Part shown: positions 1-64,000 of the stretch, one piece after another | Layout: every line of letters begins with the position of its first letter | Position numbering within the stretch: the first letter of the stretch is position 1 | Virus record (IMG/VR): IMGVR_UViG_3300046787_000200 | Span: 213,090 to 277,089 of that record | Length of the DNA: 64,000 nucleotides | DNA from: a virus | Strand: one strand, 5' to 3' | Notes under the pieces: model-generated | Seen by the model: the letters and a program-made list of their open reading frames with translations, nothing else | Database searches by the model: none | Told to the model about the DNA's origin: nothing | Position numbers and translations under genes: made by a program

Positions 1-43
1 TTGGTGAAGAAGAATTCTTAAAAGAACACGAACAAACTAAAAT

Positions 44-535
44 GTGGAGGACTCTTTCAAAATGATTTTCAATCACATTAAAGAATTAAAAGCACAAGGA
101 AAGAAGATCGGTATTACTTTTAGTACATTTGATCTTTTACATGCCGGTCATGTAGCTATGTTGAGTGAAGCAAAGAATCATTGTGATTACTTAATTTGTG
201 GACTGCAAACTGACCCTACAATTGATCGACCTGATACTAAGAACAAACCAATTCAAAGTATTGTAGAACGACAGATTCAATTAGCGGCTTGTCGCTATGT
301 TGATGAAGTAGTTGTATATCAAACTGAACAGGACCTCATTGACCTACTGCTTATTCTACCATTAGATGTTCGCATTTTGGGCGTAGAGTATGCAGATAAA
401 GAGTTTACCGGAAGATGGGAAGGTAGTGAGCGCGGCATTGAACTTGTGTTCAATGGTCGTGACCATAGTTTCAGTAGTAGTAGTTTAAGAAAACGAGTAG
501 CAGATGCTCAAATTATAAATACACTTAATAAATAA
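44..535 (+). CDS. HxGH nucleotidyltransferase (cytidylyl/adenylyltransferase; resembles TagD and HldE domain II)
   Basis: 163 aa. N-terminal GITFSTFDLLHAGHV (HxGH motif) and overall pattern match small sugar-phosphate nucleotidyltransferases. Confidence 0.6.
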   Translation: MEDSFKMIFNHIKELKAQGKKIGITFSTFDLLHAGHVAMLSEAKNHCDYLICGLQTDPTIDRPDTKNKPIQSIVERQIQLAACRYVDEVVVYQTEQDLIDLLLILPLDVRILGVEYADKEFTGRWEGSERGIELVFNGRDHSFSSSSLRKRVADAQIINTLNK

Positions 536-536
536 T

Positions 537-1331
537 ATGCCAAAAAGAATACTAATAATGGGTCTTCCAGGATCCGGAAAAACATACCTAGCACAGCACA
601 TTGTAGACCATCTACAAGCTGAAAAGAAAAAAGTTGGTTGGTTAAATGCCGATGACGTTCGTAAAAAGTACAACGATTGGGACTTTAGTACTGAAGGTCG
701 TATTCGTCAAAGCCATCGTATGCGTGAATTAGCAGATGCAATGACTAATGTTGATTATGTGATATGTGACTTTGTTGCACCACTTGTTGAAATGCGTAAC
801 AACTTCAAAGCAGACTGGACTATTTGGGTTGATACCATTGACAAAGGTCGTTTTGAAGATACTAATAAAGCCTTTATTCCACCTGATGTATATGACTTTA
901 GAATCACAGAACAACATGGTGAAAAGTGGGGTGAGTTCATTGCCGCACATATCTTAGATAATAGACGCAGACCGATATTTGATTGGCAAAAAGAAACAGT
1001 ACAGATGTTAGGCCGCTGGCAACCATGGCATGAAGGACATCGTAAATTATTTGAACGATCTATTGCCAAGACAGGACAGGTTGTAATACAGATACGTGAT
1101 TGTCAAGGATGGAATGGTTCTAATCCATTTGCCATCGAACAAGTAAAGAACTTTATTAAACGTGATTTAGATATGTTATATCAAGGTCAATATGAAATTC
1201 AAATTGTTCCAAATATTGTTAATATTACATATGGTCGTGATGTTGGATATAAGATTGAACAAGAAACTTTTGATGATGCTACACATTCTATTAGTGCCAC
1301 AAAGATTCGCAAGGAGATGGGCCTTAAGTAA
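537..1331 (+). CDS. fusion of a P-loop kinase-like domain and an HxGH nucleotidyltransferase-like domain
   Basis: N-terminal Walker A (IMGLPGSGKTYLAQHI). C-terminal WQPWHEGHRKLFE (HxGH). Starts 2 nt after the previous stop. Confidence 0.5.
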   Translation: MPKRILIMGLPGSGKTYLAQHIVDHLQAEKKKVGWLNADDVRKKYNDWDFSTEGRIRQSHRMRELADAMTNVDYVICDFVAPLVEMRNNFKADWTIWVDTIDKGRFEDTNKAFIPPDVYDFRITEQHGEKWGEFIAAHILDNRRRPIFDWQKETVQMLGRWQPWHEGHRKLFERSIAKTGQVVIQIRDCQGWNGSNPFAIEQVKNFIKRDLDMLYQGQYEIQIVPNIVNITYGRDVGYKIEQETFDDATHSISATKIRKEMGLK

Positions 1332-1921
1332 TGTTTTCTGATTTGAAGTTACCTATAGTAATTATTTCATCAATACGTACAGGATCTACCGGCCTTCTTT
1401 TTGAATTAGAAAAGATATTTTTAGAAAAGGGTATCAGTCCTGTAGTATTAAATGAACCTATAGTATATAACAACAAATCAGATTCAGTTATACCATTTTT
1501 AAAATCTATCAATACTAATCAATTTATTCTTAAAGTACATGCATATGATTTACAATATTACCCAAAATATTTTATTAAAAAACTAGAAAATAATTCATAT
1601 AATATTATAAGATTGCGTAGAAAATCAATAATTGATCAATGCTTAAGTTTATATATTAGTCTATATACAAAAATTTGGATTAATACTACTGAAACAAATA
1701 AACAGTTAGAAAATACTACTATTGAAATATCTGAACAATTATTACATAAAACAATTGAGGATGTTAAAAAATTTAATAAAGCTATTGATAATTGTGCATA
1801 TAAATTTTCATTAGATTTAATCTATGAGGATTTGGAATTAACAAAAACGTTTACGGTAAAAAGAAAAACGTCAATAACATACGAAGAACTAAGAAGTCGT
1901 ATTTCCAAAATGATTACATGA
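1331..1921 (+). CDS. hypothetical protein with a weak sulfotransferase-like P-loop
   Basis: 196 aa. Beta-strand followed by IRTGSTGLL, resembling a sulfotransferase PAPS loop. Start overlaps the upstream stop (TAATG). AT-rich. Confidence 0.35.
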   Translation: MFSDLKLPIVIISSIRTGSTGLLFELEKIFLEKGISPVVLNEPIVYNNKSDSVIPFLKSINTNQFILKVHAYDLQYYPKYFIKKLENNSYNIIRLRRKSIIDQCLSLYISLYTKIWINTTETNKQLENTTIEISEQLLHKTIEDVKKFNKAIDNCAYKFSLDLIYEDLELTKTFTVKRKTSITYEELRSRISKMIT

Positions 1922-1959
1922 GTTAAATATCACAACCGGTCTCTTTGGGCTCACCCCGG

Positions 1960-1989
1960 TATACAAATTCTGCGTCCTATGCTATAATC
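1960..1989 (+). promoter_or_regulatory. sigma70-like promoter (weak -35 TATACA, -10 TATAAT) upstream of queD
   Basis: TATAAT at 1984-1989 with 18-nt spacer. Conserved ACATAGGAGA ribosome-binding context before the ATG. Confidence 0.3.
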
Positions 1990-2006
1990 TAACATAGGAG
2001 AAATCA

Positions 2007-2489
2007 ATGGCAAATAAAAAATTCTTTTCAACAAAAACATACAGACAAATAGGTCCTGTCGCATACCGTCAATGGCGTGCTGATAGTCATTGTAATTTGA
2101 TTCATGGCTATGCTATGAGTTTTCACTTTGAGTTTGAAGCCGACACACTAGATGCTCGTAATTGGGTAACTGACTTCGGTGGACTACGCCCACTTAAAGA
2201 TAAACTAGAAGAATGGTTTGACCATACTCTATTAGTCGCACAAGATGATCCTATGCGTGATGAACTATTGCGTTTAGGTGAATTGAAACTAGCAAAGATT
2301 ACAGAAGTAGAACGCACTGGCTGTGAAGGTATTGCTGACTTCTTGTATGAATACATTAACACAATCTTCTTGCCCAATTGCGGTAGTGAAGAAGCTAAAC
2401 GTGTATGGTGCTGTAGAGTAGAGGTCCGTGAGACTGATAGTAATATGGCAGGGCGTGGTGGTCACCGAGAAGATAGAGAGTTTGAATGA
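2007..2489 (+). CDS. queD: 6-carboxy-5,6,7,8-tetrahydropterin synthase (QueD / PTPS family)
   Basis: 160 aa. CxxHGH-type motif SHCNLIHGYAMSFHFEF matches the QueD zinc site and fold pattern. Confidence 0.8.
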   Translation: MANKKFFSTKTYRQIGPVAYRQWRADSHCNLIHGYAMSFHFEFEADTLDARNWVTDFGGLRPLKDKLEEWFDHTLLVAQDDPMRDELLRLGELKLAKITEVERTGCEGIADFLYEYINTIFLPNCGSEEAKRVWCCRVEVRETDSNMAGRGGHREDREFE

Positions 2490-3661
2490 GCAAAAGAGTA
2501 GCAGTAATCGGTGCAGGCATTACCGGCATCACAACAGCATATTACCTTGCTAAACAAGGTTATCAAGTACACGTGTACGAACAAGAGCCTTACCCCGCAA
2601 TGCGTACTAGCTTTGCTAACGGGGGTCAGGTCTCTGTAAGTAACAGCGAAGTATGGACTACATGGAGTAACGTCAAGAAGGGCATCAAGTGGCTCTTTAA
2701 GAAAGATGCTCCACTACTCATTCGCCCTCGTTTAGATTTCAAACAATGGAAGTGGATCGCAAAGTTCTTATACAATACTGCCACCAATCAGTATGAAAAG
2801 AACACTAGCGAAACAATTAAAATGGGCCTAGAATCTAGTAAGTTGTACAAAGAGATTATTTACACAGAGAAACTATCGTTCGACCAATCACCTAGTGGCA
2901 TCTTGCACTTCTACAAAGACGACCAATACTTTGAAGCCGCTAAACAAGCACAAACTATCTATCGTAGTAATGGTTGCGAGTGGGATATTGTTAGTACACA
3001 AAAAGTTAAAGAACTAGAAAGTAAACTAGAATCTGTTAAAGGTATTGTAGGTGGTGCTTGGACATTAAGTGATTGGACCGGAGACATTCACAAGTTTTGT
3101 ATTGAACTAGAGAAAGTATTAAAGAAGAAATACGGTGTAGCCTTCATTTACAATACAACAGTTACCAAAGAGTATATGCAACAGCTAGTTAATTTGTATG
3201 ATAGTGTTGTTGTGTCAGCGGGTGTAGGTAGCGTTGAAATTGCTAAGTATGTCGGTGATAACCTTGATATATATCCAGTCAAGGGTTATAGTATCACTAT
3301 TAACAACGTAGATAAGAAACACTTACCTATCGTTAGTCTATTAGATGACCAGGCAAAGATTGTTACATCAACATTGGGCAACAAGTTCCGTGTTGCAGGT
3401 ACTGCTGAACTTGCAGGTGAGAACTACGATATCAGACACGATAGAGTTAAACCACTATTAGATTGGGTAAGAACTAACTTCCCGAATATCAATACGCATG
3501 ATTACAGTAGTTGGGCTTGCTTGCGACCAATGACTCCTAATATGATGCCTATTACCAAATGTAGTGACAAGAATAGTAAAGTGTACTATAATACAGGACA
3601 CGGTCACTTAGGCTGGACATTAGCACCATACACAGCAAAACTTATTTCGGAACAAATATGA
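2486..3661 (+). CDS. FAD-dependent oxidoreductase (D-amino-acid oxidase / ThiO-like)
   Basis: N-terminal Rossmann motif VAVIGAGITGITTAYYL. C-terminal GHGHLGW block. ATGA overlaps with both neighbours. Confidence 0.7.
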   Translation: MSKRVAVIGAGITGITTAYYLAKQGYQVHVYEQEPYPAMRTSFANGGQVSVSNSEVWTTWSNVKKGIKWLFKKDAPLLIRPRLDFKQWKWIAKFLYNTATNQYEKNTSETIKMGLESSKLYKEIIYTEKLSFDQSPSGILHFYKDDQYFEAAKQAQTIYRSNGCEWDIVSTQKVKELESKLESVKGIVGGAWTLSDWTGDIHKFCIELEKVLKKKYGVAFIYNTTVTKEYMQQLVNLYDSVVVSAGVGSVEIAKYVGDNLDIYPVKGYSITINNVDKKHLPIVSLLDDQAKIVTSTLGNKFRVAGTAELAGENYDIRHDRVKPLLDWVRTNFPNINTHDYSSWACLRPMTPNMMPITKCSDKNSKVYYNTGHGHLGWTLAPYTAKLISEQI

Positions 3662-4506
3662 GTCATTTAAAAGTATCAGAGTTATTTTACAGCATTCAAG
3701 GTGAGGGTAGATACATGGGTGTTCCCTCCGTGTTCTTACGAACATATGGATGTAATTTTACATGCGGTGGATTCGGCATGTCTAAGGGAGAAGTTAGTAG
3801 TGAGAGAGATGTTATTGCGATTAAAGCAGAAGATTATACAGATTATAAATCCCTACCGCTTGTCAGTACGGGATGTGATAGTTACGCAAGTTGGGACCCT
3901 AGGTTTAAACATCTTAGTCCTGTGCTCACTACCGATGCTATTGCTAGTAGCATTATGGATATACTTCCTCATGGGCGTTGGATGGATGAGCATCTTGTTA
4001 TTACAGGTGGTGAACCTCTTCTCGGTTGGCAAAGAGCGTATCCAGAATTACTTTCGCATGAAAAAATGAAGGCATTGAAAGAGATTACATTTGAAACTAA
4101 CGGCACACAAGAACTGAGTCAAGACCTTAAAGTATATCTACAACAATGGAAGATCAACAGAGAAAAGAATGCATTAACATTTAGTGTAAGCCCTAAATTA
4201 AGCATTAGCGGTGAGAAGTGGGAAGAAGCAATTCGTCCTGAGATTATTCATCAATATGAAAGTATAGGCTTTGTATATTTGAAGTTTGTTATTGCTACGA
4301 GTGAGGATGCACTTGAAGCAGATAAGGCAGTTAAAGAATATCGTCACAGAGGATTTAGAGGGCCAGTATACTTTATGCCATGCGGTGGTGTAGAATCACT
4401 TTACAATCTAAATGCTAAGAATGTAGCTATTGAAGCAATGAATCGAGGATATAGATACAGTGATAGATTGCAAGTGCCGTTGTTTAAAAATGAATGGGGA
4501 ACATAA
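3658..4506 (+). CDS. queE: 7-carboxy-7-deazaguanine synthase-like radical SAM protein (QueE)
   Basis: N-terminal ELFYSIQGEG matches the QueE signature. Cysteine motif is GCNFTCGGFG, i.e. non-canonical spacing. Confidence 0.7.
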   Translation: MSHLKVSELFYSIQGEGRYMGVPSVFLRTYGCNFTCGGFGMSKGEVSSERDVIAIKAEDYTDYKSLPLVSTGCDSYASWDPRFKHLSPVLTTDAIASSIMDILPHGRWMDEHLVITGGEPLLGWQRAYPELLSHEKMKALKEITFETNGTQELSQDLKVYLQQWKINREKNALTFSVSPKLSISGEKWEEAIRPEIIHQYESIGFVYLKFVIATSEDALEADKAVKEYRHRGFRGPVYFMPCGGVESLYNLNAKNVAIEAMNRGYRYSDRLQVPLFKNEWGT

Positions 4507-4688
4507 TGAAAGAAATAGTAATAACAAGAAATCAATTTGAGAAATTAAAAGAAGTTTTTGAAATGTACGACCTTGATAGAGTTGTTTGGAAAGAAAATTC
4601 ATCTAGTGGCATCGGTCCCACAGTTACAATTGAATTTGATCCAAAGAGCACAATGAAGATGGACATCACCGATGTTGATAGTTGGTAA
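4494..4688 (+). CDS. hypothetical protein
   Basis: 64 aa ORF overlapping the queE stop; in the operon orientation. Confidence 0.4.
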   Translation: MGNIMKEIVITRNQFEKLKEVFEMYDLDRVVWKENSSSGIGPTVTIEFDPKSTMKMDITDVDSW

Positions 4689-4705
4689 TAATATAAAGGA
4701 AATTA

Positions 4706-5806
4706 ATGAGTTATTTATTTACAAGTGAGAGCGTATCGGAGGGACACCCTGATAAAATTGCAGATGCAATTAGTGATAAAGTATTAGATTTAGTAATGAC
4801 ACATGAGGATCGAGCATTACGTTGTGCATGTGAAACATTGGTTACTACTAATCGTGTTATTGTTGCAGGTGAGTATAAAGGAGTATTGCACAACGAAGCC
4901 GTAGAAAATGCTGTACGTGATGTTATTAAAGATGTAGGTTATGAACAATTAGGTTTTGATTGGCGTACAGTAGAGATTACTAATCTATTGCACGGACAAA
5001 GTGCTGATATTGCGTTAGGTACAGATACGTTTGGTGCAGGTGATCAAGGATTAATGTTTGGCTATGCATGCAATGAAACAGATGTACATATGCCCTCAGC
5101 TATCTATTGGGCGCATCGTATTGTAGAAGAACTAACACAGATTCGTAAGTCAGGGTCAGTTGAATGGTTAGGTCCAGATGCTAAAAGTCAAGTAACATTT
5201 GAATATAACGATGACAATACACCTAAGCGTATTAGTAAAGTAGTGTGTTCAACGCAACACAGTGAAGGTATTGATATCAATTCAGTTAGAATGGGTGTTG
5301 AGAATATCATTCGAGGAATACTACCGGAACAATATTTAGACAATGAAACTGAATTCTTTATTAACCCAACTGGTCGATTTGTTATCGGTGGTCCTGATGG
5401 TGACACTGGGCTTACTGGCCGTAAGATTATCGTTGATACTTATGGTGGGTATAGCCCTCATGGTGGCGGAGCCTTCAGTGGCAAAGATCCTACTAAAGTG
5501 GATAGGTCTGCTGCCTACATGATGCGATATATTGCTAAAAATATTGTAGCAAGCGGACAAGCAAACTGGGCTACTTGTCAGATTAGTTATGCTATTGGTA
5601 TGGCACAACCTATGAGTTTCTACATTGAAACTGCACATACTGAACAAAGTCGCACACTAACAAAATGGGTACAAGACAATGTTGATTTGACACCTAACGG
5701 TATCATTGATCGTTTTGATTTGTTTAGACCGATCTATAGTAGCACAACTAACTATGGTCACTTTGGTAAGCCAGACTTGCCTTGGGAAAAAGTAGATTTG
5801 TTCTAA
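4706..5806 (+). CDS. metK: S-adenosylmethionine synthetase
   Basis: 366 aa. SESVSEGHPDKIADAISD N-terminus and MetK-wide conservation. Confidence 0.9.
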   Translation: MSYLFTSESVSEGHPDKIADAISDKVLDLVMTHEDRALRCACETLVTTNRVIVAGEYKGVLHNEAVENAVRDVIKDVGYEQLGFDWRTVEITNLLHGQSADIALGTDTFGAGDQGLMFGYACNETDVHMPSAIYWAHRIVEELTQIRKSGSVEWLGPDAKSQVTFEYNDDNTPKRISKVVCSTQHSEGIDINSVRMGVENIIRGILPEQYLDNETEFFINPTGRFVIGGPDGDTGLTGRKIIVDTYGGYSPHGGGAFSGKDPTKVDRSAAYMMRYIAKNIVASGQANWATCQISYAIGMAQPMSFYIETAHTEQSRTLTKWVQDNVDLTPNGIIDRFDLFRPIYSSTTNYGHFGKPDLPWEKVDLF

Positions 5807-5807
5807 A

Positions 5808-6038
5808 ATGCCACTAGACGAGTTTATATCACAGGCAGATGATTATTTCTATAAGAGATGTTTGGGGGCCGAGCTTAAATTTGCTTGGTTGCCCAAGACT
5901 TGTTATATATCCGGTAAAACTATTTGGTTGAAATACGGGTACAAAATGACAGCCATGTGGACTGGCCCTGATGATCCTGTCTTTGAACACAGATGGCACG
6001 ATAAGAATACCCATATTATATGGAAACTAACGAGGTAA
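5808..6038 (+). CDS. hypothetical protein
   Basis: 76 aa ORF starting 2 nt after the metK stop. Confidence 0.4.
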   Translation: MPLDEFISQADDYFYKRCLGAELKFAWLPKTCYISGKTIWLKYGYKMTAMWTGPDDPVFEHRWHDKNTHIIWKLTR

Positions 6039-6042
6039 ATAC

Positions 6043-6222
6043 ATGTATGAGTTAAGATATCTTGTCCGTCCTGGTTGGGATGGACCTGAAAAAGTGTTAC
6101 AATATAGAACACAGATTGAAGTTTCTGATTATAGTGCAGTAAATCCTAGAACTAGTGACTATATTAGAAAACTTGAATGGACAGAATGGCGTGACGTGCC
6201 AGTAGTAGATGAAACAAAATGA
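6043..6222 (+). CDS. hypothetical small protein (59 aa)
   Basis: Not in the ORF track (<60 aa). Its stop overlaps the next start (ATGA). Confidence 0.35.
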   Translation: MYELRYLVRPGWDGPEKVLQYRTQIEVSDYSAVNPRTSDYIRKLEWTEWRDVPVVDETK

Positions 6223-7550
6223 GAACATACGATAAACGCATTGGATTTTTAGTAAGCTATCAAACACTAATACCGCATGGTGGTATTGGACAATTTACAA
6301 AAAGTTTTTGTGAGTTGATGGATAGTCATAACATTAAAGTAGATATCATTACTGATAAGTTACCCCAAGACAATGAGTTTATTAAATCTATTCCGACTAA
6401 TATTATAGCACCAGCAGAATCATTACGATATACTGAGCATAGTAATATTTTTATGTATGGTGATACTTTCTGTTATGAACGTATGGCTAACTTCCGTAAT
6501 AGTATTATTAAAGCATTGAGTAGTAATTTATATGATGCATTAGTTTGCAATACATACGAGACTGTTCAAGTGGCTAGCACTATGGGTCTTGATGATTGCA
6601 TTCAAATCATCGCATATACTCATTTAGAAAGTCAAATCTTTAAAGATACAAAGAACCCTTTCTTATACAATACAAATGCAATGATGCGACAGCAATTAGA
6701 TACACCGGGAGTATATGTAGGGACTCAAAGTAAATTTAATCAATTGAATATCAGTGATACTGCGTATCATCTTCCTATCCCTATTACAGAGAAATCATTA
6801 TTAGAAGAATATCACGGACCACGTGAAGGTGTATTATTCGTTGGTCGTTGGGAAGAAGGCAAGAACCCTGAATTGTTTATTGACTTAATTGAACAGACTG
6901 GGTTGCCTGCTAAGGTTATGACTAGTCCTAATGGTGTAAAGAAGTTTGAAGATAGACTAGCAAAAATTGGTGCTGTGTTTGATGTTCGTTCTAGTATCAT
7001 TGGTCAAGAGAAAGTTGATTTCATCAAGTCAAGTCGTATTGCATTTAATCCTAGTGTAGTCGAAAGTTATGGCATGGCATTCTATGAACAACACATTCAA
7101 TTGCCTACGTTAGTATTAGAGAGCCAACGATGGACTAAAAACTTCAATGAAGATTTCTTTTACAAATGCACAAAGAAAGACATGGCTAAGAGTGCACAAG
7201 AGTTATATGATAGTTTTGAGAAACCAGAAACTTGGTATAACTTAGGATCATTGGATCATGCTAAACAGCAAGAAGATAGTGTATTTCACAAGTGGAATAG
7301 TTGCTTCCGTGAATTTCAGCCTAAGTTATCTAACAGTAATACAGCTAAAATTTGTAATGAAACAACTATTACACATTCTGACTTCATTGAAAATCTAGGT
7401 CGTAGTGTAATTTGTATTGATGATGTTCGTAGCGTGTTGACCAACAAACATAAGTTTAGAGTTATCTATACAGACAATGACACTTATTTAACTAAAGATC
7501 CAGTCTTTGAACCAGCAGAAGAAACTAGTGAGGAATTATTTCAGTGGTAA
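6219..7550 (+). CDS. glycosyltransferase, GT-B / GT4-like
   Basis: 443 aa. LFVGRWEEGKN ... VESYGMAFYEQ resembles the GT4 E-x7-E donor-binding region. Confidence 0.5.
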   Translation: MRTYDKRIGFLVSYQTLIPHGGIGQFTKSFCELMDSHNIKVDIITDKLPQDNEFIKSIPTNIIAPAESLRYTEHSNIFMYGDTFCYERMANFRNSIIKALSSNLYDALVCNTYETVQVASTMGLDDCIQIIAYTHLESQIFKDTKNPFLYNTNAMMRQQLDTPGVYVGTQSKFNQLNISDTAYHLPIPITEKSLLEEYHGPREGVLFVGRWEEGKNPELFIDLIEQTGLPAKVMTSPNGVKKFEDRLAKIGAVFDVRSSIIGQEKVDFIKSSRIAFNPSVVESYGMAFYEQHIQLPTLVLESQRWTKNFNEDFFYKCTKKDMAKSAQELYDSFEKPETWYNLGSLDHAKQQEDSVFHKWNSCFREFQPKLSNSNTAKICNETTITHSDFIENLGRSVICIDDVRSVLTNKHKFRVIYTDNDTYLTKDPVFEPAEETSEELFQW

Positions 7551-8377
7551 AAAAAGTTTTAATTACAGGTAACAGTGGTTACATAGGTTCACATCTTACT
7601 AAGATGTTAAAGAATGATTATGAAGTTTATGGATTAGATAAAGTAGAGCCACAAGAGTCACCTCATACATTCTATCATTGTGATATCAATCGTCAGTTTA
7701 GTTTAGAAGATGAGTTTGATTGTGTGATTCATTTAGCCGCATTGGTTAATGTAGGTGAAAGCGAAATCAAACCTATTCCATATTACATTACTAATTTGAA
7801 TGGCACAATGAATGTGTTGAATAAAATTAAAACAAAGAACTTTATCTTTGCAAGCACAGGAGCCGCACAAGATTGTTGTAGTGCATACGGAATTAGTAAA
7901 CGTGCGGCAGAAGATGTAGTTAGAGAATATTGTATCACCCATCGTCCAACACCATATACAATCTTTAGATTTTATAATGTTATTGGAAGCGAAGGCTTTG
8001 CTCCCACTAACCCCGATGGATTGATGTATAATCTAATTATGGCTATGCAATCAAAACAGTTTACTATATTCGGTAATGATTATGATGTATCACCTGATGG
8101 CACTTGTATTAGAGATTATGTTCATGTAAATGAAATATGTGATGCATTAAAACAAGCTATTGAGAAACCTAGTAATAGTGTAGAATGTTTGGGTCACGGA
8201 GTAGGATATACTGTAAAAGAGATTGTTGATGAGTTTCAAAAAGTCAATAATATCAACTTCAACGTGAAATACGGTTCAAGAAGAAAGGGTGATGTGGCCA
8301 GTAGTGTATTAGAAGATGTATCTCCTTATATGCGTAATTTGTATACAATAGACGAGTTGCTAAAGGTTGACAAATAA
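7544..8377 (+). CDS. NAD-dependent epimerase/dehydratase (SDR family)
   Basis: VLITGNSGYIGSHL Rossmann motif and a YGISK (YxxxK) catalytic motif. Confidence 0.7.
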   Translation: MVKKVLITGNSGYIGSHLTKMLKNDYEVYGLDKVEPQESPHTFYHCDINRQFSLEDEFDCVIHLAALVNVGESEIKPIPYYITNLNGTMNVLNKIKTKNFIFASTGAAQDCCSAYGISKRAAEDVVREYCITHRPTPYTIFRFYNVIGSEGFAPTNPDGLMYNLIMAMQSKQFTIFGNDYDVSPDGTCIRDYVHVNEICDALKQAIEKPSNSVECLGHGVGYTVKEIVDEFQKVNNINFNVKYGSRRKGDVASSVLEDVSPYMRNLYTIDELLKVDK

Positions 8378-8591
8378 TACATTTGGGTATATAATAGAGT
8401 CTTATTCAGTTGATTTACAGGGTAACAAAATGTCAGAAAAAGTAGAGCTTTATTGCACCCAAAATGACGAAGGTCAATGGCTTGTTTGGTTCCCTCATCC
8501 CTTAGGCGGTATGAATGTCTTGGAAACATTCGACAATGAAACCGACGCTAGGGCTTTTCACCAAGATCAAATTGATAGTGCTGAAATTTGA
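8367..8591 (+). CDS. hypothetical protein
   Basis: 74 aa. Its stop codon TGA lies inside the -35 of the downstream promoter. Confidence 0.4.
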   Translation: MTNNTFGYIIESYSVDLQGNKMSEKVELYCTQNDEGQWLVWFPHPLGGMNVLETFDNETDARAFHQDQIDSAEI

Positions 8592-8616
8592 CAATAAATG
8601 GCAATTGTGCTATAAT
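8588..8616 (+). promoter_or_regulatory. consensus sigma70-type phage early promoter TTGACAATAAAT-N-TATAAT
   Basis: TTGACA at 8588-8593, TATAAT at 8611-8616, 17-nt spacer. Confidence 0.55.
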
Positions 8617-8650
8617 ACTTGTATTGAGTTAATTAAAGGAATATAGATAT

Positions 8651-9322
8651 ATGGTTACGCAAACTAAATCGTTCAAATTGCCTAAAAATTTTCCACCAGT
8701 GGACAATGGTAGTGTATACAAAGAAATTACAAAAGTCATTAAAAACAATGAATTTGTATTTGATTTGGATAACCAAATATCAATGTTGGCATTACAAAAA
8801 ATGTTACCAGAGTATCCTTTTACTAAGGTTGCTGATTGTGTTTTGAATGTAGCTGAAAACTTTTTAGGTAAAAGTCTCTCTAGAAGAAAATATATTGATA
8901 GTATGTCATTTCAAGGTAATCTAGTTGATTATATTCCGGTAGCTGATATCAAAGCTTTGTGGGACGCTAGTCCTAAAGAATGGGTATACACTATTGTATA
9001 CAATGGTAAAATTGTTAAAATTGGCATGACTAGTTCGGGATTATCATCTAGGTATACTTCATATAAATCCGGAACTACCTTAGCAATGATTAAGGGTAGT
9101 TGTGCTACAACTAATTTTGTAGTTACACAATGCAATTATCTCGCATTATTGAAGAATATTAAGGTTGAAATTTTTGCATATGAAATTCCTCAGTTGATTA
9201 CTGAGCAGATTATTTTTGGCAAAAAAGAAAAAGTGCTAAATAAAGTAGCACATCAATTTGAATCTACCTTAATCAATATATACAAAGATTCAAAAGGATA
9301 TATTCCACCTTTGTGCGGATAA
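8651..9322 (+). CDS. hypothetical protein with a possible degenerate GIY-YIG nuclease motif
   Basis: VYTIVYNGKIVKIGMTSSGLSSRYTSY resembles GIY..YIG..R. Weak call. Confidence 0.3.
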   Translation: MVTQTKSFKLPKNFPPVDNGSVYKEITKVIKNNEFVFDLDNQISMLALQKMLPEYPFTKVADCVLNVAENFLGKSLSRRKYIDSMSFQGNLVDYIPVADIKALWDASPKEWVYTIVYNGKIVKIGMTSSGLSSRYTSYKSGTTLAMIKGSCATTNFVVTQCNYLALLKNIKVEIFAYEIPQLITEQIIFGKKEKVLNKVAHQFESTLINIYKDSKGYIPPLCG

Positions 9323-9335
9323 TTATAAAAACTTA

Positions 9336-10253
9336 ATGAAAACTAAATCTTTAATCAAAGCGCAGACTGTTGCTAAAATAAAAATAAAAAAAGAATTGGA
9401 TAAGTTTTACACACATCCAGACATTGCAAAGAAATTTGTTGATTATATAAATGCGTTAGTACCTTTATCTAACTTCGGCACAGTATTAGAACCTTCTGCC
9501 GGCTCAGGAAACATATTACAATTTCTACCGAACACTGCAATTGGAATGGACCTATACCCAGAATCAAAGAATATTATTCAACAAGATTTTTTCACATATG
9601 AACCGGAAGGGTACCCCTTTCCAGGGGTACCGATAGCGTGTGTAGGTAATCCACCATTCGGTAACGGTTATATGAATCCGTTGGCTAAAGGATTTTTTAA
9701 TCATGCGGCTAAATTCAGTGATGTAATAGCATTTATTGTTCCGGCAAAATGGCACACATCGTGGAAAGTTCATAAACAATTAGATACTAGATTTGGATTA
9801 TATTTTAGCGAAATTCTTCCTAAAAATAGTTTTTTATTAAATGATATAGCATATGATGTAAACTGTTGTATGCAAATTTGGAGTAAGAACGCATTAGGTA
9901 CCAATTTAAGAATTATTACGAAACCAAAAACATCGCATGAAGATTTTGATTTCTTTTTGACTTGTGACAATGTTCCCAGAAAAAAAGAAGTTATCCAACA
10001 ATTAACTAATAAAGAATATTGGGAATTTGGTTTGAAATACTGGGGAAAGATTGGTTTATGTGAGATCACTGACGTGCCGATAACCACTACAACTCATTAC
10101 TTGTTTAAATCTAAAAAGCCCTATGTTAGGTCTATCTTAGAGCAAATTGATTGGATGAAATATGTTTCTAATATGGGAGCCCCTAATATCGGTGGCAAGT
10201 CTATTCTTGTCAAAGCATATGAAGATAAAAAACACGAACTACAAATTAAATAA
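9336..10253 (+). CDS. DNA N6-adenine/N4-cytosine methyltransferase (amino-MTase, motif I then IV)
   Basis: LEPSAGSGNIL (motif I) and GNPPFGNGY (motif IV, NPPF). Confidence 0.7.
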   Translation: MKTKSLIKAQTVAKIKIKKELDKFYTHPDIAKKFVDYINALVPLSNFGTVLEPSAGSGNILQFLPNTAIGMDLYPESKNIIQQDFFTYEPEGYPFPGVPIACVGNPPFGNGYMNPLAKGFFNHAAKFSDVIAFIVPAKWHTSWKVHKQLDTRFGLYFSEILPKNSFLLNDIAYDVNCCMQIWSKNALGTNLRIITKPKTSHEDFDFFLTCDNVPRKKEVIQQLTNKEYWEFGLKYWGKIGLCEITDVPITTTTHYLFKSKKPYVRSILEQIDWMKYVSNMGAPNIGGKSILVKAYEDKKHELQIK

Positions 10254-10682
10254 TTATAATTGATTACGTTTCTTAGCTAAGAACTGTTCAGCAATCATCA
10301 CCAACTCTTGCATTTGCTCAATACTCTCACAGTTCCATCTACGCAAACTCTTGTTAATGTTACTATTTGGATCTCTCGCTGTCTTGGCGCTAGTTCTGCT
10401 TTTCTTCATGCCCTTCATTCTAGCACAGAATGATTTACGGCGTTTAGCGGCTTTACTGCCCTTTTTAAGTTTGCTAGGTTTAGTAGTAACAGCAGTTTGA
10501 ATCTTGCTACCAGGATGACTACGACGGTAGCTGGCTACACTCTTTTTACTCATGCCACCAACTCGTTTGTTATTATGCTTTGACCAATTTTCGCCTTCTT
10601 CTACATGCTCACACTCACATGGATTTTTTCCACAATGTGGACACATGTTGCTTGATTCAGTTAAAATTTCACTTATTCTCAT
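10254..10682 (-). CDS. highly basic small protein with an N-terminal Cys/His cluster (possible DNA-binding or internal virion protein)
   Basis: 142 aa on the minus strand. CPHCGKNPCECEH, then a K/R-rich body. Confidence 0.5.
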   Translation of the reverse strand: MRISEILTESSNMCPHCGKNPCECEHVEEGENWSKHNNKRVGGMSKKSVASYRRSHPGSKIQTAVTTKPSKLKKGSKAAKRRKSFCARMKGMKKSRTSAKTARDPNSNINKSLRRWNCESIEQMQELVMIAEQFLAKKRNQL

Positions 10683-10700
10683 AGTATCATCCGTAAATAG

Positions 10701-10729
10701 TTGACTTTATTGCGTAAACGTGTTACAAT
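10701..10729 (+). promoter_or_regulatory. sigma70-like promoter TTGACT-N17-TACAAT
   Basis: Lies in the divergent intergenic region before the UvdE-like gene. Confidence 0.4.
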
Positions 10730-10759
10730 ATATCTTATTATTTATCACTTCTTATTCTT

Positions 10760-11791
10760 ATGCACTCATTTGACACTACTAACAAACGTATCGGTTTCGC
10801 CTGTAAATGGGCAGAAATCAATAAAAAAGGTGAGATTGTATCTGCCGAAGGTCTTAACACTGGTGGTACTACACAAGCTTGGGCAAAGCGTAATAGTCGT
10901 AGTGTAGTAGAAGAAAAGATTATGGATGTTGCTAAACGTAACATTATGAATACTCACGCATTGGTTAAGAAAGTTGCTACACTTGAACCCGAACTACGAA
11001 TGTTGCGTCTTACTAGTGATATGCTCAGTTTCTATACTATGGATGAATACAAAGACTTTTGGCATTCAACTGATGTTCAGAATTCGCTTGAACGTTGGAT
11101 GGCTCCTATCGGTGAAACTGCTCGGGCTAATGACGTTCGCTTGTCATTTCATCCTGACCAATTTGTAGTTTTAGCAAGTGACCGTGAAGAAGTAGTAAAT
11201 AAGAGTATAGATGAATTTGAATATCACGTTGACATGGCTAGATTTATGGGTTATGGTCAGAAGTTTCAGGATATCAAAATCAATGTTCACATTTCTGGTC
11301 GTAAAGGTCCTCAGGGCATCAGGGATGTGTATGGTAGACTTAGCCCTGAGGCACGAAACACACTAACACTAGAGAATGAGGAATACACACATGGACTTAC
11401 TGACTGCTTATCATTATCTGACCTCGTACCTACGGTCATGGACATACATCATCACTGGATTCGTGAGGGAGAATACATCGATTGTAATGACGTACTTGTT
11501 AAAAGGGTTATTGACAGTTGGCGTGGCGTACGCCCTACTTTACATTATTCTGTCAGTAGGGAAGATTGTCTTGTTGAACACTCCCGAAATGAACGTCCCT
11601 CCCATAATGCGTTGATTGAGGCAGGATACAGTAAACAGAAGCTTAGGGCACACAGTGATTACTATTGGAATGATGCAGTGAACGATTGGGCATTGACATT
11701 TATTGATAGTTTTGATATGATGTGTGAAAGCAAAGCTAAGAACTTAGCTAGCTTTAAATTACTAGAGAGATACAAATGTTTGAAAAATTAA
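10760..11791 (+). CDS. uvsE: UV DNA damage endonuclease (UvdE/UvsE family)
   Basis: RLSFHPDQFVVLAS ... INVHISGRKG ... TLENEE ... DIHHH ... RAHSDYY align with UvsE catalytic blocks. Confidence 0.75.
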   Translation: MHSFDTTNKRIGFACKWAEINKKGEIVSAEGLNTGGTTQAWAKRNSRSVVEEKIMDVAKRNIMNTHALVKKVATLEPELRMLRLTSDMLSFYTMDEYKDFWHSTDVQNSLERWMAPIGETARANDVRLSFHPDQFVVLASDREEVVNKSIDEFEYHVDMARFMGYGQKFQDIKINVHISGRKGPQGIRDVYGRLSPEARNTLTLENEEYTHGLTDCLSLSDLVPTVMDIHHHWIREGEYIDCNDVLVKRVIDSWRGVRPTLHYSVSREDCLVEHSRNERPSHNALIEAGYSKQKLRAHSDYYWNDAVNDWALTFIDSFDMMCESKAKNLASFKLLERYKCLKN

Positions 11792-12186
11792 AAAACTTAT
11801 TTAAAAAGCCAGAACCTATCAAGGAACCTGCACCCAAGAAGGTTAAAGAAAAGAAAGTTGTAGCCGAGCTTACTGCTAAAGAGAAAGCTACTCAAGCAGG
11901 TGAGCCATACATTAACATACTGAGTCTAGAAATTGACCCGGCTGATGTTAACAACGGTGCATTTGAATTAGATTGGAATGATAAGTTTATTCTAAATTTA
12001 ATTCGTGCAGGTTACAAACAAAAAGATACTGACACTGATGATGTGATAGTTGATCGGTGGTTTCAAACAGTATGTAGAAATATTGCTTTAGAAGTATATG
12101 AGCAACAACAAGCTGATCCTACGAACCGTGACTTGCGAGTGGTAAGGACCAAGAACTTGGGTGGCGGCCGCACAGAGGTAAGTTGA
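11776..12186 (+). CDS. hypothetical protein
   Basis: 136 aa, overlaps the upstream stop. Confidence 0.4.
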   Translation: MFEKLKNLFKKPEPIKEPAPKKVKEKKVVAELTAKEKATQAGEPYINILSLEIDPADVNNGAFELDWNDKFILNLIRAGYKQKDTDTDDVIVDRWFQTVCRNIALEVYEQQQADPTNRDLRVVRTKNLGGGRTEVS

Positions 12187-12608
12187 TGAATAAAGTAGAA
12201 ATTAATGTACATAATGCCTTAGTACGCAATAAACAGCATGTAAATTGTTCATTGATTTTAAAAACGTCATACAAAGATGCATATAATTATGCGTTGTATT
12301 GTAGTGACCATGATCACTTTTTATGTTGGGCTAGTTATGATGATTTTGATAACTATGCAAAACTAGGTATTAACAAAGTAGAATATACAGATAATGATAA
12401 TTATTTAGGTGCATGTATCATACCTAGTAATAATTGGGCATTCGAAGACCATACTCCTAGTGGATTAGTCAAAACAAAAACAACTAAAGTTACTAATTAT
12501 AAGACAGGCAAGAAAACTGAAATTTGGGTAGCTTTTAAGGGAAACAAACTCCGAGACCCGTCAATGCCCGAATATTGGGAATTTATTGAAAAAGCACAAA
12601 AAGGTTGA
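12183..12608 (+). CDS. hypothetical protein
   Basis: 141 aa, ATGA overlap. Confidence 0.4.
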   Translation: MMNKVEINVHNALVRNKQHVNCSLILKTSYKDAYNYALYCSDHDHFLCWASYDDFDNYAKLGINKVEYTDNDNYLGACIIPSNNWAFEDHTPSGLVKTKTTKVTNYKTGKKTEIWVAFKGNKLRDPSMPEYWEFIEKAQKG

Positions 12609-12632
12609 CAACTAATGGTATTTCTGCTATAA
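12604..12632 (+). promoter_or_regulatory. sigma70-type early promoter TTGACA-N17-TATAAT
   Basis: TTGACA at 12604-12609 (overlapping the previous stop), TATAAT at 12627-12632. Confidence 0.5.
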
Positions 12633-12663
12633 TTAATCTATTAAATCATATAACGGATTACAA

Positions 12664-13455
12664 ATGGCAGCTATATCGTTCAATCTCTTTAAAAACTCAT
12701 GTGAAGAACGTGGGTATACCGAACGGGTATATGAAGAACAAAACAACTGTGTGTTGTATACAAACAACGGTGTAAAGTGTGAGATTAAAAAGAACCACTA
12801 TACCGTAGGTTGGTTGGCCCGTCCAGAAGACGTAGCCGAAATGCGTAGCCGCATTTTATCCCAAGGCTTTACTGAAAAAATTGGTAAACGTTCTCCGACC
12901 AGAAAAGATGCTAAAGATTTTATTAACATTAACTTTGACGGTGATGTACTAGAAAACTTTTGGATCATTGTTGGTACCATTGAAGCTATTGAAACCATTG
13001 TACGCAAGGTACGTGGTCAAGCTATCAAGCCTATTCCACGTGAAGTATCCGAACGTAACATCTTTGAGAAAATCGCAAAACGTTTCAAATACTTTATCGA
13101 TAATGAAGATGGGTTTGGTCTAGAAAATACTCGTGCCTTACTTGAAGGGGATAGCATCGACCATTTGATTACTATCGGCGAATCAGTTAAGCGCACCAAA
13201 GAAAATACATACCGTGAACATATTGTTCCTTGTATTATGATTTACAATCAAGCGGTTACTATGACTATGGAAAAGCGTAGTGTAACTGAAGTAGCACAAA
13301 TGATTAAAAACAATTTGGCTATTGTGTTGATTACTAATGAAGAAGCTACATTGCTTGACAATGAATTAGATATGCAGACTAGTATGCCCGAAGGTTGGGT
13401 GTTCGGTGACGATGTGTTTGCACGATTGTCAACTGCCCAAATACAATTGAAATAA
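12664..13455 (+). CDS. hypothetical protein
   Basis: 263 aa ORF downstream of the promoter. Confidence 0.45.
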   Translation: MAAISFNLFKNSCEERGYTERVYEEQNNCVLYTNNGVKCEIKKNHYTVGWLARPEDVAEMRSRILSQGFTEKIGKRSPTRKDAKDFININFDGDVLENFWIIVGTIEAIETIVRKVRGQAIKPIPREVSERNIFEKIAKRFKYFIDNEDGFGLENTRALLEGDSIDHLITIGESVKRTKENTYREHIVPCIMIYNQAVTMTMEKRSVTEVAQMIKNNLAIVLITNEEATLLDNELDMQTSMPEGWVFGDDVFARLSTAQIQLK

Positions 13456-13481
13456 TCTAAATAGTAGTATATAATAAACAT

Positions 13482-14495
13482 ATGAAATACGCACTAATAG
13501 ACACAGCTAACACATTCTTTCGTGCCCGTCACGTTGCCTCACGTAACAGTGATCCTTGGGAAAAGGTGGGCATGGCACTACATCTTACACTTGCATCAGT
13601 CAATCAAATGGTGCGTAAGTTTGGAATTGATCACGTAGTATTCTGCTTAGAGGGCCGTAGCTGGCGCAAAGATCATTACGAGCCCTACAAGAAAAATCGT
13701 GTAGTTGATGCACTATCACAAACTGAAGCAGAACGTGAAGAAAATGAAATGTTTTGGGATACATATGAAAAGTTTACTACGTATCTTAAAGAGAAAACTA
13801 ATGTTTCAGTATTGAGACACGAACGTGCCGAGGCAGATGACTTGATTGCTCGCTTCATTCACTTGCATCCTAATGATGAACATTTTATCATCAGTAGCGA
13901 TACCGACTATGTTCAACTTATCAATGAAAATGTTAAACAATATAATGGTGTAGCTGGTCAACTAATTACGCTTGAAGGTTACTTTGATGATAAGGGTAAA
14001 GTAGTTAAAGACAAGAAAACTAAAGAACCCAAGCTACTCGGTGACCCTCAATGGCATCTATTTATGAAATGTATGCGTGGTGATAGTAGTGACAATGTAT
14101 TCAGTGCTTATCCCGGTGTGCGTGAAAAAGGTACTAAGAATAAAGTTGGCTTGACTGAAGCGTATGCTGATAGACATAAGCAAGGCTTCAATTGGAACAA
14201 CATGATGTTGCAACGTTGGGTTGACCACAATGAGGTTGAACACCGTGTTAAAGATGATTACGAGCGCAACCGTGTACTGATTGACTTGACTGCACAACCA
14301 CAAGAAATCAAAGATGCAGTTGATGCACGTATTAAGGAGAGTGTTCGTGTAACTACTATACCTCAAGTTGGTATTCACTTTATGAAATTCTGCGGAAAAT
14401 ATGAACTTACTAAAATTTCTGAACAAGCCGAAACGTATGCTAAATGGCTTAATTCGCCCTATAACGGAGCCCTTCATGTTACCGAACGTACTTAA
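13482..14495 (+). CDS. 5'-3' exonuclease / flap endonuclease (T4 RNase H / T5 FEN family)
   Basis: ALIDTANTFFRA N-terminus and IISSDTDYVQLI (the -DKD-xQL- FEN block). Confidence 0.75.
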   Translation: MKYALIDTANTFFRARHVASRNSDPWEKVGMALHLTLASVNQMVRKFGIDHVVFCLEGRSWRKDHYEPYKKNRVVDALSQTEAEREENEMFWDTYEKFTTYLKEKTNVSVLRHERAEADDLIARFIHLHPNDEHFIISSDTDYVQLINENVKQYNGVAGQLITLEGYFDDKGKVVKDKKTKEPKLLGDPQWHLFMKCMRGDSSDNVFSAYPGVREKGTKNKVGLTEAYADRHKQGFNWNNMMLQRWVDHNEVEHRVKDDYERNRVLIDLTAQPQEIKDAVDARIKESVRVTTIPQVGIHFMKFCGKYELTKISEQAETYAKWLNSPYNGALHVTERT

Positions 14496-14712
14496 AAAAC
14501 AAATTTATGCCGGTATACTAGAGGTTTTGAAAGATAGACGATGCTATTATCGCAGTACTGTTGGTGGCGGTTCCTATTCTTACTTCACTGAAGAAGGAGA
14601 AAAGGCAATTATGCATTATATTAAAACAATGGCACCGACTATATTGGACCAGCATGATTATGAGATGAATGAGATTGCTAAGAAGATGGTTTGGGAAGAG
14701 TTAAAGAAGTGA
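14476..14712 (+). CDS. hypothetical protein
   Basis: Track ORF 14401-14712 trimmed to the internal ATG preceded by GGAG. Overlaps the FEN stop. Confidence 0.35.
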   Translation: MLPNVLKKQIYAGILEVLKDRRCYYRSTVGGGSYSYFTEEGEKAIMHYIKTMAPTILDQHDYEMNEIAKKMVWEELKK

Positions 14713-14770
14713 ACGATAAAATATTCTTTGGAACTGTCTTAGCATTGTTTGTTGCTATGACTGGACATCC

Positions 14771-15034
14771 TTGGATCGCATTGATTATATTTTGGTTGAG
14801 TATTATATGACATTCACAACTAATGAAATCAAGTTTAAAAAAATCAAACGAGGTGAGGCAGACTTTTTGATGACTGATGGGATAAAAGTTGTACCACGAG
14901 CCACTATCGAAATCAGTCAATGTTGTCCAGATAACTATAAAAGTTTGATTAATGAATGCGTTGAGCACGGTTGGATTAGACCAGTAGCATATATGAAAGA
15001 ATCAGAATTTGTTTGGGAAAAATTAGGAGAATAA
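14771..15034 (+). CDS. hypothetical protein
   Basis: 87 aa ORF. Confidence 0.35.
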   Translation: MDRIDYILVEYYMTFTTNEIKFKKIKRGEADFLMTDGIKVVPRATIEISQCCPDNYKSLINECVEHGWIRPVAYMKESEFVWEKLGE

Positions 15035-15035
15035 T

Positions 15036-15281
15036 ATGGATGAAAACGAACGAGAAATAAATATCAATGGATTGACTCCTGAAGAAGTTCAAATGCTTGA
15101 TATGATGTGGAGTATTGAATCAATTGAAGATATGGAAGATTGGGTAGCAAGTCTTAATAGAGATGAGCGTCTGATGGTATATCGTCTTAGGATGCTATTG
15201 ATTGCAGAAATGATTGATTACGATAATGTGCAGGATTTGTCACAAGCTAGAAACTATTTGAAAAAATTTCAGTTGAAATGA
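15036..15281 (+). CDS. hypothetical acidic protein
   Basis: 81 aa ORF. Confidence 0.35.
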   Translation: MDENEREININGLTPEEVQMLDMMWSIESIEDMEDWVASLNRDERLMVYRLRMLLIAEMIDYDNVQDLSQARNYLKKFQLK

Positions 15282-15742
15282 AAAAGCTTTATTACATTAA
15301 AGAAGGTAGAAAATATGTTCCAGTTTCAGAATATGATAACGAACTTTTGGATTCATTTACAAAAGGTAATCACTTGGTGTGCGTATATCCCGGAGGCAGT
15401 AGTCGCAGGTACAATATTGATCCTAACTATGCCGCGATGATTGCCGCAGGTCGTGTCGCAGAGGATGCTATCTGTGATTCATTGATGAAATCTAGTGAAT
15501 TACGACCAATGAAAGCCCCTATAACAGAAGCACAATCTAAAGCTTGGAAGAACTTTGCTAAAGAAATGGGTGATGATATCTGTGCGTTATCTTATGGCAG
15601 TACCCGTGACCATGCTGAAGCGGCTGTAAAAGCTATGCAGGAAGAAGCACTGAAACTAATGACCAACCCTGCAGTAAAGAAAGCGTATGAACATTTTATG
15701 TTAGTATGTGAATTAACCAAAGAACATAATGAAAACACGTGA
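15278..15742 (+). CDS. hypothetical protein
   Basis: 154 aa, ATGA overlap. Confidence 0.4.
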   Translation: MKKLYYIKEGRKYVPVSEYDNELLDSFTKGNHLVCVYPGGSSRRYNIDPNYAAMIAAGRVAEDAICDSLMKSSELRPMKAPITEAQSKAWKNFAKEMGDDICALSYGSTRDHAEAAVKAMQEEALKLMTNPAVKKAYEHFMLVCELTKEHNENT

Positions 15743-16025
15743 AGAAATTATTACTGAGATGTGTTATACATATCGACACGACTATGGTTTAGACAAAGAC
15801 CCTAACGATCCGCCTTGGACAGCAGGCATGACACCCGACGAGCGTAACGGCCTATATACTACAATGAGACAAATCTATGAACATAACATTGAACCAATGT
15901 TGAATCAATATAAAGATTTACAAGAAGGCAATAGCGTTGTTATTCCTAAAGATAAAGAACATGCTGAAGCGATGGTAAGAATTGGTATGTTTTATTTGGA
16001 GCAAAAGAATGGCAAGCCTAGCTGA
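15729..16025 (+). CDS. hypothetical protein
   Basis: 98 aa ORF. Confidence 0.4.
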   Translation: MKTREEIITEMCYTYRHDYGLDKDPNDPPWTAGMTPDERNGLYTTMRQIYEHNIEPMLNQYKDLQEGNSVVIPKDKEHAEAMVRIGMFYLEQKNGKPS

Positions 16026-16284
16026 GTACTTTGAAAAGAATCGTTACAAGCCTGTATATGAATTCATGGCTAGAGTTACTGGTATGTACGGTAAGATTCG
16101 TTGGGTAGGTAGTGTGGGCAATGATACTGTTATCAGCGAACTACGTGGTCCTGAATTGCATATTCATTTGGATTTACCATTAAAGATTGACGGCAAGTAT
16201 ACTTATGTGTTAATATGTAAGCATAAGGGTGTAACACGATTAATAAATTTTGATGACGAAATCGTATCAAAGAAAAGGAAATAA
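16009..16284 (+). CDS. hypothetical protein
   Basis: Start trimmed to the ATG after GGAGCAAAAGA. Confidence 0.35.
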   Translation: MASLAEYFEKNRYKPVYEFMARVTGMYGKIRWVGSVGNDTVISELRGPELHIHLDLPLKIDGKYTYVLICKHKGVTRLINFDDEIVSKKRK

Positions 16285-16287
16285 ACT

Positions 16288-16755
16288 ATGACTAATAAAA
16301 CACTAATTGCAAAACCTGTAGTAAAAAATCAATTCTGGATTGTAACTGACGGCAATGAAAAAGTAGGCAATGTACTTGCTGATGGGTCGGGCTTTGAAGT
16401 TAAACTTAATGGCAACAAGACACATTATAAAAATACCAAAGCTATTCAAAAAGTAGCTAACATTGAATTTCAAAATTTCAGTAGTTTTAGTAGTTCTAAA
16501 AAAGAAACACCATTAAGTGAATATCCAACTACAGGTAAAGTATCTAATTCAGTATTAGATATTAAACGTAAATTGCATTTATTTACTAAAGGAACTAAAA
16601 GTAAATGCTACTATGCCGCTGGGTGGTATACGTTTAAGCAAGGATCAGAAGAAAAAGTAATTTTTTGTCCAAAATACATCTTTATTCAACGTTATGAATA
16701 TCGTGGTCCATTTAAAACAAAAGACGAAGCAGAAGCATTGATAAATAATATATGA
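16288..16755 (+). CDS. hypothetical protein
   Basis: 155 aa ORF. Confidence 0.4.
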   Translation: MTNKTLIAKPVVKNQFWIVTDGNEKVGNVLADGSGFEVKLNGNKTHYKNTKAIQKVANIEFQNFSSFSSSKKETPLSEYPTTGKVSNSVLDIKRKLHLFTKGTKSKCYYAAGWYTFKQGSEEKVIFCPKYIFIQRYEYRGPFKTKDEAEALINNI

Positions 16756-16946
16756 TTATTATAAAGCGTTTCATTGATAAAGTAGCATCCACCCGTGGTA
16801 CTAATTTAGTTTTACCCATAGATGAGGCTAAAATGTTACGAGATGAGATTGCAAAATTACTAGCAGATAATTACGAGTTACTTAATAAAGAAAGTTCACA
16901 AGATAATACTGTTATACAACTAGAAGTTAACGGTGGTAAATTTTAA
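16752..16946 (+). CDS. hypothetical protein
   Basis: 64 aa, overlapping stops and starts. Confidence 0.35.
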   Translation: MIIIKRFIDKVASTRGTNLVLPIDEAKMLRDEIAKLLADNYELLNKESSQDNTVIQLEVNGGKF

Positions 16947-17239
16947 TGAGTAGAACACAACCCAAAGTACTACTAGAATTAGTAGACAAAAATACATATA
17001 AATGTGACCAAATAGTTGAAGCATCAGGTATATGGGCAGTATTCTATGACGGTCAGCCTATCAATTTAAAAAGTCAGCATTACCAAGATCCAGATGCAAC
17101 TCCTAAATATAAAAAGACTAGTTTCAGTAATCCTGGTCATGCAAGAAATCTGTGTCGTAAACTAAACGCACAATTTAAAACTGATAAATTTAGCGTTGTT
17201 TTTATGAACAACGGCAGTAAAGTATATCCGGACGATTGA
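16946..17239 (+). CDS. hypothetical protein
   Basis: 97 aa ORF. Confidence 0.4.
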   Translation: MSRTQPKVLLELVDKNTYKCDQIVEASGIWAVFYDGQPINLKSQHYQDPDATPKYKKTSFSNPGHARNLCRKLNAQFKTDKFSVVFMNNGSKVYPDD

Positions 17240-17242
17240 TAT

Positions 17243-17839
17243 ATGGCTAATGAGTTTCTTTATAAAATAAATATTCCACCTTTCATTGATATAGTTAGAG
17301 ATGATTGGAAACACAATTTAAATTGGAATTCACTAAAAAAATTGCCAGCTGTGATACCTGCCAATGTTTTGATGCAGGATCAGTATTTGAATTTTAACAA
17401 TATTGAATGGAAAAATATTGTTCGTTTGCCTTTAAATCCAACTATAGAAACATTCATCCATTCTGATAACTCCGGTGATTCGATTGATCCAAACTTAGAA
17501 AATCCTAAAATGATATGGTTTGCAATTAATTTCGTTTTATCAGGCTCAGGTAGAATGGATTATTATTTACCATCGCAGTTAGATCCTGAATCATTCTCTG
17601 ATCCAGATGATCCTTATCAGCAAAAAAATTGGACTACGAAACAACAACCATATAAAAGCTATGAGATGACACCGGGTGCATATTTAGTAAATGCTACAAT
17701 ACCACATAGAGCTACAGCATACAATGAAAGAATTGTATTGTCAGTAAGACCGAATCGTATGGGGGAACAAGGTATCTTACTTTGGAATAAAAGTTGGGAT
17801 AATATTGTAGATATGTTCAAAGAATACATAGTTGAATGA
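17243..17839 (+). CDS. hypothetical protein
   Basis: 198 aa ORF. Confidence 0.4.
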   Translation: MANEFLYKINIPPFIDIVRDDWKHNLNWNSLKKLPAVIPANVLMQDQYLNFNNIEWKNIVRLPLNPTIETFIHSDNSGDSIDPNLENPKMIWFAINFVLSGSGRMDYYLPSQLDPESFSDPDDPYQQKNWTTKQQPYKSYEMTPGAYLVNATIPHRATAYNERIVLSVRPNRMGEQGILLWNKSWDNIVDMFKEYIVE

Positions 17840-18240
17840 CAGAACGTGTTACTAGTAAAAAACATATAACAGAATTAGTACTGGCTGAACTCCCTGACAA
17901 ACATAAATTAGATTCTAGTGCAGATGCACTTATGGTTCGTATATGGGCTAGTGGGAGACAAGAAGGTTTAAGATTGACTGAGTATGGTGATTTTATATTC
18001 AGAATGGCTGATATTGAATATTACCAATCAGATTTTAAACTACGTGATGGTATATCAGACCATGCATACCTACTAGAAATAAACAAAAAAATCAAATGCC
18101 CATACTATTTGGGTGTAAATAAGATTGAAGGAAAGAAAAAGCAACCATATATAAGATTATATGATAGCAAGATTGCTATGATGATTGAGCTATATGGTGA
18201 TATTATAACTTACTTAGATTCAATAAAGGTAAAAAAATGA
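17836..18240 (+). CDS. hypothetical protein
   Basis: 134 aa ORF. Confidence 0.4.
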   Translation: MTERVTSKKHITELVLAELPDKHKLDSSADALMVRIWASGRQEGLRLTEYGDFIFRMADIEYYQSDFKLRDGISDHAYLLEINKKIKCPYYLGVNKIEGKKKQPYIRLYDSKIAMMIELYGDIITYLDSIKVKK

Positions 18241-18413
18241 CTGAAGAAAAGAAAAGCAAGAACCCGTTTATCAATATGGCTAGAGAAGCAAAAGCACGTG
18301 ATATGAAATTAGCCCCAGAGAAAGCTACTCAGATACAAAAAGCTAAAGCACCTAAACCAAGTAAAGGCTTCGGTGGTGCTAGTGTAGTTCGTAGAACCGG
18401 TCGTGGTGGTTAA
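18237..18413 (+). CDS. hypothetical small Gly-rich protein (58 aa)
   Basis: Not in the track. ATGA overlap upstream. Its stop overlaps the stop of a convergent minus-strand gene (TTAA). Confidence 0.3.
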   Translation: MTEEKKSKNPFINMAREAKARDMKLAPEKATQIQKAKAPKPSKGFGGASVVRRTGRGG

Positions 18414-18907
18414 TACCAAACACCCTCATTACGCATACGTTTAATATAAGTTAAGAATCCACTACATACCCCGTAGCTTCTTACCTTTACCATAGAATAT
18501 AAACTACGGTCGTTTATTTCCGGTAAAAACATAACACTATTATTGTTAATAGGAACTGTTCCGGGCGTTATTAGTTTACCATTACTAGCAGTCACATATG
18601 CAGGTGGAGGTGTAGGGGTTTCAAACCAAAAATAATTTGGATACACACTAATGGATTGGTCTGAAATCCAAGTCTGCATATCTTCATTCTTAGCATTAAT
18701 CCAGAATCTAGGACCTTTTATATAGTCAGCACTAACTTCAAATTGCGGTACAGGTTGTCCGTTGCCTACATACAATTTATTATCTATTCTCCAAACATCA
18801 ATTAAACATGAATATCCGGATCCTAGTGCTTTGTTTATTTGTTTGGGTAGATTGGCATCTTGGTAATTGGTACCATCGTAAATTCCCTGGTAAGATATAT
18901 ATAACAT
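18410..18907 (-). CDS. hypothetical protein
   Basis: 165 aa minus-strand ORF with diverse composition, convergent with upstream plus-strand genes. Confidence 0.4.
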   Translation of the reverse strand: MLYISYQGIYDGTNYQDANLPKQINKALGSGYSCLIDVWRIDNKLYVGNGQPVPQFEVSADYIKGPRFWINAKNEDMQTWISDQSISVYPNYFWFETPTPPPAYVTASNGKLITPGTVPINNNSVMFLPEINDRSLYSMVKVRSYGVCSGFLTYIKRMRNEGVWY

Positions 18908-18998
18908 AATATGTATTTATGTCAACGTATATAATAGCTGCCGCGTTATATATATGTAGACAATAAATTCTACTTCATTAACATAAAGGAAACTTAAA

Positions 18999-19259
18999 AT
19001 GAAAACATTAGCAATCGCAACATTAACAGCATTATCTTTCACAGCATTTGCCGCAGAACCAGCTAAAGCCCCTGCAACACCTGCTCCGGCAGTAGTAGCA
19101 CCGGCTGCACCTGCTAAAGCAGAAGCACCAAAGACTGAAATGAAGTTGGCTAAGAAGAAAGAAGATAAAAAGGCAGATGCCACTAAAAGTGCCCCTGCCA
19201 AGACAGAAGCGGCTCCAGCAACAACTGCTCCAAAACAAGACGCCAAGCCAACTAAGTGA
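18999..19259 (+). CDS. secreted Ala/Pro/Lys-rich low-complexity protein
   Basis: Signal peptide MKTLAIATLTALSFTAFA followed by AP/K-rich repeats. GGAAAC ribosome-binding site upstream. Confidence 0.5.
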   Translation: MKTLAIATLTALSFTAFAAEPAKAPATPAPAVVAPAAPAKAEAPKTEMKLAKKKEDKKADATKSAPAKTEAAPATTAPKQDAKPTK

Positions 19260-19458
19260 AGTAGATGATGACGAAAGCTACGATACGGTCGAAATTGACT
19301 TACATCGTGGCTTTAGTCGCCCGAAACTAATCACAGTTAATCTTTGGGATGATGATACTGAACTACCTGAACATATCACAAAAAGACTTGAAAACGCAAG
19401 AATTAAAGCATTGATGGCATATCATAGTAAATATACAAATGATTTTACCAAAGATTAA
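19177..19458 (+). CDS. hypothetical ORF overlapping the previous gene in the +1 frame (the acidic portion after 19260 looks protein-like)
   Basis: No in-frame ATG downstream of 19260. Either a long overlap or a frameshift fusion. Confidence 0.2.
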   Translation: MPLKVPLPRQKRLQQQLLQNKTPSQLSEVDDDESYDTVEIDLHRGFSRPKLITVNLWDDDTELPEHITKRLENARIKALMAYHSKYTNDFTKD

Positions 19459-20155
19459 GCTTATCACCTTTTCAAATCAATGTTTAGAATATTCAGGGTT
19501 AGACACATTAGAAGATTGTTTTGATAAAGAGCATTTTTTAAACTATCCATATAAAGTTGAATATAAGTACAACTCTAGGGGATTCAGAGGGCCTGAATGG
19601 CCTTCTGATTTAACCAACGTATGTTGGTGTGTGGGAGATAGTTTTACAGCCGGCCTAGGCTCACCATTCAATCATACTTGGCACTATGTATTAGCAGAGA
19701 AATCAAATATACAAACTGTAAATGTAAGTATGGACGGTGCTAGTAATTCTTGGATTTGTCGTAAAACTTTAGACTTGTTAACAATAAAACCAAAAAATAT
19801 TATAATACAATGGTCATATATTCATCGTAGAGAAACAGATAATATACATGATTTGGATGAAGTAAGGCGCATATATTCAATCAATACAACAACTGAGCAG
19901 GATATGCAACATATTATTGATTGTATTGATAAAGTAGAATCAAATAAAGAACAAACAAATATAATTCATACATTTATACCAGCATGTGTTCCTGAATCAG
20001 AAAAGAAACATTTTAAGGCACTAATAGAAAAGATGGATATAAACGTAGTTTTGTTTGACCAAGTAGATCGGGCAAGAGACGGTCATCATTATGATATCCA
20101 AACTAGTAGCAACTTAGCAGAAAAGTTGATACAATCTAAATATATAAATATTTAA
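19439..20155 (+). CDS. SGNH/GDSL-like hydrolase
   Basis: CVGDSFTAGLG (GDS block) and ARDGHHYD (DxxH block). Paralogous to the ORF at 61902. Confidence 0.45.
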   Translation: MILPKIKLITFSNQCLEYSGLDTLEDCFDKEHFLNYPYKVEYKYNSRGFRGPEWPSDLTNVCWCVGDSFTAGLGSPFNHTWHYVLAEKSNIQTVNVSMDGASNSWICRKTLDLLTIKPKNIIIQWSYIHRRETDNIHDLDEVRRIYSINTTTEQDMQHIIDCIDKVESNKEQTNIIHTFIPACVPESEKKHFKALIEKMDINVVLFDQVDRARDGHHYDIQTSSNLAEKLIQSKYINI

Positions 20156-20239
20156 CGACATTTTTGTTGTATAAATAATTATGAAGTTAGGGTTCTTCAT
20201 AAAAACCCAACACTTAAACACACACATAGGAGATATAAA

Positions 20240-20506
20240 ATGTTTAACACAGCAACTCACGCCTTTATCGACGGCGTTTCAGACTTCAAAAAGAAATTCG
20301 TAGAACAAACAGTTCAACACGATGGAATCAAAAATGCATTAAACGGTTTCGTTGATGCACAAACAAAATACACTAAATCAGCCGCAGATGCAGGTATGCA
20401 ATCAGCAATGGCTTTGGGTTTGATTTTCTCAAGCAAAGATTTCTATACAGAAATGGGTGACCAGTTCAAATCAATGGTTCCTGCTTTCAACAAGAAAGCA
20501 AAGTAA
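20240..20506 (+). CDS. hypothetical protein (possibly a late gene)
   Basis: Two TATAAATA motifs and a hairpin upstream. CACATAGGAGA ribosome-binding site. Confidence 0.45.
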   Translation: MFNTATHAFIDGVSDFKKKFVEQTVQHDGIKNALNGFVDAQTKYTKSAADAGMQSAMALGLIFSSKDFYTEMGDQFKSMVPAFNKKAK

Positions 20507-20508
20507 TC

Positions 20509-20673
20509 ATGGTTGATGTATTAATGGCATTTGCCGCACTAATGGTCATCGCCTGTTTTGGTATGTTCATTGCTTTCATGCGCACACATAGTTTTGAGTT
20601 ATCTAATACTTTTAACAGTGTTATGGAAGCGATAGAAGATATCAAATCTTACAAAGCGTCTAAGATGAAATGA
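20509..20673 (+). CDS. small membrane protein (54 aa)
   Basis: Not in the track. Hydrophobic MVDVLMAFAALMVIACFGMFIAF. ATGA overlap with the next gene. Confidence 0.35.
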   Translation: MVDVLMAFAALMVIACFGMFIAFMRTHSFELSNTFNSVMEAIEDIKSYKASKMK

Positions 20674-21245
20674 TTTACACATACCGCACGAACATATATA
20701 AGATACTTGATTACAGTAGGCATTTAAAAAATCTTACTGACGAAGATAAAATTAGTCGCTTTGGATATCTGATTACAGATCACATGATAGACCAATTGAT
20801 TTTAAATATGTGTTATAATCCTAGCGAACATGAATTATGGTATGCTAGAACAGATGATACACGTGTGGGATGGGGACACTTAGCAAGAAATCCCGACGGT
20901 AGTTGGGAGCTTGCTGTCTCGGTTGACCGAGAATTTCAACGACAAGGAATAGGAAACAAACTGATTTCAGAAATGTTAGAGTTTGCTAAATTCCATCATA
21001 TATCCGAAATCTATATGCATTGCATTGAAGATAATCGTGTCATACAACATTTAGCATCAAAGCATGATTTGACTACAAGAGAACGAGGTGCAGGTGAGCG
21101 TACAGCCGCATTGGAAGTTCCCGAGCCTACATTTGTTGAAGCTAATAAACAACTCTGGAAGGAACAAACAGAGATACTAAAAGAAATGGGTAAGTTACGC
21201 AGTCGTTTAACAAACTTGTGGACTAATCCAATATTACCGAAATAA
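20670..21245 (+). CDS. GNAT family N-acetyltransferase
   Basis: REFQRQGIGNKLI (GNAT motif A). Confidence 0.6.
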   Translation: MIYTYRTNIYKILDYSRHLKNLTDEDKISRFGYLITDHMIDQLILNMCYNPSEHELWYARTDDTRVGWGHLARNPDGSWELAVSVDREFQRQGIGNKLISEMLEFAKFHHISEIYMHCIEDNRVIQHLASKHDLTTRERGAGERTAALEVPEPTFVEANKQLWKEQTEILKEMGKLRSRLTNLWTNPILPK

Positions 21246-21303
21246 TTGTATAACAATATAAAACTGTTATACTCAATACACATACACTTTTTAAGGAAAT
21301 AAA

Positions 21304-21573
21304 ATGTCAGACTTTACACCAAAAGTACCCGAAGTTAAATTTAACAAAAACGGTTACGAAATCCGATCAGATATCTTAGCTATGGCTAAAGACCTAGTTG
21401 GTCAAGAATATCAAATGAAATTTCATGGTTGGGAAATGAGCGCCAAACGTGATGAGAAAACAGGTCAACTTGTTTCAACAGTTAACATGCCTGAGTTTCC
21501 AGGTCTAGAAAAGATTTTGGAAACTGCTGAAAAGATGTATGGCTTTGTAAATCAAAGTCAAACTAAAAAATAA
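21304..21573 (+). CDS. hypothetical protein
   Basis: 89 aa. AAGGAAATAAAATG ribosome-binding site. Confidence 0.4.
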   Translation: MSDFTPKVPEVKFNKNGYEIRSDILAMAKDLVGQEYQMKFHGWEMSAKRDEKTGQLVSTVNMPEFPGLEKILETAEKMYGFVNQSQTKK

Positions 21574-21635
21574 TTTATATTTAATTATTGAATAGGGTCT
21601 ATTTTAGGCCCTATTTTTTTGTAGATAAATACCAC

Positions 21636-22739
21636 ATGAATGTATTAATATTAACCCCAGATAGAGTAGGAAGTACCCTATTACAAAGACTGATAACTGT
21701 ATACATGGCAGGACACAACTATGATAAACCTGTCATTAACCTACATGAACTCACTAATGGAATTGAGCCTTATTACAGTGATGTGTATAACCGAGAAGTA
21801 TTAGGTAAACCAAAAAGCAGAGAATGGGGTTATTACCAAAGCCTAGAAGAAATAACAAATCTATTACATACTTCCGACCATTATAAAACATGTAGATTGG
21901 CTAGATATCATATCGTTCAACGTGGTGATAGTATGGCTGATCAAATTCAGTTTTACAAATATATCAATGATAACTTTTATGTTATATCTGCACGTAGAAA
22001 TAATTTATTTGAACATGCTATTAGTTGGGGCATAGCAGGTGTCACTAAAAAATTAAATGTGTTTACGCATGAGGAAAAAATTGATACATTTTATAACATA
22101 TATAAAAACGGTATAACTATTCATCCAACTAATTTAACCAATCATTTATATAGTTACAAAGAGTATATAAACTGGTGTGATACTTATTTTCAAGTAACAT
22201 CATACTTTGATTATGAAAAAGACTTAAAGAATATTGAACAATATATTTTAGGGTTAGATATATTCCCGGAACAAGAACGTAGAAGTTGGGAAGATATATT
22301 TTCAATTCCATGGAGTGATTGGAATAAATGTCATAAACTAGTAAGTGATTTCGGTGCTACTGATATGAAATTACTTGCAGATTATAGCAATAAAGAAACA
22401 TCAAAAGAATTAACTCCTGCATTATTGCAAACCAATTTAAGTTTAGCCGATCAAAATTATCTAGCCACACACGGTAAAAAATATGTAAGTGCATATAAAG
22501 GTATTGAGCAATTAGTAAGACAGGGTGCATTAGTTTCAGGTGTACCTATTAAATTACAGACACTAGCAGAAAAGAAAAAAATCATAAAGAACTTTGATGA
22601 ATGTGTTGAGGTATATAATAAATGGGTAGATGAAAACAACATGGGTGAGAAGTACACTAATGAGGAAATAAAACTGTTAGCTAATAATGAAGTCAAAGAA
22701 TGGTATAGTGAAGTTCCGCAGACATTATTGATATCATAA
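21636..22739 (+). CDS. hypothetical protein with a weak sulfotransferase-like P-loop
   Basis: Start trimmed to the ATG after a GATAAATA motif. LTPDRVGSTLL resembles the 1331 ORF loop. Confidence 0.4.
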   Translation: MNVLILTPDRVGSTLLQRLITVYMAGHNYDKPVINLHELTNGIEPYYSDVYNREVLGKPKSREWGYYQSLEEITNLLHTSDHYKTCRLARYHIVQRGDSMADQIQFYKYINDNFYVISARRNNLFEHAISWGIAGVTKKLNVFTHEEKIDTFYNIYKNGITIHPTNLTNHLYSYKEYINWCDTYFQVTSYFDYEKDLKNIEQYILGLDIFPEQERRSWEDIFSIPWSDWNKCHKLVSDFGATDMKLLADYSNKETSKELTPALLQTNLSLADQNYLATHGKKYVSAYKGIEQLVRQGALVSGVPIKLQTLAEKKKIIKNFDECVEVYNKWVDENNMGEKYTNEEIKLLANNEVKEWYSEVPQTLLIS

Positions 22740-22774
22740 GTTTTTTTTAGACACAACTAAAATATGATAACTAC

Positions 22775-23008
22775 ATGTGTAAAATATATTTTAGAGGAAC
22801 CAAAATGTCAGAACAAACGTCTAGTGATTCACTTACATTAACAATGAGCCCGGCTGATTTATCAGTTATGGCTAAAGCAATGGAAAAATCTGTGATTTCA
22901 ATGCAAATGGAATTTGCAGAATTAGAAAAAAAGGCAGTTATACTTAAACAAGATATAGACCGCCAAGTTGCTATGCTTAATATAATTAAATCGTCACTTA
23001 AAAGTTGA
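22775..23008 (+). CDS. hypothetical protein
   Basis: 77 aa ORF with a GGAAC ribosome-binding site. Confidence 0.4.
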   Translation: MCKIYFRGTKMSEQTSSDSLTLTMSPADLSVMAKAMEKSVISMQMEFAELEKKAVILKQDIDRQVAMLNIIKSSLKS

Positions 23009-23036
23009 CAATAATTAAACAAAAATACTACTTTTT

Positions 23037-23061
23037 GCCCCGTATCTTATGGGGCTTTTTT
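23037..23061 (+). terminator. rho-independent terminator
   Basis: GCCCC-gtatcttat-GGGGC stem-loop followed by a T6 run. Confidence 0.6.
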
Positions 23062-23072
23062 GTAGCCAAAAT

Positions 23073-23101
23073 TTGACAATAAATCATTTTGGGTCTATAA
23101 T
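23073..23101 (+). promoter_or_regulatory. consensus early promoter TTGACAATAAAT-N-TATAAT
   Basis: TTGACA at 23073-23078, TATAAT at 23096-23101. Confidence 0.55.
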
Positions 23102-23130
23102 ACATGTATAGATTGATTAAAGGAACTGAT

Positions 23131-23346
23131 ATGAACTTCACACAATACATGCTTGATTTTTATGGTCCAAATGGTATCTATCCACTGGGTTTCAATGCAA
23201 CACAAATTAGTTTAGCTACCCAACTTTACAAAACCCGTCTACCCGAGGGTGAAGAATTCTACGGAGATACAGTAGACCGTGAACGTGTCCGTGATATCAT
23301 CTTGGCCGCACGTGAATCAGTGGTTCCCGAATACGCCAAAATTTGA
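23131..23346 (+). CDS. hypothetical protein
   Basis: Start set at the ATG after AAAGGAACTGAT. Stop TGA lies inside the next promoter's -35. Confidence 0.4.
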   Translation: MNFTQYMLDFYGPNGIYPLGFNATQISLATQLYKTRLPEGEEFYGDTVDRERVRDIILAARESVVPEYAKI

Positions 23347-23371
23347 CAATAAATCAGTTTGGGTATATAAT
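23343..23371 (+). promoter_or_regulatory. consensus early promoter with conserved leader
   Basis: TTGACA at 23343, TATAAT at 23366. Leader AGAATCTTAGACAGTCAACTAAAGGAC. Confidence 0.55.
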
Positions 23372-23403
23372 AGAATCTTAGACAGTCAACTAAAGGACAC
23401 AAA

Positions 23404-23664
23404 ATGAAAGTAGAAACAGCATTGAAACAGATCCAAAAAGAAGCACAATTCTTGGGTCTGGGTGTTATGGAAACATTGCAGTTTATTGCACAAAATCCCT
23501 TAGCACAACCCGCTAAGACTTTGGAAGCTTTCAAGGTTCTCAACCCCAACTTTCAGTTCCCAAAGAAAAAGGTCAAGAATTTGATGACCGGCAAGGAAAT
23601 TGAAATTGATGCAGATACCCCTAACTGTTGCAACCCTGCATCGGAAACTTATTGGTCAATGTAA
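23404..23664 (+). CDS. hypothetical protein
   Basis: 86 aa ORF. Confidence 0.4.
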   Translation: MKVETALKQIQKEAQFLGLGVMETLQFIAQNPLAQPAKTLEAFKVLNPNFQFPKKKVKNLMTGKEIEIDADTPNCCNPASETYWSM

Positions 23665-23665
23665 T

Positions 23666-23694
23666 TTGACATTAAATGGGCATTGTGCTATAAT
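23666..23694 (+). promoter_or_regulatory. consensus early promoter with conserved leader
   Basis: TTGACA at 23666, TATAAT at 23689. Same leader as above. Confidence 0.55.
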
Positions 23695-23726
23695 AGAATC
23701 TTAAACAGTCAACTAAAGGAAATAAA

Positions 23727-23993
23727 ATGTCAGCATTAACAAAGTATTTGGATCGTAAGAATTCTTTTGCTACACTCTTTGGTAGCAAGGTACTTAGCCT
23801 GCAAAATGCTAAGGATCGTCAAAGTATTGCCGATTCAATTGATTGTGACTTGAGTCCAGAGAATTTGACTTGTGACGGTGAGTTGCCCCGTAGCTTAGTT
23901 CAATCACGTTATAAGGAATTGACTAAGGCGGCTTTTGAGTTGAAGAAATTGGATCCTTCAGTTAAGTTTTACGAATACGGTACAGAAGTTTAA
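23727..23993 (+). CDS. hypothetical protein
   Basis: 88 aa ORF. Confidence 0.4.
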   Translation: MSALTKYLDRKNSFATLFGSKVLSLQNAKDRQSIADSIDCDLSPENLTCDGELPRSLVQSRYKELTKAAFELKKLDPSVKFYEYGTEV

Positions 23994-24003
23994 GGAGAGA
24001 CAC

Positions 24004-24747
24004 ATGCCAGGATTTGTTAACGTATCACACATGACCAATCGTCAGATCCAACGCATGGGTCACGCTGATGACGACGGTGGCAATACATATCGCACAAGAA
24101 CCAACACTAAGAAAATTGTGTTGAATTACAATGCCGACGATGTATGGGGTGCGGCAGTTCAGGCACAACGTATCAATAATGCTTATGTTAAGTTGAGTAT
24201 GATTTCAGAGTCGGATCCTAATCTTACAAAACTATCCAATCGTATGATTGTTGAAAAGTTGTTAGCTGATCCATTCACTATTACCGATGAAGACCGTGAA
24301 GAAGGTAAAAAGGTTCGTGCATACTATCAAGCATTCACTTTCAAAATCTTGCAAGGCAAACGATTGAATGAGTTTGATAATACCGCAATGTTGATTGCCA
24401 ACAGGGATGCTATTACTAGCACTTATGATATTGCAGTTATTGCTAGTTTGCCCTCTGTATACGAGCGTGGTGTTAAACGTCAAACGGTTGATCAACGTAT
24501 TAGTTTTGCTAAAGGTGGCTATATTAGTGCAATTGGTAATAAAGTATCACTTACTGTTGAAGTACTGAGGTCAATTTATTCACTTAAGTGGGCTACAACC
24601 TATATTACCGGTATTACAGATGATGACCAAGTTGTATTCTTTGCATATAAGAATGAATTAGAAGTAGGTAAGATGGTTGACATTTACGGTACTGTCAAAG
24701 CACATAGAGATAATACTACCCAACTTAATCGTGTAAAGGTTATTTAA
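24004..24747 (+). CDS. hypothetical protein
   Basis: 247 aa. AAGGAG ribosome-binding site. Confidence 0.45.
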   Translation: MPGFVNVSHMTNRQIQRMGHADDDGGNTYRTRTNTKKIVLNYNADDVWGAAVQAQRINNAYVKLSMISESDPNLTKLSNRMIVEKLLADPFTITDEDREEGKKVRAYYQAFTFKILQGKRLNEFDNTAMLIANRDAITSTYDIAVIASLPSVYERGVKRQTVDQRISFAKGGYISAIGNKVSLTVEVLRSIYSLKWATTYITGITDDDQVVFFAYKNELEVGKMVDIYGTVKAHRDNTTQLNRVKVI

Positions 24748-24974
24748 TGAATACAGAATTGATTCAGAAATTGAAGTCGCAATGTATCTTCCGTGAACAA
24801 CGAGGTACTACTGCTTTTAACAGTTATATGGTTGATCGGTTTGATAGTGAAAAGTTTGCAGAACTGATTGTGAGAGAGTGTGACCGTTATGCCCGTAGTG
24901 TGTGGGAACATGGTCCGTTGTTGGGTAGGGATTTGTTAATCCATTTTGGAGTTGAGGAGATGAGTGATGATTAA
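24747..24974 (+). CDS. member of the small paralog family carrying KFAELIVREC and HFGVEE motifs
   Basis: Contains FAELIVRECDRYARS and a C-terminal HFGVEE. ATGA overlap upstream. Confidence 0.45.
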   Translation: MNTELIQKLKSQCIFREQRGTTAFNSYMVDRFDSEKFAELIVRECDRYARSVWEHGPLLGRDLLIHFGVEEMSDD

Positions 24975-25095
24975 TTTTATTGTAGGTGTTATTGTAGGTA
25001 TTGTTATTGCCACTGTTGGATTTAGCGGTATCGCTAAAATGGCAGACAAAGGTGTTGACAAAGTTAAAGAAGTAACTATTGAACAGGTGAAATAA
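24967..25095 (+). CDS. small single-pass membrane protein (42 aa)
   Basis: Not in the track. MINFIVGVIVGIVIATVGF. Its start is embedded in the GVEEM junction and its stop abuts the next ATG. Confidence 0.3.
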   Translation: MINFIVGVIVGIVIATVGFSGIAKMADKGVDKVKEVTIEQVK

Positions 25096-25548
25096 ATGGG
25101 ACTTGATATGTATGCTTATGTTGCCAGCAAAAAAGGTCAACAAAGTGAGTTTTATGAAACTGCTGAGTTTGATGCAACCACTAGTGAGTTTGTAAGTAAA
25201 ACAGTTACCAAGCCATACGAAATTGCTTATTGGCGTAAGCATCCTAACTTGCATGGTTGGATGGAAAAGTTGTGGTTACGCAAGAATGGGTACCCAACAA
25301 ATTCTAATGACCAATTCATTGAGGGTAAAGAACCACCAAGCTTCAATGGTATTGAACTTGAGCTAACGTGGGATGATTTGGATGAACTTGAACGAGTTAT
25401 TCGTCATGGTCAACTTCCAAACACAGAAGGTTTCTTTTTTGGTAAGCCTTCTGATAATCGTTACTATGAACAAGACCTTGAGTTTGTAAACAACGCTAAA
25501 GCAGAAGTGTTCTTAGGATTAAAAGTATTTTATAATAGTAGCTGGTGA
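25096..25548 (+). CDS. hypothetical protein
   Basis: 150 aa ORF. Confidence 0.4.
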   Translation: MGLDMYAYVASKKGQQSEFYETAEFDATTSEFVSKTVTKPYEIAYWRKHPNLHGWMEKLWLRKNGYPTNSNDQFIEGKEPPSFNGIELELTWDDLDELERVIRHGQLPNTEGFFFGKPSDNRYYEQDLEFVNNAKAEVFLGLKVFYNSSW

Positions 25549-25988
25549 TGCATAAGTTTTATTTCGCATATGGTATGAACACAAACATTGCCGAGATGGC
25601 TAATCGTTGCCCAAAAGCAACCAGTCTCGGTAAGTGTATATTAGAGAACTTTGAGTTAAGGTTCCGTACTCATGCAGATATTGACTTAGTGCCCGGCAGT
25701 TGTATGGAAGGTGTGCTATGGGAGATCACACCTGAATGTGAAGATGCATTGGATAGATTAGAAGGCTATCCTTATTATTACAATAAGATTAATGTAGTGG
25801 TCAATGACAATATCATTGCTATGGCTTACATTATGAATCAAAAAGGTAAAGAAGAGCCTCCCGGTTTAAGTTATGAAAAGTGTTTGATTGAAGGATACAC
25901 ATCACACGGATTGAATGTTGATTGGTTGACAGAAACTATTGATGATGTTATAATGAATTATGAACTTAACGAAATACAGCAAAAATAG
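25545..25988 (+). CDS. gamma-glutamyl cyclotransferase-like (GGCT/AIG2 fold)
   Basis: YFAYGMNTN (the YGSNM block) and LDRLEGYPYYY. Confidence 0.55.
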   Translation: MMHKFYFAYGMNTNIAEMANRCPKATSLGKCILENFELRFRTHADIDLVPGSCMEGVLWEITPECEDALDRLEGYPYYYNKINVVVNDNIIAMAYIMNQKGKEEPPGLSYEKCLIEGYTSHGLNVDWLTETIDDVIMNYELNEIQQK

Positions 25989-25992
25989 AGTA

Positions 25993-26355
25993 ATGGAAAC
26001 GTTTCAGCATTGGCATGTTCCTCGTGACTTTGCTGAGCCAATGTATAACTACCTTGTGTTTGGATACTATCCGGGTAGTTGTTTTACAAGTGTCCTTGCC
26101 AATGATTTTTTAGGTGCTATGTTCCGTAGTCATCCTAGCAATACTATTGAAGCATTTAAGGCTCTTGCTGGTTGGATGACTGATACTATCCCTAAACAAG
26201 CGCAAGGTAGTTACGGTGCAGTTGAAGATTGGATTAAGTTAGATGATGATGAACGCAGAACTATCCTTGAAAAGCACGATTTGATTTTCACTACTGAAAA
26301 TGAATCTTGGATGATTCTTAAAGATGAACCTATCAATGAAGTTGTATTATATTAA
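25993..26355 (+). CDS. hypothetical protein
   Basis: Start trimmed to the ATG after the previous stop. Confidence 0.35.
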   Translation: METFQHWHVPRDFAEPMYNYLVFGYYPGSCFTSVLANDFLGAMFRSHPSNTIEAFKALAGWMTDTIPKQAQGSYGAVEDWIKLDDDERRTILEKHDLIFTTENESWMILKDEPINEVVLY

Positions 26356-26364
26356 GGAAATGTA

Positions 26365-26850
26365 ATGGCTATACTATATCGTATTAAACCTGTAGACAAA
26401 AAATCAGTTGAAGCATTTTATGATGTTTACAAGCAAATGCCTGATGGCACTATCCGTGGTTGGAGTGTGACTGAACTCTATCGGTGGGGGCAAGGCTTTG
26501 TTGAAAATGAAGATGAACTGCCTTTTAGTGATGACCGGTATCATTGTGTCGATCCTACAATTGGTTGGGGATGTGAACTTGATGACCTCTGTGCAGTAGA
26601 CTTTGAGTTTGATGACAGTTTTACAGACGAAGAAAAGGCCGAGATTGAACAACACTGGGAAGACGGTGGTGCTGGATGGCTCTACGACGGGGAGCATGAT
26701 TGGGAAGTTGAAGAGGATACATTCACTATTTTGGGTCCGTTCACGGTTGACAAAATAGACGAAGATGTGTATAATGTTAGTATTGAAACAGTAGAACTTA
26801 AACAGCGTCCACCATTTGTAGCAACAACAGCGTGGCCATTCTCAGGATAA
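26365..26850 (+). CDS. hypothetical strongly acidic protein
   Basis: 161 aa, rich in D/E. AAGGAAATG ribosome-binding site. Confidence 0.45.
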   Translation: MAILYRIKPVDKKSVEAFYDVYKQMPDGTIRGWSVTELYRWGQGFVENEDELPFSDDRYHCVDPTIGWGCELDDLCAVDFEFDDSFTDEEKAEIEQHWEDGGAGWLYDGEHDWEVEEDTFTILGPFTVDKIDEDVYNVSIETVELKQRPPFVATTAWPFSG

Positions 26851-26853
26851 AAT

Positions 26854-27054
26854 ATGACAAATTTAGAAGTAAGAGAGAAGCTTTTGCAGGCACAAGATTT
26901 ACTATCCGATGTTTATCATTGGGCTAAGCAACCACATACCAAGTTTACTGGTATGGATATGAATAGTCAGATAGCTAGGTACACAAGCGATGCCGATTCT
27001 TCTATTAATGATTCCCTTGAGGAATTAAAACATCCCAATGGATGTATGCCTTAA
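26854..27054 (+). CDS. hypothetical protein
   Basis: 66 aa ORF. Confidence 0.35.
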   Translation: MTNLEVREKLLQAQDLLSDVYHWAKQPHTKFTGMDMNSQIARYTSDADSSINDSLEELKHPNGCMP

Positions 27055-27064
27055 GGAGTTAAGA

Positions 27065-28414
27065 ATGAGTGCAAGTTGGATTAATAAACTAAACGAATCA
27101 GATAGTCGCCTTCATAAGGAAGATGTACTCAAACAGGCATTAGAGGCAAGTGTCCTCGGTAGTGACAATGCTATCAAATTTTTGACATTGACTAAACTTA
27201 CATATAATCCCTATGTGACATTCGGTGTCAGAAAAGTTCCTGATACTGTGGGCATCGTTGATGCAGAAAATCCTTGGGAAGACTTTGATAAACTATTGTG
27301 TGAGTTAGGTTCACGAGGCTTGTCAGGTAATGCCGCACTTGATGCTATCAATGAAATGAGTGAGCGGTTTAACAGTGACGAATGGAATACATTCTGTGCT
27401 CCTGTTATTCGCAGAGACTTACGAGCAGGTATTAGCGATAAGACAATCAATAAAGTTTGTAAAAAGACTGACTACGAGATTCCTGTATTCGGTTGTCAGT
27501 TAGCAACTAACTGTGAAGGTCGCCCAGAGATGAAGGGTACTAAGCGTTTAGAGCCTAAACTTGATGGTGTGCGTGTATTGATGTTTGTGATTCCCGGTGC
27601 AGATTTCGGCATCACTACAGTTTGCTATAGTCGTAATGGTAAAGTGTTTGATAACTTTACACATATTGAACAACAAGTTAGTGATAACTTTGTTAAGATT
27701 GTTCGTGCTTGTAATGGTACCGATCAAGGTCGTAGTTTGATTGATGGCTTTGTATTAGATGGTGAAGTGATTGGTAATACATTCCAAGAACTGATGCGAC
27801 AGGCACGCCGTAAGACTGATGTACAAGCCGATGATAGTGTGTTTAATATCTTTGATATTATTCCATTAAGTGATTTCCGTCAAGGTCATTATAATGCACA
27901 ATTGCGTAAGCGTATCGCATTACTTGATAGTATGCGCCCAGTCGTTGACGAAATGCCCAATGTAGAGTTGTTGCCACACATCATGGTTGACTTAGATACT
28001 GCGGCAGGCAAGGATCAGTTCAATAGATATTGTAGAGATATGGTAGAAGCTGGTTTTGAAGGTGTGATGATTAAAGAGTTAGAAGCACCATACATCTGTA
28101 AGCGTAGCACTGATTGGATGAAATATAAACCCACATTAACGGTAGATTTGGAGGTCGTATGTGTTGAAGAAGGTACTGGTAGAAACTTGGGAAGACTTGG
28201 AGCATTGGTTTGTCATGGAGTTGACGACGGGAAAGAAATTACAGTCAATGTGGGTAGTGGCTTTAGTGATGGTGATCGAGATGATTACTGGACTAATCGC
28301 AATCTGGTCATTGGTCGAACTGCTGAAGTATTGTGTGATGTGATTACACAGAACAGGGATGGTACTTACAGTTTGCGTTTCCCTCGCTTTATTAGATTCA
28401 GGGATGACAAATGA
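27065..28414 (+). CDS. ATP-dependent DNA ligase
   Basis: Motif I EPKLDGVR (KxDGxR). Start set at the ATG after AAGGAG. Size is T4/T7-ligase-like. Confidence 0.7.
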   Translation: MSASWINKLNESDSRLHKEDVLKQALEASVLGSDNAIKFLTLTKLTYNPYVTFGVRKVPDTVGIVDAENPWEDFDKLLCELGSRGLSGNAALDAINEMSERFNSDEWNTFCAPVIRRDLRAGISDKTINKVCKKTDYEIPVFGCQLATNCEGRPEMKGTKRLEPKLDGVRVLMFVIPGADFGITTVCYSRNGKVFDNFTHIEQQVSDNFVKIVRACNGTDQGRSLIDGFVLDGEVIGNTFQELMRQARRKTDVQADDSVFNIFDIIPLSDFRQGHYNAQLRKRIALLDSMRPVVDEMPNVELLPHIMVDLDTAAGKDQFNRYCRDMVEAGFEGVMIKELEAPYICKRSTDWMKYKPTLTVDLEVVCVEEGTGRNLGRLGALVCHGVDDGKEITVNVGSGFSDGDRDDYWTNRNLVIGRTAEVLCDVITQNRDGTYSLRFPRFIRFRDDK

Positions 28415-28671
28415 ACGAAAAGATTAAACTACTTGCCAAACAGGCTGGAGGCAATCCTAACTATAAAGCATTCAGGGGCCACCCCTTACCTCCCCCACCT
28501 GACTACATCGATCCTGCTACAGTAGATTTGGCTAAGTTCGCAGAGTTGATTGTTCGGGAATGTGCCAGAGTTATTGATCGTGGCGATGGTGAAATGTCAA
28601 GTATGGATGAAACCATTTGGTGCAATGTGTGTAGAGACGATATTTTAGAACATTTTGGAGTGGAAGAATGA
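28411..28671 (+). CDS. KFAELIVREC/HFGVEE paralog family member
   Basis: FAELIVRECARVIDRG and a C-terminal EHFGVEE that contains the next ribosome-binding site and ATG. Confidence 0.45.
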   Translation: MNEKIKLLAKQAGGNPNYKAFRGHPLPPPPDYIDPATVDLAKFAELIVRECARVIDRGDGEMSSMDETIWCNVCRDDILEHFGVEE

Positions 28672-28901
28672 CTTATGAAGAAGCAAAAAATCTTAAATCG
28701 TTTAAGAACTATTGCAACTGTGGTGGTAGTGCTTGGACGATGAATGATCGTAATCCTGCAAGACCACATATGAGTTGGTGCCCACAGATTGAAGAATACA
28801 ATGAGTGGTATGATTTAGTTGGGGCAGAACTTATTGCCAAAGACAGAAAAGAAACTAAAAGTAAGTTGGGTTATAGTAGAATAGGATTGGGGAATGTATG
28901 A
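28668..28901 (+). CDS. hypothetical protein
   Basis: 77 aa, ATGA overlap. Confidence 0.4.
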   Translation: MTYEEAKNLKSFKNYCNCGGSAWTMNDRNPARPHMSWCPQIEEYNEWYDLVGAELIAKDRKETKSKLGYSRIGLGNV

Positions 28902-29125
28902 AAGTTGAGATTTGTCGGCCAGACGGAACACCATATCTAACCCTGCGTAAGGATGATAGGTTAGCTTATATCCAAATACACGATTATGATTTTTTGGGAG
29001 ATCCCATTGAGTTTAACTTTGATAGGCGAACTATCCCAGCACTGATTGATGCACTCAGCAGACTTCAGCGTGGAGAAGATAGTTCAACCATTCGCACCCA
29101 CTACTTTAATCAGGATATAGAATGA
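28898..29125 (+). CDS. hypothetical protein
   Basis: 75 aa, ATGA overlap. Confidence 0.4.
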   Translation: MKVEICRPDGTPYLTLRKDDRLAYIQIHDYDFLGDPIEFNFDRRTIPALIDALSRLQRGEDSSTIRTHYFNQDIE

Positions 29126-29433
29126 TACACATTACTGAAGAAGGCGGAGTGATTCGCAATGGTTTGAATTTTTACCCGCTAACGGATAAAAGCAGTTTTG
29201 GGTTTAGGTTTCGTTATGGATCAAAAATCTTTTGGTTTCGGTATAGCCGAATCACTCAACGCTGGACCATTAAAAACAGCACCAATCTGGTTGATAGTTA
29301 AAAATTTACTTTGGTATTGCCCTAAAATTTACTTTGGTATTGCTCCGGTATAAGAGTAATACTTTTTGCTGACTTGACACAAAATCCATTTGGTTGTATA
29401 ATATACACATAGACAGACAAAAAGGAGAGAAAA

Positions 29434-29637
29434 ATGCGTAGTATCAAAGAAGTCAAAACAGAACTTGAAAAACTCCGTGAAGAATACGAAAGTAAAGTTT
29501 CCTTGCTCAAAACTGAAATAGTAAGTATCCGTGAAAGTCGTGGATATAAACTCAAAGTACCCAAGTATGAAACTTATTACGAACCAGGACGCTCAACAAT
29601 GCCCACACCCTCAGGTGGTATGGGTGCAGGATATTAA
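29434..29637 (+). CDS. hypothetical protein
   Basis: 67 aa. AAAGGAGAGAAAAATG ribosome-binding site. Confidence 0.4.
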   Translation: MRSIKEVKTELEKLREEYESKVSLLKTEIVSIRESRGYKLKVPKYETYYEPGRSTMPTPSGGMGAGY

Positions 29638-29639
29638 GG

Positions 29640-29669
29640 TTGACAATAAATGAGTATTATGTTATAATA
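29640..29669 (+). promoter_or_regulatory. consensus early promoter with conserved leader
   Basis: TTGACA at 29640, TATAAT at 29664 (18-nt spacer). Leader AGAATCTTAGACAGTAAAG. Confidence 0.5.
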
Positions 29670-29701
29670 GAATCTTAGACAGTAAAGAAAAGGACTAACA
29701 A

Positions 29702-29941
29702 ATGAACAAACGAATTAAAGAACTTGCTGAACAATGTACTACAATCAATGATTCTACAACTATTCCAGTTGATAAGGATTTTGACTATGAAAAGTTCGCC
29801 GAGTTGATTATTGCTGAATGTATTGATGTATTCAGTAAAGATTTACCGGATACTACAAGCCCGGATTATCAACTAGGTAGCCTTCCAGAAGTCGTCAATC
29901 GTATCGCTAATGTAGCAGAACATTTCGGAGTTGAACTATGA
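29702..29941 (+). CDS. KFAELIVREC/HFGVEE paralog family member
   Basis: KFAELIIAECIDVF and a C-terminal EHFGVEL with the overlapping next ATG. Confidence 0.45.
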   Translation: MNKRIKELAEQCTTINDSTTIPVDKDFDYEKFAELIIAECIDVFSKDLPDTTSPDYQLGSLPEVVNRIANVAEHFGVEL

Positions 29942-30309
29942 TCGTTCCGGATTTAATCAAAGCAGTTGAACAAGGATTCAGGAAACATACTATGATTGCC
30001 GCAAAAGAAGCCAAAGCACTCTACCACTATAGTGGTGCAGAGGTTGAACAGTTTCTAAAAACTGAAGTTGAGCCTCGAGTGACTGAAGCCGCAAAAGGTG
30101 GTAAGAGGTCGGCTATGATTCATCTTGGCTCAAAAGGTCCGTACGAATATCTTAGTCAATTAGTTACTCCACAACAAATGGCAGCGGTAGCCAGATTGAT
30201 TGAATTGGGCTATAGTGCTCAGATTCAATTGTACGATGAAAAGTATGTTCCAGGCGGTCCAGCTGACGGATCTTTTGAAGCATTCTATGGCATTCAAATT
30301 GGGTGGTAA
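29938..30309 (+). CDS. hypothetical protein
   Basis: 123 aa ORF. Confidence 0.4.
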   Translation: MIVPDLIKAVEQGFRKHTMIAAKEAKALYHYSGAEVEQFLKTEVEPRVTEAAKGGKRSAMIHLGSKGPYEYLSQLVTPQQMAAVARLIELGYSAQIQLYDEKYVPGGPADGSFEAFYGIQIGW

Positions 30310-30312
30310 ATT

Positions 30313-30456
30313 ATGAATTGGCAAGAAGATCCTGATAATCCATTGAAAGAAAAGTTCGCCGAGTTGATTGTTCGGGAATGTGCGTTAGTTATACAAAAGA
30401 AAGTTGGACCAAAGTCTGCCTTAGATGTATTAGAACATTTCGGAGTTGAAGAATGA
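30313..30456 (+). CDS. KFAELIVREC/HFGVEE paralog (47 aa)
   Basis: Not in the track. KEKFAELIVRECALV ... LEHFGVEE, then an overlapping ATG. Confidence 0.4.
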   Translation: MNWQEDPDNPLKEKFAELIVRECALVIQKKVGPKSALDVLEHFGVEE

Positions 30457-30587
30457 GTTGCGATATTATTCCACCACCACCAAGACAGAGATGTGAAGGT
30501 TGTGGGCCGTTAATTAATGGGAAACATACAAGTGTTGTTTGCAAATTTTTACAATGGGTTGATAAACATTTCGGAGTTAAAGAATGA
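30453..30587 (+). CDS. small Cys-rich paralog (44 aa) ending in HFGVKE
   Basis: Not in the track. CEGCGPLINGKHTSVVC, and a C-terminal KHFGVKE that carries the next start. Confidence 0.35.
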   Translation: MSCDIIPPPPRQRCEGCGPLINGKHTSVVCKFLQWVDKHFGVKE

Positions 30588-30814
30588 ACGAACGAATTAG
30601 AGAACTTTTTAAAAAGGCTGGCGGAAAAACATCCACCCGTAATCTCGCAAGCAACCCTGTCCAAGTGGTAAAAACACATGAACTTTGGGATGACCGTATT
30701 GAAAAGTTCGCCGAGTTGATTGTGAAAGAATGTATTGATATTGCTGAACAAACAAGATACGATGGTAAAGTAGTAGCCGAGCGAATCAAGTTTGTTTTCG
30801 GAGTTGAAGAATGA
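30584..30814 (+). CDS. KFAELIVREC/HFGVEE paralog family member
   Basis: KFAELIVKECIDIAEQ and a C-terminal FVFGVEE. Confidence 0.45.
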   Translation: MNERIRELFKKAGGKTSTRNLASNPVQVVKTHELWDDRIEKFAELIVKECIDIAEQTRYDGKVVAERIKFVFGVEE

Positions 30815-31011
30815 ACGAAAATATAAAGGCAGGGGCAAACATTCACGCAGGTGATGGTGGGTATAGTGAAGGCACACAAGAAGCATACGATGAGTTTGTA
30901 AAGATCCGCAACTATCAAGTTATTTGCCCTAAGTGTGGAGTAGATAGACTTAAAGTTGATTGTCCCAATATCAATAGATTAGATTGTGGTATTAAGGTAG
31001 AAGCACAATGA
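30811..31011 (+). CDS. small zinc-ribbon protein
   Basis: CPKCGVDRLKVDCPNINRLDCG. Shares a module with the C-terminus of the next ORF. Confidence 0.4.
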   Translation: MNENIKAGANIHAGDGGYSEGTQEAYDEFVKIRNYQVICPKCGVDRLKVDCPNINRLDCGIKVEAQ

Positions 31012-31334
31012 AAGAACTGATTAGAAAGTTTGAAAAAGAATCTGGCCTTGAAATCTACGGACTCGGAGCGAGACGAGAAAAGTGGGAACACTGTATGGAA
31101 AAGTTCACTGAGTTGGTTGTTCGGGAATGTGTTTCTATCTGTAAAGATAAAGAACGCCCAAATCTATATGGTATTAAAGAAGTTGAAGTAGCGATTAAAC
31201 AACATTTTGGTATTATTGAACCTAAAGGCTGGGTCTGCCCCAAATGCAAGGCTGATAGAACTAAGATTCCTTGCCCATTAGGTTTTGGAGCACAAGTAGA
31301 TGGTCGTTGCCCTATGACTGCGGAGGCACAATGA
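31008..31334 (+). CDS. fusion-type paralog: KFTELVVREC core plus a C-terminal zinc-ribbon module
   Basis: KFTELVVRECVSICKD ... HFGIIEP ... CPKCKADRTKIPCP ... RCP. Confidence 0.45.
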   Translation: MKELIRKFEKESGLEIYGLGARREKWEHCMEKFTELVVRECVSICKDKERPNLYGIKEVEVAIKQHFGIIEPKGWVCPKCKADRTKIPCPLGFGAQVDGRCPMTAEAQ

Positions 31335-31507
31335 TTAAAGTATTATTTGCATTTGTATTACTATTTGCTGTATTTTATGCGGGTATTACACTTGCCCGAA
31401 AAATGACAGGTAAAGAGGCATTAGCCTTGACAAAAATTGCAGGATACAGTATACTATCTTCATTACTGACACTTGCAGTATTAATCTCAATCGTTGTAAT
31501 TTTTTAA
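31331..31507 (+). CDS. small two-helix membrane protein
   Basis: Track ORF trimmed to the ATG after GGAGG (ATGA overlap). Hydrophobic VLFAFVLLFAVFYAGITL and LLTLAVLISIVVIF. Confidence 0.4.
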   Translation: MIKVLFAFVLLFAVFYAGITLARKMTGKEALALTKIAGYSILSSLLTLAVLISIVVIF

Positions 31508-31603
31508 GGACTATAATGTTTCCTGAATTTCTTGTGAGACCATTATATTTTATTCTTGGTTTCGTATTTTGTTTCTTTCTTTTTGTAAAAGGTATTATCT
31601 AAA

Positions 31604-32416
31604 ATGAATCGTTCTATTAAACTCTCTCTTATCGCTATCGCAGTTGCATTGACTAGTGCTTGCACCCGTATTGAAACTGGTGAGGTCGGTGTTCGTGTTG
31701 GCTTTGACAAACAAGTCAAGCCCGGTGAACTTGAACCCGGTAGCTTCAACCAAGTGCTTGTCGGTGATGTGTTGACCTTCCCATACAAGGATGTTAATAT
31801 CACTATTGACAATATGACTCCTGTTGCGAAAGACAACAGCACTATGAAAGACCTTGATGCGGTGATTGTTTACAACATCAACAAGAATCAAGCCGCTGAA
31901 CTGTATTCTACCAAGAACCGCAGTTTCCACGCTGACTTCAAAGGCGACACTTACTTGATGTATAACTACATTGTTCAGAATGCCCGTAATGCTATCTACA
32001 AGTCTGCACGAAAGTATGAAGCATTGGATATGGCAGACAATCGCACTGAGATGGAGAATTACATCAAAGATGAAATCACACGCAACCTTGCAGAAGAAAA
32101 ACTAGATGGTAGTATCACTATCACACAGGTTATGATTCGTACTGTAGTTCCAAGTGATACAGTTGTTGCAAGTGCAAATGATTTGGTTCGTAGTAAAAAC
32201 GAATTGAAGCAAAAAGAAGTTGAAGTTAAAACTGCTGAAGCAGAGGCCCGTCGTATTGCGGCTCTAGCACAAAATGCAGGTGCTATTCAATATATGGATG
32301 CTCAGGCTCGTATGAAGCAAGCAGATGCGGCACTTGAAACTGCTAAGGCTATTGCATCATTCAAGGGTAATACTCTTGTGATTGGTGCTGGAACTAATGT
32401 CAATGTAGGTAAATAA
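31604..32416 (+). CDS. SPFH/Band-7 (stomatin/HflK-like) domain lipoprotein
   Basis: Lipobox LTSAC. IETGEVGVRVGF ... DLDAVIVYNI is SPFH-like. Coiled-coil C-terminus. Confidence 0.55.
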   Translation: MNRSIKLSLIAIAVALTSACTRIETGEVGVRVGFDKQVKPGELEPGSFNQVLVGDVLTFPYKDVNITIDNMTPVAKDNSTMKDLDAVIVYNINKNQAAELYSTKNRSFHADFKGDTYLMYNYIVQNARNAIYKSARKYEALDMADNRTEMENYIKDEITRNLAEEKLDGSITITQVMIRTVVPSDTVVASANDLVRSKNELKQKEVEVKTAEAEARRIAALAQNAGAIQYMDAQARMKQADAALETAKAIASFKGNTLVIGAGTNVNVGK

Positions 32417-32545
32417 ATAGCATGTACCGACTATTCTATAAAATAGGATATGAGGTCGGTACATGCCTCTCATTATTATTGAGCAGGCAATCAATCACAA
32501 TGTGGGCTATGCTCACAATTTTTTATATTTTAAAAGGAAATTAAA

Positions 32546-32863
32546 ATGGCAACAAGAGTAATGATGAAGAATACTAAAACAGGTATTCGCAAAGAAGGTT
32601 ATTTTGGATTCAGTTGGACATACTTGTTCTTTGGATTCTGGGTACCATTGTTTAGAGGTCACTTCCCAATGGCAGGTATTCACCTAGTCATTAGTTTCAT
32701 CAGTGTCTTTATGTTTGGAATTCCACAACTTGTTCTTGCTTTCTTCTTCAATAAGTTTTATACTCTAAGACTCATTGAAGATGGTTATGAATTTGATGAT
32801 GATGAACAATTAGTAAAAACTGCATCTACCATCTTAAATATCGCACAACCTACAAAATCATGA
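32546..32863 (+). CDS. membrane protein
   Basis: 105 aa with two hydrophobic helices. AAAGGAAATTAAAATG ribosome-binding site. Confidence 0.45.
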   Translation: MATRVMMKNTKTGIRKEGYFGFSWTYLFFGFWVPLFRGHFPMAGIHLVISFISVFMFGIPQLVLAFFFNKFYTLRLIEDGYEFDDDEQLVKTASTILNIAQPTKS

Positions 32864-32977
32864 TGACCTTGAACGAATTCTCTATGTTTGTCGCTGGAGT
32901 TATCTGGGGCATCTTTATTATTAAGCCGTTATGGGAAATAGGGGCAAAGATTTACAAGAACGCTAAGGAGGCGCAAA

Positions 32978-33253
32978 ATGGTAACAATCGTTAAACATGA
33001 GTGGCATCAACATGATCGCCAATACGCAATTGAACTTGATGAGGCACTATTAAGTGAAATCTATCCTGATTTGGATGAAGATGAAATCGCACAGAAACTT
33101 GCTGATATTGAATCAGGTGAAGTTGATTACGAAGAAGTTATCAACGATGCCTACGAGAATGATGTAGAGATTGAATGGGACTTTCAATATGATGATTGTT
33201 GGACTGACCGCAAAGGTGGTTATGATGTTACATATGAATTGGTCAATAAATGA
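32978..33253 (+). CDS. small highly acidic protein
   Basis: 91 aa, about one third D/E. AAGGAGG ribosome-binding site. Confidence 0.45.
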   Translation: MVTIVKHEWHQHDRQYAIELDEALLSEIYPDLDEDEIAQKLADIESGEVDYEEVINDAYENDVEIEWDFQYDDCWTDRKGGYDVTYELVNK

Positions 33254-33453
33254 CTGACGATCCTAACTTATTAGTTGGTAAATCGTTTGTCTTTGAGGAT
33301 GGGGCTGAAATAACAGTAACACAGGCTAAGTTACGTGATGAAGGTATATATTGGGTAACATATATTACTAAAACAGGTCCCGGTATACCCGTAAGATATG
33401 TAATGAGACATGAAGAATTTATCAATACATATGGTCATTTGTTTAAAGACTAA
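33250..33453 (+). CDS. hypothetical protein
   Basis: 67 aa, ATGA overlap. Confidence 0.35.
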   Translation: MTDDPNLLVGKSFVFEDGAEITVTQAKLRDEGIYWVTYITKTGPGIPVRYVMRHEEFINTYGHLFKD

Positions 33454-33460
33454 ATATTAG

Positions 33461-35029
33461 ATGCGCTTAAAATTCCTATCTTTTTCAAATCTTACATTAT
33501 TGGTTGCACTATCATTAAGTTCAGTAGCAGCCTGGTATAGTATCATTGGCTTAACCGCTATCTTTGCAGGTGCGGTTATTCCTGTTATCATTATGGGTTC
33601 TATACTCGAAGTAGGTAAGATTACTACTACAGTATGGTTACGTAAATACTGGCATCGTGCTAGTTGGGTACTCAAACTATATCTTGTTCCTGCTGTTGTA
33701 GCATTAGCATTACTCACAAGCATGGGTATCTTTGGCTTCTTAAGTAAAGCGCACATGGACCAAGGTATCACATCAGGTGATGTGCAGGCTAAGTTAGCAC
33801 TTTATGATGAGAAGATAAAGACACAAAGAGATAATATTGAGTTAGCACGTAAAGCATTAACTCAAATGGATAACCAAGTTGACCAACGATTAAGTAGAGG
33901 TGATAGTGAAACTAGTGCTGAACGTGCAGTTGCTATTCGTAGACAACAAGCAGGTGAACGTAGTAAACTACAAAAAGATATTGGTGATGCACAAACACAA
34001 ATTGCTAAACTAAACGAAGAACGTGCGCCTATTGCGGCAGAGAATCGTAAAGTAGAAGCAGAAGTAGGTCCTATCAAATATATTGCCGCATTAATTTATG
34101 GTGATACTGCTGATAATAATATGTTAGAAAGTGCGGTAAGATGGGTTATTATATTATTGGTTGTTGTATTTGATCCATTGGCAATTGCACTTGTTCTTGC
34201 CGCTAATGCAAGTAAAGAATGGGATCTTGAAGAACCCGCAGAATATGATAAACCAGATGCATGGGTTGCTGATGTAGGTGAAAAACCTACTGTAGAAGAA
34301 ATTGAACCAGCATACGAGCCAGATGACGGTCCATTAACTGAAGAACAGATTGAACAAATCAAAGAAAGTGTCGATCCTGCTCCACCTGGATGGATGTTTG
34401 AGAAAAGTTCTATTATAAAAGATGAACCAGAAAAGTCAGTTGCAGAGTTGCATCCATACTTGAATCAGCCGTTCACACACTTTACTGATACTAAGCCAAT
34501 GGTTGCGCCCAAAGAAGAAGTAAAAGAAGAACCTATCGTTGAGAAAAAGCTAAAGAAGAAACGTGCTAAGAAAAAGGTTGAGCCAACTATTGAAACAGTA
34601 GACGTAACTACTGAAGAAGTTGTATTGCCTCCGGTAACAAAGTATAAAGAAATGCCTGGTGGTTATGTTGACTTTGAAGGTAAGCAGATTCAAAAAGATG
34701 CATTAAAGAGTTTGCGTCCGGATTTGTTTATGGTTAAACCAGACAGAACAAATGGGCAAGTTGAAACAGATTTTGGAACAAAGTTCCCCGAAACAGCAAA
34801 ACGTGGTAATATCTTTGTTCGTGTAGATGTTTCTCCCAATCGTGTCTATAAGTTTGATGGCCGTCAATGGATTGAAATGCAAAAGGAACAAACCGATACA
34901 TACCTTCACAACCAAAAGTATATTGAATTCCTAGTAGGAAAAATAGAAAAAGGTGAGTATGATATCGAGTTATTGTCCGATACCGAACGTGAAGAAATTG
35001 CCCAATATTTAGGTAACCAAAAGAGTTGA
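33461..35029 (+). CDS. large membrane protein with an N-terminal multi-TM region and extended coiled-coil/charged domains
   Basis: 522 aa. Three or four hydrophobic helices in the first 100 aa, a heptad-like charged middle section, and another TM around residue 225. Confidence 0.5.
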   Translation: MRLKFLSFSNLTLLVALSLSSVAAWYSIIGLTAIFAGAVIPVIIMGSILEVGKITTTVWLRKYWHRASWVLKLYLVPAVVALALLTSMGIFGFLSKAHMDQGITSGDVQAKLALYDEKIKTQRDNIELARKALTQMDNQVDQRLSRGDSETSAERAVAIRRQQAGERSKLQKDIGDAQTQIAKLNEERAPIAAENRKVEAEVGPIKYIAALIYGDTADNNMLESAVRWVIILLVVVFDPLAIALVLAANASKEWDLEEPAEYDKPDAWVADVGEKPTVEEIEPAYEPDDGPLTEEQIEQIKESVDPAPPGWMFEKSSIIKDEPEKSVAELHPYLNQPFTHFTDTKPMVAPKEEVKEEPIVEKKLKKKRAKKKVEPTIETVDVTTEEVVLPPVTKYKEMPGGYVDFEGKQIQKDALKSLRPDLFMVKPDRTNGQVETDFGTKFPETAKRGNIFVRVDVSPNRVYKFDGRQWIEMQKEQTDTYLHNQKYIEFLVGKIEKGEYDIELLSDTEREEIAQYLGNQKS

Positions 35030-35035
35030 AAACAA

Positions 35036-35064
35036 TTAAGTATTAGTATATAATATACATATTG
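35036..35064 (+). promoter_or_regulatory. sigma70-like promoter TTGAAA-N17-TATAAT
   Basis: Upstream of the lipoprotein gene at 35085. Confidence 0.4.
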
Positions 35065-35084
35065 TAACAACTATCGGAGTAATT

Positions 35085-35705
35085 ATGAAGCTCACGCTTA
35101 TCGCATTGTCTTGTGTAATCTTTGCAGGATGTGCTAGTAATAAAGGTGAAATTCCTACTATTGAATCACAATCATTCAAAATCAGTAAAAATGAATCAAT
35201 CAAAATTGATAAAGCATGTGGTTGGATTCAACGAGATAAATGTACTATTGAAAGAATCGAAGCTGTTGGTGTTCAACCATCAGTAGGTGCAACACGTTCA
35301 TTGCAAAAATCAACTACACTTATGGCTTGTGATAACGCTAGAGCCAACGTAGTTAGTTATGTGTTCGGCACTAATGTTAGTGAGAATAGAGTTGCACGAA
35401 CAAAGAACAAGCAGAATGAAAATCAAAAAGACCGTGTAAAGTCTAAGACTGAGATTGGTCAAGATGTTGATATGGCAAGTGATGACAATGAGAAAGATAC
35501 TAATTACAGTATCCGAGAAGCATTGATTAACTCTGACATTGATATGGTTCGAACAATCACTACATCTAGTCAAGGTAAATTAGTTGGATTTAGGATTGAA
35601 GATGCTAGACCAATTGATGCTAAAACAATTGCTTGTACTATCACTTGGAGCAAGAATGATAGCCAAGATTTGAAGAAAGTCCGTAGTTTAATTTCAGGAC
35701 AATAA
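35085..35705 (+). CDS. lipoprotein (LPP20-like)
   Basis: Lipobox IFAGC and an LPP20-like VGVQPSVGATRS ... A..A..V block. Confidence 0.45.
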   Translation: MKLTLIALSCVIFAGCASNKGEIPTIESQSFKISKNESIKIDKACGWIQRDKCTIERIEAVGVQPSVGATRSLQKSTTLMACDNARANVVSYVFGTNVSENRVARTKNKQNENQKDRVKSKTEIGQDVDMASDDNEKDTNYSIREALINSDIDMVRTITTSSQGKLVGFRIEDARPIDAKTIACTITWSKNDSQDLKKVRSLISGQ

Positions 35706-36673
35706 TGAAAAAATTACTATCAGGATTGTTATGTCTGGTAGCTACAACTGCAGGTGCTATACAAGTTACTGGCGAAGGTTCTACGTTTGAAGAAGCAAAA
35801 CAAAATGCTTTTAAAACAGCAATTGAATTTGAAGCTGGTGCGGTTGTAGTTAGTGAACGTGAAAGCAGTAACTATAAATTAGTAAGGAATGAGATTCTAG
35901 TTTATAGTTCTGGCTACATCACTGATTATAAAATCATTAGTTCCATTAATCAAGGCAATCAATTCAAGGTATTAGTAGATGTTCAAGTTGCTAGTAACAA
36001 ACTAGCTGATAGGATATTGGGTGTAGGTAAGGATGCTAAAACTTTTGATACTGACAAACACAGTAATCAATATAATAGTTATTTGCAGGGTAAACAAAAC
36101 GGTGATAGATTGTTACAACAACTATTAAATGATTACCCTAAAAAAGCATACAATCTTACACAAGGTGTTCATCAGTTAAAAGTTGATGTTAATCGTAATG
36201 GTATCATTGAAATCCCATTAGAGTTACGTTGGAACTATAAGTTTATTGAATCATTTAATGAGGCACTTAAAATTTTAGAAGATGGTAGTAATGGTTTATT
36301 AAAAGCTAGTCCGAGTAACGTTACAGTAATGGCGAAGGATCCTAAAGATTGGGTAATAGGTAGTAAAAATCAGTATAAGTTTAATGATATGAATACTGTA
36401 TCTATGATTACGCAAACATTACAGAACAATCAACCTAGAATTTTAGTTAGCATTAAGAATCTTAATAACAAGATTGCATTTCAACAATGTTATATTCCCG
36501 ACTCAATGTCAGGAAAGAAGCCGGCATTTTATGATGCTAGCAATCACGTTGTAGTATATGGAAATCGTGTTGAGAAGAATAAAATTTTCTTAAATTTTGT
36601 AAACATGCACGAAGTAATTAAAGAGATTCAAAGCATAGAACTAAACATTGTAGCAGATAATAACTGTCCATAA
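35705..36673 (+). CDS. secreted/periplasmic protein with an N-terminal LPP20-like domain
   Basis: Signal peptide, then VTGEGSTFEEAKQNAFKTAIEFEAGAVVVSE. TAATG overlap. Confidence 0.45.
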   Translation: MKKLLSGLLCLVATTAGAIQVTGEGSTFEEAKQNAFKTAIEFEAGAVVVSERESSNYKLVRNEILVYSSGYITDYKIISSINQGNQFKVLVDVQVASNKLADRILGVGKDAKTFDTDKHSNQYNSYLQGKQNGDRLLQQLLNDYPKKAYNLTQGVHQLKVDVNRNGIIEIPLELRWNYKFIESFNEALKILEDGSNGLLKASPSNVTVMAKDPKDWVIGSKNQYKFNDMNTVSMITQTLQNNQPRILVSIKNLNNKIAFQQCYIPDSMSGKKPAFYDASNHVVVYGNRVEKNKIFLNFVNMHEVIKEIQSIELNIVADNNCP

Positions 36674-36711
36674 AAAATCATTCACATAAAAAAACACAGA
36701 TAAGTATTAAT

Positions 36712-37914
36712 ATGTCAACAGAAAACAAACTCAATCATTGCTCATTTTGTGATAAACACAAAGATGATGTTAAGAAACTAATTGTTAGCGAAGAAGTGGC
36801 AATTTGTAGTGATTGCGTAGAACTATGCAATTCACTTATGTTAGATGATGATGGTAAAAGTGAATTTGTATCGGAAGATACTGTATCATATGATCCAGAA
36901 TCAATTAAAGATTATCTTGACCAACATGTTATCGGACAAGATAATGCTAAAAAAGTGTTAAGTGTTGCTATTGCTAATCACTATAAACGTATCAACCGGC
37001 CACCAAAAGACTTAGAAATCTCTAAGGGTAATGTGTTGCTTGTTGGTCCTACTGGCTCAGGTAAAACATTGCTTGCTAAGACAGTTGCCAAATATCTCAA
37101 AGTGCCCTTTGTTGTAGCAGATGCGACAAGTATCACTGAAGCTGGTTATGTAGGTGATGACGTTGAATCCATGATTAGTATGTTACTCAATGCCGCTGGC
37201 GGTGATGTTAAACTGGCCGAGCGTGGTATTGTGTTCATTGATGAGATTGACAAGATTGCACGTAAAGGCGAATCTGCAAGTATCACCCGTGATGTGTCAG
37301 GTGAGGGTGTTCAGCAAGCTTTACTGAAAATGGTTGAAGGCACTGTATGTCGTATTCCAGCAGGTGGTGGACGTAAACATCCCGGTGGTGATATGATTGA
37401 GATTAACACTAAGAATATCTTATTCATTGCCGGTGGTGCATTTGTTGGGTTGAAAGATATTATTAAAAGTAGAGAAACTGGATCTAGTATCGGGTTCGGG
37501 GCTAAAATCAAAGATAAGAGCATAGAGGGCAATCTAAGCAACGTTAGCCCAGACGATTTAGTTAAATTCGGTATGATTCCTGAATTCATCGGACGTTTCA
37601 CTACTACTGTAAACGTAGAGGATTTGAGCAAAGAAGATTTGGTAAAGGTATTGACTGGTATTAAGAATAACTATATCGACCAATACAAGTATTTGCTGAG
37701 TTTAGACAACATTGAGTTAAACTTCACAGAAGATGCATTGGATCAGTTAGCAGAGAATACACTAGCATTGAAAACAGGTGCTCGTGGATTGCATACTGAG
37801 ATTGAGCGTGTATTGATGACACATATGTTTAATACTAAGAAATACCGTGAAAATAAAATTCTAAACATAAATATAGATAGAAAACAAATTTTGGAGCCAA
37901 AAGTATTAGTATGA
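36712..37914 (+). CDS. clpX: ATP-dependent Clp protease ATP-binding subunit ClpX
   Basis: N-terminal C4 zinc domain (CSFC ... CSDC), Walker A LLVGPTGSGKTLLAKT, and ClpX-wide similarity over 400 aa. Confidence 0.9.
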   Translation: MSTENKLNHCSFCDKHKDDVKKLIVSEEVAICSDCVELCNSLMLDDDGKSEFVSEDTVSYDPESIKDYLDQHVIGQDNAKKVLSVAIANHYKRINRPPKDLEISKGNVLLVGPTGSGKTLLAKTVAKYLKVPFVVADATSITEAGYVGDDVESMISMLLNAAGGDVKLAERGIVFIDEIDKIARKGESASITRDVSGEGVQQALLKMVEGTVCRIPAGGGRKHPGGDMIEINTKNILFIAGGAFVGLKDIIKSRETGSSIGFGAKIKDKSIEGNLSNVSPDDLVKFGMIPEFIGRFTTTVNVEDLSKEDLVKVLTGIKNNYIDQYKYLLSLDNIELNFTEDALDQLAENTLALKTGARGLHTEIERVLMTHMFNTKKYRENKILNINIDRKQILEPKVLV

Positions 37915-38126
37915 GAGGTAGAAAGGTTTTAGTTCAGGACGGAAACGTAGACAAAGCATTGCGAAAATTTAAAAAAATTATCGCAGACTATGGTACCTTG
38001 CAAGAGGTTCGTGACCGTCAAGAATTTGTAAAGCCTACTATCAAACGCAAATTAGCAAGAAGCCAGGCGAAAAGACGCTGGAACAAGTATTTGCGTGACC
38101 AAAGTCTTCCTAAGAAAAACTTTTAA
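37911..38126 (+). CDS. rpsU: ribosomal protein bS21
   Basis: 71 aa. KVLVQDGNVDKALRKFKK ... EVRDRQEFVKPTIKRK aligns with bacterial S21. ATGA overlap with clpX. Confidence 0.8.
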   Translation: MRGRKVLVQDGNVDKALRKFKKIIADYGTLQEVRDRQEFVKPTIKRKLARSQAKRRWNKYLRDQSLPKKNF

Positions 38127-38232
38127 GTTCCAAAATAGTAGATTTTTTTGCATATTTTTATTATAATAAATATGTATTCAGATGCCGATGGTCGGGTCTG
38201 AAATATGTCATCTTGCTTAAAAGGAGAAAAAA

Positions 38233-38685
38233 ATGACAAATCAATTAACCCTTCGTTCCTTAGACATTCCGTCTATTCATAAGTTCTCAGTCGGTTTCGA
38301 CCGTATGTTTGACGAACTAACTCGTAATCAAGCGCAACAATCAAACTACCCCCCATATAACATTGTACAAATCAATGAAGATGAATATATGATTAGTGTT
38401 GCTGTTGCAGGTTTCGGGCCTGATAATCTATCAGTTACAAAAGATAAAAACTTCCTAGTAATTGAAGGTAATCATGCATTGAATAGTATTAAAACTAACG
38501 ATGCAGATCCTGTATATCTACATAAGGGTATCAGTGAGCGTAACTTCCGACGTGAGTTCCGTTTAGCGGACCATGTAGAGATTGAGAACGCACATTTAGA
38601 ATTGGGTATCTTAAGTATTCACTTGAAACGTGAAGTTCCTGAAGAACAAAAGCCCAAGTCTATTGCAATTACCTACACTAAATAA
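38233..38685 (+). CDS. ibpA: small heat-shock protein (IbpA/IbpB, Hsp20 family)
   Basis: SVGFDRMFDEL ... YPPYNIVQINEDEYMISVAVAGF, i.e. the alpha-crystallin domain. Confidence 0.85.
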   Translation: MTNQLTLRSLDIPSIHKFSVGFDRMFDELTRNQAQQSNYPPYNIVQINEDEYMISVAVAGFGPDNLSVTKDKNFLVIEGNHALNSIKTNDADPVYLHKGISERNFRREFRLADHVEIENAHLELGILSIHLKREVPEEQKPKSIAITYTK

Positions 38686-38748
38686 TATAATAGTGTTTCA
38701 TTAAAACAAGTGTGCGGGGCAACTCGCACACATAACTAAAAGAAAATT

Positions 38749-39054
38749 ATGTCTAAAACTGATACTAAAATTAAAATCAAACCTAATCTTGCACTAGCAG
38801 AACCCCCATTGTATAAAATCATTTATATCAATGATGAAGTAACCAGTATGCAATTTGTAGTAAACAGTTTGATTAGTTATTTTAATTATAATGAAGATAC
38901 TGCAACTTCATTGACAGAGAATATTCATCATCAAGGTAGTGCAGTTGTTGCAGTTTTACCGTACGAAATTGCAGAGCAAAAGGGAATTGAAGTAACACTT
39001 GATGCACGTAGCAAGGGTTTTCCACTACAAGTCAAAGTAGAAGCTGAGGCTTAA
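38749..39054 (+). CDS. clpS: Clp protease adaptor ClpS (N-degron recognin)
   Basis: PPLYKIIYINDEVTSMQFVV ... HHQGSAVVAVLPYEIAE matches the ClpS core. Confidence 0.8.
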   Translation: MSKTDTKIKIKPNLALAEPPLYKIIYINDEVTSMQFVVNSLISYFNYNEDTATSLTENIHHQGSAVVAVLPYEIAEQKGIEVTLDARSKGFPLQVKVEAEA

Positions 39055-39752
39055 ACTTCTATATCAATGCGTTTAGGCCAATACGGTCTACGTCCGTAAT
39101 ATGAATTGTTGATATAATTAATATTTTCTATTGTTGTATCAACATTTTTATCATAACTTCCATATATCCAAGTAGATACTTTATGTTCAGAATCATGACC
39201 TAGTATCTGTGTTAACGGGATTTGATCACTTATCATATCTGGTTGTTCCCCAAAATATAAATTAGGTCCCGGAACTGAATGTGTAACTACTATTATCTTT
39301 TTTACATCTAAATGTAATTGTAGTTTTGATAGGCTTGATCCTATGTAAGATATATCTTCTACATGTTGTCCATGTAGGTGTAATTTCTCTAATGTTGACG
39401 GTGTATCAATGTTACTACCATACCATCCGTTAGTTCCCAATATAGCTATACCGTTTATAACGACAACATGTCTATGTAGGAACGCAACATTGTTTATTGA
39501 TTTACATATTTGATTTATTTCAAGGTATCTGTTTTTTACTAGATGAAGCGAATCATGTTCTAATGATCCTGCAATGTAAAAAATACCCTGATAAAATTTT
39601 GATAAATGAAGCAGGGTTTGATGTATTACTCGCAATTCACTGCTTATATTTCCAGCAATTATTAGGTATAGGCTTGTTGCCTTATTTTCCCAATTAAAGC
39701 TATCTTCAGCGCCTAAATTTAAGTCGCTGATAACATCAAACCCTATATTCAT
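39051..39752 (-). CDS. calcineurin-like metallophosphoesterase (weak motifs)
   Basis: 233 aa on the minus strand. LIIAGNIS, GSLEHD and VVTHS blocks. TAATG-coupled to the upstream minus-strand gene. Confidence 0.45.
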   Translation of the reverse strand: MNIGFDVISDLNLGAEDSFNWENKATSLYLIIAGNISSELRVIHQTLLHLSKFYQGIFYIAGSLEHDSLHLVKNRYLEINQICKSINNVAFLHRHVVVINGIAILGTNGWYGSNIDTPSTLEKLHLHGQHVEDISYIGSSLSKLQLHLDVKKIIVVTHSVPGPNLYFGEQPDMISDQIPLTQILGHDSEHKVSTWIYGSYDKNVDTTIENINYINNSYYGRRPYWPKRIDIEV

Positions 39753-40030
39753 TAAGCTTGAGTAGTTGGCTTAGCTTTTGGTGCTCTTGGCTTAGCTGGT
39801 GCTTTAGCCTTAGGTGCAGCCGGAGCTTTTGGCTTGGCTGGAGCTTTTGGCTTTGCAGGTGCTTTTGCTTTAGCTTTTGCCGGCGCCTTTTCAGCAACCG
39901 GAACAGGTGCTTCTACAGCCAATGGAATCGGCGTAGTTGCGGCTGGCTCTGGAACTTTGTATGGGGCAGATGGGGCTGCCTCTACTGGTTTAGCTGAAAA
40001 ACCAAACAAATTCTTTAAAAAATCTAACAT
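39752..40030 (-). CDS. Ala/Pro/Lys-rich (histone H1/AlgP-like KAPAKP repeat) protein
   Basis: 92 aa with repeats of KAPAKPKAPAKP. AGGAGA ribosome-binding site on the minus strand. Confidence 0.5.
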   Translation of the reverse strand: MLDFLKNLFGFSAKPVEAAPSAPYKVPEPAATTPIPLAVEAPVPVAEKAPAKAKAKAPAKPKAPAKPKAPAAPKAKAPAKPRAPKAKPTTQA

Positions 40031-40128
40031 TTCTGTCTCCTAAACATATATTTACTCGGGTTGGAAATCCGTATATTTTTTCCGTAAAGTACGCATTGTT
40101 ATGGGCAATATAGTATCATAAATACATT

Positions 40129-40620
40129 ATGTTCAGAAACGCAAATTTAGCCGAACTTATGCGTGAGGAGTTGCCTCCGATAGCATATCAAAAACGCCTT
40201 CTTTATAGAACGGACTATGATGAAGTTGTAGCACTTTATCGCCTGATTAATAAAACTATTTTCAACAATAAACTTATCATGCCTGAAATTGAGGTTATGC
40301 CACGTTGTAGAAAATACTGGGGAATGTGCTATGGTGCATTAAAAATGCCCACTAAGAATAAAAGCTTTTGCAAAATACGTATGATGGATAAATGGTATTG
40401 TCGTCAATGGTTAATTAATGTATTAGCACATGAAATGTGTCATCAATATCAATGGGATGTTGAGGGAGTTCGTAGACTTAATCGAGGACAACAACCTATA
40501 ATGAGTCATGGTCCTAGTTTCTTTGTATTCAGAGACAAATTAAAGAAACATGGCATAGCATTAAAAAGCGCACATAGCAAACGTAAGTGGTTTCACCATC
40601 AAAACTTATTTAAGTGTTGA
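40129..40620 (+). CDS. SprT-like zinc metalloprotease domain protein
   Basis: HEMCH (HExxH motif) in NVLAHEMCHQYQW. Confidence 0.45.
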   Translation: MFRNANLAELMREELPPIAYQKRLLYRTDYDEVVALYRLINKTIFNNKLIMPEIEVMPRCRKYWGMCYGALKMPTKNKSFCKIRMMDKWYCRQWLINVLAHEMCHQYQWDVEGVRRLNRGQQPIMSHGPSFFVFRDKLKKHGIALKSAHSKRKWFHHQNLFKC

Positions 40621-40638
40621 ATCTGATAAATACTCATT

Positions 40639-42207
40639 ATGCGTGATTTAATAACATTACTTGAAAACCTAGCTATGGCAGAAGCCGCAAAGAAAGATCC
40701 TAATGCTCCTTCTACACTCTTTGCTAATGGCTTAACACCTACACAAATTAATAAAGAGCCTGCAAGATGGAACTTATTGATTAATAAAATAAAGACTAAT
40801 AAACCATTTGTTGATAACTACACAGGTGAGGATATCTATATCAAACCAAGTGAAGTCAATCGTCTTACACAACTTAAAGATGAAGGTAAGTTTAAAGGGG
40901 AAAAAGTTACTATTATAACTAAAGATGGTAGAGAAATCCCAATGGCTCAGTTAGCCAAAAATGAAGAATTTGGCGGCAGTACTAAAGAATCTGTTTTACT
41001 AAAGCCATCACTAATTAAAATCACTGATAGAGATATACCTGCGTCTGACTTGTATGAAACAATTGAAAACAATCAAGTATTAGCAAGCACCGATTACGGG
41101 CAAGTAGTCCAACAACTTGCTACATATATTGTATCCGGTGAGTATGTTCAGATGCCAGAACAATATACAACAAAAGAAAAAGAAAAAGAACGCAAAGCTA
41201 TTGTTGATTATGCAGGTGAGTATTTAGGTGTGTTAGCTTTGTTATATGACCGTAGTCGTTTCCCGAGAAAACGTCAGTTCCAAGAATGGCTTGGTGGTGA
41301 TATGGGTTCATTGGTATTAAATTTCCCTAGTGCGGCTAACAATAACATTGCAGATAGTTATGCTACTATCACTAATCCAGGTACAAGTCATAGCTTGAAC
41401 ATTTCAAGTAAAGGAACCGGTGGCGGAGCGGCGCCTGCAGTATCTGGATTGAAAGTTAGTGAAGATATTAAACGTAATCCTAAATTACGAAACGCAGTAA
41501 AACTTATTGAATTATGCCAAGCAGGTAAAGATGCTAGTGGTCCAAGCACAATTGTTCAAGCATTTAAGATTATGGATTTCTTATTTAAAGTGAATCCAAG
41601 TAGCATTCCTAAAATATGGCACAAGTTTTTGCCATTCGAAAGTAAAGCTCCAAAGATACTACAACAAAGTATTGATAGCATAAACAACGGCACTTCATTA
41701 CCATCGTCATATCAACCACTGCTTAATGCAGTAAACAGTGAAACTGCTACTGATGGTGGTAAGCTGGTATATCTCATTAAGAAAACTATTGCACATAGTG
41801 TAAATGAGGGTAATGCAATTCCTGAATTTGCTGATACTATCTTACAAGTTTTAGAAATGAACTTCATCCAACAATATACAGATTATCATAGCAACGGTGA
41901 ACTAACCTTTGCAACTCAGTGGCCATCTAAGTTGTCAGGTGTCGTTACATTAGAAAACAAGTCAAGTGCAAAAGAACCAAGTAGTGCTGGTTTTAGCTTC
42001 AAGTTGGGTAGAAATGCACAAGATTATGATGATCCAGGTCCAGACGGTGCGACCGGAGATGTTATTCAGCCAGATGAATACGGAGATGATGTGGGTGCGG
42101 CTGCGGCAGATATTGTTGAACCAAAAATCAACAACAAAAATGTCAGGGCATTCGCCAAACCTGAACCCGAAGCTGATATCGGCATCGGTCGTAAGAAGCG
42201 TAAATAA
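40639..42207 (+). CDS. hypothetical protein (522 aa) with a basic C-terminal tail
   Basis: Long ORF with diverse composition, ending GIGRKKRK. Confidence 0.5.
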   Translation: MRDLITLLENLAMAEAAKKDPNAPSTLFANGLTPTQINKEPARWNLLINKIKTNKPFVDNYTGEDIYIKPSEVNRLTQLKDEGKFKGEKVTIITKDGREIPMAQLAKNEEFGGSTKESVLLKPSLIKITDRDIPASDLYETIENNQVLASTDYGQVVQQLATYIVSGEYVQMPEQYTTKEKEKERKAIVDYAGEYLGVLALLYDRSRFPRKRQFQEWLGGDMGSLVLNFPSAANNNIADSYATITNPGTSHSLNISSKGTGGGAAPAVSGLKVSEDIKRNPKLRNAVKLIELCQAGKDASGPSTIVQAFKIMDFLFKVNPSSIPKIWHKFLPFESKAPKILQQSIDSINNGTSLPSSYQPLLNAVNSETATDGGKLVYLIKKTIAHSVNEGNAIPEFADTILQVLEMNFIQQYTDYHSNGELTFATQWPSKLSGVVTLENKSSAKEPSSAGFSFKLGRNAQDYDDPGPDGATGDVIQPDEYGDDVGAAAADIVEPKINNKNVRAFAKPEPEADIGIGRKKRK

Positions 42208-42220
42208 TTACCAAAAACAT

Positions 42221-42249
42221 TTGACTTTAACATAAACTTCTGTTATAAT
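42221..42249 (+). promoter_or_regulatory. sigma70-like promoter TTGACT-N17-TATAAT upstream of clpP
   Basis: TTGACT at 42221, TATAAT at 42244. Confidence 0.5.
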
Positions 42250-42278
42250 AGTGGAAACATTATTTTTAAAGGAAGTTT

Positions 42279-42866
42279 ATGTCTCTAGTACCAATCGTTA
42301 TTGAACAAACAAGCAAAGGTGAACGTAGCTATGATATCTATAGCCGTCTAATGCGTGACCGTGTTATTCTGCTTGAAGGTGAAGTTCACGACCAAATGGC
42401 AAATCTAATTGTTGCTCAACTACTATTCCTCGAAAGTGAAGGTGACAAAGATATCTCAATGTATATCAATAGCCCAGGTGGTAGTGTAACTGCTGGTATG
42501 GCAATCTATGATGCTATGCAATTCATTAAACCCGATGTACAAACAATCGTTATGGGTCAAGCTTGTTCAATGGGTTCACTACTCGCACAAGCAGGAGCTA
42601 AAGGTAAACGTATGATGTTGCCTAATGCACGACACATGATTCACCAACCCTCAGGTGGCGCACGTGGTATGCAAAGTGATATCGAAATCAGCTATAAAGA
42701 AATTACTTACTTGAAGAAACGCCTAACCGATATCTATGTCAAGCATAACAGTGCAGGAAAGACTTATGAAGAATTTGAACGAGACATGGACCGTGATAAG
42801 TTCATGTCGGCTGAAGAAGCATTAGCTTACGGCTTGATTGATAAAATTATTGAAAAGAGAGAATAA
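42279..42866 (+). CDS. clpP: ATP-dependent Clp protease proteolytic subunit ClpP
   Basis: [19 protein letters not shown]-type N-terminus. Catalytic-region blocks [23 protein letters not shown] and HQPSGG. Confidence 0.9.
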
Positions 42867-42867
42867 A

Positions 42868-43359
42868 ATGCCTTGGATCGAGAATATTGCATTAGTAGAT
42901 GTAGCGAAGGCTCGTCATCATAATGCTGGCGAAAACAGTATGCTAATACAAATTGTCGATCCGGCTATGGAGTTCCCTGCTCCGTTGCATAAGTTCAAAG
43001 AGATTCATCAGTTTGAGTTTTTGGACCTTGAAAGCAATGATCCATGGGGAGAAGAATTTAAAGTAACTGATTCACAAGCTGAAAGCCTTGTTAAGTTACT
43101 ACAACATGCATTGGAGAAAAGAATGAATGTAGTAGTTCATTGTGTCGCCGGTGTATGTCGCAGTGGTGCAGTTTGTGAAGTTGGTGTTATGATGGGCTTC
43201 AATGATACTGAAGCTTTTCGTAGTCCTAACTTAATGGTTAAGCATAAGATGATGAAGGTTCTAGGATGGACCTACGATGAAAACGAGCCCCATACAATCA
43301 ATGGTGTAACTACTGATTGGGGCTTCGTCCTACCAAAAGAGCGTGAGGGCGATATCTAG
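42868..43359 (+). CDS. protein-tyrosine / dual-specificity phosphatase (CX5R)
   Basis: VVVHCVAGVCRSGAV. Start trimmed to the ATG just after the clpP stop. Confidence 0.6.
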   Translation: MPWIENIALVDVAKARHHNAGENSMLIQIVDPAMEFPAPLHKFKEIHQFEFLDLESNDPWGEEFKVTDSQAESLVKLLQHALEKRMNVVVHCVAGVCRSGAVCEVGVMMGFNDTEAFRSPNLMVKHKMMKVLGWTYDENEPHTINGVTTDWGFVLPKEREGDI

Positions 43360-43366
43360 CCAAAAT

Positions 43367-43395
43367 TTGACAATAAATCATTTTGGGTCTATAAT
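43367..43395 (+). promoter_or_regulatory. consensus early promoter
   Basis: TTGACA at 43367 (contains the PTP-gene stop TAG/TGA region), TATAAT at 43390. Confidence 0.55.
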
Positions 43396-43424
43396 ACATG
43401 TATTGATTGATTAAAGGAGCTGAA

Positions 43425-43679
43425 ATGACTGATTTTGAAACTAAGTGCTACGGAATGTCTGAACAAAATATCCGTGAACAGTACATGGAAAGTACTACTG
43501 CTAAGTTCGCAGGTCTAGAAATGGTTGTAATGGGTATTCTTTCTGACTGCCAAGAAATGCAAGCCATGAATAACCCTATGATTGCTTCTATGCGTTCAAA
43601 TGAATACGTTCGTAAACAATTGAATATTGCCAAATTTATCCTGTCTGAAATGATGGATGCAAAAGTAGCCAAAATTTGA
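43425..43679 (+). CDS. hypothetical protein
   Basis: Start at the ATG after AAAGGAGCTGAA. Stop TGA lies inside the next -35. Confidence 0.4.
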   Translation: MTDFETKCYGMSEQNIREQYMESTTAKFAGLEMVVMGILSDCQEMQAMNNPMIASMRSNEYVRKQLNIAKFILSEMMDAKVAKI

Positions 43680-43704
43680 CAATAAATGGGTAATCTGTTA
43701 CAAT
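43676..43704 (+). promoter_or_regulatory. consensus early promoter (TTGACA-N17-TACAAT) with conserved leader
   Basis: Leader GATACTTAGACAGTTAGATAAAGGAC. Confidence 0.5.
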
Positions 43705-43737
43705 AGATACTTAGACAGTTAGATAAAGGACTAGGAA

Positions 43738-44004
43738 ATGCGTAGACAACAAATTGTAAGTGGTATGAATAACAGTCAAAAAATCCGTTTTATGATTGAC
43801 GGATTTGGTATGTATTGCAAAGTTTCTGATATTGAGAACTTTGCTACTAGCTCACACCGTGTTGCAGTTATTTCGGCATTGCAACATTTACAATGCACCC
43901 GTGATTTAGCCAAAAGTTGCGGCAAAAAAGATATCCCATCTGGTTTCGGCACTCGCAGAACGTTTCAAGGTGTTGACCATGATGTTCAAGTTAACCTCAT
44001 CTAA
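43738..44004 (+). CDS. hypothetical protein
   Basis: 88 aa ORF. Confidence 0.4.
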   Translation: MRRQQIVSGMNNSQKIRFMIDGFGMYCKVSDIENFATSSHRVAVISALQHLQCTRDLAKSCGKKDIPSGFGTRRTFQGVDHDVQVNLI

Positions 44005-44014
44005 GGAGTAAACA

Positions 44015-44284
44015 ATGACTAAGAAAATTTCTATCAAAGTTTTCGGTGATCCAGGACACGCTTGGGCACGTTTCCCCAAAGCAAGATTGGTCAAGCTTGG
44101 TATCGCTGATAAGATTTCTTGCTATAGTTACCAAAACGGCACTAATGCTTTCCTCGAGGAAGATTGTGACCTCTCAACACTAATGACGGCTCTCCGTGAA
44201 CATGGCTACACGGATATCAAATTCAACGAAAGCCACACTAATAAACAGAGCAAAATCCGTAGTTACAATACCTACAGAATTTGA
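44015..44284 (+). CDS. hypothetical protein
   Basis: 89 aa. AAGGAG ribosome-binding site. Stop lies inside the next -35. Confidence 0.4.
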   Translation: MTKKISIKVFGDPGHAWARFPKARLVKLGIADKISCYSYQNGTNAFLEEDCDLSTLMTALREHGYTDIKFNESHTNKQSKIRSYNTYRI

Positions 44285-44309
44285 CAATAAATGGTGTTTG
44301 TGCTATAAT
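44281..44309 (+). promoter_or_regulatory. consensus early promoter with conserved leader
   Basis: TTGACA at 44281, TATAAT at 44304. Confidence 0.55.
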
Positions 44310-44343
44310 ATATTCTTAGACAGTTAAATAAAGGACTTACAAA

Positions 44344-44568
44344 ATGCGTAGTTTTACTTTTGATGTAGTGGACATTATGGATGCTAATGGGCATTGCCGC
44401 ACAATTGAAGGTGCTGAGTGGATTAAACTAGCAACCAAGATGGTTAGTGAAGGTCGTGCTACTCTTGTAGAAAACAACCGATCAATGTCTGGATCCGGGA
44501 CCGCATTTAGTAATTCGGCTGATGTATGTTATTTGCGTTCTAACATGACCGTGACTGAAGTTGTATAA
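44344..44568 (+). CDS. hypothetical protein
   Basis: 74 aa ORF. Confidence 0.4.
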   Translation: MRSFTFDVVDIMDANGHCRTIEGAEWIKLATKMVSEGRATLVENNRSMSGSGTAFSNSADVCYLRSNMTVTEVV

Positions 44569-44586
44569 AAACAACATATCCAAAAC

Positions 44587-44615
44587 TTGACAATAATTGG
44601 ATTTGGGACTATAAT
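44587..44615 (+). promoter_or_regulatory. consensus early promoter with conserved leader
   Basis: TTGACA at 44587, TATAAT at 44610. Confidence 0.55.
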
Positions 44616-44649
44616 AGAATCTTAGACAGTTAAATAAAGGACTTACAAA

Positions 44650-45144
44650 ATGGCTACTCGTTCTACAATCGCTTTAGAATTCGCTGATGGTACTATTGGT
44701 CAAGTGTACGCACACTGGGATGGTTACTTGTCAGGTAATGGCAAGACTCTGTTTGAATACTATTCTAATCCCTTCATCTTGCGTGACTTGATCGACCTCG
44801 GTAGTATCTCTAGCCTGGGTAACACAATAGGTACAAAACATCCCTTCAGTCACTATGACACCGAGTTGTCATTGGTTCAGTTCAATAACCTCTACGACAA
44901 TATGACTACATTCTATGGTCGTGACCGCGGCGAGACTGATGTAGAGGCAAAGTATTTCAAAGATTTTGCAGATTACAAAGCTAACTGCCAACAAGAAGAA
45001 TACGATTACATCCTGCGTAACGTGAATGGTGTTGCTACTTGGTTTGTATCAGATCATGGTAGCGAATTCATTTTGCTGACTGAGGCTTTTGCTGAGGAAG
45101 CACGTGTAATCGCTGAAGAATCAAAAGAAGCATTGCCCCTCTAA
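44650..45144 (+). CDS. hypothetical protein
   Basis: 164 aa ORF. Confidence 0.45.
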   Translation: MATRSTIALEFADGTIGQVYAHWDGYLSGNGKTLFEYYSNPFILRDLIDLGSISSLGNTIGTKHPFSHYDTELSLVQFNNLYDNMTTFYGRDRGETDVEAKYFKDFADYKANCQQEEYDYILRNVNGVATWFVSDHGSEFILLTEAFAEEARVIAEESKEALPL

Positions 45145-45154
45145 GGAGAAACAA

Positions 45155-45487
45155 ATGGAAGCAGTAGTAGAAACAACAGTATGGAGTGATAGCAACAAAG
45201 CCAATCACACTTATTTGCTCGATGGTAGCAAGATGGTTGCATACATTAGTGTTGGTTCTACTACTCCATTCTATTTTAAAAACCCGATCACAATTGACAA
45301 GCGTGGTCGTAAGTTTACTCCAGTAAAACCCAATCCTTTCAAGGCAGTAAAAGAAAAATCTACAATCATCAAAGTGTCCGGCAGTAAAGGTAATGTCTAT
45401 TCTATTGATACAGACGAAAAGACTTGTACATGCCCTGGCTTTATGTATCGTGGTACTTGTAAACACATAACTGAACTGGTGACATAA
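45155..45487 (+). CDS. hypothetical protein with a C-terminal SWIM-type zinc finger
   Basis: CTCPGFMYRGTCKH, i.e. the CxCxnCxH pattern. Confidence 0.45.
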   Translation: MEAVVETTVWSDSNKANHTYLLDGSKMVAYISVGSTTPFYFKNPITIDKRGRKFTPVKPNPFKAVKEKSTIIKVSGSKGNVYSIDTDEKTCTCPGFMYRGTCKHITELVT

Positions 45488-45801
45488 TGAAATTGCCAAA
45501 CAAATATAGACCATCGGATGTGAGTAAAAAATATCGCATCCGTTATCGTTTAGAAACAGGTCGTAGTGAGTCATTTCATTGGCATAGTCGTGTAAGATGG
45601 TATCCAGTAGGATGGAAACTGAATAAGCAAACACTAGGTAGAATCTTTAGTCGTTTACATTATTTGGCCCGTCACGCACCCAAACCAATTCAACTAAAAT
45701 ACAAACGGGTGTATAATCTATTTGAAGAAAAATATTTTGCAAGTAAAGGTAAAGCTAGTAGTCGGTACCTAGGAAACAACACACCATATAAATGGTTATG
45801 A
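45487..45801 (+). CDS. hypothetical basic protein
   Basis: 104 aa ORF. Confidence 0.4.
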   Translation: MKLPNKYRPSDVSKKYRIRYRLETGRSESFHWHSRVRWYPVGWKLNKQTLGRIFSRLHYLARHAPKPIQLKYKRVYNLFEEKYFASKGKASSRYLGNNTPYKWL

Positions 45802-45995
45802 ACGAAAAATTAAATACATTTAGAGCATTACAAGAATTGCCGCCGGCTGTAACAAGTATTTGGTGCCGCTTTAACTTACATAATTGGACTAAGTGGGGAC
45901 CGGTAGAAAGTAGTAACAGTTCTATCTGGGCGCGCCAAAATCGATTCTGTGTGCATTGTAATACAATCGAACAAAAGAAGTGGCAGGTAACATGA
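45792..45995 (+). CDS. hypothetical protein
   Basis: 67 aa ORF. Confidence 0.35.
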   Translation: MVMNEKLNTFRALQELPPAVTSIWCRFNLHNWTKWGPVESSNSSIWARQNRFCVHCNTIEQKKWQVT

Positions 45996-46255
45996 AAATC
46001 ATCAAATTAAATCGTAGATACAAAGCCTTTAAGGAACAGGGCCATACCGTTGGCTTACGATTTTATAGTTGGTGTAATGAAGCAGGCCCATACGAAAAGT
46101 ATTTGACAAAAATGTATGGATCCCAGTATGCGTATAACCACAATGAATGGCGTTGCGGCTTCGGTAGTCGTCCACGTCGCAATGAACCTAGACCATACTT
46201 CATCACACTGCGTGATGAAAAAGTATTGACTGCAATGTTGTTAGCCGTGCAATGA
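45980..46255 (+). CDS. hypothetical protein
   Basis: 91 aa ORF. Confidence 0.4.
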   Translation: MAGNMKIIKLNRRYKAFKEQGHTVGLRFYSWCNEAGPYEKYLTKMYGSQYAYNHNEWRCGFGSRPRRNEPRPYFITLRDEKVLTAMLLAVQ

Positions 46256-46449
46256 AAATCGAATCTACAAGTTATCCCGGATGGAACAATCATCCTACTT
46301 ATCATGTTGGCACATTTAGTGAATGGAAAGAACTTTGTTTTTGGATGTACAAGAATAAAGTGGAACATTTTCTATTGAGTAGTGGTAGCACTGGATATAT
46401 ATTCCAAGTTAAAAAAAATAACGAATGGTTTACATTGAGGTGGCTATGA
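46252..46449 (+). CDS. hypothetical protein
   Basis: 65 aa ORF. Confidence 0.35.
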   Translation: MKIESTSYPGWNNHPTYHVGTFSEWKELCFWMYKNKVEHFLLSSGSTGYIFQVKKNNEWFTLRWL

Positions 46450-46673
46450 TGTACGAATTGTACGAAGAAAAGTTAGATCCAATGTATCTGCCCTGCGGTG
46501 GCACCGCATACTTTGATGATAGTTCGGGCATTAGTTATCGTTGCGACCATTGTATGGCAGTTGTGGGTAGTATCGGACAACCGCAAAGTTGTAAAGATGA
46601 AGAACAGAAATATCTCAACTGGCAAAAGCTAGGTGGCAAGGGTTGGGACTATAATTTAGGGTGTGTGAAATGA
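46446..46673 (+). CDS. hypothetical Cys-containing protein
   Basis: Start trimmed to the ATG after GAGGTGG. Contains a CGG ... CDHC pattern. Confidence 0.35.
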   Translation: MMYELYEEKLDPMYLPCGGTAYFDDSSGISYRCDHCMAVVGSIGQPQSCKDEEQKYLNWQKLGGKGWDYNLGCVK

Positions 46674-46852
46674 ATGCTCAAACAATTTTGGCATTGCTCT
46701 TTATTATTTTGATGGTCAATGCCTGCAATAAGATTTACAATAATCCTAAAGTAGTGTATAATTGTGACTTAGCAGAAATAAGTCCAGACTATCCAAAAGA
46801 AGTCAAACAAAAATGTAGAGAATTAACAAATGAAAATCGCACTAGCAAGTGA
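46661..46852 (+). CDS. hypothetical small membrane/secreted protein
   Basis: Hydrophobic N-terminus ILALLFIILMVNAC. Confidence 0.35.
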   Translation: MCEMNAQTILALLFIILMVNACNKIYNNPKVVYNCDLAEISPDYPKEVKQKCRELTNENRTSK

Positions 46853-47678
46853 CTTGCACTTAGAGTTTGAAGATATTGACCTTAAGAACACCGAGGGTGC
46901 TGAGGTTCTTATCCTATCGGGTGACATTATGACAGCCGAAGATTTACACAACCATCCAGAAATGGATTACGGAATGTATTCCAGTGTGAACCTCGCTGAC
47001 TTAGGTCGTAGGCAACAAACAGCCCAAAGATTCCGTGACTTCTTAAAGCGTGTAAGTTTTGAGTTTCCGCATGTTGTTTATGTTGCAGGCAACCACGAAT
47101 TCTATCACGGTAAATGGAAAGCTAGCCTACAATATTTACGTGATGAATGTGCTAAGTTCCCCAACGTTTACTTTTTAGAACGTGATGTAAAGGTCATCAA
47201 TGACGTAACATTCATTGGTGCTACATTATGGACTGATTGTAACAAAGGTGATCCACTGACATTACATGCGTTGACTGACATGATGAATGATTATCGAGTG
47301 ATTCGTAATGATGAGCGTGAATACACTAAGTTACGGCCTGCACATTCAATGTATCGTCATCAGCAAACATTAAGTTATTTGAAGGCTGTATTGCCTGATA
47401 TGAAAGATAAGAAAGTTGTATTTGCAGGACATCATGGTCCTTCTGCAATGAGTACTCATCCTCGCTATGTTAATGAAACATTAATGAATGGCGGTTATCG
47501 TAGTGAATTGAGTGAGTTCATTTTAGACAATCCACAGATTGTATTATGGACTCATGGTCATATGCATGACCCGTTTGATTACATGATTGGGACGACTAGG
47601 GTGGTTTGTAATCCTCGCGGATATGCAGGCCATGATGAACAAGCTGACATATTTCAGCTAAAGTTTTTGGATATCTAA
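46830..47678 (+). CDS. calcineurin-like metallophosphoesterase
   Basis: LILSGDI, YVAGNHEF (GNHE block) and GHHG blocks. Confidence 0.65.
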   Translation: MKIALASDLHLEFEDIDLKNTEGAEVLILSGDIMTAEDLHNHPEMDYGMYSSVNLADLGRRQQTAQRFRDFLKRVSFEFPHVVYVAGNHEFYHGKWKASLQYLRDECAKFPNVYFLERDVKVINDVTFIGATLWTDCNKGDPLTLHALTDMMNDYRVIRNDEREYTKLRPAHSMYRHQQTLSYLKAVLPDMKDKKVVFAGHHGPSAMSTHPRYVNETLMNGGYRSELSEFILDNPQIVLWTHGHMHDPFDYMIGTTRVVCNPRGYAGHDEQADIFQLKFLDI

Positions 47679-47702
47679 GTGAAACAAGGTGTCCAGAATG
47701 TG

Positions 47703-47731
47703 TTGATTAACGATAGAGAATATCGTATAAT
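47703..47731 (+). promoter_or_regulatory. sigma70-like promoter TTGATT-N17-TATAAT
   Basis: Lies inside track ORF 47679-48032, upstream of the likely true start. Confidence 0.4.
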
Positions 47732-47774
47732 CTTTATACGTTGTGAGAACAACGAAATTTTTAAGGAAAATAAA

Positions 47775-48032
47775 ATGACAGAAACTAAACAAGCCCGTGT
47801 CTTAGAGGCACTTCAGTCTGGTGAGCAACTCACAGCAAAACAAATCTCCGCACGTTTCGGAGTAGCAAACCCAACAGCTACTATCAGTAGCTTGCGTTTC
47901 GCAGGTTATGCAGTTTATGCTAATGAGCGTACCGATACTAAGGGCCGTGTTACTACCAAGTACCGTCTAGGTAAGCCTTCCCGTGCTCTAGTAGCCGCAG
48001 GTTACCGTGCAATGGCACTAGGTATCGTTTAA
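47775..48032 (+). CDS. small helix-turn-helix-like protein
   Basis: Start at the ATG after AAGGAAAA. LTAKQISARFGVANPTATISSLR is HTH-like. Confidence 0.4.
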   Translation: MTETKQARVLEALQSGEQLTAKQISARFGVANPTATISSLRFAGYAVYANERTDTKGRVTTKYRLGKPSRALVAAGYRAMALGIV

Positions 48033-48053
48033 TCTCTTACTGAGAATGAACAA

Positions 48054-48076
48054 AAAGGGCAGTAATGCCCTTTTCC
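48054..48076 (+). terminator. rho-independent terminator
   Basis: AAAGGGCA-gtaa-TGCCCTTTT. Confidence 0.55.
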
Positions 48077-48079
48077 TAC

Positions 48080-48109
48080 TTGCATTTAATTCAAAAGTGT
48101 GCTATAATA
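48080..48109 (+). promoter_or_regulatory. sigma70-like promoter TTGCAT-N18-TATAAT
   Basis: Followed by a CACATAGGAGA ribosome-binding site and the ATG at 48132. Confidence 0.45.
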
Positions 48110-48131
48110 TGTTATCACATAGGAGATTGTA

Positions 48132-48647
48132 ATGAGTTTATTTCACAAGATTATGAATAAATTAGGCAGATATCGTCTTATTCCTGATCGTAGAACCGGT
48201 GAGGACTATATGCACCGTTACTACTTATTTCTCAAAGACCGTAGTTGGTTCCCCTTCAATGTAACATTGCATAAAATTGTACGTAGCGATGATCCTATTA
48301 TGCATGATCATCCTTGGCCTTATTTAACAATCGTTCTTAAAGGTGGTTATTGGGAACATACACCTGTGTTCAATAACGAAAATAAAATGATTGCAGAATT
48401 TCAGACTTGGCGAGGTCCAGGTAGTATCATCAAGCGTAGTGCAGGTGAATATCATTGGCTTGAGCTTGATGAAGGTACTACTGCTACTACATTGTTCTTT
48501 ATGGGACCACAACAACGTGAGTGGGGATTCTTAACAAAGACAAAAACAGGTAGAGATCGTTGGATAAAGTATGATCATTACTTAACTGATTGGAAGCCAT
48601 ACCACGAAAAATATGTTATGTCAAAAGCTAGTAGGAAAGAAAAATGA
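48132..48647 (+). CDS. hypothetical protein
   Basis: 171 aa ORF. Confidence 0.45.
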   Translation: MSLFHKIMNKLGRYRLIPDRRTGEDYMHRYYLFLKDRSWFPFNVTLHKIVRSDDPIMHDHPWPYLTIVLKGGYWEHTPVFNNENKMIAEFQTWRGPGSIIKRSAGEYHWLELDEGTTATTLFFMGPQQREWGFLTKTKTGRDRWIKYDHYLTDWKPYHEKYVMSKASRKEK

Positions 48648-48805
48648 TTTTATTAAATATAGGCGTTGTTTTATTCTTTGGACATTTGTTGATTACCAAA
48701 GATTACACTATTAATCCTAGATGGATGTATTACATGGATGGATTAGTATTTGCATTTAATTTTGCAATTGTGTTAAAATACATTACTGATATGATGGGAC
48801 TTTAA
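48644..48805 (+). CDS. small membrane protein (53 aa)
   Basis: Not in the track. ATGA overlap. Hydrophobic ILLNIGVVLFFGHLLI. Confidence 0.35.
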   Translation: MILLNIGVVLFFGHLLITKDYTINPRWMYYMDGLVFAFNFAIVLKYITDMMGL

Positions 48806-48806
48806 T

Positions 48807-49088
48807 ATGAATGATGATACAAAAGAAATACTAACTATTCTACAAGAAGAATGTGCCGAAGTAATTGTAGAGGTTAGTAAATGTTTTAGATTCGGTCCTG
48901 ATCAATGTTTAGAAAATACAGAAGTTTCAAACATCCAACGACTACAAAAAGAGTTAGGTGACCTACAAGCAATGATTGAACTACTAATTGATAATAATGT
49001 AGGTGTCACTACTCAGGGTCTTAAAGAAGCTAAAAAAGCTAAATTTAAGAAATTAAAACAATGGTCTAACTTAACTATCACTAAATAA
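48807..49088 (+). CDS. hypothetical protein
   Basis: 93 aa ORF. Confidence 0.4.
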   Translation: MNDDTKEILTILQEECAEVIVEVSKCFRFGPDQCLENTEVSNIQRLQKELGDLQAMIELLIDNNVGVTTQGLKEAKKAKFKKLKQWSNLTITK

Positions 49089-49094
49089 ATCACT

Positions 49095-49475
49095 ATGTTT
49101 GAAATTTTTATTATAGTATTCATATTTTGGCTAGGTTATCAATTTGGTCAAGTAGCATTATCTTGGAAGCTACGTGATATACTACGCAAGGAAGCGATTA
49201 AAGAAGGTCTTGTTGTTGATGGTAACTATAACATCATTAATGTAAAAGATGAGAAACCTAATGTGTTTCAGTTGTTTATAGAAAAAGCCAATAACATTCT
49301 CTATCTCTATGATAGAGAAAATGATACATTTGTATGTCAGGGTTCTTCTTTGGTAGAACTAGCCAAACTTGCAAAAGAATATAAAAACATTAAATATGCC
49401 GCAGTGATTGATGGCAATGAAGTCTACGCATTTGTCGACGGCACCGTTAAAACTGAACAAGAAGTATTAAAATGA
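49095..49475 (+). CDS. hypothetical protein with an N-terminal TM helix
   Basis: 126 aa ORF. Confidence 0.4.
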   Translation: MFEIFIIVFIFWLGYQFGQVALSWKLRDILRKEAIKEGLVVDGNYNIINVKDEKPNVFQLFIEKANNILYLYDRENDTFVCQGSSLVELAKLAKEYKNIKYAAVIDGNEVYAFVDGTVKTEQEVLK

Positions 49476-50011
49476 AAGTTAAAATTGGTCCTTTCCCTAA
49501 AAAGGGTAACAGAAGGAAAATCGATATTCAAATTGATAAATTTGATACTTGGAGTTTCGACCATACCCTAGCAACTATCATTTATCCGGCGTTGCTTCAA
49601 CTTAAAGCAACTAAGCACGGTATTCCTAGTGAATTAGTAGATGACGTGGGCGGGGAAGATTGGTCTCAACAAGATAGTTTTGATTTCTATAAAGAAACAC
49701 ACGATGAATCTTGGACTATTGCCGCAAAGCGTTGGGACGAGATCCTTGATAAAATGATTTGGTCATTCCAACAACTTACAATTGACGATTATAGTAGTAA
49801 ATACCATCACGGTACAAGCGAGTATGATTGGATTAAGAGTGACAAAACATATCCAAATCCTATTACTGGTAAAATAGAACCAACATATCAAATGGTTGAC
49901 AAAGATCCCGACAGTCATTGGTATGATGCAGAAGGACATCAATTACACGAAGACCGTATACAAGAAGGTCTTGAATTGTTCGGTAAGTATTATAGAAGTT
50001 TATGGGATTAA
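49472..50011 (+). CDS. hypothetical protein
   Basis: 179 aa ORF. Confidence 0.4.
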   Translation: MKVKIGPFPKKGNRRKIDIQIDKFDTWSFDHTLATIIYPALLQLKATKHGIPSELVDDVGGEDWSQQDSFDFYKETHDESWTIAAKRWDEILDKMIWSFQQLTIDDYSSKYHHGTSEYDWIKSDKTYPNPITGKIEPTYQMVDKDPDSHWYDAEGHQLHEDRIQEGLELFGKYYRSLWD

Positions 50012-50014
50012 TTA

Positions 50015-50254
50015 ATGTTTGATAATATGACAAAGCAACTAGACTTACAAACTCTAGGCAAGGGACAAAAAGATTTTAAAATTACTAAGGAAGAATTCGA
50101 AGATTTTTGCAAAGGGTTTCTGTTTGAACAGATTAAAGGCAATGATAAATTAGGTGAAGCCTTTTGCAAAAAGTACAACGAGACTAATTTTGTACTAAGT
50201 ATATTACCCAACGAATCTGCTATAGAGCATATTAAAAAATTCTACGTAAGATGA
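50015..50254 (+). CDS. hypothetical protein
   Basis: 79 aa ORF. Confidence 0.35.
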   Translation: MFDNMTKQLDLQTLGKGQKDFKITKEEFEDFCKGFLFEQIKGNDKLGEAFCKKYNETNFVLSILPNESAIEHIKKFYVR

Positions 50255-50772
50255 AACAAAAATTTATAGACTATTATATGGATGTTGCAGAACGCACATC
50301 AAAACTATCCAGCGCAATTCGCAGACAAGTAGGTGCTGTTATTGTTAAAGAGAATCGTATTCTCAGTTATGGTTACAATGGTATGCCAACTGGTTGGACT
50401 AACGAATGTGAGTACAAAGATTATATGAGTGGCGATGCAGGTGGATGGTTAAACCCTGACGAAATTTATGAAAAGTGGCCACATGAAGAATATGACAAAA
50501 CAGTAGAATCCAATCGAAGATACAGATTAGTCACTAAGGATGAAGTATTACACGCTGAGAGTAACGCAATCGCTAAAGTGTCCGGCTCAACAGAATCTAG
50601 CGAAGATGCTACATTGTTTGTGACCACAGCTCCATGCATTCATTGTGCTAAGATGATTTTTCAGTCAGGTATCAAAAGTGTATTCTACCGCGATACTTAC
50701 CGTGACGATGCGGGAGTAGAATTTTTAGAAAAGGGCGGAGTGAGTGTCACCCGATACCCAGTACAAGACTGA
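50251..50772 (+). CDS. dCMP (deoxycytidylate) deaminase
   Basis: HAESNAI and PCIHCAKMI zinc-binding motifs (the HAE ... PCxxC pattern). Confidence 0.75.
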   Translation: MKQKFIDYYMDVAERTSKLSSAIRRQVGAVIVKENRILSYGYNGMPTGWTNECEYKDYMSGDAGGWLNPDEIYEKWPHEEYDKTVESNRRYRLVTKDEVLHAESNAIAKVSGSTESSEDATLFVTTAPCIHCAKMIFQSGIKSVFYRDTYRDDAGVEFLEKGGVSVTRYPVQD

Positions 50773-50944
50773 AATAATTATTCGCTATGGACAACTAAGA
50801 CCAATTATTGATTGGTGTGAACGTAACTGCGAAAATGATTGGGGATTTAGTTGCCGGCATCCTGCAGGAGATCAAGGCGGGGTGTACGATTTCTATTTTG
50901 AAACAGAAGCTGACTACATAAACTTTATACTTTGGAAAAAATAA
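50744..50944 (+). CDS. hypothetical protein (GTG start)
   Basis: 66 aa. GGAG 3 nt upstream of the GTG. Confidence 0.3.
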   Translation: MSPDTQYKTEIIIRYGQLRPIIDWCERNCENDWGFSCRHPAGDQGGVYDFYFETEADYINFILWKK

Positions 50945-51213
50945 TGAAGTACTATACATTTTACCGTGAGAGTAATAACTTTGATGATATCTTAAATGAT
51001 CAAATTATCAAAAAGATCATTGATGAAAAAGTGCGTTGGTATCAACATTTGATTATTGGTATGCAGGACACCAACGAACAATCATTTAGTTATATCACAT
51101 TAAAATACGGTGACGAGATGGTGCAGGAATTGATAAAAGATCGTAGTCCTATACCGGGCGTTGACTATATGCCTAAACGTGATGCTAGTAAGTATAAGAA
51201 AGTCATAGAATGA
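50932..51213 (+). CDS. hypothetical protein
   Basis: 93 aa ORF. Confidence 0.4.
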   Translation: MEKIMKYYTFYRESNNFDDILNDQIIKKIIDEKVRWYQHLIIGMQDTNEQSFSYITLKYGDEMVQELIKDRSPIPGVDYMPKRDASKYKKVIE

Positions 51214-51707
51214 ACCATGATTATATTATAGAAAAGTTAACAACATGGATGAAGGGATTTGTAGAAATTCCTAATCCTTTATTGGGGAATTGGCCTCCCT
51301 GTCCTTATGCTAGACAAGCACGAATCAATAACAAAATCGAAATTGTTTATTCAGGTCACGATGTTATTCCTGCAACAGTAGAACAAAATCTAAGTAAGCT
51401 AGAAGATAAAGATGTTATCATTGTTTATTTTGATCATAAGATGATTCAGCCTGATGCACTTGCAGACTTAGTTAAAGTGTATAATGAGGGCTTCTTAATG
51501 CCTAGAAACTATGTAGCATTAGAGGATCATCCTGATTCAGTTGAATATGTCAATAATGTAAAGATGAACTTCGGTGAGTGTGGGCTATTGATTGTATCTA
51601 AACTAGACATGCTAAATGATGCTAGTGATAAGATACGAGAAAAGGGCTATTATAAACATTGGTCACAGGAAGAATTAGATTCAGTAGTCTCCTGGCGATA
51701 TAAATAA
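51210..51707 (+). CDS. hypothetical protein
   Basis: 165 aa ORF. Confidence 0.4.
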   Translation: MNHDYIIEKLTTWMKGFVEIPNPLLGNWPPCPYARQARINNKIEIVYSGHDVIPATVEQNLSKLEDKDVIIVYFDHKMIQPDALADLVKVYNEGFLMPRNYVALEDHPDSVEYVNNVKMNFGECGLLIVSKLDMLNDASDKIREKGYYKHWSQEELDSVVSWRYK

Positions 51708-51711
51708 GTTA

Positions 51712-52149
51712 ATGAAATTCTGCAGGATAAACTTATCTAAAACTAATTACACTCCCTTGAAATATGCCTATCATATGCCAATGATAGAACGTGATGCCAG
51801 TATGGATAATCTAAAAGAAATATACCGTAAATATTGCGCTTACAAACAATTTGATAGTGTAGTTCCTTTATTTGAAGGTATGATACTTGACAAATACACA
51901 GATGTAATTGGATACTATCCAAACGACAAGTTATCAGCATTTAGTATAGTTAAACGATATGACCGAGAAAATGCAGAAGCATTGCAATTTGCATGGGATT
52001 ATAAAAACCCTGAACTACGATTAGGCATAGAAAGCCTCAAGCATGAATGTGCTTACTATAAAAGTCAAGGATACAAATATTTGTATCTAGGACTTGCAGA
52101 CGAATATAAAAGCCAAATTGATGGCTACGAAATATTAGGACCATTATAA
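51712..52149 (+). CDS. hypothetical protein (weak resemblance to the Bpt/ATE C-terminal region)
   Basis: KYLYLGLADEY weakly resembles the YxYLGYW block of arginyl/leucyl-tRNA protein transferases. Confidence 0.35.
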   Translation: MKFCRINLSKTNYTPLKYAYHMPMIERDASMDNLKEIYRKYCAYKQFDSVVPLFEGMILDKYTDVIGYYPNDKLSAFSIVKRYDRENAEALQFAWDYKNPELRLGIESLKHECAYYKSQGYKYLYLGLADEYKSQIDGYEILGPL

Positions 52150-52481
52150 TGGATATATATCACATTTGGTGTGACAAATCAGAAGACATACCCGACTTAG
52201 AGTGGGTTAATAATATGAAGGGGTTCTTGGACCACCTCGTATCAGAAAAGAAAATGGAATCATATCGTATCACTAGATGCAAGATGGGATTTCGTAGTAT
52301 CGCAGATATGCCTGAATGGCATATTATGATGGAATTTACAGACATGGCTCAGATGGATAATGCATTCAAACGAGTCGCACCACTTGAAGGGGAATTAGAA
52401 ACTAAGCATAAGAGTTTCAATCAATTCGTTAGTGGTAATATACAACACGCACTTTTTAGAGATTGGCCAGACATATTATGA
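52149..52481 (+). CDS. hypothetical protein
   Basis: 110 aa ORF. Confidence 0.4.
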   Translation: MDIYHIWCDKSEDIPDLEWVNNMKGFLDHLVSEKKMESYRITRCKMGFRSIADMPEWHIMMEFTDMAQMDNAFKRVAPLEGELETKHKSFNQFVSGNIQHALFRDWPDIL

Positions 52482-53536
52482 CATATTCAGTTTATCAACA
52501 TTGGGATCCATTAAAGGTAATGGTAGTAGGAAAATCATATCCTCCCGAGTTATATGATTACATTAAGAACGAAAAGGTTCGTAAAGTATTTTATCAAATC
52601 GCAGAAGAAACAGAAGAAGATTATCAAAAGTTATCTAACTTGTTATCTACATTCGGAGTAAACGTTATACGTTGTGATATGGATGAACAAACAGCATTCG
52701 CAAAACAATGTATTAAGAAAAATGCTCCTATATCAAAACCATGGGCTATGCAACCGAGAGATGCTACAATTATGTTAGGCGAAACATTTTATTGTAGTGA
52801 TCATATGGTGCAACCATTGCATGAAGCGTTAGATTTATTAAAATTAAATGGTAATAAAATTGATACTATGGTTCCTGATTCAGGCTTCAAGTATAATAAT
52901 AACCCTATCTATATGAATGCCGCAATGACAACACGTGTGGGTAAAGATTTAATAATAGGAACACTTGATCAAGTTGACAAAGATACTAACATAGGTTTGT
53001 TAGAGAAAAATCTACAAGATAGGTTTACTGAGTACCGAGTCAAAATGATTGCTACACACGGGCATACTGATGGGTGTTTTTGTCCAGTAGTACCTGGTTT
53101 GATTTTTAGTATTATGGGACCATGGAATTATAAAAGTACTTTTCCTGATTGGGAAGTGTTGTACTTACACGGTGAATCTTGGTCTAAGGTACAAAACTTT
53201 TTAAACTTAAAGAAAAACAATGCAGGTAAATGGTGGGTGCCAGGACAAGAACTAAACCAAGATTTTACTGATTACGTAGAAACTTGGATGAATCATTGGG
53301 TTGGATATGTAGAAGAAAGTGTATTTGATGTTAATATGATTGTAGTTGACAAAAAGAATGTTATCGTAAATAGCTACAATGAAAAGGCATTCGATGCGTT
53401 TAGTCGTCATGGCATAACACCGCATATCTGCAACTTCCGTCATCGTTATTTCTGGGACGGTGGATTACATTGTATTACGTCAGATATCCACCGTGAAGGT
53501 GTGATGGAAGATTACTTCCCGGAACGTAATCAATAA
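52478..53536 (+). CDS. amidinotransferase-superfamily enzyme (glycine/inosamine amidinotransferase-like)
   Basis: C-terminal GGLHCITSDIHREG matches the GGxHCxTxDxxRxG catalytic-Cys block. Start at the ATG overlapping the previous stop. Confidence 0.45.
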   Translation: MTYSVYQHWDPLKVMVVGKSYPPELYDYIKNEKVRKVFYQIAEETEEDYQKLSNLLSTFGVNVIRCDMDEQTAFAKQCIKKNAPISKPWAMQPRDATIMLGETFYCSDHMVQPLHEALDLLKLNGNKIDTMVPDSGFKYNNNPIYMNAAMTTRVGKDLIIGTLDQVDKDTNIGLLEKNLQDRFTEYRVKMIATHGHTDGCFCPVVPGLIFSIMGPWNYKSTFPDWEVLYLHGESWSKVQNFLNLKKNNAGKWWVPGQELNQDFTDYVETWMNHWVGYVEESVFDVNMIVVDKKNVIVNSYNEKAFDAFSRHGITPHICNFRHRYFWDGGLHCITSDIHREGVMEDYFPERNQ

Positions 53537-54261
53537 GTAAGTGCAAGAAGCTTTGCTTCAGGAATACGTGTCTTAGTATTCTTTGAACCTAACAGGACTA
53601 CGGTCCTGATTCCATTTGCAGTATCAATCATCATAACGATACATCCACCTGCTTTACTAATAAAGCCTGTCTTACTGACTAAGAACTTATAGCCATTACC
53701 TACTAGACTATTTGTGTTTCTAAACTCTGCTGTTTTCTTCTTAGTAAGAGGCCAACGAACTGCATCCATATTACTTGCATGAACAATTAGTGGATACTGA
53801 CTTGCCGCAAGTACTAACTTAATCAAATCTTCTGCCGTACTTACGTTTGTATGAAATCTACCAGTTGGGTCAGTAAATGCACTATTAGACATTTGTAATG
53901 ATACTGCCTTTGCATTCATGGCTTCAACACAATTTTTATATCCACCGGGATAATAATCACATAACATCTTTGCGGCATTGTTGTCTGATTTTACAATTGC
54001 TAAATCAATCAATGTTTCACGTGTTAACTGCTTGTTGTACAATTTCTTTGGGATAATTTCCGTTAATGATTGTCCGCTGTCTAGTACGACCATTGCTGTC
54101 ATTAGTTTAGTAATGCTTGCGATACTACGGATCTCTGTGGTATTAGAACCTTCAAGTATCTTTCCATTAATATCAGCAACTAACCAAGCTTGCGCTGTTA
54201 ATGGGGTTGCATGTACTGAACTTGACACAAGCAATAATGTTATTAATAGTTTTTTAATCAT
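53530..54261 (-). CDS. serine-type D-Ala-D-Ala endopeptidase/carboxypeptidase (PBP7/PbpG-like, S11)
   Basis: Signal peptide, SITK (SxxK), SDN (SxN) and KTGF (KTG) motifs in the correct order. Confidence 0.7.
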   Translation of the reverse strand: MIKKLLITLLLVSSSVHATPLTAQAWLVADINGKILEGSNTTEIRSIASITKLMTAMVVLDSGQSLTEIIPKKLYNKQLTRETLIDLAIVKSDNNAAKMLCDYYPGGYKNCVEAMNAKAVSLQMSNSAFTDPTGRFHTNVSTAEDLIKLVLAASQYPLIVHASNMDAVRWPLTKKKTAEFRNTNSLVGNGYKFLVSKTGFISKAGGCIVMMIDTANGIRTVVLLGSKNTKTRIPEAKLLALTY

Positions 54262-54581
54262 ACTGATGGTCCTCTTTTATAATTTATAAGTTTCAAGTCA
54301 GTGCCTGTTCCAACAACACAGCTTAACTCATCTTTAGTTGCAATTATAGTCCAATCTTTATCAGTGCCATTCATCCAAACACTCATAGTAGATTCAGCTT
54401 CATCATCAGCTTTACCTGTTAGTAGTGGCAATTCTTTGTATTTCTCTCTGAGATTTTTAAAAAGTTCTTTTGTGTTATAGCACGGTAACTCTGCCTTCAC
54501 AGTGGTTTCTAATTTCTGAGAGTATAAATTGCTTGGTAATACTAAGCAACCTAAAATTAATATTAGGTAATGTAATTTCAC
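54258..54581 (-). CDS. secreted small protein
   Basis: Signal peptide MKLHYLILILGCLVLPSNLYSQ. ATGA-coupled to the PBP gene. Confidence 0.4.
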   Translation of the reverse strand: MKLHYLILILGCLVLPSNLYSQKLETTVKAELPCYNTKELFKNLREKYKELPLLTGKADDEAESTMSVWMNGTDKDWTIIATKDELSCVVGTGTDLKLINYKRGPSV

Positions 54582-54641
54582 TGGGATTCCTATTTTTACT
54601 ATTATAGCATATTATTGTTAAGTATGCTATTTAATCTTACC

Positions 54642-54824
54642 CTACTTGCAATCTTTGTTGTTTTTAACAAACCAATAATGCTTTTGTAATTCTCTAAGCA
54701 CTTCGCTTTCGGGTTGCTTGAATTGTCTTGCAGCCATTTCAACAAAATCTACCCATCTGAACCCGTAATCATTATTTCCTTGGCACCATTGTTGATACAT
54801 CAATTGTAATTCTCTGCCCGTCAT
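54642..54824 (-). CDS. hypothetical protein
   Basis: 60 aa minus-strand ORF. Confidence 0.3.
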   Translation of the reverse strand: MTGRELQLMYQQWCQGNNDYGFRWVDFVEMAARQFKQPESEVLRELQKHYWFVKNNKDCK

Positions 54825-54967
54825 TTCTTTTTCTTTTCTAGTGGTTCTTTTTGTTTAGTTACTTCGATTTTAGTTTCTTTCAACAGTTTTTCTGTTGTAG
54901 GGCTCGTGTAATGAGCATGAAGTTTAGGAGGATTCTTAGGTCTGGGCTTGTGTTTAAACCAACTCAT
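54821..54967 (-). CDS. hypothetical small basic protein (48 aa)
   Basis: Not in the track. ATGA-coupled to 54642-54824. Confidence 0.25.
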   Translation of the reverse strand: MSWFKHKPRPKNPPKLHAHYTSPTTEKLLKETKIEVTKQKEPLEKKKK

Positions 54968-55081
54968 AATAGTTCCTTTATGTTTATTTATCTACACACT
55001 TTATATTTGCCCATTTGTTGATAAATATCAATAGTAAAAACCATCTTTACTCAAATAAAAATAATAACAAGGAAAGAAAAG

Positions 55082-56209
55082 ATGAAAAAGACGATATTGG
55101 CTATAGCCATGAGCCTAAGCCTGGGTGTGATGGCTCAAACTACCACTACCTCAAGCAGTAGTGGAGGGACAACTACAGGAACAAGTACACTTATTAATCA
55201 AGGAACTTATGATTCTAAAAGTCTTGTAGATACAAATAGCACCAGTAACAGCACTAGCACAGTTACATCAAACAGTAATACAAATAGTACTAGCAATAGT
55301 AATAGTACCAGTGCGGTCACTAGCACTAGCACCAATACTAATAACAACAATAGCAATAGTACTAGTGTGAATACTAACAATAACATTCAAAGCGGAACTG
55401 TAACTAATAACAATAACAATGTTAATAGTGGGACAATGACATATAACAACAATAATGTCAATACAGGAACGATGACGTATAACAATAATAATGTTAGCAC
55501 AAGTACAAGTAATAACACAAACATTAACAAGAATGAAAATACTGGTACAATGACATATAACAACAATAATGTCAGTTCAAGTACGGCCACTAACAATAAC
55601 AACAATGTCAGCACAAGTACTGCCACTAACAATAATGTTAATACTGGTGATATGACTAACAGAAATATTAACACTTCAACTAGTTCTAGTACGGCTACTA
55701 ACAATAATATAAATCAAAATAATTCAGTTAATACGAATATTCAACAAGGTGAATTGACTAATAAGAATATCAACTCTACTGAGATTACACAAAAAGTTAT
55801 TCAGCCTCCACCTACTGCGGTAGCACCTGCTATGCTAAGTGGTGGAAACGCTGACCTATGTTCAACAGGTAGTTCAGGCAGCGTACAAACACAAGTGTTT
55901 GGTGTAAGTGCTGGCGGTACTGTACGTGATATGAATTGTGAACGATTAAAGTTGTCCAAGACCCTGTACGACATGGGCATGAAAGTTGCCGCAGTTGCTA
56001 CTATGTGTCAAGACCGTCGTGTGTTTGATGCTATGTTAGCCGCTGGCACACCTTGTCCGTTCGAAGGCAAGATAGGCGCACAAGCTCGTGCTGAATGGGA
56101 TGCAAATCCTGACAAGATTCCAAAACTAGATGAGGTAAAATTAGATGATACTTATAAGAAAGTTGGCATTGGCGCTATCCTTGGCGTTCTTGTCCACAAG
56201 TTATTCTAA
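55082..56209 (+). CDS. secreted Ser/Thr/Asn-rich repetitive protein with a conserved Cys-containing C-terminal domain
   Basis: Signal peptide MKKTILAIAMSLSLGVMA. GTMTYNNNNV tandem repeats. C-terminal domain with 4 Cys and a hydrophobic tail. Confidence 0.55.
   Translation: MKKTILAIAMSLSLGVMAQTTTTSSSSGGTTTGTSTLINQGTYDSKSLVDTNSTSNSTSTVTSNSNTNSTSNSNSTSAVTSTSTNTNNNNSNSTSVNTNNNIQSGTVTNNNNNVNSGTMTYNNNNVNTGTMTYNNNNVSTSTSNNTNINKNENTGTMTYNNNNVSSSTATNNNNNVSTSTATNNNVNTGDMTNRNINTSTSSSTATNNNINQNNSVNTNIQQGELTNKNINSTEITQKVIQPPPTAVAPAMLSGGNADLCSTGSSGSVQTQVFGVSAGGTVRDMNCERLKLSKTLYDMGMKVAAVATMCQDRRVFDAMLAAGTPCPFEGKIGAQARAEWDANPDKIPKLDEVKLDDTYKKVGIGAILGVLVHKLF
55420..55650 (+). repeat. in-frame tandem coding repeats (about 30-nt units encoding NNNNV(N/S)TGTMTY)
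   Basis: At least four near-identical units are visible within the 55082 ORF. Confidence 0.5.
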
Positions 56210-57824
56210 TAGTCAACAAATAGACACTACTGGTAATCTGACTAACTTTACTAATCAGGCTACTAGTATAACCTCTACTTGGCAAAATGCAGGTACTATA
56301 GGTCAACCTCTTACATGTTGGTACAGCGGTGATCCGGGCTATTGTGGTCCATTACCTAGAGTGGCTGCCTGGGGAGAAGGTAGTAATATCATTAACTTCT
56401 CGTATGGATTAACAGATTTATATCAAGTGGTTAACATCAAAAACGCATTACCTAACTCAGGTACAGGATTACAAGTCAATGGATTTAACTTTGGATTCAC
56501 TGCAAAAAACGGCAATGGATGGGATGACGGAAGACAAGATTACTTAACAGCTTATGTAAACATCTACAACAACACAAATTCAAAGGTACTTGAGTCTTAT
56601 AATTATAACGTGAATGGTCAATACAACTGGACACAGTTTTATTGGTCAGAAACATTCAAGTCACCATATGGTGTGCCTAGTCTAGGCAATGCTCAATACG
56701 GACTTATTGGTAAAGATAATAACTTTTGGGTTGGACCTTATGGTCCAGAAGTATCAGGTGTAAATTTTAGTTTAAAGTATAGTGTTGATCCTTGTGCAAC
56801 AAATCCACTATACTCACCTACATGTAAGGGCTACATGGATGCATTAGCAAAATTAGGTCCCGCTATTTTAACATCTACTGATACACCACCGCCTCCTCCA
56901 CCTGAAGATGGTGCGCCTCCAGCACCACCTCCTCCGGGTAGTCCTCCCCCACCTAGTAACCCGCAACAGTCTGGTCCTCTACCCCCTCCCGGTAGTCCAC
57001 CGCCTCCGGCAGGCTCTCAACCGCGTACAAATGAAACTAAAACTGCTAGTGATAATAAAGCGGGTCCTAGTTTAGGTTCTGTGTTGAGTATGATTAGCAG
57101 TAACCAAGCTAGAATAGGTAATGAAACTAAAGCAGTTGTTCAAGCCGCTGAGTCAGCCGCGGCTAAAGATGCACTACAAGCACAAGAACAGGCTGAGGCA
57201 GTTGCCGGGACATTGACTGCACAAAGTGTTACTAGCAGTATGGTAACTACAGGATCAACAACCTCACAAACAAACACATCTTCACAAACATCTGCGGTTG
57301 CCGTAGTAAACACTACACAAACTAACGTAGTTAGTGTCAGTGGATTACGTGCACCAATTCAGACTGTATTTTCTGACCCTAATATTACAATGAATAACAA
57401 TACATCATTTGGATCAACAGAAATGATGTATAGTTTGCAATCACCACAAGGTCGCAATGCTACTACTGAAATAGAAATCCCGCAGAATGAAGGTATCAAA
57501 ATGGGAACACGTTCTGTATTGAATGATGCGATTGAAGAACGACCAGTAGTACAAAATACAACTACACAAGAACAAAAGGCAGAAACAGTGAACAGAAATG
57601 TACAACCAAACGAATTAGCAGGTAAAGTAGATATTGCATCAATGGCGACACAACCTACAGGATATCAAGCATATTCTATGATGATGCCCGATGTAGCTTT
57701 CTATGCACCAAAAGAGATTTATAAGAATCAAAAGAACGTTGATAACGCTAGATTGTTAAGAGGTTTAGGTAGTGATAGACTACACCAAGAGATGGTTAAT
57801 CAACAGTATGCACCAAGGAATTAA
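56145..57824 (+). CDS. secreted protein with a beta-rich N-terminal domain, Pro-rich linker and Ser/Thr/Gln-rich C-terminus
   Basis: Signal-like N-terminus. PPPPPPEDGAPPAPPPPGSPPPP linker. Overlaps the previous ORF by 64 nt. Confidence 0.45.
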   Translation: MILIRKLALALSLAFLSTSYSNSQQIDTTGNLTNFTNQATSITSTWQNAGTIGQPLTCWYSGDPGYCGPLPRVAAWGEGSNIINFSYGLTDLYQVVNIKNALPNSGTGLQVNGFNFGFTAKNGNGWDDGRQDYLTAYVNIYNNTNSKVLESYNYNVNGQYNWTQFYWSETFKSPYGVPSLGNAQYGLIGKDNNFWVGPYGPEVSGVNFSLKYSVDPCATNPLYSPTCKGYMDALAKLGPAILTSTDTPPPPPPEDGAPPAPPPPGSPPPPSNPQQSGPLPPPGSPPPPAGSQPRTNETKTASDNKAGPSLGSVLSMISSNQARIGNETKAVVQAAESAAAKDALQAQEQAEAVAGTLTAQSVTSSMVTTGSTTSQTNTSSQTSAVAVVNTTQTNVVSVSGLRAPIQTVFSDPNITMNNNTSFGSTEMMYSLQSPQGRNATTEIEIPQNEGIKMGTRSVLNDAIEERPVVQNTTTQEQKAETVNRNVQPNELAGKVDIASMATQPTGYQAYSMMMPDVAFYAPKEIYKNQKNVDNARLLRGLGSDRLHQEMVNQQYAPRN

Positions 57825-57825
57825 T

Positions 57826-57963
57826 ATGAGTGCCGAAACATTACTGACAATTATAACATTCTTATTGTTAGTGTACTCCGGTATACTTTCGTATATATTA
57901 TATAGAGTTGTAGTGGTGATGCTTACAGAAGCAGACAAGAAGAAAAAGAATTCATTATTTTAA
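57826..57963 (+). CDS. small single-pass membrane protein (45 aa)
   Basis: Track ORF 57772-57963 trimmed to the ATG after the previous stop. LLTIITFLLLVYSGILSYILYRVVVVML. Confidence 0.35.
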   Translation: MSAETLLTIITFLLLVYSGILSYILYRVVVVMLTEADKKKKNSLF

Positions 57964-57974
57964 AGGAAAATGAT

Positions 57975-58562
57975 ATGTCAGAAGAAATTAAAGACGTTAA
58001 CGCAAAGATTGACGAAGCAGAAGCGGCAATGAAGAAGTATGCTAGTAAAGATACTGTTATCAGTATCGGTGGCTACGAATTTACACCTGCTAAACTAATG
58101 GTAGCATTCACCATTGTGAGTTCTACATTAGGTGGATTATATGGTGCTTTTGAAGTTTACAAAGACTATCAGAGTATGAAGAAGAAAATTGCTGAGTATA
58201 GTGCGCCGGACTTATCTGGCTTTGACAAACGACTAGCAGTCATTGAAGAAAACAGTGCCAAAACTAGTGACTATACACGTGATATCAAAACAGACTTAAA
58301 GAATGATTTGCGTAGAAATGAATCAGTTACAGAACAAGTTGAGCGTAGTGTTAAACAGGCACAGCGTGAAACTGAAAGTGAAATGCGTGAAATGCGTAAA
58401 GCTGTACGTGAAGATTTAGAAAAAGCAAGAAATGAAGCTAACACTATTCGTAGAGAGATGGCTGACGCACGTAGAGAAATTGAGCGTGAAGTAGTCCAAT
58501 TAAAGAAAGAAGTTGATAGCAAAATTCAGAAGGCTATCGATAATCCGTTAGCAAACAAATGA
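57975..58562 (+). CDS. membrane-anchored coiled-coil protein
   Basis: One TM (LMVAFTIVSSTLGGLYGAF) followed by a long charged heptad-like region. AAAGGAAAATGATATG ribosome-binding site. Confidence 0.5.
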   Translation: MSEEIKDVNAKIDEAEAAMKKYASKDTVISIGGYEFTPAKLMVAFTIVSSTLGGLYGAFEVYKDYQSMKKKIAEYSAPDLSGFDKRLAVIEENSAKTSDYTRDIKTDLKNDLRRNESVTEQVERSVKQAQRETESEMREMRKAVREDLEKARNEANTIRREMADARREIEREVVQLKKEVDSKIQKAIDNPLANK

Positions 58563-58719
58563 GATATCTAGTGCTACTGTTGGTGGGTATAACTATCCCG
58601 TCGACAGCGGCACGATGGGAATGTGTTCGTTGGGTATGGAGTGGCGATGTTTACAATCGTAAAGTAGTATGTTTAGAATGGCGAGATAGAGATGCACCGA
58701 AAAAGGTTGATAAGAAGAA

Positions 58720-59208
58720 ATGATAGATCCTATTACTATTGGTATTGCTTTTGCTACTGCACAGAAAACAGTAGGTTACATTAAGCAAGCCGTTGCCTTA
58801 GGAAAAGATGTTAACAGTCTTTACAAACAATTCAGTAGTTTTTTTATAAATTGCGACACAGTTCATTCTGGTAGTATGGAATTACAAGCCAAGATTGAAA
58901 AATCCATGTTATCAGATGGACAAATTAGAGCACAATCTTTGCAAATTGCTATGCAAAGTAAAGCATTAAGAGAAGCAGAAAAGCAACTGAAAGACATATT
59001 AATTTGGTCGGGCAACAAAGATGTGTGGGACGAAATGATGCGTGAGCGTATTCGTATGTATAAGGAAAGAGCGGCGGCAGAAAAGAAACGCAGAGAAGTC
59101 ATTGCCAAAGCACATGCTGATATGATTGATAGAGTGCTAATCGGAATTAGTACGATGGCAATAGGTGTCCCTGTAATGTTGGGATGTTTCACTGTAGTAG
59201 TCAGATAA
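58720..59208 (+). CDS. coiled-coil protein with a C-terminal TM anchor
   Basis: C-terminal LIGISTMAIGVPVMLGCFTVVV. Confidence 0.45.
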   Translation: MIDPITIGIAFATAQKTVGYIKQAVALGKDVNSLYKQFSSFFINCDTVHSGSMELQAKIEKSMLSDGQIRAQSLQIAMQSKALREAEKQLKDILIWSGNKDVWDEMMRERIRMYKERAAAEKKRREVIAKAHADMIDRVLIGISTMAIGVPVMLGCFTVVVR

Positions 59209-59228
59209 ATAATTTAAAGGAGCATTTT

Positions 59229-59765
59229 ATGGCAGAAGTAAAAACATTATCACGTTCAGAGCGTGAAGCACAAATTAAAGACAAAGCAGGTTGGGTTATC
59301 ACCGTCATCGCTTTATTACTAGCATGCACTACATATGTAGCGAACGGATTTAGTAGCAAGATACTAAGTAACACCATCAAAGCAAATGATACTTGGAATT
59401 TCTATCAAGCTAAAAGTATCAAGCAAAGTATCGCTGAAGGTCAATTAGAAGAAACTAAAGATCCAAAGCGTAAAGAAATGTTACAAGCTAAGATTGACCG
59501 TTATGAATCTGACCCTGTTAAAAATGAGGGTAAGAAAGAATTAATGGCTAAAGCATTGAAGATTGAAGCCGAGCGTGACGAAGCTAAGAAGCATACACCG
59601 TGGTTAACATTTGCCGCAATGGCATTTCAGTTAGCGATTGTATTATTATCTGCTAGTATTTTGGCTGTAGATAAGCGTATGTTTTGGGGAAGTATCGCAG
59701 TAAGTACATTCGGGGCAATACTATTAGCCCAGGGCATTTGGCTTTTCTTGCCATTTGCGATATAA
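59229..59765 (+). CDS. two-TM membrane protein
   Basis: Start at the ATG after AAGGAG. Two hydrophobic helices. Confidence 0.45.
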   Translation: MAEVKTLSRSEREAQIKDKAGWVITVIALLLACTTYVANGFSSKILSNTIKANDTWNFYQAKSIKQSIAEGQLEETKDPKRKEMLQAKIDRYESDPVKNEGKKELMAKALKIEAERDEAKKHTPWLTFAAMAFQLAIVLLSASILAVDKRMFWGSIAVSTFGAILLAQGIWLFLPFAI

Positions 59766-59772
59766 TGTATCA

Positions 59773-60321
59773 ATGAAACTTGACGAATTAGAAAAAAACA
59801 AAATGCCCCATCTATATTTGGATATGGATGGGGTCCAAGCTGATTTCTTTGGAGCTTGGGCAAAAAGACATGGCCTTACACATTACAAAGAAATACCTCA
59901 TCCAGAAGATGCTATTAATGAATTGGCTCATAGCAGTCCAAAAGAGGTATATCATTTCTTCCATAAGTTGCAACCACTACAAGGTGGTATGAAAATCATT
60001 CAATGGTTGCACAAAAACAAGATTCCGTTCACTGTATTAAGTGCCCCATTACGTGGCCCATATGCTAGTTCTAGTATACAAGCTAAAAAAGATTGGTTAG
60101 ACAAACATAATCCAGGCACTAGTAATAATGCTATATTTACTAGCAAAAAGTTTAAATATGCTACTGATAACGGTGAACAGAATGTGTTAGTAGATGACTT
60201 CGGTAGATACTTAGACGGTTGGAGTAATGCAGGTGGCATTGCAGTTAAGCACGAAGATAGTAATACCAATAATACAATTAATGAGTTAGAAAAGATTTAC
60301 GCACCTTATATAAACAGATAA
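59773..60321 (+). CDS. HAD-family 5'(3')-deoxyribonucleotidase-like protein
   Basis: LYLDMDGVQADF (the DxDGV-ADF motif I of the dNT family). Confidence 0.5.
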   Translation: MKLDELEKNKMPHLYLDMDGVQADFFGAWAKRHGLTHYKEIPHPEDAINELAHSSPKEVYHFFHKLQPLQGGMKIIQWLHKNKIPFTVLSAPLRGPYASSSIQAKKDWLDKHNPGTSNNAIFTSKKFKYATDNGEQNVLVDDFGRYLDGWSNAGGIAVKHEDSNTNNTINELEKIYAPYINR

Positions 60322-60328
60322 GTAAAGT

Positions 60329-60514
60329 ATGTCTAAGAAAAATCCAGCAAAAAATTATGATAGCTATGAAGTTATCACCCAAGAAGATCCTGAAACGGGC
60401 GATATGTTGATACCCATTCCTCCTCATTTGTTAGCAGAATTAGGTTGGAAAGAAGGAGATGATGTTGATTTTTCTATCGATGAAAAAGGCAGAATAATAG
60501 TTAAAAAAGTATGA
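60329..60514 (+). CDS. hypothetical protein
   Basis: 61 aa ORF. Confidence 0.35.
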   Translation: MSKKNPAKNYDSYEVITQEDPETGDMLIPIPPHLLAELGWKEGDDVDFSIDEKGRIIVKKV

Positions 60515-60948
60515 GTTATTCAATATACGACAATACAATGAATACTGTTAACACAGTATCAGTTACCGGCCCTACTCCATCCCCGGTATATACTACTACC
60601 GGAACAGGAAGTTCAGGACTATATTGGGGTATGAATGGGACGAGCGGTGGTTCTGGTCAAGTACTGACTACAAACGGCACTAATCCTAGTTGGATTACTG
60701 CAGATCCAAATCTAAAAGGTGCATCAATTCAAGTTAAAGGTGATGCTGAGTTTGACGGTGAAGTCACTATTAAAGGCAAGAAGCTAACAGAAATGTTTGA
60801 AAAGATAGAAGAACGATTAGCTATCCTTCACCCAAACCCAGAGTTAGAAGATAAATGGGAAAATCTTCGTGGCTTACGCAAAGCTTACATGGAATTAGAG
60901 CAGGAAATCATAGAAAAAGAGCGTGTTTGGAAGATTCTAAAAGATTGA
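60511..60948 (+). CDS. hypothetical protein
   Basis: 145 aa. Stop TGA lies inside the next -35. Confidence 0.4.
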   Translation: MSYSIYDNTMNTVNTVSVTGPTPSPVYTTTGTGSSGLYWGMNGTSGGSGQVLTTNGTNPSWITADPNLKGASIQVKGDAEFDGEVTIKGKKLTEMFEKIEERLAILHPNPELEDKWENLRGLRKAYMELEQEIIEKERVWKILKD

Positions 60949-60973
60949 CAAATATTCCATATTTTGCTATAAT
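60945..60973 (+). promoter_or_regulatory. consensus early promoter TTGACA-N17-TATAAT
   Basis: TTGACA at 60945, TATAAT at 60968. Confidence 0.5.
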
Positions 60974-61005
60974 AGAGACTGTTTAATAACTATGACCTAC
61001 ACATC

Positions 61006-61398
61006 ATGACCATGCACTTAGCACATCCCGCACTATCCATGGGCGGCAAACGCAAAGGTAAAACAAAGTTTCGCAATAGCGCAGAAGCTCAGAAAGCCCG
61101 TCAGCTTGATGCTGATTGGAAAGAATTACAGAAAAAATGGGAAGTCGATGCCGATGACAAAAAGCGCAAACGTGCATTGGCGGCTGAACCATTATCATAT
61201 AACTTATCAGCACCGGTAGGTCGTGCGACATCAAACAACATCCCAAGTCGTGTAACTGCAGGTGGTTCTACTGCACCTATTCATAAGGTCTATACTGGTA
61301 ATAAGATTCTTGGTATTGGTACTATGCACAAAAGTAATGCTGTGCCTATCTTTAGTGACGAGCAGGCTGTAGAAATTTCAAGGATGCGCCGTGGCTGA
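61006..61398 (+). CDS. hypothetical basic protein
   Basis: 130 aa ORF. Confidence 0.4.
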   Translation: MTMHLAHPALSMGGKRKGKTKFRNSAEAQKARQLDADWKELQKKWEVDADDKKRKRALAAEPLSYNLSAPVGRATSNNIPSRVTAGGSTAPIHKVYTGNKILGIGTMHKSNAVPIFSDEQAVEISRMRRG

Positions 61399-61675
61399 GT
61401 ATACTTTCTATTGTGTAGTGTCTAAAGATCGCCCACAACTTGAAATTAGTGCAGGTACATATAGATTTACTTCAATGAGTACCTATCATAGAAATACTAA
61501 AATAGTTGCGGCAAGCGACAAAGTTTGGCGTGTGGGTCCTAAAGGTGGTGTAAAGATTACCAAAGACCGTTATCATTTGTTTGGTAGCAGTAAATATGTT
61601 ACCAAAGATGAAACACAAATGAAACAATTTATGTGGGTTAAACTACAAGCCCAAGAATTTAAAAAAGGAGCGTAA
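61391..61675 (+). CDS. hypothetical protein
   Basis: 94 aa ORF. Confidence 0.4.
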
Positions 61676-61686
61676 AGCAAACATAT

Positions 61687-61902
61687 ATGGCTAAAGAAGA
61701 AGGCATTAGGATGGACGGTAAGGTAATCGATGTATTACCTAATGCCGTCTTTAGAGTTACATTAAACAGCGGTGCTACTGTTACCGGCTATATATCGGGT
61801 AAGATGCGTCAGCACGATATTAAAATACTATTAGGTGACACTGTAGAAATTGAGTTTAGTCCATATGATTTGACTAAAGGTCGCATAGTAAGACGCAGAT
61901 AA
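61687..61902 (+). CDS. infA: translation initiation factor IF-1
   Basis: 71 aa. [24 protein letters not shown] ... GYISGKMR ... [22 protein letters not shown] is near-collinear with bacterial IF-1 (S1/OB fold). Confidence 0.85.
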
Positions 61903-62648
61903 TGTTACACATTAATGATGGGTTTTTAGGATTAAGCCCAATGCATACTGTCAATAATATTAATAATACTCTCTATTCAGGGCATGATAGTTTAGAACTA
62001 TACAAAAAGAACTTGAAGTATAAACCAATCGATTGGTATTACAGAGATAAAATGATAAATTATTCCTACAATAATTTAGGTCACAGATGTAAACCTATCA
62101 GAGAAATCAATTTAGAAAATTATATCCTATTTATAGGATGTAGCCATACTGAAGGTGTAGGTAATCTATTAGAAGATACATTTCCCTATATTGTATCTAA
62201 TGAGTTACAATGCGATTATTATAACTTATCTATTGGTGGTACCGGAATCGATACAATGGTTTATAATTTAAATATGTGGTTGCATAAGATTAAAAATCCA
62301 CCAAAATATATAGTCTGGCAACAACCAGAACCAACTAGATATCTATCATATGATGATAAAACTATTAATATAAATGGACTTTGGCACAATACAGAACTAG
62401 TGCAAAACTTCATTATTGCCGGGGATATGAATAACTTCTTTAATGCTAGAGTAAAACTAGCACAGGAACTATTAAAACAAATACCTAATGTCATTCAAAT
62501 TGACTTTTTTACAAAAACAAATAACAATATATTCTTTGAAAAGCTAGATTCAGCAAGAGATGATCGCCATTACGGTATGTTATCTAATAGAAATGTTGCA
62601 AACTTATTAATAGAAAATATAAAAAATCATAATAATAAGGATAAATAA
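61902..62648 (+). CDS. SGNH-like hydrolase paralog
   Basis: [11 protein letters not shown] and ARDDRHYG blocks parallel those of the ORF at 19439. Confidence 0.4.
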
Positions 62649-62652
62649 TAGT

Positions 62653-62985
62653 ATGAATTTAACAATCACCGAATCAGCAGCCGCTAGAATGGCTGAATTA
62701 TTAGCAGACGAAGGTTTAACAGACCACACTAGAGTTCGTGTTTTTGTTCAAGGAGGGGGCTGTTCCGGTATGGAATATGGCTTTACTTTTTCGGATGAAA
62801 AGAACGAAGATGACTGGGAAGTTCCAGCCGGCTCATCAGTTGTATTAGTTGATAGTATGTCAGCCCAATACTTAAGTAGCGCAGAAATTGACTATGTTGA
62901 AGATTTAAACGGTGCTAGATTCAAAATAAACAATCCAAACGCACAAACTACGTGCGGATGCGGTAGTAGCTTTAGTCCATTCTGA
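62653..62985 (+). CDS. iscA: A-type iron-sulfur cluster carrier (IscA/ErpA, HesB family)
   Basis: [15 protein letters not shown] and a C-terminal CGCGSSF. Confidence 0.8.
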
Positions 62986-62998
62986 TGATATAGCATTT

Positions 62999-63030
62999 AG
63001 TCCTATTCTGATAAATACAGAATAAGGACT
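62999..63030. promoter_or_regulatory. perfect 13-bp inverted repeat with a GATAAATA loop, upstream of the tail-fibre gene
   Basis: AGTCCTATTCTG-ATAAATA-CAGAATAAGGACT. The loop resembles the T4 late promoter TATAAATA. Confidence 0.3.
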
Positions 63031-63034
63031 AAAA

Positions 63035-64000
63035 ATGGCTATAGGAAACTTACAAGTAATCAGTATTGGCTTGCCCAATGAGTCTACGGGCAGTGATTCA
63101 CTTTATACCGCATTTACCAAAACAGCAGAAAATTTTGACACATTATTCGCATGTGCCAGCCCATACTCCACGTTTGCTAACGGAGCGGGTATTGAAACTA
63201 ATACCAATTCAAATACTAATACAGTAACAATCACTAACACTGGTGTAACTTATTTACAAGCAGGGTCAGGTGTTACACTATCTGGTAATACTGGAAATAT
63301 TACAATTTCAACTACAGGAAGTAACGGTGGTGCCGGCACTGTTACTAGTGTAGGCGTGAATTCTAGTACGTTAACCATATCTAACAGCCCTATTATTAGT
63401 GCAGGTAATATCACTGTTAATCTGCCAGTAACTGGTATTACTGCAGGTACATATACCAATCCTACTGTTGCAGTAGACGTATATGGTAGAGTAACAACTA
63501 TATCAAATAATACAGTTTCAGGTACTGTTACTAGCGTAGGTATCACTCCGGGGACGGGTATCTTAGTCACAAATAGTCCAATTACAAGCTCAGGTAATAT
63601 TACTGTTACTAATACAGGTGTTACTAGAATTAGTGCCGGAACAGGCATTGCAGTTAGTGGTAGCAACGGTAATGTAACTGTGTCTGCTACAGGATTGACA
63701 AACGGAACAGTAACCAGTGTTACTGTAACTAGTAACAATTTGACTGTTTCAGGTGGGACTATCACAACGTCAGGTTCAATAGCAGTTGATTTACCTAGTG
63801 CAATAACACTTGCAGGAAACATTACTGCAGGTAATGTATTATCTAATGGTAGAATGATACTTAACGGTAGTGAAGATTTAGCTGATGCGGCTGCGGCAAA
63901 TCTATTAGTTACTGCAAGTTACTTCACTACAACTACCGCAGAGACTGCTACATTAGCAGCCGGAACTACCGGACAAATTAAAACATTTATGATGGCAGGT
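63035..64000 (+). CDS. tail fibre protein (N-terminal part; runs off the window end)
   Basis: Repeats such as GITAGTYTNPTVAVDVYGRVTTI and VTSVG..S..ISNSPI.S.GNITV are Phage_fiber_2-type tail-fibre repeats. No stop before 64000. Confidence 0.6.
   Translation, partial: MAIGNLQVISIGLPNESTGSDSLYTAFTKTAENFDTLFACASPYSTFANGAGIETNTNSNTNTVTITNTGVTYLQAGSGVTLSGNTGNITISTTGSNGGAGTVTSVGVNSSTLTISNSPIISAGNITVNLPVTGITAGTYTNPTVAVDVYGRVTTISNNTVSGTVTSVGITPGTGILVTNSPITSSGNITVTNTGVTRISAGTGIAVSGSNGNVTVSATGLTNGTVTSVTVTSNNLTVSGGTITTSGSIAVDLPSAITLAGNITAGNVLSNGRMILNGSEDLADAAAANLLVTASYFTTTTAETATLAAGTTGQIKTFMMAG

Follow-up and report, generated by a model that had tools for sequence, protein, structure and literature searches.

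Within the 64,000-nucleotide stretch of viral DNA analysed here (the window), a promoter-like element followed by a nearly constant leader recurs in front of one small gene after another, which raises the question of what function keeps these copies alike. The ~75-base unit of promoter, leader and ribosome-binding site recurs almost unaltered in hundreds of related phage contigs. In this uncultivated giant phage, it most likely serves as the standard switch for the genes expressed first rather than as a new RNA element.

Promoter cassettes in the window

Under the sigma70/sigmaA definition of TTGACA and TATAAT hexamers separated by 17 +/- 1 bp, to which the window sites conform, the promoters are oriented with the genes and placed upstream of them. 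With at most one mismatch in total, 23 TTGACA-17-TATAAT sites were detected, 23 on the plus strand and 0 on the minus strand, all with a spacer of 17 bp; 14 of the 23 are perfect 12/12 hexamer matches, compared with about 0.02 expected per strand (an estimate from base composition). The longer pattern TTGACAATAAAT-N11-TATAAT, searched with up to 3 mismatches, has 19 matches in the window, again all on the plus strand, against a shuffle mean of 0.47; none of 100 shuffles reached 19. The recurring near-perfect sigma70 element described in an earlier note on this DNA is therefore real. The copies listed there at 8588, 23073, 23343, 23666, 29640, 43367, 43676 (with TACAAT as the -10 box), 44281, 44587 and 60945 are all present, as are the looser ones at 42221 (TTGACT), 10701 (TTGACT/TACAAT), 47703 (TTGATT) and 48080 (TTGCAT with TGc). 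Two others exist at shifted positions: the copy given as 12604 starts at 12605, and the looser copy given as 35036 lies at 35026, with TTGAAA as its -35 element. Additional sites, absent from that list, are found at 8367 (a class C cassette), at 29374 (class A, loose) and at 13447, 25926 and 59738 (all leaderless promoters). The genes downstream are small and of unknown function, and the likeness to the T4 early region drawn in the same note is borne out, with all promoters on the coding strand and a Shine-Dalgarno (SD) sequence and ATG at a fixed distance.

A repeat search of the window recovered the cassette as repeat families of 52-82 nt: family D2 takes in the cassette 8359..8432, D3 takes in 23335..23406, and D4 takes in 8580..8653, 23065..23133 and 43359..43427. 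The distance from the -10 box to the ATG is bimodal, either 6 nt (56 promoters) or 27-34 nt. At the 8588, 12605, 23343, 43676, 44281 and 60945 cassettes, the stop codon of the upstream ORF is a TGA within the -35 element. The class B cassettes at 23065 and 43359 are 96% identical to each other. The gene that starts at the leaderless ATG 13482 encodes a FEN/RNaseH-like exonuclease, and ATG 44650 opens a 164-aa protein (phrog_1987), before whose orthologues the cassette 44579..44652 is kept in many contigs.

Table 1. Promoter cassettes, other promoters and terminator-like hairpins of the window. Class C was defined from related loci.
Feature	Coordinates	Strand	Elements
Class C cassette	8359..8432	+	-35 TTGACA 8367-8372; -10 TATAAT 8390-8395; leader AGAGTCTTATTCAGTTGA...; ATG 8430
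Cassette, loose class B leader, extended -10 (TGc)	8580..8653	+	-35 8588; -10 8611-8616; ATG 8651
Promoter cassette	12597..12666	+	-35 12605; TGcTATAAT 12625-12633; ATG 12664
Leaderless promoter	13447..13484	+	TTGAAA 13447-13452; TATAAT 13470-13475; six bases; ATG 13482
Intrinsic-terminator-like hairpin	23037..23055	+	GCCCCGTATCTTATGGGGC then T run; directly upstream of 23073 cassette
Class B cassette	23065..23133	+	-35 23073; -10 23096-23101; leader ACATGTATAGATTGATTAAAGGAAC; ATG 23131
Class A cassette	23335..23406	+	-35 23343; -10 23366-23371; leader AGAATCTTAGACAGTCAACTAAAGGAC; ATG 23404
Class A cassette, leader with 2 mismatches, extended -10	23658..23729	+	-35 23666; -10 23689-23694; ATG 23727
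Terminator-like hairpin	29336-29363		precedes loose class A cassette 29366..29436
Loose class A cassette	29366..29436	+	-35 29374; -10 29397-29402; leader ATAGACAGACAAAAAGGAG; ATG 29434
Class A cassette	29632..29704	+	-35 29640; -10 29663-29668; leader ...CTTAGACAGTAAAGAAAAGGAC; ATG 29702
Looser promoter TTGAAA-17-TATAAT	35026..35087	+	short leader with GGAG; ATG 35085
Looser promoter TTGACT-17-(TGt)TATAAT	42221..42281	+	upstream of ClpP gene; ATG 42279
Class B cassette	43359..43427	+	-35 43367; -10 43390-43395; leader ACATGTATTGATTGATTAAAGGAGC (GGAG inside); ATG 43425
Class A cassette	43668..43740	+	-35 43676; -10 TACAAT 43699-43704; ATG 43738
Class A cassette, extended -10 (TGc)	44273..44346	+	-35 44281; -10 44304-44309; ATG 44344
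Class A cassette	44579..44652	+	-35 44587; -10 44610-44615; ATG 44650
Promoter cassette, extended -10, divergent leader	60937..61008	+	-35 60945; -10 60968-60973; ATG 61006

Leader classes and their conservation

The leaders form discrete classes, denoted A, B, A/B hybrid, C and D, and are joined by a leaderless class (TATAAT-N6-ATG). The nearly identical leader previously noticed behind six copies is leader A, CTTAGACAGTnAAnTAAAGGAC, which occurs with at most 3 mismatches at 23377, 23700, 29674, 43710, 44315 and 44621, where the chance expectation is 0.01. The second leader, noticed behind two further copies, is leader B, ATTGATTAAAGGA, exact at 23112 and 43406 and present as a loose copy at 8628. 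The gap to the ATG had been put at 4-6 nt; measured from GGAC, it is 5-7 nt.

Copies of the leader motifs sit at a fixed offset from the -10 box: 180 of 184 for TTAGACAGT, 53 of 57 for CTTATTCAGT, 17 of 19 for GTATTGATTGATT and 14 of 15 for TTAGATTGATT. Thus, as in promoters of the T5 type, a conserved +1 to +20 sequence is tied to the promoter. The initial transcribed region of class A is 69% purine and 71% A+T (background, 55% and 63%), and class C leaders are not purine-rich (0.54). The near-invariance of CTTAGACAGT goes beyond what composition alone explains, and the discrete leader classes could reflect recognition by specific factors.

The exact 22-base pattern was found in more than 117 IMG/VR viral stretches, with some contigs of up to 524 kb, and a search with the RNaseH protein yielded at least 597 related stretches, with contigs of up to 367 kb among the matches listed. 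The search pattern behind most of the loci in our statistics includes leader A, which biases the frequencies of class A; no such bias affects classes B, C and D, the leaderless class or the loci chosen by RNaseH. The loci picked solely by RNaseH homology contain 20 unique class A copies in 13 of 80 loci, and their promoters favour the gene strand 285:11. The -35 element, the ATAAAT flank and the spacer lie outside the 22-base search pattern and are conserved all the same. The coding DNA of related loci is only 70-80% identical to the window; the cassette is 84-88% identical while the downstream proteins average 49-64% identity. In alignments at orthologous genes, column identities lie at 0.9-1.0 within the cassette and at 0.2-0.4 upstream of it; a 3-base periodicity is seen in the coding sequence. 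Cassettes of orthologous genes in different genomes are more similar (0.711) than different cassettes of the same locus (0.634; background, 0.626), which favours selection at each copy over ongoing homogenisation. No homogenisation within genomes was seen in the values for same-locus cassettes and background.

No match to the cassette pattern was found in 185,579 species genomes, and a search of 50,697 deposited phage genomes with the 74-nt cassette returned nothing significant. Positions 42000-46000 of the window have no near DNA match among deposited phages, nor does the 522-aa ORF at 40639 have a protein match there. As to the host, ClpX was uninformative, being ~50% identical to many phyla; the window ClpP was marginally closest to entries that we take to be E. 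coli ClpP; and exact protein matches were confined to contigs of 651 and 1,755 bp.

Function of the leader and rival explanations

We consider it probable that the host RNA polymerase uses the cassettes as strong early promoters, that their initial transcribed region and 5'UTR are under selection, and that the cassettes also serve as joints for gene shuffling. From the sequence, we infer reading by host sigma70, early timing, the start site and a role of the leader in promoter escape. Host RNA polymerase with the primary sigma factor would read each copy immediately after infection, and each copy would fire transcription of one small early gene or a short gene run. The unit begins, where a proximal UP subsite would lie, with CCAAAAT or AAAAAGG as a short A-tract, followed by the consensus -35 element, ATAAAT, a 17-bp spacer ending in TTTGGGTA or in an extended -10 (TGTGC), the consensus -10 box, an A and a class-specific discriminator (AGAATC in class A). 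Transcription would start at about the seventh base after the -10 box, because the ATG of the leaderless class sits exactly there. The predicted 5'UTR of ~27 nt (UUAGACAGUnAAnUAAAGGAC in class A) is unstructured and A/T-rich, and the unit closes with a moderate SD sequence (AAGGA), 5-7 nt and the ATG. The segment from the discriminator to about +12 would be kept because it is part of the promoter itself, as an initial transcribed region that limits output at consensus promoters, as with T5 N25; the remainder of the leader would be retained for loading ribosomes. With these 50-75 bp repeated at many gene boundaries, the cassettes could further act as portable joints at which genes with their own expression signals are inserted, lost or swapped.

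Three other roles for the leader had been raised in the earlier note, as a regulatory RNA element, a processing site for a RegB-like nuclease or a translational enhancer, and the analysis supported none of these. Leader folds range from -1.5 to -5.4 kcal/mol, and 8 of 9 leaders are less stable than the mean of their own shuffles (z up to +1.9). Rfam covariance models run against the window at gathering thresholds gave 0 matches, and with such weak single-sequence folds, a structured RNA was rejected. Leader A reads AAAGGAC, and GGAG, the RegB-type target, is present in only 39 of 198 class A leaders, and in 113 of 170 the base after AGGA is C in this class; GGAG is present in 18 of 22 class B and 14 of 17 A/B hybrid leaders. 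The leader motifs almost never occur away from a -10 box, which argues against a free-standing enhancer. The translation-initiation regions of the cassettes are no less structured than other SD-bearing starts (mean folding energy, -4.1 versus -4.4 kcal/mol; p=0.89); an unusually open ribosome-binding region was rejected on this ground, and optimisation for translation is thus not demonstrated.

In the light of these results, it is extremely unlikely that the leader works as an RNA that is structured or loads factors, for example as an attenuator, a boxA-type antitermination site or something akin to a riboswitch. There is usually no terminator between consecutive cassettes, and UCUUA-N-ACA in AGAATCTTAGACA resembles the boxA core, both of which would suit such an RNA, but the fold results, with mostly positive z-scores, largely refute it, and no Rfam family matches. 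Moreover, the AATC part would be untranscribed if the start is the seventh base after the -10 box, as calibrated on the leaderless class, and the boxA-like motif is missing from classes B, C and D. Both the boxA-like reading and an IHF site were considered and dropped, since the motif lies partly upstream of the putative start and the other classes are without it. Somewhat more credible, though still unlikely, is recognition of the leader by a phage-encoded factor, with the classes as different labels. Such a factor might bind the DNA over -6 to +15 as a repressor and switch off the early promoters, or might act at the 5' end of early mRNA, as an RNA-binding repressor of translation or a nuclease (functionally RegA- or RegB-like). 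In line with this, AGAATCTTAGACAGT is nearly invariant over hundreds of copies, which composition does not explain, while the downstream proteins diverge to 30-60% identity; the classes are discrete, with no continuum; AGGAC is specific to class A (113 of 170), and classes B and A/B carry GGAG; the leader is locked to the promoter, as would fit an operator across the start site; and a winged-helix protein is encoded at 47775-48032 of the window. However, the AGAATCTTAGACAGT block, as read directly from the sequence, is without the dyad symmetry typical of operators, the absence of GGAG from most class A leaders makes RegB-type specificity unfit there, and orthologous genes switch class (in family 3, B in 7 cases, C in 12, D in 6 and A in 1), so that the classes appear largely interchangeable rather than gene-specific labels. 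We regard as speculative, and quite doubtful, the extension that the position-locked classes, including the leaderless one, make up a small code read by phage-encoded factors. The code might be read by a repressor or nuclease, which would set when subsets of early genes are shut off, or by ribosomes altered through bS21 and IF-1 of phage origin, two proteins that the window encodes. If so, the first 15-25 transcribed bases would let giant phages sub-programme early expression once a promoter has been recognised.

The cassettes are best read as marking joints where genes are shuffled, and the same pattern allows for a different account of their uniformity, namely, that it is mainly a by-product of recombinational spread of mobile, PeSL-like cassettes (see below), maintained by descent and gene conversion and not by selection on the leader sequence. 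New copies of the whole unit would then be made at other sites and passed between co-infecting phages. When relatives are compared, homology ends at the cassette's 5' edge, and across genomes one downstream gene family is preceded by many different upstream families. The A/B hybrid leaders look like crossovers inside the cassette, for which RB49 offers a precedent, crossovers between the -10 box and the ATG having been demonstrated experimentally in its PeSLs (PMC2839356). The cassette can also be present or absent at the same gene: there is none at gene 44015 in the window, whereas orthologues in 17 loci carry one. Nevertheless, we find it improbable that spread accounts for most of the uniformity, because same-locus cassettes are no more alike than background (0.634 versus 0.626, with 0.711 at orthologous positions), variable and invariant positions of the cassette are sharply separated, which is a signature of purifying selection, and conservation persists at 30-50% protein identity.

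Under the preferred reading of the cassettes as host-read early promoters with a selected initial transcribed region, they would provide a sequence marker for early genes and gene-shuffling joints in an abundant clade of giant phages that has no cultured member. In their hundreds, they also form a natural variant set for a consensus promoter whose initial transcribed region is constrained, suited to testing how this region governs output, and they are candidate strong, compact expression parts. The sequences predict that early transcripts with and without a leader occur side by side in a single phage lineage.

Comparison with known phage promoters

By RNaseH, the closest cultured relative is Pseudomonas phage PA5oct (50% identity), and the window ligase is ~32% identical to ligases of Bacillus and Vibrio phages. 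The main text of the PA5oct report describes dependence on the host polymerase and 32 conserved TTGAC / TATAATA promoters, which share with the cassettes the extra A after the -10 box, and reports no conserved leader at these promoters (PMC7318152). Unlike in the window, the RNaseH gene of PA5oct lies inside an operon, without a promoter directly upstream. A literature search on RaK2-type promoters found nothing useful.

A close parallel in architecture is with the promoter-early stem-loops (PeSLs) of the T4-type phages RB49/phi1, PST/T4 and nt-1/KVP40, repeated composite cassettes with a strong sigma70-like promoter, a near-perfect TTGACA-N17-TATAAT in RB49 (PMC2839356, PMC4122927). Both kinds of cassette have an A/T-rich stretch upstream and an SD sequence with a start codon at the 3' end, so that the cassettes here share the PeSL combination of a strong early sigma70-like promoter with these 3' signals. 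Both lie in plastic regions, among small genes whose function is unknown and at points where related genomes differ by insertion, deletion or replacement, as the homology break at the 5' edge and the varying upstream families indicate here; the nt-1 plastic region includes a homologue of the 164-aa gene at 44650. Several features differ. The terminator stem-loop upstream of or around the -35 element that defines PeSLs, exemplified in nt-1 by AAAAAGGGTTGACAgaTGTCAGCCCTTTTT, accompanies only ~6% of the cassettes here: a terminator-like hairpin is found within 70 nt upstream of 32 of 545 cassettes (6%; 1.8% of controls). An A/T-rich inverted repeat brackets the -35 element in ~6% of copies (25 observed versus 18.4 +/- 3.4 upon partner shuffling); a PeSL-like stem-loop at this place was rejected as a general feature, being limited to a small subset without covariation. 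Unlike in PeSLs, the upstream gene often ends inside the -35 element, the most conserved extra feature is the fixed leader from the -10 box to the SD sequence, in discrete classes, and the closest cultured relative is PA5oct, a member of Arenbergviridae, not a T4-type phage. Recombination at the cassettes here is suggested by the A/B hybrid leaders.

The -35 element of T4 early promoters, which are stimulated by Alt ADP-ribosylation, is GTTTAC-like, whereas here it is an exact TTGACA. T4 early promoters are described as 'uber' UP/-35/TGn/-10 promoters (PMC2988021). Like the cassettes, they match all host polymerase elements excellently and show conservation at positions outside the hexamers as well; right after infection they compete for polymerase, and many drive serial small early genes (PMC2988021). 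Unlike in T4 early promoters, conservation here extends to ~30 nt downstream of the -10 box.

The discriminator of leader A, AGAATC, resembles that of T5 N25, AGATTC. The composition of leader A (69% purine, 71% A+T) is similar to that of the N25 initial region, with no sequence homology beyond composition, and the function of the downstream region is putative here. Early promoters of T5, such as N25, are very strong and escape-limited, with the A/T-rich initial sequence forming part of the promoter (PMC12464699, PMC5961368): with its native initial transcribed sequence, N25 is escaped from quickly, and output falls ~10-fold when +3 to +20 are replaced (PMC12464699), in keeping with the large effects of initial transcribed sequences in general (PMC5961368). 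The cassettes are best read as a variant of T4 early promoters and PeSLs, on the one hand, and of T5 promoters with their downstream region, on the other.

Promoter cassettes and gene content of the window

The cassette, a unit of about 75 bases in which a TTGACA-17-TATAAT promoter, a short leader, an SD and an ATG precede a small gene, occurs in four serial copies within 43200-44800. With up to three mismatches allowed, the extended pattern matches 19 times in the window, always on the + strand, compared with 0.47 in shuffled sequences; leader A (CTTAGACAGTnAAnTAAAGGAC) is present in 6 copies against 0.01 expected, and leader B in 2 exact copies. These counts confirm the repeated cassette with a conserved leader that the earlier note had picked out. 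Its coordinates are correct except for two (12604 is in fact 12605, and 35036 is 35026), and three of its looser copies (10701, 47703 and 48080) exist, though weaker. A stricter scan, with both hexamers, a 17-bp spacer and at most one mismatch in total, yields 23 sites on the + strand, 14 of them perfect, and none on the - strand. A repeat search recovers the cassette as families of 52-82 nt, and an alignment of 16 sequences brings out their common layout.

The window has a G+C content of 36.6%. All of its long ORFs, and the majority of its ORFs overall, are on the + strand. Its identified gene products include an ATP-dependent ligase, MetK, a DAO oxidoreductase, an IscA-like protein, a FEN/RNaseH-like exonuclease (RNaseH), a full Clp set (ClpX, ClpS and ClpP) with the small heat-shock protein Hsp20, ribosomal protein bS21 directly downstream of ClpX, and translation initiation factor IF-1; a tRNA search of the window found none. 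The genes that follow the cassettes are small and without known function. About 47% of window genes have SD-less starts, and phage-encoded bS21 and IF-1 are of interest beside this mixture of SD-led, SD-less and leaderless starts.

Features of the window and sequence types of the leaders
Feature	Window position	Detail
Serial cassette units	43367, 43676, 44281, 44587	TTGACAATAA(A/T)T, eleven bases, TATAAT (TACAAT at 43676), short leader, AAAGGA, ATG
Class A		after -10: AGAATCTTAGACAGTnAAnTAAAGGAC
Class B		after -10: ACwTGTATTGATTGATTAAAGGAGC
Class A/B hybrid		after -10: AGAGGCTTAGATTGATTAAAGGAGC
Class C		after -10: AGAGTCTTATTCAGTyrA...AGG
Class D		after -10: ACTTGTATTGAmACTGA...
Leaderless class		after -10: six bases, then ATG
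Leaderless layout	13447-13484, 25926-25962, 59738-59775	-10, 5-6 bases, ATG; ATG 13482 starts the RNaseH gene
Upstream stop is the TGA of the -35 box	8589-8591, 12606-12608, 23344-23346, 43677-43679, 44282-44284, 60946-60948	
Inverted repeat around -35	23065-23101, 43359-43395	7 bp, CCAAAAT ... ATTTTGG
Leader A and -35 block	44315-44330, 44281-44292	TTAGACAGTTAAAT and TTGACAATAAAT, alike save two single-base insertions
Gene with SD only, no cassette	44015-44284	MTKKISIKVFGDPGHAW
ATAAATA 2-6 nt before a long-ORF ATG	528, 16741, 21625, 40118, 40626, 51700, 62641 (+); 18920 (-)	
Clp set and Hsp20	36712-39054, 42279-42866	
bS21	37911-38126	Pfam E=5.5e-16
IF-1	61687-61902	E=3.2e-22
Six small paralogues	24852, 28534, 29792, 30352, 30704, 31101	common motif KFAELIVREC; 3' end HFGVE-stop common to several; one follows the class A cassette at 29640
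Tandem repeats	55331-55630	36 nt (12 codons), about 6 or more copies, 61-75% identity, within ORF 55082-56209

Leader classes and the predicted transcription start

When every strong promoter of the related loci, stretches of viral contigs from IMG/VR, is scanned without bias, discrete leader classes emerge. Among the leaderless promoters of relatives, the gap between the -10 box and the ATG is 6 bases in 56 cases, and 5, 7 and 8 bases in 3, 16 and 1, respectively; in loci chosen independently, 25 of the 54 RNaseH starts that can be recognised keep the leaderless layout. The leaderless class calibrates the predicted transcription start to the seventh base after the -10 box, so that a class A transcript would begin UUAGACAGU, with AGAATC as an untranscribed discriminator. 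Leader motifs lie at a fixed offset from the -10 box almost without exception (180/184, 53/57, 17/19 and 14/15), which makes the leader a component of the promoter unit rather than a free-standing intra-operon element. The -35-like sequence within leader A at one window site, and the exact TTGACA located around +2 to +7 in class D leaders of related loci, may be left over from slipped recombination or provide a second binding site.

A second promoter-like motif, ATAAATA, is similar to the late promoter of T4, TATAAATA. Of its 294 copies in related loci, 65 stand 4-6 nt before a long-ORF ATG; control 7-mers of equal composition do so in 45 of 1,464 cases. This placement suggests that late transcripts would also be leaderless or nearly so.

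Conservation among relatives and gene packing

Among 50,697 deposited phage genomes, nothing is close to the window DNA at 42000-46000, to the ORF at 40639 or to the cassette, and the cassette pattern has no match in 185,579 bacterial and archaeal species genomes. The best cultured match of RNaseH is in the Pseudomonas jumbo phage PA5oct (287 kb; 50% identity). A 22-base pattern covering only the -10 box, leader core and SD recurs in IMG/VR contigs, with more than 117 stretches among the matches listed; some of these contigs are 263, 349 and 525 kb long. In coding DNA these relatives share only 70-80% identity with the window; outside the pattern, the -35 box, the following ATAAAT and the spacer GGnTTTGGGTA are also nearly invariant. 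In the surroundings of orthologous genes, the pairwise identity of columns is 0.9-1.0 across the cassette and 0.2-0.4 immediately upstream, with codon periodicity downstream. Cassettes are 84-88% identical, whereas the downstream proteins average 49-64% (minimum 30%). Because these first loci had been selected with leader A, 80 further loci were taken by RNaseH homology alone; there, 285 promoters lie on the gene strand and 11 on the other, and class A is present in 13 of the 80.

A single downstream gene family can have many differing upstream neighbours (at least 9 upstream families in 18 occurrences for the family of gene 44650), and leader class can differ among orthologous genes. The gene at 44015, which lacks a cassette in the window, has its own class A cassette in 17 related loci, and cassette presence is therefore polymorphic there. 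Cassette likeness is 0.634 within a locus, 0.626 for background and 0.711 at orthologous positions across genomes, a pattern that fits per-copy purifying selection with occasional exchange at cassettes; continuous homogenisation does not fit, the within-locus value being close to background. In relatives, the upstream ORF stops at the TGA within TTGACA at 211 of about 540 promoters and at most 8 nt from it at another 139, so that the cassette abuts coding sequence. The former count is close to the one in three expected if coding reaches the cassette, and mainly shows very tight packing.

Promoter and RNA-level readings, and comparison with known early promoters

Both the sequence itself and the comparison with relatives support the sigma70-type promoter reading well; most simply, the cassettes would together serve the host polymerase as very strong early promoters. 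Large lytic phages can be expected to have early promoters that are strong and conserved. Phage PA5oct, which is sensitive to rifampicin, carries 32 TTGAC / TATAATA promoters (PMC7318152), and T4 early promoters combine consensus elements with further conserved positions (PMC2988021). Output at such strong promoters is limited by escape and shifts 10- to 25-fold with the initial transcribed sequence (PMC12464699, PMC5961368). Leader A is purine-rich and A/T-rich, as is the native N25 sequence. The class C leader does not share this composition, and composition alone thus fails to explain the invariant bases, the main gap in the promoter reading. That a trans-acting factor reads the leader seems rather improbable to us.

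The more exotic RNA-level ideas of the earlier note are not supported. As a regulatory RNA, the leader is a poor candidate: with 30 nt of coding sequence attached, nine leaders have folding energies of only -1.5 to -5.4 kcal/mol, in eight the fold is weaker than the shuffle mean, and an Rfam search gives no match. Processing by a RegB-like nuclease is disfavoured because its site, GGAG, is found in 82% of class B and A/B leaders but in only 20% of those of class A, which read AGGAC. A free-standing translational enhancer fares no better, as cassette start regions are not more open than other SD-bearing starts of these phages and the motifs are tied to the -10 box. An A/T-rich inverted repeat around the -35 box (TACCCAAA(n) ... 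TTTGGGTA, up to 10 bp) occurs in a minority of relatives' cassettes, similar to 6%, without covariation by partner shuffling.

How deeply the leader is conserved, its discrete classes and the leaderless class merit an experiment. The cassette is conserved across a large clade without a cultured member. Its closest known kinds are the promoter-early stem-loops (PeSLs) of T4-type phages (PMC2839356, PMC4122927), which resemble it in their promoter, in the SD and ATG, in lying within plastic regions and in a probable role at rearrangement points. However, the window phage is not demonstrably T4-type, and the defining stem-loop, present in the nt-1 PeSL compared by sequence, is missing from the cassettes, only 6% of which have a terminator-like hairpin upstream. 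Given this difference, the fixed, class-structured initial transcribed leader and the leaderless sub-class, we file the cassettes as a variant, rather than a member, of these systems, one that would function in the manner of PeSLs or T4/T5 early promoters.

Follow-up and report, generated by a model that had tools for sequence, protein, structure and literature searches.

Within a 64-kb stretch of phage DNA (referred to here as the window, from a genome of 352 kb), four tightly packed genes occupy positions 51210-53536. The first, g100 (51210..51707, + strand), encodes a 165-aa protein whose predicted model resembles the thiolate-heme 'sandwich' fold of AglA (YqcI/YcgG) and of DUF6875/P422 proteins. 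It is followed by a gene for a 145-aa protein similar to the C-terminal GNAT lobe of arginyl/leucyl-tRNA-protein transferases (ATE_C, PF04377; 51712..52149, + strand), which we call the ATE-like protein, and by a gene for a 110-aa DUF6614 protein (PF20319, 2.3e-24; 52149..52481, + strand). The last gene, termed AMT (52478..53536, + strand), is an ORF of 352 aa that is predicted to encode an enzyme of the amidinotransferase clade; its ATG start codon overlaps the stop codon of the DUF6614 gene (ttATGA), and an alternative TTG start lies at 52463. No tRNA genes were found in the 64-kb window, and a scan for promoters and terminators gave nothing informative. Literature searches found no description of this four-gene cassette.

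Sequence, predicted fold and active site of AMT

The initial annotation had placed AMT in the amidinotransferase superfamily from a C-terminal block resembling that of known amidinotransferases. This block, GGLHCITSDIHREG (53459..53500, + strand), which contains Cys332, aligned to GGGFHCWTCDVRRRG of human AGAT, and HMMER also paired it with the corresponding stretches of HsvA and SxtG. In single-sequence HMMER searches of the PDB, AMT matched HsvA, SxtG, and AGAT with E-values from 2.6e-9 to 6e-7, the best match being HsvA, the polyamine amidinotransferase of Erwinia amylovora (5wpi; 2.6e-9). A profile built from 60 homologues matched SxtG of the saxitoxin pathway (6u1r; 8.9e-33, the best profile match), AGAT (1e-31), HsvA (2e-30), and StrB1 (4e-29) over stretches that span the N-terminal, middle, and C-terminal parts of AMT, and detected no further family in the PDB at E<=0.01. 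With E-values between 9e-33 and 4e-29, the match is therefore far beyond chance.

The predicted structure gave the same picture. An AF2 model of AMT was obtained with a pLDDT of 90.4 and a pTM of 0.91, and the best seven Foldseek matches to this model were all amidinotransferases, HsvA and SxtG among them, ranging from 4e-18 for AGAT/GATM (1jdw) to 3.5e-16 for StrB1 (1bwd); arginine deiminase (ADI), dimethylarginine dimethylaminohydrolase (DDAH), and agmatine deiminase followed at about 1e-9 or weaker. The likeness to AGAT and StrB1 is one of fold and clade, with an identity of only about 17-18% and a TM-score of about 0.6. Pfam searches, as suggested in the initial annotation, and NCBIfam searches returned nothing relevant for AMT even at E<=10, and the lone PHROG match was PHROG 25854 (1e-9), to which no function is assigned. 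Taken together, sequence and model identify AMT as a divergent member of the arginine-type amidinotransferase clade, with predicted activity of that kind and with SxtG, AGAT, HsvA, and StrB1 as its nearest relatives, which both confirms and narrows the original superfamily assignment; arginine deiminases and DDAH are far more remote from it than the true amidinotransferases.

Residues that are catalytic in AGAT were located in the HMMER alignments. Cys332, which corresponds to AGAT Cys407 in the GG-x-HC block, is invariant in 60/60 and 108/108 members of the AMT family. Arg339 of the same block is invariant too. His196-Thr-Asp198 (53063..53071, + strand) is the equivalent of AGAT His303-x-Asp305, and His196, Asp198, and Asp95 (AGAT His303, Asp305, and Asp170) are likewise invariant. 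The Cys-His-Asp triad whose conservation had been flagged for checking is thus only partly retained: these four residues are constant, but the position of AGAT Asp254, the third triad residue, is occupied in AMT by Asn147 (52916..52918, + strand; HMMER pairs NAAMTTRVGKDL with DAADFIRAGRDI) and is not conserved in the 60-member alignment of the family. Among the 60 homologues this column holds Asn in 21, Ser in 10, Asp in 7, and Pro in 4, while 53 of 60 cassette-linked AMT members have Asn.

AMT shares with AGAT and StrB1 the C-terminal GG-x-HC block, the H-x-D motif, the Asp of a PRD motif, and an N-terminal WDPL-x-VG, and differs from them in being phage-borne, in escaping Pfam and NCBIfam models, and in a family-specific segment (~225-282) with invariant Trp274, Gly276, and Glu280. 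None of the carboxylate-binding residues of AGAT is recognisable. When the alignment was extended ungapped, no Arg of AMT aligned with AGAT Arg322, and the invariant Glu280 fell at the position of AGAT Ser355; neither of the two AGAT residues is conserved. Asp48 and Asp327 are further acidic residues that, like Glu280, are invariant in the family, and any of the three might stand in for the missing triad acid. If AMT works like AGAT and StrB1, its donor, most likely L-arginine, would be bound by Asp95 and Asp198 and attacked at the guanidinium carbon by Cys332, and His196 would serve as general acid/base; an S-amidino-enzyme would form with release of ornithine, and the amidino group would then pass to an amine acceptor.

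Partner genes, linkage and distribution

In g100, Cys31 lies within NWPPCPYA (encoded at 51288-51311), and this residue (PPCPYA) is invariant in both g100 alignments and in distant homologues. It is a candidate counterpart of Cys44 of AglA, and hence a putative axial heme ligand. The model has a four-stranded sheet with helices on its flanks, as in AglA. Enzymes of the cytochrome P422/DUF6875 type include Trp N1-, C6-, and C7-hydroxylases (e.g. Mc170) and the C-S bond-forming ThnD, and g100 resembles them in its sheet and helices, in a Cys-Pro at what is putatively the heme-ligand position, and in recurrent weak DUF6875 matches, which were obtained for 32 of 42 relatives (best relative E 9e-5, sub-threshold). 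It differs from them in that its own Pfam DUF6875 score, 15.9 bits, is below the gathering threshold of 24.5 (nor does Pfam YqcI_YcgG match it above threshold), in that its GNWPPCP fits RxGxVCP only in part, and in that its sequence shows no evident SBR1 or SBR2, the motifs that bind Trp. A Foldseek search of the PDB with the g100 model found nothing at E<=1e-3, and sequence and profile searches of the PDB found no match for either g100 or the DUF6614 protein. We consider g100 a putative thiolate-heme oxygenase. A dedicated ferredoxin partner finds no support, since just 7 of 177 loci have a ferredoxin gene close to the cassette.

The ATE-like protein matches PF04377 at 6.9e-5 with 23.9 bits (cut-off 25). 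ATE_C is matched by 32 of its 44 relatives, the best at 2e-9, and its profile matches the ATE1 structures 7wfx/7wg1 at 7e-5. It carries a probable ATE_C signature (YLYLG...YK...G-E-L), as in ATE1 and bacterial Bpt; unlike those enzymes, it consists of the C-terminal lobe only, as the ATE_N domain and the two-lobe architecture are absent from its 145 aa. It is putatively an aminoacyl-tRNA-dependent transferase. The DUF6614 protein is 75-96% identical across loci whose AMT proteins share only about 50-55%, and its rate of evolution is thus far lower than that of the neighbouring genes.

Linkage of these genes was examined from two anchors. Across 85 AMT loci, the ATE-like gene is present in 51, g100 in 47, and DUF6614 in 33; among the 61 g100 loci with room downstream, to which the counts from this anchor were limited, ATE-like genes are found in 57, AMT in 43, and DUF6614 in 33. 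The gene order varies (g100-ATE-D6614-AMT, g100-ATE-AMT-D6614, and g100-AMT-ATE-D6614, plus arrangements with an inverted ATE), and the flanking gene clusters differ between loci. The core of the cassette is formed by the heme-like and ATE-like genes, with AMT and DUF6614 as frequent accessories. AMT is missing from about 30% of g100 cassettes and is therefore not essential to the activity of the core. Two other candidate partners of AMT, the dCMP deaminase gene and a Peptidase_S11 gene, were rejected because each of them accompanies AMT in just 5 of the 85 related loci.

The AMT family is almost entirely viral. At least 596 relatives of AMT and at least 540 of the heme-like g100 protein were found in IMG/VR, while 185,579 species genomes contained only 13 AMT loci, all of them on contigs of metagenome-assembled genomes (MAGs) or other assemblies from uncultured organisms. 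The cassette recurs in hundreds of related contigs of uncultured aquatic phages. Among the AMT homologues on MAG contigs (n = 7, 26-34% identity), a g100-like gene is adjacent in four (L090, L091, L093, and L096), and none was found inside the 8-kb flanks of the homologue in L095 and L097. On four contigs from Pseudobdellovibrionaceae/Bdellovibrio MAGs, AMT lies amid radical-SAM/SPASM and PP-loop genes, a setting that resembles a biosynthetic cluster, and on two of these (L091 and L096) the g100-like gene stands beside it.

When the region was compared by megablast with 50,697 phage records, nothing matched, and tblastn of AMT against phage records gave only four: three contigs of Marine virus AG-345-D19 and Synechococcus phage S-SCSM2R. 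AMT paralogues outside the cassette lie, for example, by an epimerase-like gene and, in the cyanophage S-SCSM2R, by KdsA/KdsB. In cultured cyanophages and in phage HMO-2011, g100-like genes occur singly and the rest of the cassette is missing; no cultured phage genome gave a match to the ATE-like or the DUF6614 protein.

Candidate roles of the cassette

That the constant partners of AMT are heme-like, ATE-like, and DUF6614 proteins, and not DNA-modification genes, points to an undescribed phage pathway acting on guanidine groups. The explanation we prefer, at somewhat less than even confidence, is that AMT serves in a phage cassette for arginine or guanidine metabolite chemistry with a logic like that of AglC and AglA in the argolaphos pathway. 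There, AglC, an Arg-tRNA-dependent ligase of the GNAT superfamily, acts before AglA (9ub3), a YqcI/YcgG thiolate-heme guanidine N-hydroxylase. In the phage, the encoded pathway would by analogy aminoacylate and oxygenate an arginine- or guanidine-type compound, and AMT, being a frequent accessory to the heme-like/ATE-like core, would most likely supply or remodel the guanidino substrate. HsvA and SxtG also operate inside multi-gene small-molecule pathways, although the partner genes of AMT differ from theirs. The likeness to argolaphos is an analogy of logic, with homology of the pathways not demonstrated: the phage ATE-like and g100 proteins are much smaller than AglC and AglA, the phage GNAT protein matches ATE_C and not pfam13480, and the phage cassette has no phosphonate genes and contains an amidinotransferase and DUF6614 in addition.

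Several observations count against guanidine metabolite chemistry. For AMT, they are Asn147 at the Asp254 position, the unrecognisable AGAT carboxylate contacts, the lack of a curated model, and its absence from some 30% of g100 cassettes; for g100, the sub-threshold DUF6875 score, the lack of a Foldseek match and of SBR motifs, and the rarity of ferredoxin; and for the ATE-like protein, its single lobe and a score just under the cut-off. No cultured phage has ATE-like or DUF6614 genes. In addition, all characterised ATE/Bpt enzymes act, to our knowledge, on protein N-termini and none on small molecules.

This last point speaks for an explanation that we regard as unlikely, namely that the cassette modifies proteins or edits N-degrons. 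The ATE-like protein would then act like ATE1 and Bpt, transferring amino acids from aminoacyl-tRNA onto the N-termini of proteins, and AMT and the heme protein would edit residues, for example by converting Lys to homoarginine or by changing Arg, Trp, or Cys; the products would feed a phage ClpS/ClpXP machinery, or DUF6614 would be a dedicated substrate or scaffold. The window does encode ClpX (36712-37914), ClpS (38749-39054), and ClpP (42279-42866), the 225-244-aa ATE-like proteins of some AMT-less cassettes are about the size of bacterial Bpt, and the conservation of DUF6614 fits a substrate, a scaffold, or a binder of a conserved target. However, ClpS is 13 kb from the cassette, and its usual partner, ClpA, was not seen within the window. 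The N-terminus of DUF6614 differs among relatives (MD-, MAD-, or MSD-) and is therefore not a uniform Asp/Glu acceptor, and we know of no amidinotransferase-clade enzyme that acts on proteins.

It is also rather unlikely that AMT is a hydrolase of the deiminase or DDAH type, which would free ammonia or urea from arginine or another guanidine as a means of auxiliary nitrogen scavenging. Both reactions are served by one superfamily with identical Cys-His chemistry, and AMT has lost the triad Asp of AGAT together with the acceptor/carboxylate contacts, which shows that its active site has been remodelled. Aquatic viral contigs are rich in members of the family, and hydrolysis is implied by the JGI name for AMT, 'N-dimethylarginine dimethylaminohydrolase'. 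Nevertheless, the matches of AMT are to transferases (1e-29 to 1e-33 by profile and 1e-16 to 1e-18 by Foldseek), while ADI, DDAH, and agmatine deiminase gave no sequence match and only the much weaker Foldseek values reported above; nor would one expect a stand-alone scavenging enzyme to stay linked to three particular partners.

Improbable in our view is a stand-alone amidinotransferase that makes guanidinoacetate, homoarginine, or, like HsvA, amidinated polyamines from host pools, with its neighbours reflecting mere synteny. Such a role would suit both the single-sequence preference for a polyamine amidinotransferase and the paralogues that lie away from the cassette. The linkage, though, outlasts shuffling of gene order, strand inversion, and new flanks, down to about 30% identity, a persistence that inherited synteny by itself does not readily explain, and the start of AMT is translationally coupled to DUF6614.

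The initial annotation had instead read the locus as a nucleotide-metabolism neighbourhood and proposed archaeosine-like or otherwise hypermodified DNA. Under that proposal, AMT would amidinate a base or nucleotide precursor, yielding for instance formamidino-7-deazaguanine or a guanidinylated aminoalkyl-pyrimidine, and would thereby help the phage to evade restriction. The dCMP deaminase gene that it cited is indeed located 1.7 kb upstream of AMT (50251-50772; PF00383, 6e-22), the cassette of L090 comes after ORFs that resemble ribonucleotide reductase subunits, and GNAT-fold enzymes can modify DNA, as does Mom of phage Mu. The 7-deazaguanine genes were borne out in part: a QueD/PTPS-like ORF (2007-2489) and a QueE-like radical-SAM ORF (3658-4506) have the QueD and QueE models as their best matches, but score far below the curated cut-offs and lie 48 kb from AMT. 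Phage 7-deazaguanine systems combine DpdA/TGT with FolE, QueD, QueE, and QueC; among the ORFs of >=80 aa scanned in the window (64 of 352 kb), there was no TGT/DpdA, QueC, or FolE (GTP cyclohydrolase I), and TGT, QueC, and GTP cyclohydrolase I were also absent from the conserved cassette neighbours that could be labelled. Given further that dCMP deaminase adjoins so few related loci, that the recurrent labelled neighbour clusters include no DNA transglycosylase, hydroxymethylase, or DNA glycosyltransferase, and that the conserved partners of AMT are thiolate-heme-fold, ATE_C-like, and DUF6614 proteins and not nucleotide-metabolism genes, we consider DNA hypermodification very improbable. The other suggestion of the initial annotation, an action of AMT on polyamines or host molecules, may yet apply.

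Implications for phage chemistry

Within the preferred setting of guanidine chemistry, a fuller account of the cassette is possible, albeit doubtful. It would be an undescribed mobile cassette of uncultured aquatic phages, including many jumbo phages, that pairs a very small thiolate-heme oxygenase with an AglA/P422 fold and a minimal aminoacyl-tRNA-dependent transferase, often accompanied by AMT, as a new and almost exclusively viral amidinotransferase branch, and by the strongly conserved DUF6614. During infection it would make a guanidine compound that is N-oxygenated or aminoacylated, or place such a group on a protein. Its product would possibly be an antimetabolite or signal of the hydroxyguanidine or hydroxyarginine type.

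For annotation, the results mean that neither the JGI name of AMT nor the DNA-modification reading drawn from its dCMP deaminase neighbour is justified. The g100 and ATE-like proteins represent compact (145-165 aa) and highly diverged versions of two recently characterised enzyme families, and could as such serve enzymology. Until now, the three enzyme types of the cassette were known from antibiotic or toxin pathways of bacteria and from the N-degron biology of eukaryotes and bacteria. Should the proposed account hold, phages would produce specialised compounds or protein modifications of the guanidine type. The cassette would then be the first pathway of guanidine natural-product chemistry to be encoded by a virus, a kind of viral chemistry additional to that of the customary auxiliary metabolic genes.

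Family placement and active site of AMT

The amidinotransferase-like protein under study (AMT) is encoded at 52478-53536 (+), with 352 amino acids counted from an ATG that overlaps the stop codon of the preceding gene (ttATGA). The C-terminal block from which the initial annotation recognized an amidinotransferase-superfamily enzyme, GGLHCITSDIHREG, is present and encoded at 53459-53500. An identical protein is found on a 352,012-bp JGI contig, the window representing 64 kb of this 352-kb genome. When the single AMT sequence was compared to all PDB chains, the only matches above noise were amidinotransferases: HsvA (2.6e-9), SxtG (4e-9), AGAT (8.6e-8 to 1e-5), and StrB1 (2.4e-7). In these alignments, GGLHC of AMT pairs with the GG-x-HC nucleophile block of all four enzymes, and the WDPL-x-VG motif at its N-terminus and an H-x-D motif are weakly paired. 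Because the matches above noise are all amidinotransferases and the blocks align, the amidinotransferase-like C-terminal block is real and beyond chance. The HMM searches suggested by the initial annotation did not recover this relationship, as AMT has no relevant match in Pfam or NCBIfam, and its one match in PHROGs is to a group of unknown function.

Word-indexed searching of a 5.8-billion-protein set identified 4,322 relatives of AMT, and an exhaustive search placed relatives in 732 clusters (50% identity). A profile built from a 60-sequence AMT alignment matched SxtG (8.9e-33), AGAT (1.2e-31), HsvA (2.2e-30), and StrB1 (4.4e-29) in the PDB, and no other family at E≤0.01. The AlphaFold2 model derived from the same alignment is confident (pLDDT 90.4, pTM 0.91), and its best seven Foldseek matches in the PDB are SxtG, AGAT, HsvA, and StrB1 amidinotransferases (4e-18 to 3.5e-16), with arginine deiminases, DDAH, and agmatine deiminases ranking after them (2e-9 or weaker). 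The profile matches and the Foldseek ranking therefore assign AMT, with very little doubt, to the transferase clade within the guanidino-group-modifying superfamily, as a divergent enzyme, upholding the original superfamily assignment by both profile and fold. AMT differs from known amidinotransferases, with ~17-18% identity and a TM-score of ~0.6, and represents a new variant found almost only in viruses.

For AGAT, we take the catalytic triad from published structure work to be Cys407-His303-Asp254, with Asp170 and Asp305 as guanidinium clamps and Arg322 and Ser355 contacting the carboxylate. HMMER alignments place AMT residues Cys332, His196, Asp198, and Asp95 opposite AGAT Cys407, His303, Asp305, and Asp170, respectively. 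Each of these is conserved without exception, in 60/60 sequences of the alignment and in 108/108 from fetched loci. AMT NAAMTTRVGKDL lies opposite AGAT DAADFIRAGRDI, putting Asn147 at the Asp254 position; this column is variable in the alignment (N 21, S 10, D 7, P 4 of 60), and Asn occupies it in 53/60 AMT proteins linked to the gene cassette described below. An ungapped extension of the C-terminal alignment tentatively assigns the Ser355 position to an invariant Glu280 and places no AMT Arg opposite Arg322. Further family-specific invariants are Thr45, Asp48, Trp274, Gly276, Asn286, Asp327, and Arg339, for which we know of no role in AGAT. The residue mapping and conservation point to a catalytic core whose nucleophile, base, and guanidinium clamps are intact, whereas remodelling has affected the third residue of the triad and the contacts to the substrate tail; of the Cys-His-Asp triad anticipated initially, the Cys and His are thus invariant, but the Asp is not retained.

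Gene neighbourhood and distribution

Three genes lie directly upstream of AMT, all four being tightly packed: g100 (51210-51707 (+), 165 aa), with no Pfam match at E≤0.01; an ATE-like gene (51712-52149 (+), 145 aa), whose ATE_C match (6.9e-5) is slightly under the cut-off; and a gene for a 110-aa DUF6614 protein (52149-52481 (+), 2.3e-24). We refer to these four genes as the cassette. A dCMP deaminase is encoded at 50251-50772 (PF00383, 6e-22), and convergent with AMT is a Peptidase_S11 gene (53530-54261 (-)) for a DD-carboxypeptidase with a signal-like N-terminus. The latter belongs to a secreted-looking group immediately downstream of AMT, whose other members are a small signal-bearing protein (54258-54581 (-)), a 375-aa low-complexity protein rich in Asn, Thr, and Ser (55082-56209 (+)), and a protein of 559 aa whose core is proline-rich (56145-57824 (+)).

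To our fetched set of 80 IMG/VR loci with AMT relatives, drawn from at least 596 confirmed stretches, loci from an exact-protein look-up were added; many of the contigs are 330-375 kb. Each window gene was then compared to the ORFs of 85 AMT loci. Relatives of the ATE-like gene were found in 51 of the 85, of g100 in 47-48, and of DUF6614 in 33, compared to only 5 each for dCMP deaminase and Peptidase_S11. The nucleotide-metabolism neighbourhood emphasized by the initial annotation is thus incidental. The 7-deazaguanine genes named there are borne out only in part: far upstream of AMT, positions 2007-5806 encode, in order, a QueD/PTPS-like protein, an FAD-type D-amino-acid dehydrogenase resembling DadA (454 bits, with the cut-off at 494), a QueE-like radical-SAM protein, a 64-aa ORF, and MetK, but QueD and QueE models are matched with scores far short of their curated cut-offs. 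As no TGT/DpdA, QueC, or GTP cyclohydrolase I (FolE) was seen among scanned window ORFs of at least 80 aa, this is not a canonical preQ0 set.

Cassette genes occur in the orders g100-ATE-D6614-AMT, g100-ATE-AMT-D6614, and g100-AMT-ATE-D6614, or with ATE inverted, and the gene clusters flanking them vary between loci. A reciprocal search from g100 found at least 540 relatives; where 2.5 kb or more of downstream sequence was available (61 g100 loci), ATE-like genes are present in 57, AMT in 43, and DUF6614 in 33. Versions lacking AMT consist of g100-ATE-D6614 or g100-ATE alone, some with a longer ATE-like protein (225-244 aa). These counts and AMT-less versions therefore define g100 and ATE as the core, with AMT and DUF6614 as frequent accessories. 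A ferredoxin lies near the cassette in only 7/177 loci. A functional link between AMT and the cassette is likely. We found no description of the cassette in the literature, and it appears to be undescribed. Some related phages have two or three AMT paralogues (L003, L022, L029, L031, L042, L058, L085, and others), some outside the cassette in recurrent contexts; in one example AMT is preceded by a cluster c18 gene, homologous to the NAD-dependent epimerase of the window, and in another it is part of a c37-c38-AMT-c39 arrangement.

In a survey of one genome per species (185,579 species), AMT was found at only 13 loci, all on contigs from MAGs or from other assemblies of uncultured organisms, several being short or phage-like in gene content. 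A g100-like gene adjoins AMT in 4/7 homologues of 26-34% identity (L090, L091, L093, L096). On four Pseudobdellovibrionaceae/Bdellovibrio MAG contigs (L091, L095, L096, L097), AMT homologues of 26-30% identity lie among at least five radical-SAM/SPASM genes and a PP-loop ATPase, surroundings that resemble a cellular biosynthetic gene cluster; L091 and L096 carry the g100-like gene beside AMT, and L095 and L097 have none inside 8-kb flanks. Among cultured phages, the sole AMT relative (29% identity) is ORF266 of Synechococcus phage S-SCSM2R (PQ898602.1 213353-214246, L005), annotated as glycine amidinotransferase and located between KdsA/KdsB and 2OG-Fe(II) oxygenases; it has been reported in the purified-virion proteome. 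No cultured phage has the whole cassette or a match to the ATE-like or DUF6614 genes. Single g100-like genes of 22-32% identity, annotated as hypothetical ('T4-LIKE GC 824' in cyanophages), occur outside the cassette in T4-like cyanophages, Puniceispirillum phage HMO-2011 (SAR116), and a Roseobacter phage (NC_015288.1 63289-63828, L179; NC_021864.1 50770-51297, L180; also S-RIM44, S-PM2, S-H9-2, and CRP-345), and may offer accessible cases for testing heme binding.

Partner proteins and other window genes

Although g100 scores under threshold for every curated model, single scans of 42 relatives gave weak DUF6875 matches in 32 (best 9e-5) and DUF1415 matches in 4. A 2025 preprint showed DUF6875 proteins ('cytochrome P422') to be heme enzymes with a thiolate ligand, the axial Cys lying within the motif RxGxVCP. 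Relatives of the 145-aa protein match ATE_C in 32/44 cases (best 2e-9), and their profile matches ATE1 crystal structures (7e-5) across the C-terminal GNAT lobe, the window protein being a single lobe. PDB sequence and profile searches with DUF6614 gave no structural or functional match. DUF6614 is 75-96% identical to the window copy, compared to ~50-55% for AMT, ~50-57% for ATE, and 33-58% for g100 at the same loci; across its homologues (L001-L178), Arg, Lys, and His are invariant at many positions. One preprint reports anti-Druantia type I activity for a phage ORF 'predicted to be DUF6614'.

Elsewhere, ClpX (36712-37914), the N-degron adaptor ClpS (38749-39054), and ClpP (42279-42866) are encoded within 6 kb, with no ClpA recognized in the window; with the ATE_C-like gene at 51712-52149, they form a partial N-degron toolkit. 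At positions 62-1331, a cytidylyltransferase-like ORF precedes an APS-kinase-like/P-loop ORF in which another cytidylyltransferase-like segment occurs; together with an NAD-dependent epimerase/dehydratase (7604-8377), these ORFs hint at sugar-nucleotide or sulfation chemistry. Also encoded are DUF6321 (10254-10682 (-)), UvdE (10760-11791), a 5'-3' exonuclease (13482-14495), an ATP-dependent DNA ligase (27038-28414), an SPFH/Band 7 protein (31604-32416), and the families Hsp20, SprT-like, NT5C deoxynucleotidase, GGACT/AIG2, GNAT acetyltransferase, DUF4337, and Fe-S_biosyn, the last probably at 62653-62985 by homology to L003.

Proposed function of AMT

From the observed homology, residue conservation, predicted folds, and gene linkage, we infer the chemistry and biological role. 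Cys332 would probably attack arginine to form an S-amidino-Cys332 intermediate, from which the amidino group would be handed to an amine. AMT would be a guanidine-forming transferase, the fold predicted for g100 has its other known examples in guanidine N-hydroxylases and Trp oxygenases, and ATE_C-type domains are known from arginyl- and leucyl-tRNA transferases; because all three proteins are tied to arginine/guanidine chemistry, AMT and its partners probably act on one shared compound. The closest known logic is that of argolaphos biosynthesis (AglC and AglA). Since AMT is dispensable in ~30% of cassettes, it would most likely supply or diversify a substrate rather than perform the core step. 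We favour this combination of amidino transfer, a shared compound, and substrate supply or diversification tentatively, at somewhat less than even confidence.

Protein or N-degron editing is unlikely, though it draws on the window's ClpX, ClpS, and ClpP genes, on the fact that, to our knowledge, every characterized ATE/Bpt enzyme acts on protein N-termini, and on the strong conservation of DUF6614, which suits a protein substrate or scaffold. Only slightly less probable is that AMT is a hydrolase, as suggested by its remodelled triad and tail contacts and its JGI name (DDAH), but its sequence and fold are clearly nearer the transferases. We give little weight to a stand-alone metabolic amidinotransferase, and least to the DNA hypermodification proposed by the initial annotation, which finds no support in the conserved context of AMT, as seen in 64 kb of the 352-kb genome. 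That phages conserve a miniature protein of predicted AglA-type fold together with a minimal ATE-like protein, an amidinotransferase, and a very strongly conserved DUF would surprise a specialist, and the pairing is directly testable.

Follow-up and report, generated by a model that had tools for sequence, protein, structure and literature searches.

A bacterial-type translation initiation factor IF-1 in a probable lineage of uncultured large phages, encoded behind a conserved sigma-70 consensus promoter

Huge phages are known to carry genes for two initiation factors, IF1 and IF3, and for the ribosomal proteins S1, S4, S21 and L7/L12, and these genes have been read as tools that intercept or redirect host translation (Al-Shayeb et al. 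2020, Nature 578:425, PMC7162821). The observation was repeated for IF1 in a 2025 study of soil huge phages (PMC11748809), and in both studies the phage initiation factors were only catalogued. Uncultured freshwater phages with ~300-kb genomes carry a further translation-initiation component, bS21, which was proposed to substitute into host ribosomes; IF-1 is unmentioned in that work (Chen et al. 2022, ISME Commun 2:31). The bS21 gene of those phages lies on the reverse strand within the capsid/terminase module and is late, and their hosts are Bacteroidetes. Among cultured jumbo phages, Sinorhizobium phage Phosso (PV764938, 469 kb) has an annotated IF-1, and structures of the bacterial factor are available from E. 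coli (1AH9 and 9FCO chain I) and T. thermophilus (1HR0, on 30S). The IF-1 gene described here was found in a 64,000-nucleotide stretch of viral DNA (the window), and joins an already described class, that of huge-phage IF1 alongside S21. The gene lies near the end of the window:

61687..61902, + strand: infA, translation initiation factor IF-1, 71 aa, one OB (S1-like) domain; ATG start, TAA stop

The original prediction had named this ORF infA and described it as nearly collinear with E. coli IF-1, and both points held. Alignment to E. coli IF-1 residues 1-70 required zero gaps, with 57-59% identity, and the predicted consensus string was correct. In the IF-1 profile search, the product scored 103.2 bits against NCBIfam TIGR00008, the infA equivalog model (cutoff 61.15), with residues 3-70 matching model positions 1-68 of 69, and 78.4 bits against Pfam PF01176 (eIF-1a; cutoff 30.2). 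The closest PDB sequences were bacterial IF-1, namely E. coli 9fco_I (E 5e-22) followed by 1ah9 (E 2.5e-21). An AlphaFold2 model built on 40 sequences of the viral lineage defined below had a mean pLDDT of 90.4 and showed a five-strand barrel (strands 8-17, 21-26, 31-36, 52-58 and 61-70) with a short helix at 38-42. When this model was compared to the PDB using Foldseek, 30S-bound E. coli IF-1 (9fco_I) ranked first (TM 0.95, rmsd 0.8 A, 70 columns) and ranks 1-13 were all bacterial IF-1. Structures of eIF1A/aIF1A appeared only after these, at 17-29% identity and with the target partly covered (TMt 0.40-0.74). An archaeal or eukaryotic aIF1A/eIF1A, a protein of ~95-145 aa with an OB domain, a helical subdomain and tails, was ruled out by the 71-aa, OB-only phage product. 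Pfam matches at E<=0.01 consisted of eIF-1a and a weak RsgA_N, and neither CSD nor S1 was among them. This, and the fact that the leading sequence and structure matches were all IF-1, then eIF1A/aIF1A, ruled out a generic OB-fold or cold-shock protein. Judged by its sequence and modelled fold, the 71-codon gene is a true bacterial-type IF-1 ortholog, carried by what is very probably an uncultured large phage. The family is already present in PHROGs as phrog_30201, without annotation.

The IF-1 has many relatives in metagenomes. A search of a large protein database returned 5,464 matches at E<=1e-10; the best 120 of these were metagenomic proteins 79-96% identical to the window protein, many of which JGI already labels IF-1, and their contigs reach 361 kb. 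In IMG/VR, at least 241 viral contigs carried a confirmed IF-1 relative, and the best 80 of the 241 shared 68-97% identity and lay on contigs of up to 303-367 kb. The gene order common to the exact protein and a close relative is DUF4337, NT5C, MazE/AbrB-like, unknown ORFs, IF-1, a variable gene and an IscA-like gene, after which large repeat-rich proteins follow; one contig with this order is 361.6 kb long. Across 80 IF-1 loci, the same-strand neighbours were the genes starting at 60511 (g60511; 78/80) and 61006 (g61006; 77/80), the MazE-like gene (72/80), NT5C (67/80) and IscA (65/80). The MazE-like gene, which encodes a 61-aa SpoVT/AbrB (MazE-antitoxin-like) protein at 60329-60514 (+ strand) upstream of IF-1, has no evident toxin partner adjoining it. 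One IMG/VR contig (IMGVR_UViG_3300027749_002876; 524,565 bp) carries two different IF-1 copies ~358 kb apart in opposite orientation, and probably represents two related ~350-kb genomes fused in assembly.

The original prediction had called IF-1 genes rare in viruses, and this stands for deposited phages, where 35 of 50,697 GenBank records matched in tblastn (at least one of them bacterial), all at <60% identity; in huge phages, however, IF-1 together with S21 has already been reported. The 35 matches include Phosso, LR756511, LR756508, Lak phages and Bacteroides DAC/SJC phages. The record named 'Acinetobacter phage MD-2021a' (CAKLQH020000005.1) has infA amid leuB, leuD, truA, ansA and gadX and is bacterial chromosome, and several short unannotated OR84xxxx 'phage' records with IF-1 matches may likewise be bacterial. 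Megablast of the 58-64 kb part of the window against the 50,697 phage records returned no match, and the window therefore has no close sequenced relative in that collection. The known huge-phage IF1 genes (LR756511, LR756508, Lak and soil phages) resemble the one described here in residing in a large phage genome with IF1, bS21 and other translation genes, but their products share only 45-59% identity with the window protein, fall outside its lineage in the tree and have another genomic context. The Phosso IF-1 is 58.6% identical, has V16, G34 and L49 like the window lineage and likewise lacks an aromatic residue at position 44, and the Phosso ClpX ranks second among the matches to the window ClpX in the phage collection, or first (52.5%) if only named cultured phages are counted. 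In contrast to the window, Phosso has a Clp-family ATPase and a MutT-like protein as IF-1 neighbours, and N at position 46 of the factor.

An intact IF-1 ORF of 70-72 codons was present in 86/86 related loci. The median dN/dS was 0.07 (Nei-Gojobori, 58 distinct 71-codon sequences) and synonymous sites were saturated in 1003 of 1653 pairs, indicating that IF-1 has long been held under strong constraint. For comparison with bacteria, an infA panel was drawn by scanning GTDB, with each species represented by one genome, using motifs that are partly gammaproteobacterial, and the panel is dominated by Gammaproteobacteria. Among the GTDB matches listed, the identity of bacterial infA products did not exceed 66% to the window protein or 69% to any member of the lineage, and no recent host donor of IF-1 was found among them. 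A neighbour-joining tree of 139 distinct sequences placed the viral lineage in one bipartition (bootstrap 148/200), with an unstable sister group: a Brocadiaceae MAG in the point tree, and Phosso in 92/200 bootstraps (46%). The base composition of the gene (GC 39%, GC3 32%) is close to that of the rest of the window (37% and 29%). The comparison with infA that had been proposed as a check for recent transfer thus argues against it, and the bacterial identity ceiling, the separate tree branch, the matching base composition and the purifying selection together point to IF-1 as old cargo that was probably inherited vertically, rather than a gene recently captured from a host. In the wider group of phages the gene is accessory, and related phages can dispense with it, as IF-1 lay within 4 kb in 25/70 viral loci retrieved through g61006 and was missing there in the other 45/70.

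The window contains ~123 ORFs (102 on the + strand) at 93% coding density, mostly short and without a family match, and has a GC content of about 36% throughout. The genes that could be recognised are usual large-phage cargo: a phage-type ATP-dependent DNA ligase (phrog_114), dCMP deaminase, a 5'-3' exonuclease, UvdE, QueD, QueE, an NT5C nucleotidase, Hsp20, SAM synthetase, ClpP, ClpX, ClpS and bS21. No tRNA was found in the window using ARAGORN. No capsid, portal or terminase was found by PHROGs and Pfam among 76 window proteins and 10 downstream proteins in the +/-10 kb related loci; the sole hits of that kind in these scans were a ClpP carrying the label 'head maturation protease' and a single Laminin_G_3 hit ('virion structural protein'). 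Since these hallmark genes were not found, the viral assignment rests on architecture, gene content and the IMG/VR classification, with the single-strand consensus promoters described below also in its favour, and the case for an uncultured 'jumbo' tailed phage of the ~350-kb class as the source of the window is strong but indirect. The same gap, together with the GenBank 'phage' record that proved to be bacterial chromosome, is what would favour a bacterial, plasmid or mis-assembled fragment carrying the host's own infA. We regard that explanation as very unlikely: the stop and start codons of the gene and its neighbour overlap, at least 80 viral contigs repeat the synteny, the IF-1 composition matches its neighbours, and bacterial identities are no more than 66% to the window protein and 69% to the lineage among the matches listed. 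The absence of tRNA genes, the single ribosomal protein gene among the ORFs scanned, the short unmatched one-strand ORFs and the matches of ClpX and its adjoining gene to jumbo phages SCTP-2, Phosso and Atu_ph07 also count against it.

At the end of the window, a + strand ORF (63035-64000, MAIGNLQV start) rich in GNITV/TGVT repeats runs out of the sequence, and a 190-aa minus-strand ORF at 63250-63822 is its shadow. The full-length homologue in the related locus L003 (3651-4772) has 373 aa, and is followed there by a 692-aa protein, a glycine-rich protein and a Laminin_G_3 protein, which may be fibre-like virion proteins. A tblastn search of phages for the repeat-rich proteins that lie downstream of IscA gave no match.

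The IF-1 gene is the third of a string of same-strand genes behind a consensus promoter, in the order g61006, g61391, IF-1, g61902 and IscA. The features around it are:

60945..60973, + strand: sigma-70 consensus promoter, TTGACA-17 nt-TATAAT with TG before the -10; 12/12 match, in the 57-nt gap before g61006
61006..61398, + strand: g61006, first operon gene, 130-aa basic protein of unknown function; phrog_27048, full length, E 3e-28
61391..61675, + strand: variable 94-aa ORF between g61006 and IF-1; present in 20/80 IF-1 loci, no family match
61666..61670, + strand: AGGAG Shine-Dalgarno-like motif, 16 nt ahead of the IF-1 ATG, a long and poor spacing
61902..62648, + strand: 248-aa gene after IF-1; present in 18/80 loci, weak DUF6473 match only
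62653..62985, + strand: IscA/ErpA-type Fe-S cluster assembly protein; Pfam Fe-S_biosyn 1.2e-19, downstream of IF-1 in 65/80 loci

The IF-1 stop codon overlaps the start of the 248-aa gene (TAATG). In the 361.6-kb relative, the slot after IF-1 (L001 10213-10782) is occupied by an Fe-superoxide dismutase instead of the 248-aa gene, and the distance from IF-1 to IscA across loci ranges from 15 bp to 8 kb. The first gene, g61006, had no PDB or Pfam match, and is related to proteins of Delftia phage PhiW-14, Acidovorax phage ACP17 and Synechococcus phage BUCT-ZZ01. Its family is widespread in IMG/VR, on at least 597 contigs. A role for g61006 as a dedicated IF-1 partner was rejected, as IF-1 lies near only 25/70 of its loci and a membrane-protein and ClpX module adjoins it otherwise.

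The promoter is shared across the lineage. Within 1 kb upstream of IF-1, a 12/12 match was present in 54 and an 11/12 match in 17 of 83 related loci, compared to a promoter match in 17 of 300 random 1-kb pieces of the same loci. These promoters sit at two fixed offsets from IF-1, ~-480 and ~-745, because the 94-aa ORF is either absent or present. Across the window, TTGACA-N16-18-TATAAT occurs 14 times as a perfect match, always on the + strand, versus 0.14 expected by chance, and matches at 11 or more of the 12 positions number 23 on the + strand and 0 on the - strand. The perfect promoters are located at:

8367, 8588, 12605, 23073, 23343, 23666, 25926, 26747, 29374, 29640, 43367, 44281, 44587 and 60945, + strand: perfect sigma-70 consensus promoters, TTGACA-N17-TATAAT

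Many of the perfect promoters have spacer letters in common (TTGACAATAAAT....TTTGGGTnTATAAT), a sign of an extended early-promoter motif specific to the phage. As the promoter upstream of IF-1 is a perfect consensus and is conserved across the lineage, it suggests that the IF-1 operon is transcribed early by the host sigma-70 RNA polymerase. Canonical TTGACA/TATAAT promoters speak against a Bacteroidota host, and the host would be expected to be one that uses such promoters. Shine-Dalgarno usage was seen for part of the genes, with AGGA 4-14 nt upstream of 32% of 104 window genes compared to 3% of background. No description of an operon with an early-type promoter like that of the IF-1 lineage was found in the literature.

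The original prediction also pointed to an S21 gene in the window. It was located 23.5 kb upstream of IF-1, as the last gene of a string that comprises a 206-aa ORF (putative ClpP), a 322-aa ORF, ClpX and bS21:

35085, + strand: start of the 206-aa ORF that opens the Clp-S21 string; putative ClpP, taken to be the Clp protease that Pfam found in the window
36712-37914, + strand: ClpX; its stop overlaps the bS21 start
37911..38126, + strand: ribosomal protein bS21; Pfam Ribosomal_S21 5.5e-16, phrog_21469

An 11/12 promoter match lies at 35026-35054, directly before the 206-aa ORF, and a ClpS adaptor encoded at another place in the window was found by Pfam. The phage thus has a complete set of Clp protease genes beside one for a ribosomal protein. 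ClpX and its neighbouring ORF match the jumbo phages Salicola SCTP-2, Sinorhizobium Phosso and Agrobacterium Atu_ph07. Beside the Clp module, a 522-aa membrane/coiled-coil protein (33461-35029, + strand) is conserved with Salicola phage SCTP-2, and this membrane protein adjoins g61006 and ClpX in many IMG/VR contigs. In being uncultured, large and equipped with a translation-initiation component, the phage is like the bS21 freshwater phages of Chen et al. (2022), but its bS21 gene follows ClpX behind a sigma-70-type promoter, and membership in that group was rejected since S21 context, GC content and promoter type differ. From the promoters we infer that both translation genes, IF-1 and bS21, would be read by the host sigma-70 polymerase with early-type expression.

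The residues through which bacterial IF-1 contacts the ribosome are largely kept in the lineage (numbering collinear with E. coli IF-1, initiator Met counted). L17, P18, N19, K/R39, M40, R41, K46, Y60, K64, R66 and R70 are kept in 94-100% of lineage members, with R41 and R70 at 100%, and S37-G38, I45, G50-D51, P59-Y60-D61 and G65 are also kept. In the bacterial factor, the L17-P18-N19 loop is the part that enters helix 44. Published assignments place K39 and M42 at the 530 loop, R41 and R46 at the flipped-out A1492/A1493, and H35, Y60, R64 and R66 on the S12 side (PMC10913371), and 30S binding is reported to require Arg69 as counted in the mature protein, equivalent to position 70 in the present numbering (PMC4611024). 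In its length, OB domain, helix-44 loop and basic contacts, the phage protein resembles bacterial IF-1 (1AH9, 9FCO chain I and 1HR0). The pattern fits a functional IF-1 that would occupy the host 30S A site in the manner of the host factor and would supplement or replace host IF-1 early in infection, and this we consider the probable role of the protein.

A role off the ribosome was weighed against the same residues. RNA chaperone and transcription antiterminator activities are described for E. coli IF1, and an OB fold with a basic surface, behind an early-type promoter, could serve as a cold-shock-like RNA chaperone or antiterminator that aids structured phage RNAs. However, the conservation in the lineage tracks ribosome contacts (R70 and the L17-P18-N19 loop) beyond a generic RNA-binding face, and the Pfam search gave neither CSD nor S1 similarity at E<=0.01, making this alternative improbable.

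The phage protein differs from bacterial IF-1 in being phage-encoded, in a series of lineage-fixed substitutions and in a 25-31 loop that is hypervariable in the lineage, where bacteria retain N28-G29-H30. In the bacterial panel, which is dominated by Gammaproteobacteria, the substitutions T16V, T20A, A34G, H35Y, Y44D, T49L, T54E, L57F and Y/F69R fall at positions that are 81-99% conserved, and those of Y44D, H35Y, T49L, L57F and Y/F69R at positions that are 93-99% conserved. A further, conservative change, R46K, has K in 98% of the lineage compared to R in 93% and K in 7% of the panel. Position 35 is Y in 84% of the lineage where bacteria have H, and the protein ends in RRR, with residue 71 the last. 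Some of these states were seen elsewhere: Y35 in a Nitrospirota MAG (L103) and R69 in Bacteroides phage DAC19.

These lineage-fixed substitutions mean that the phage protein may not act exactly like host IF-1. They could alter how start sites or mRNAs are selected, or how the factor works with IF2, IF3 or the 50S subunit, and so favour phage messages over those of the host, perhaps together with bS21. The changes at the 93-99%-conserved positions and the hypervariable loop would suit such a phage-tuned factor, as would the bS21 gene in the same early-type region, and phage bS21 has itself been proposed as a selector of phage transcripts (PMC9723584). On the other hand, the basic contact residues are all kept, and the basic function is hence probably unchanged; the panel is biased, and K46, Y35 and R69 all occur outside the lineage; and no recognisable feature of phage mRNA was found, with Shine-Dalgarno usage ordinary and partial. 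We therefore consider a tuned factor unlikely, and are equally doubtful of its more specific form, in which early phage IF-1 and bS21 would build altered 30S pre-initiation complexes with changed mRNA or start-codon selection or changed subunit-joining kinetics.

Early expression and altered surface residues might also be expected of a decoy or inhibitor, which would occupy the 30S A site unproductively and shut off translation in the host, or would titrate either a host factor or a defence that senses or targets IF-1. Yet the phage depends on the same ribosomes, the sequence carries no sign of lost release or of lost cooperation with IF2 and IF3, and the whole protein is under strong purifying selection, like a bona fide IF-1. 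A decoy is extremely unlikely on these grounds.

The role as a functional initiation factor can be set out as a proposed sequence of events. The phage lineage would have acquired IF-1 long ago and passed it down vertically. On infection, the host sigma-70 RNA polymerase would transcribe the IF-1 operon from the perfect consensus promoter, and the phage IF-1 would enter the host 30S A site, contacting helix 44, the flipped-out A1492/A1493, the 530 loop and S12, and would cooperate with host IF2 and IF3. The initiation capacity of the infected cell could then be kept or raised during phage takeover, and the phage bS21 and ClpXP/ClpS encoded in the same early-type region could extend this to a broader remodelling of host translation and proteostasis. 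The analysis shows the identity and predicted fold of the protein, the retention of its contact residues, the selection on it, the synteny and the promoter conservation, while we infer 30S binding, when the gene is expressed and what the phage gains from it, and the earlier suggestion that the phage manipulates 30S initiation complexes, drawn from the pairing of IF-1 with S21, may apply to the same extent.

The finding confirms the existing picture of huge-phage translation genes and leaves it unchanged. What is added here is the size and coherence of one IF-1 lineage, the strength of purifying selection on it, the evidence against recent transfer, the lineage-fixed substitutions and the conserved host-type promoter. 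We know of no functional study of phage-borne initiation factors, and the lineage is good material for a first one, as it offers hundreds of natural variants of a 71-residue protein, a clear mark of long purifying selection, lineage-fixed changes on a well-understood scaffold whose ribosome-bound structures are available, and a conserved host-type promoter that predicts early expression. If the phage factor simply supplements host IF-1, then the supply of IF-1 would be limiting in infected cells. If its selectivity is altered, it would be a compact case of viral control and reprogramming of bacterial translation initiation that goes beyond topping up a host factor.
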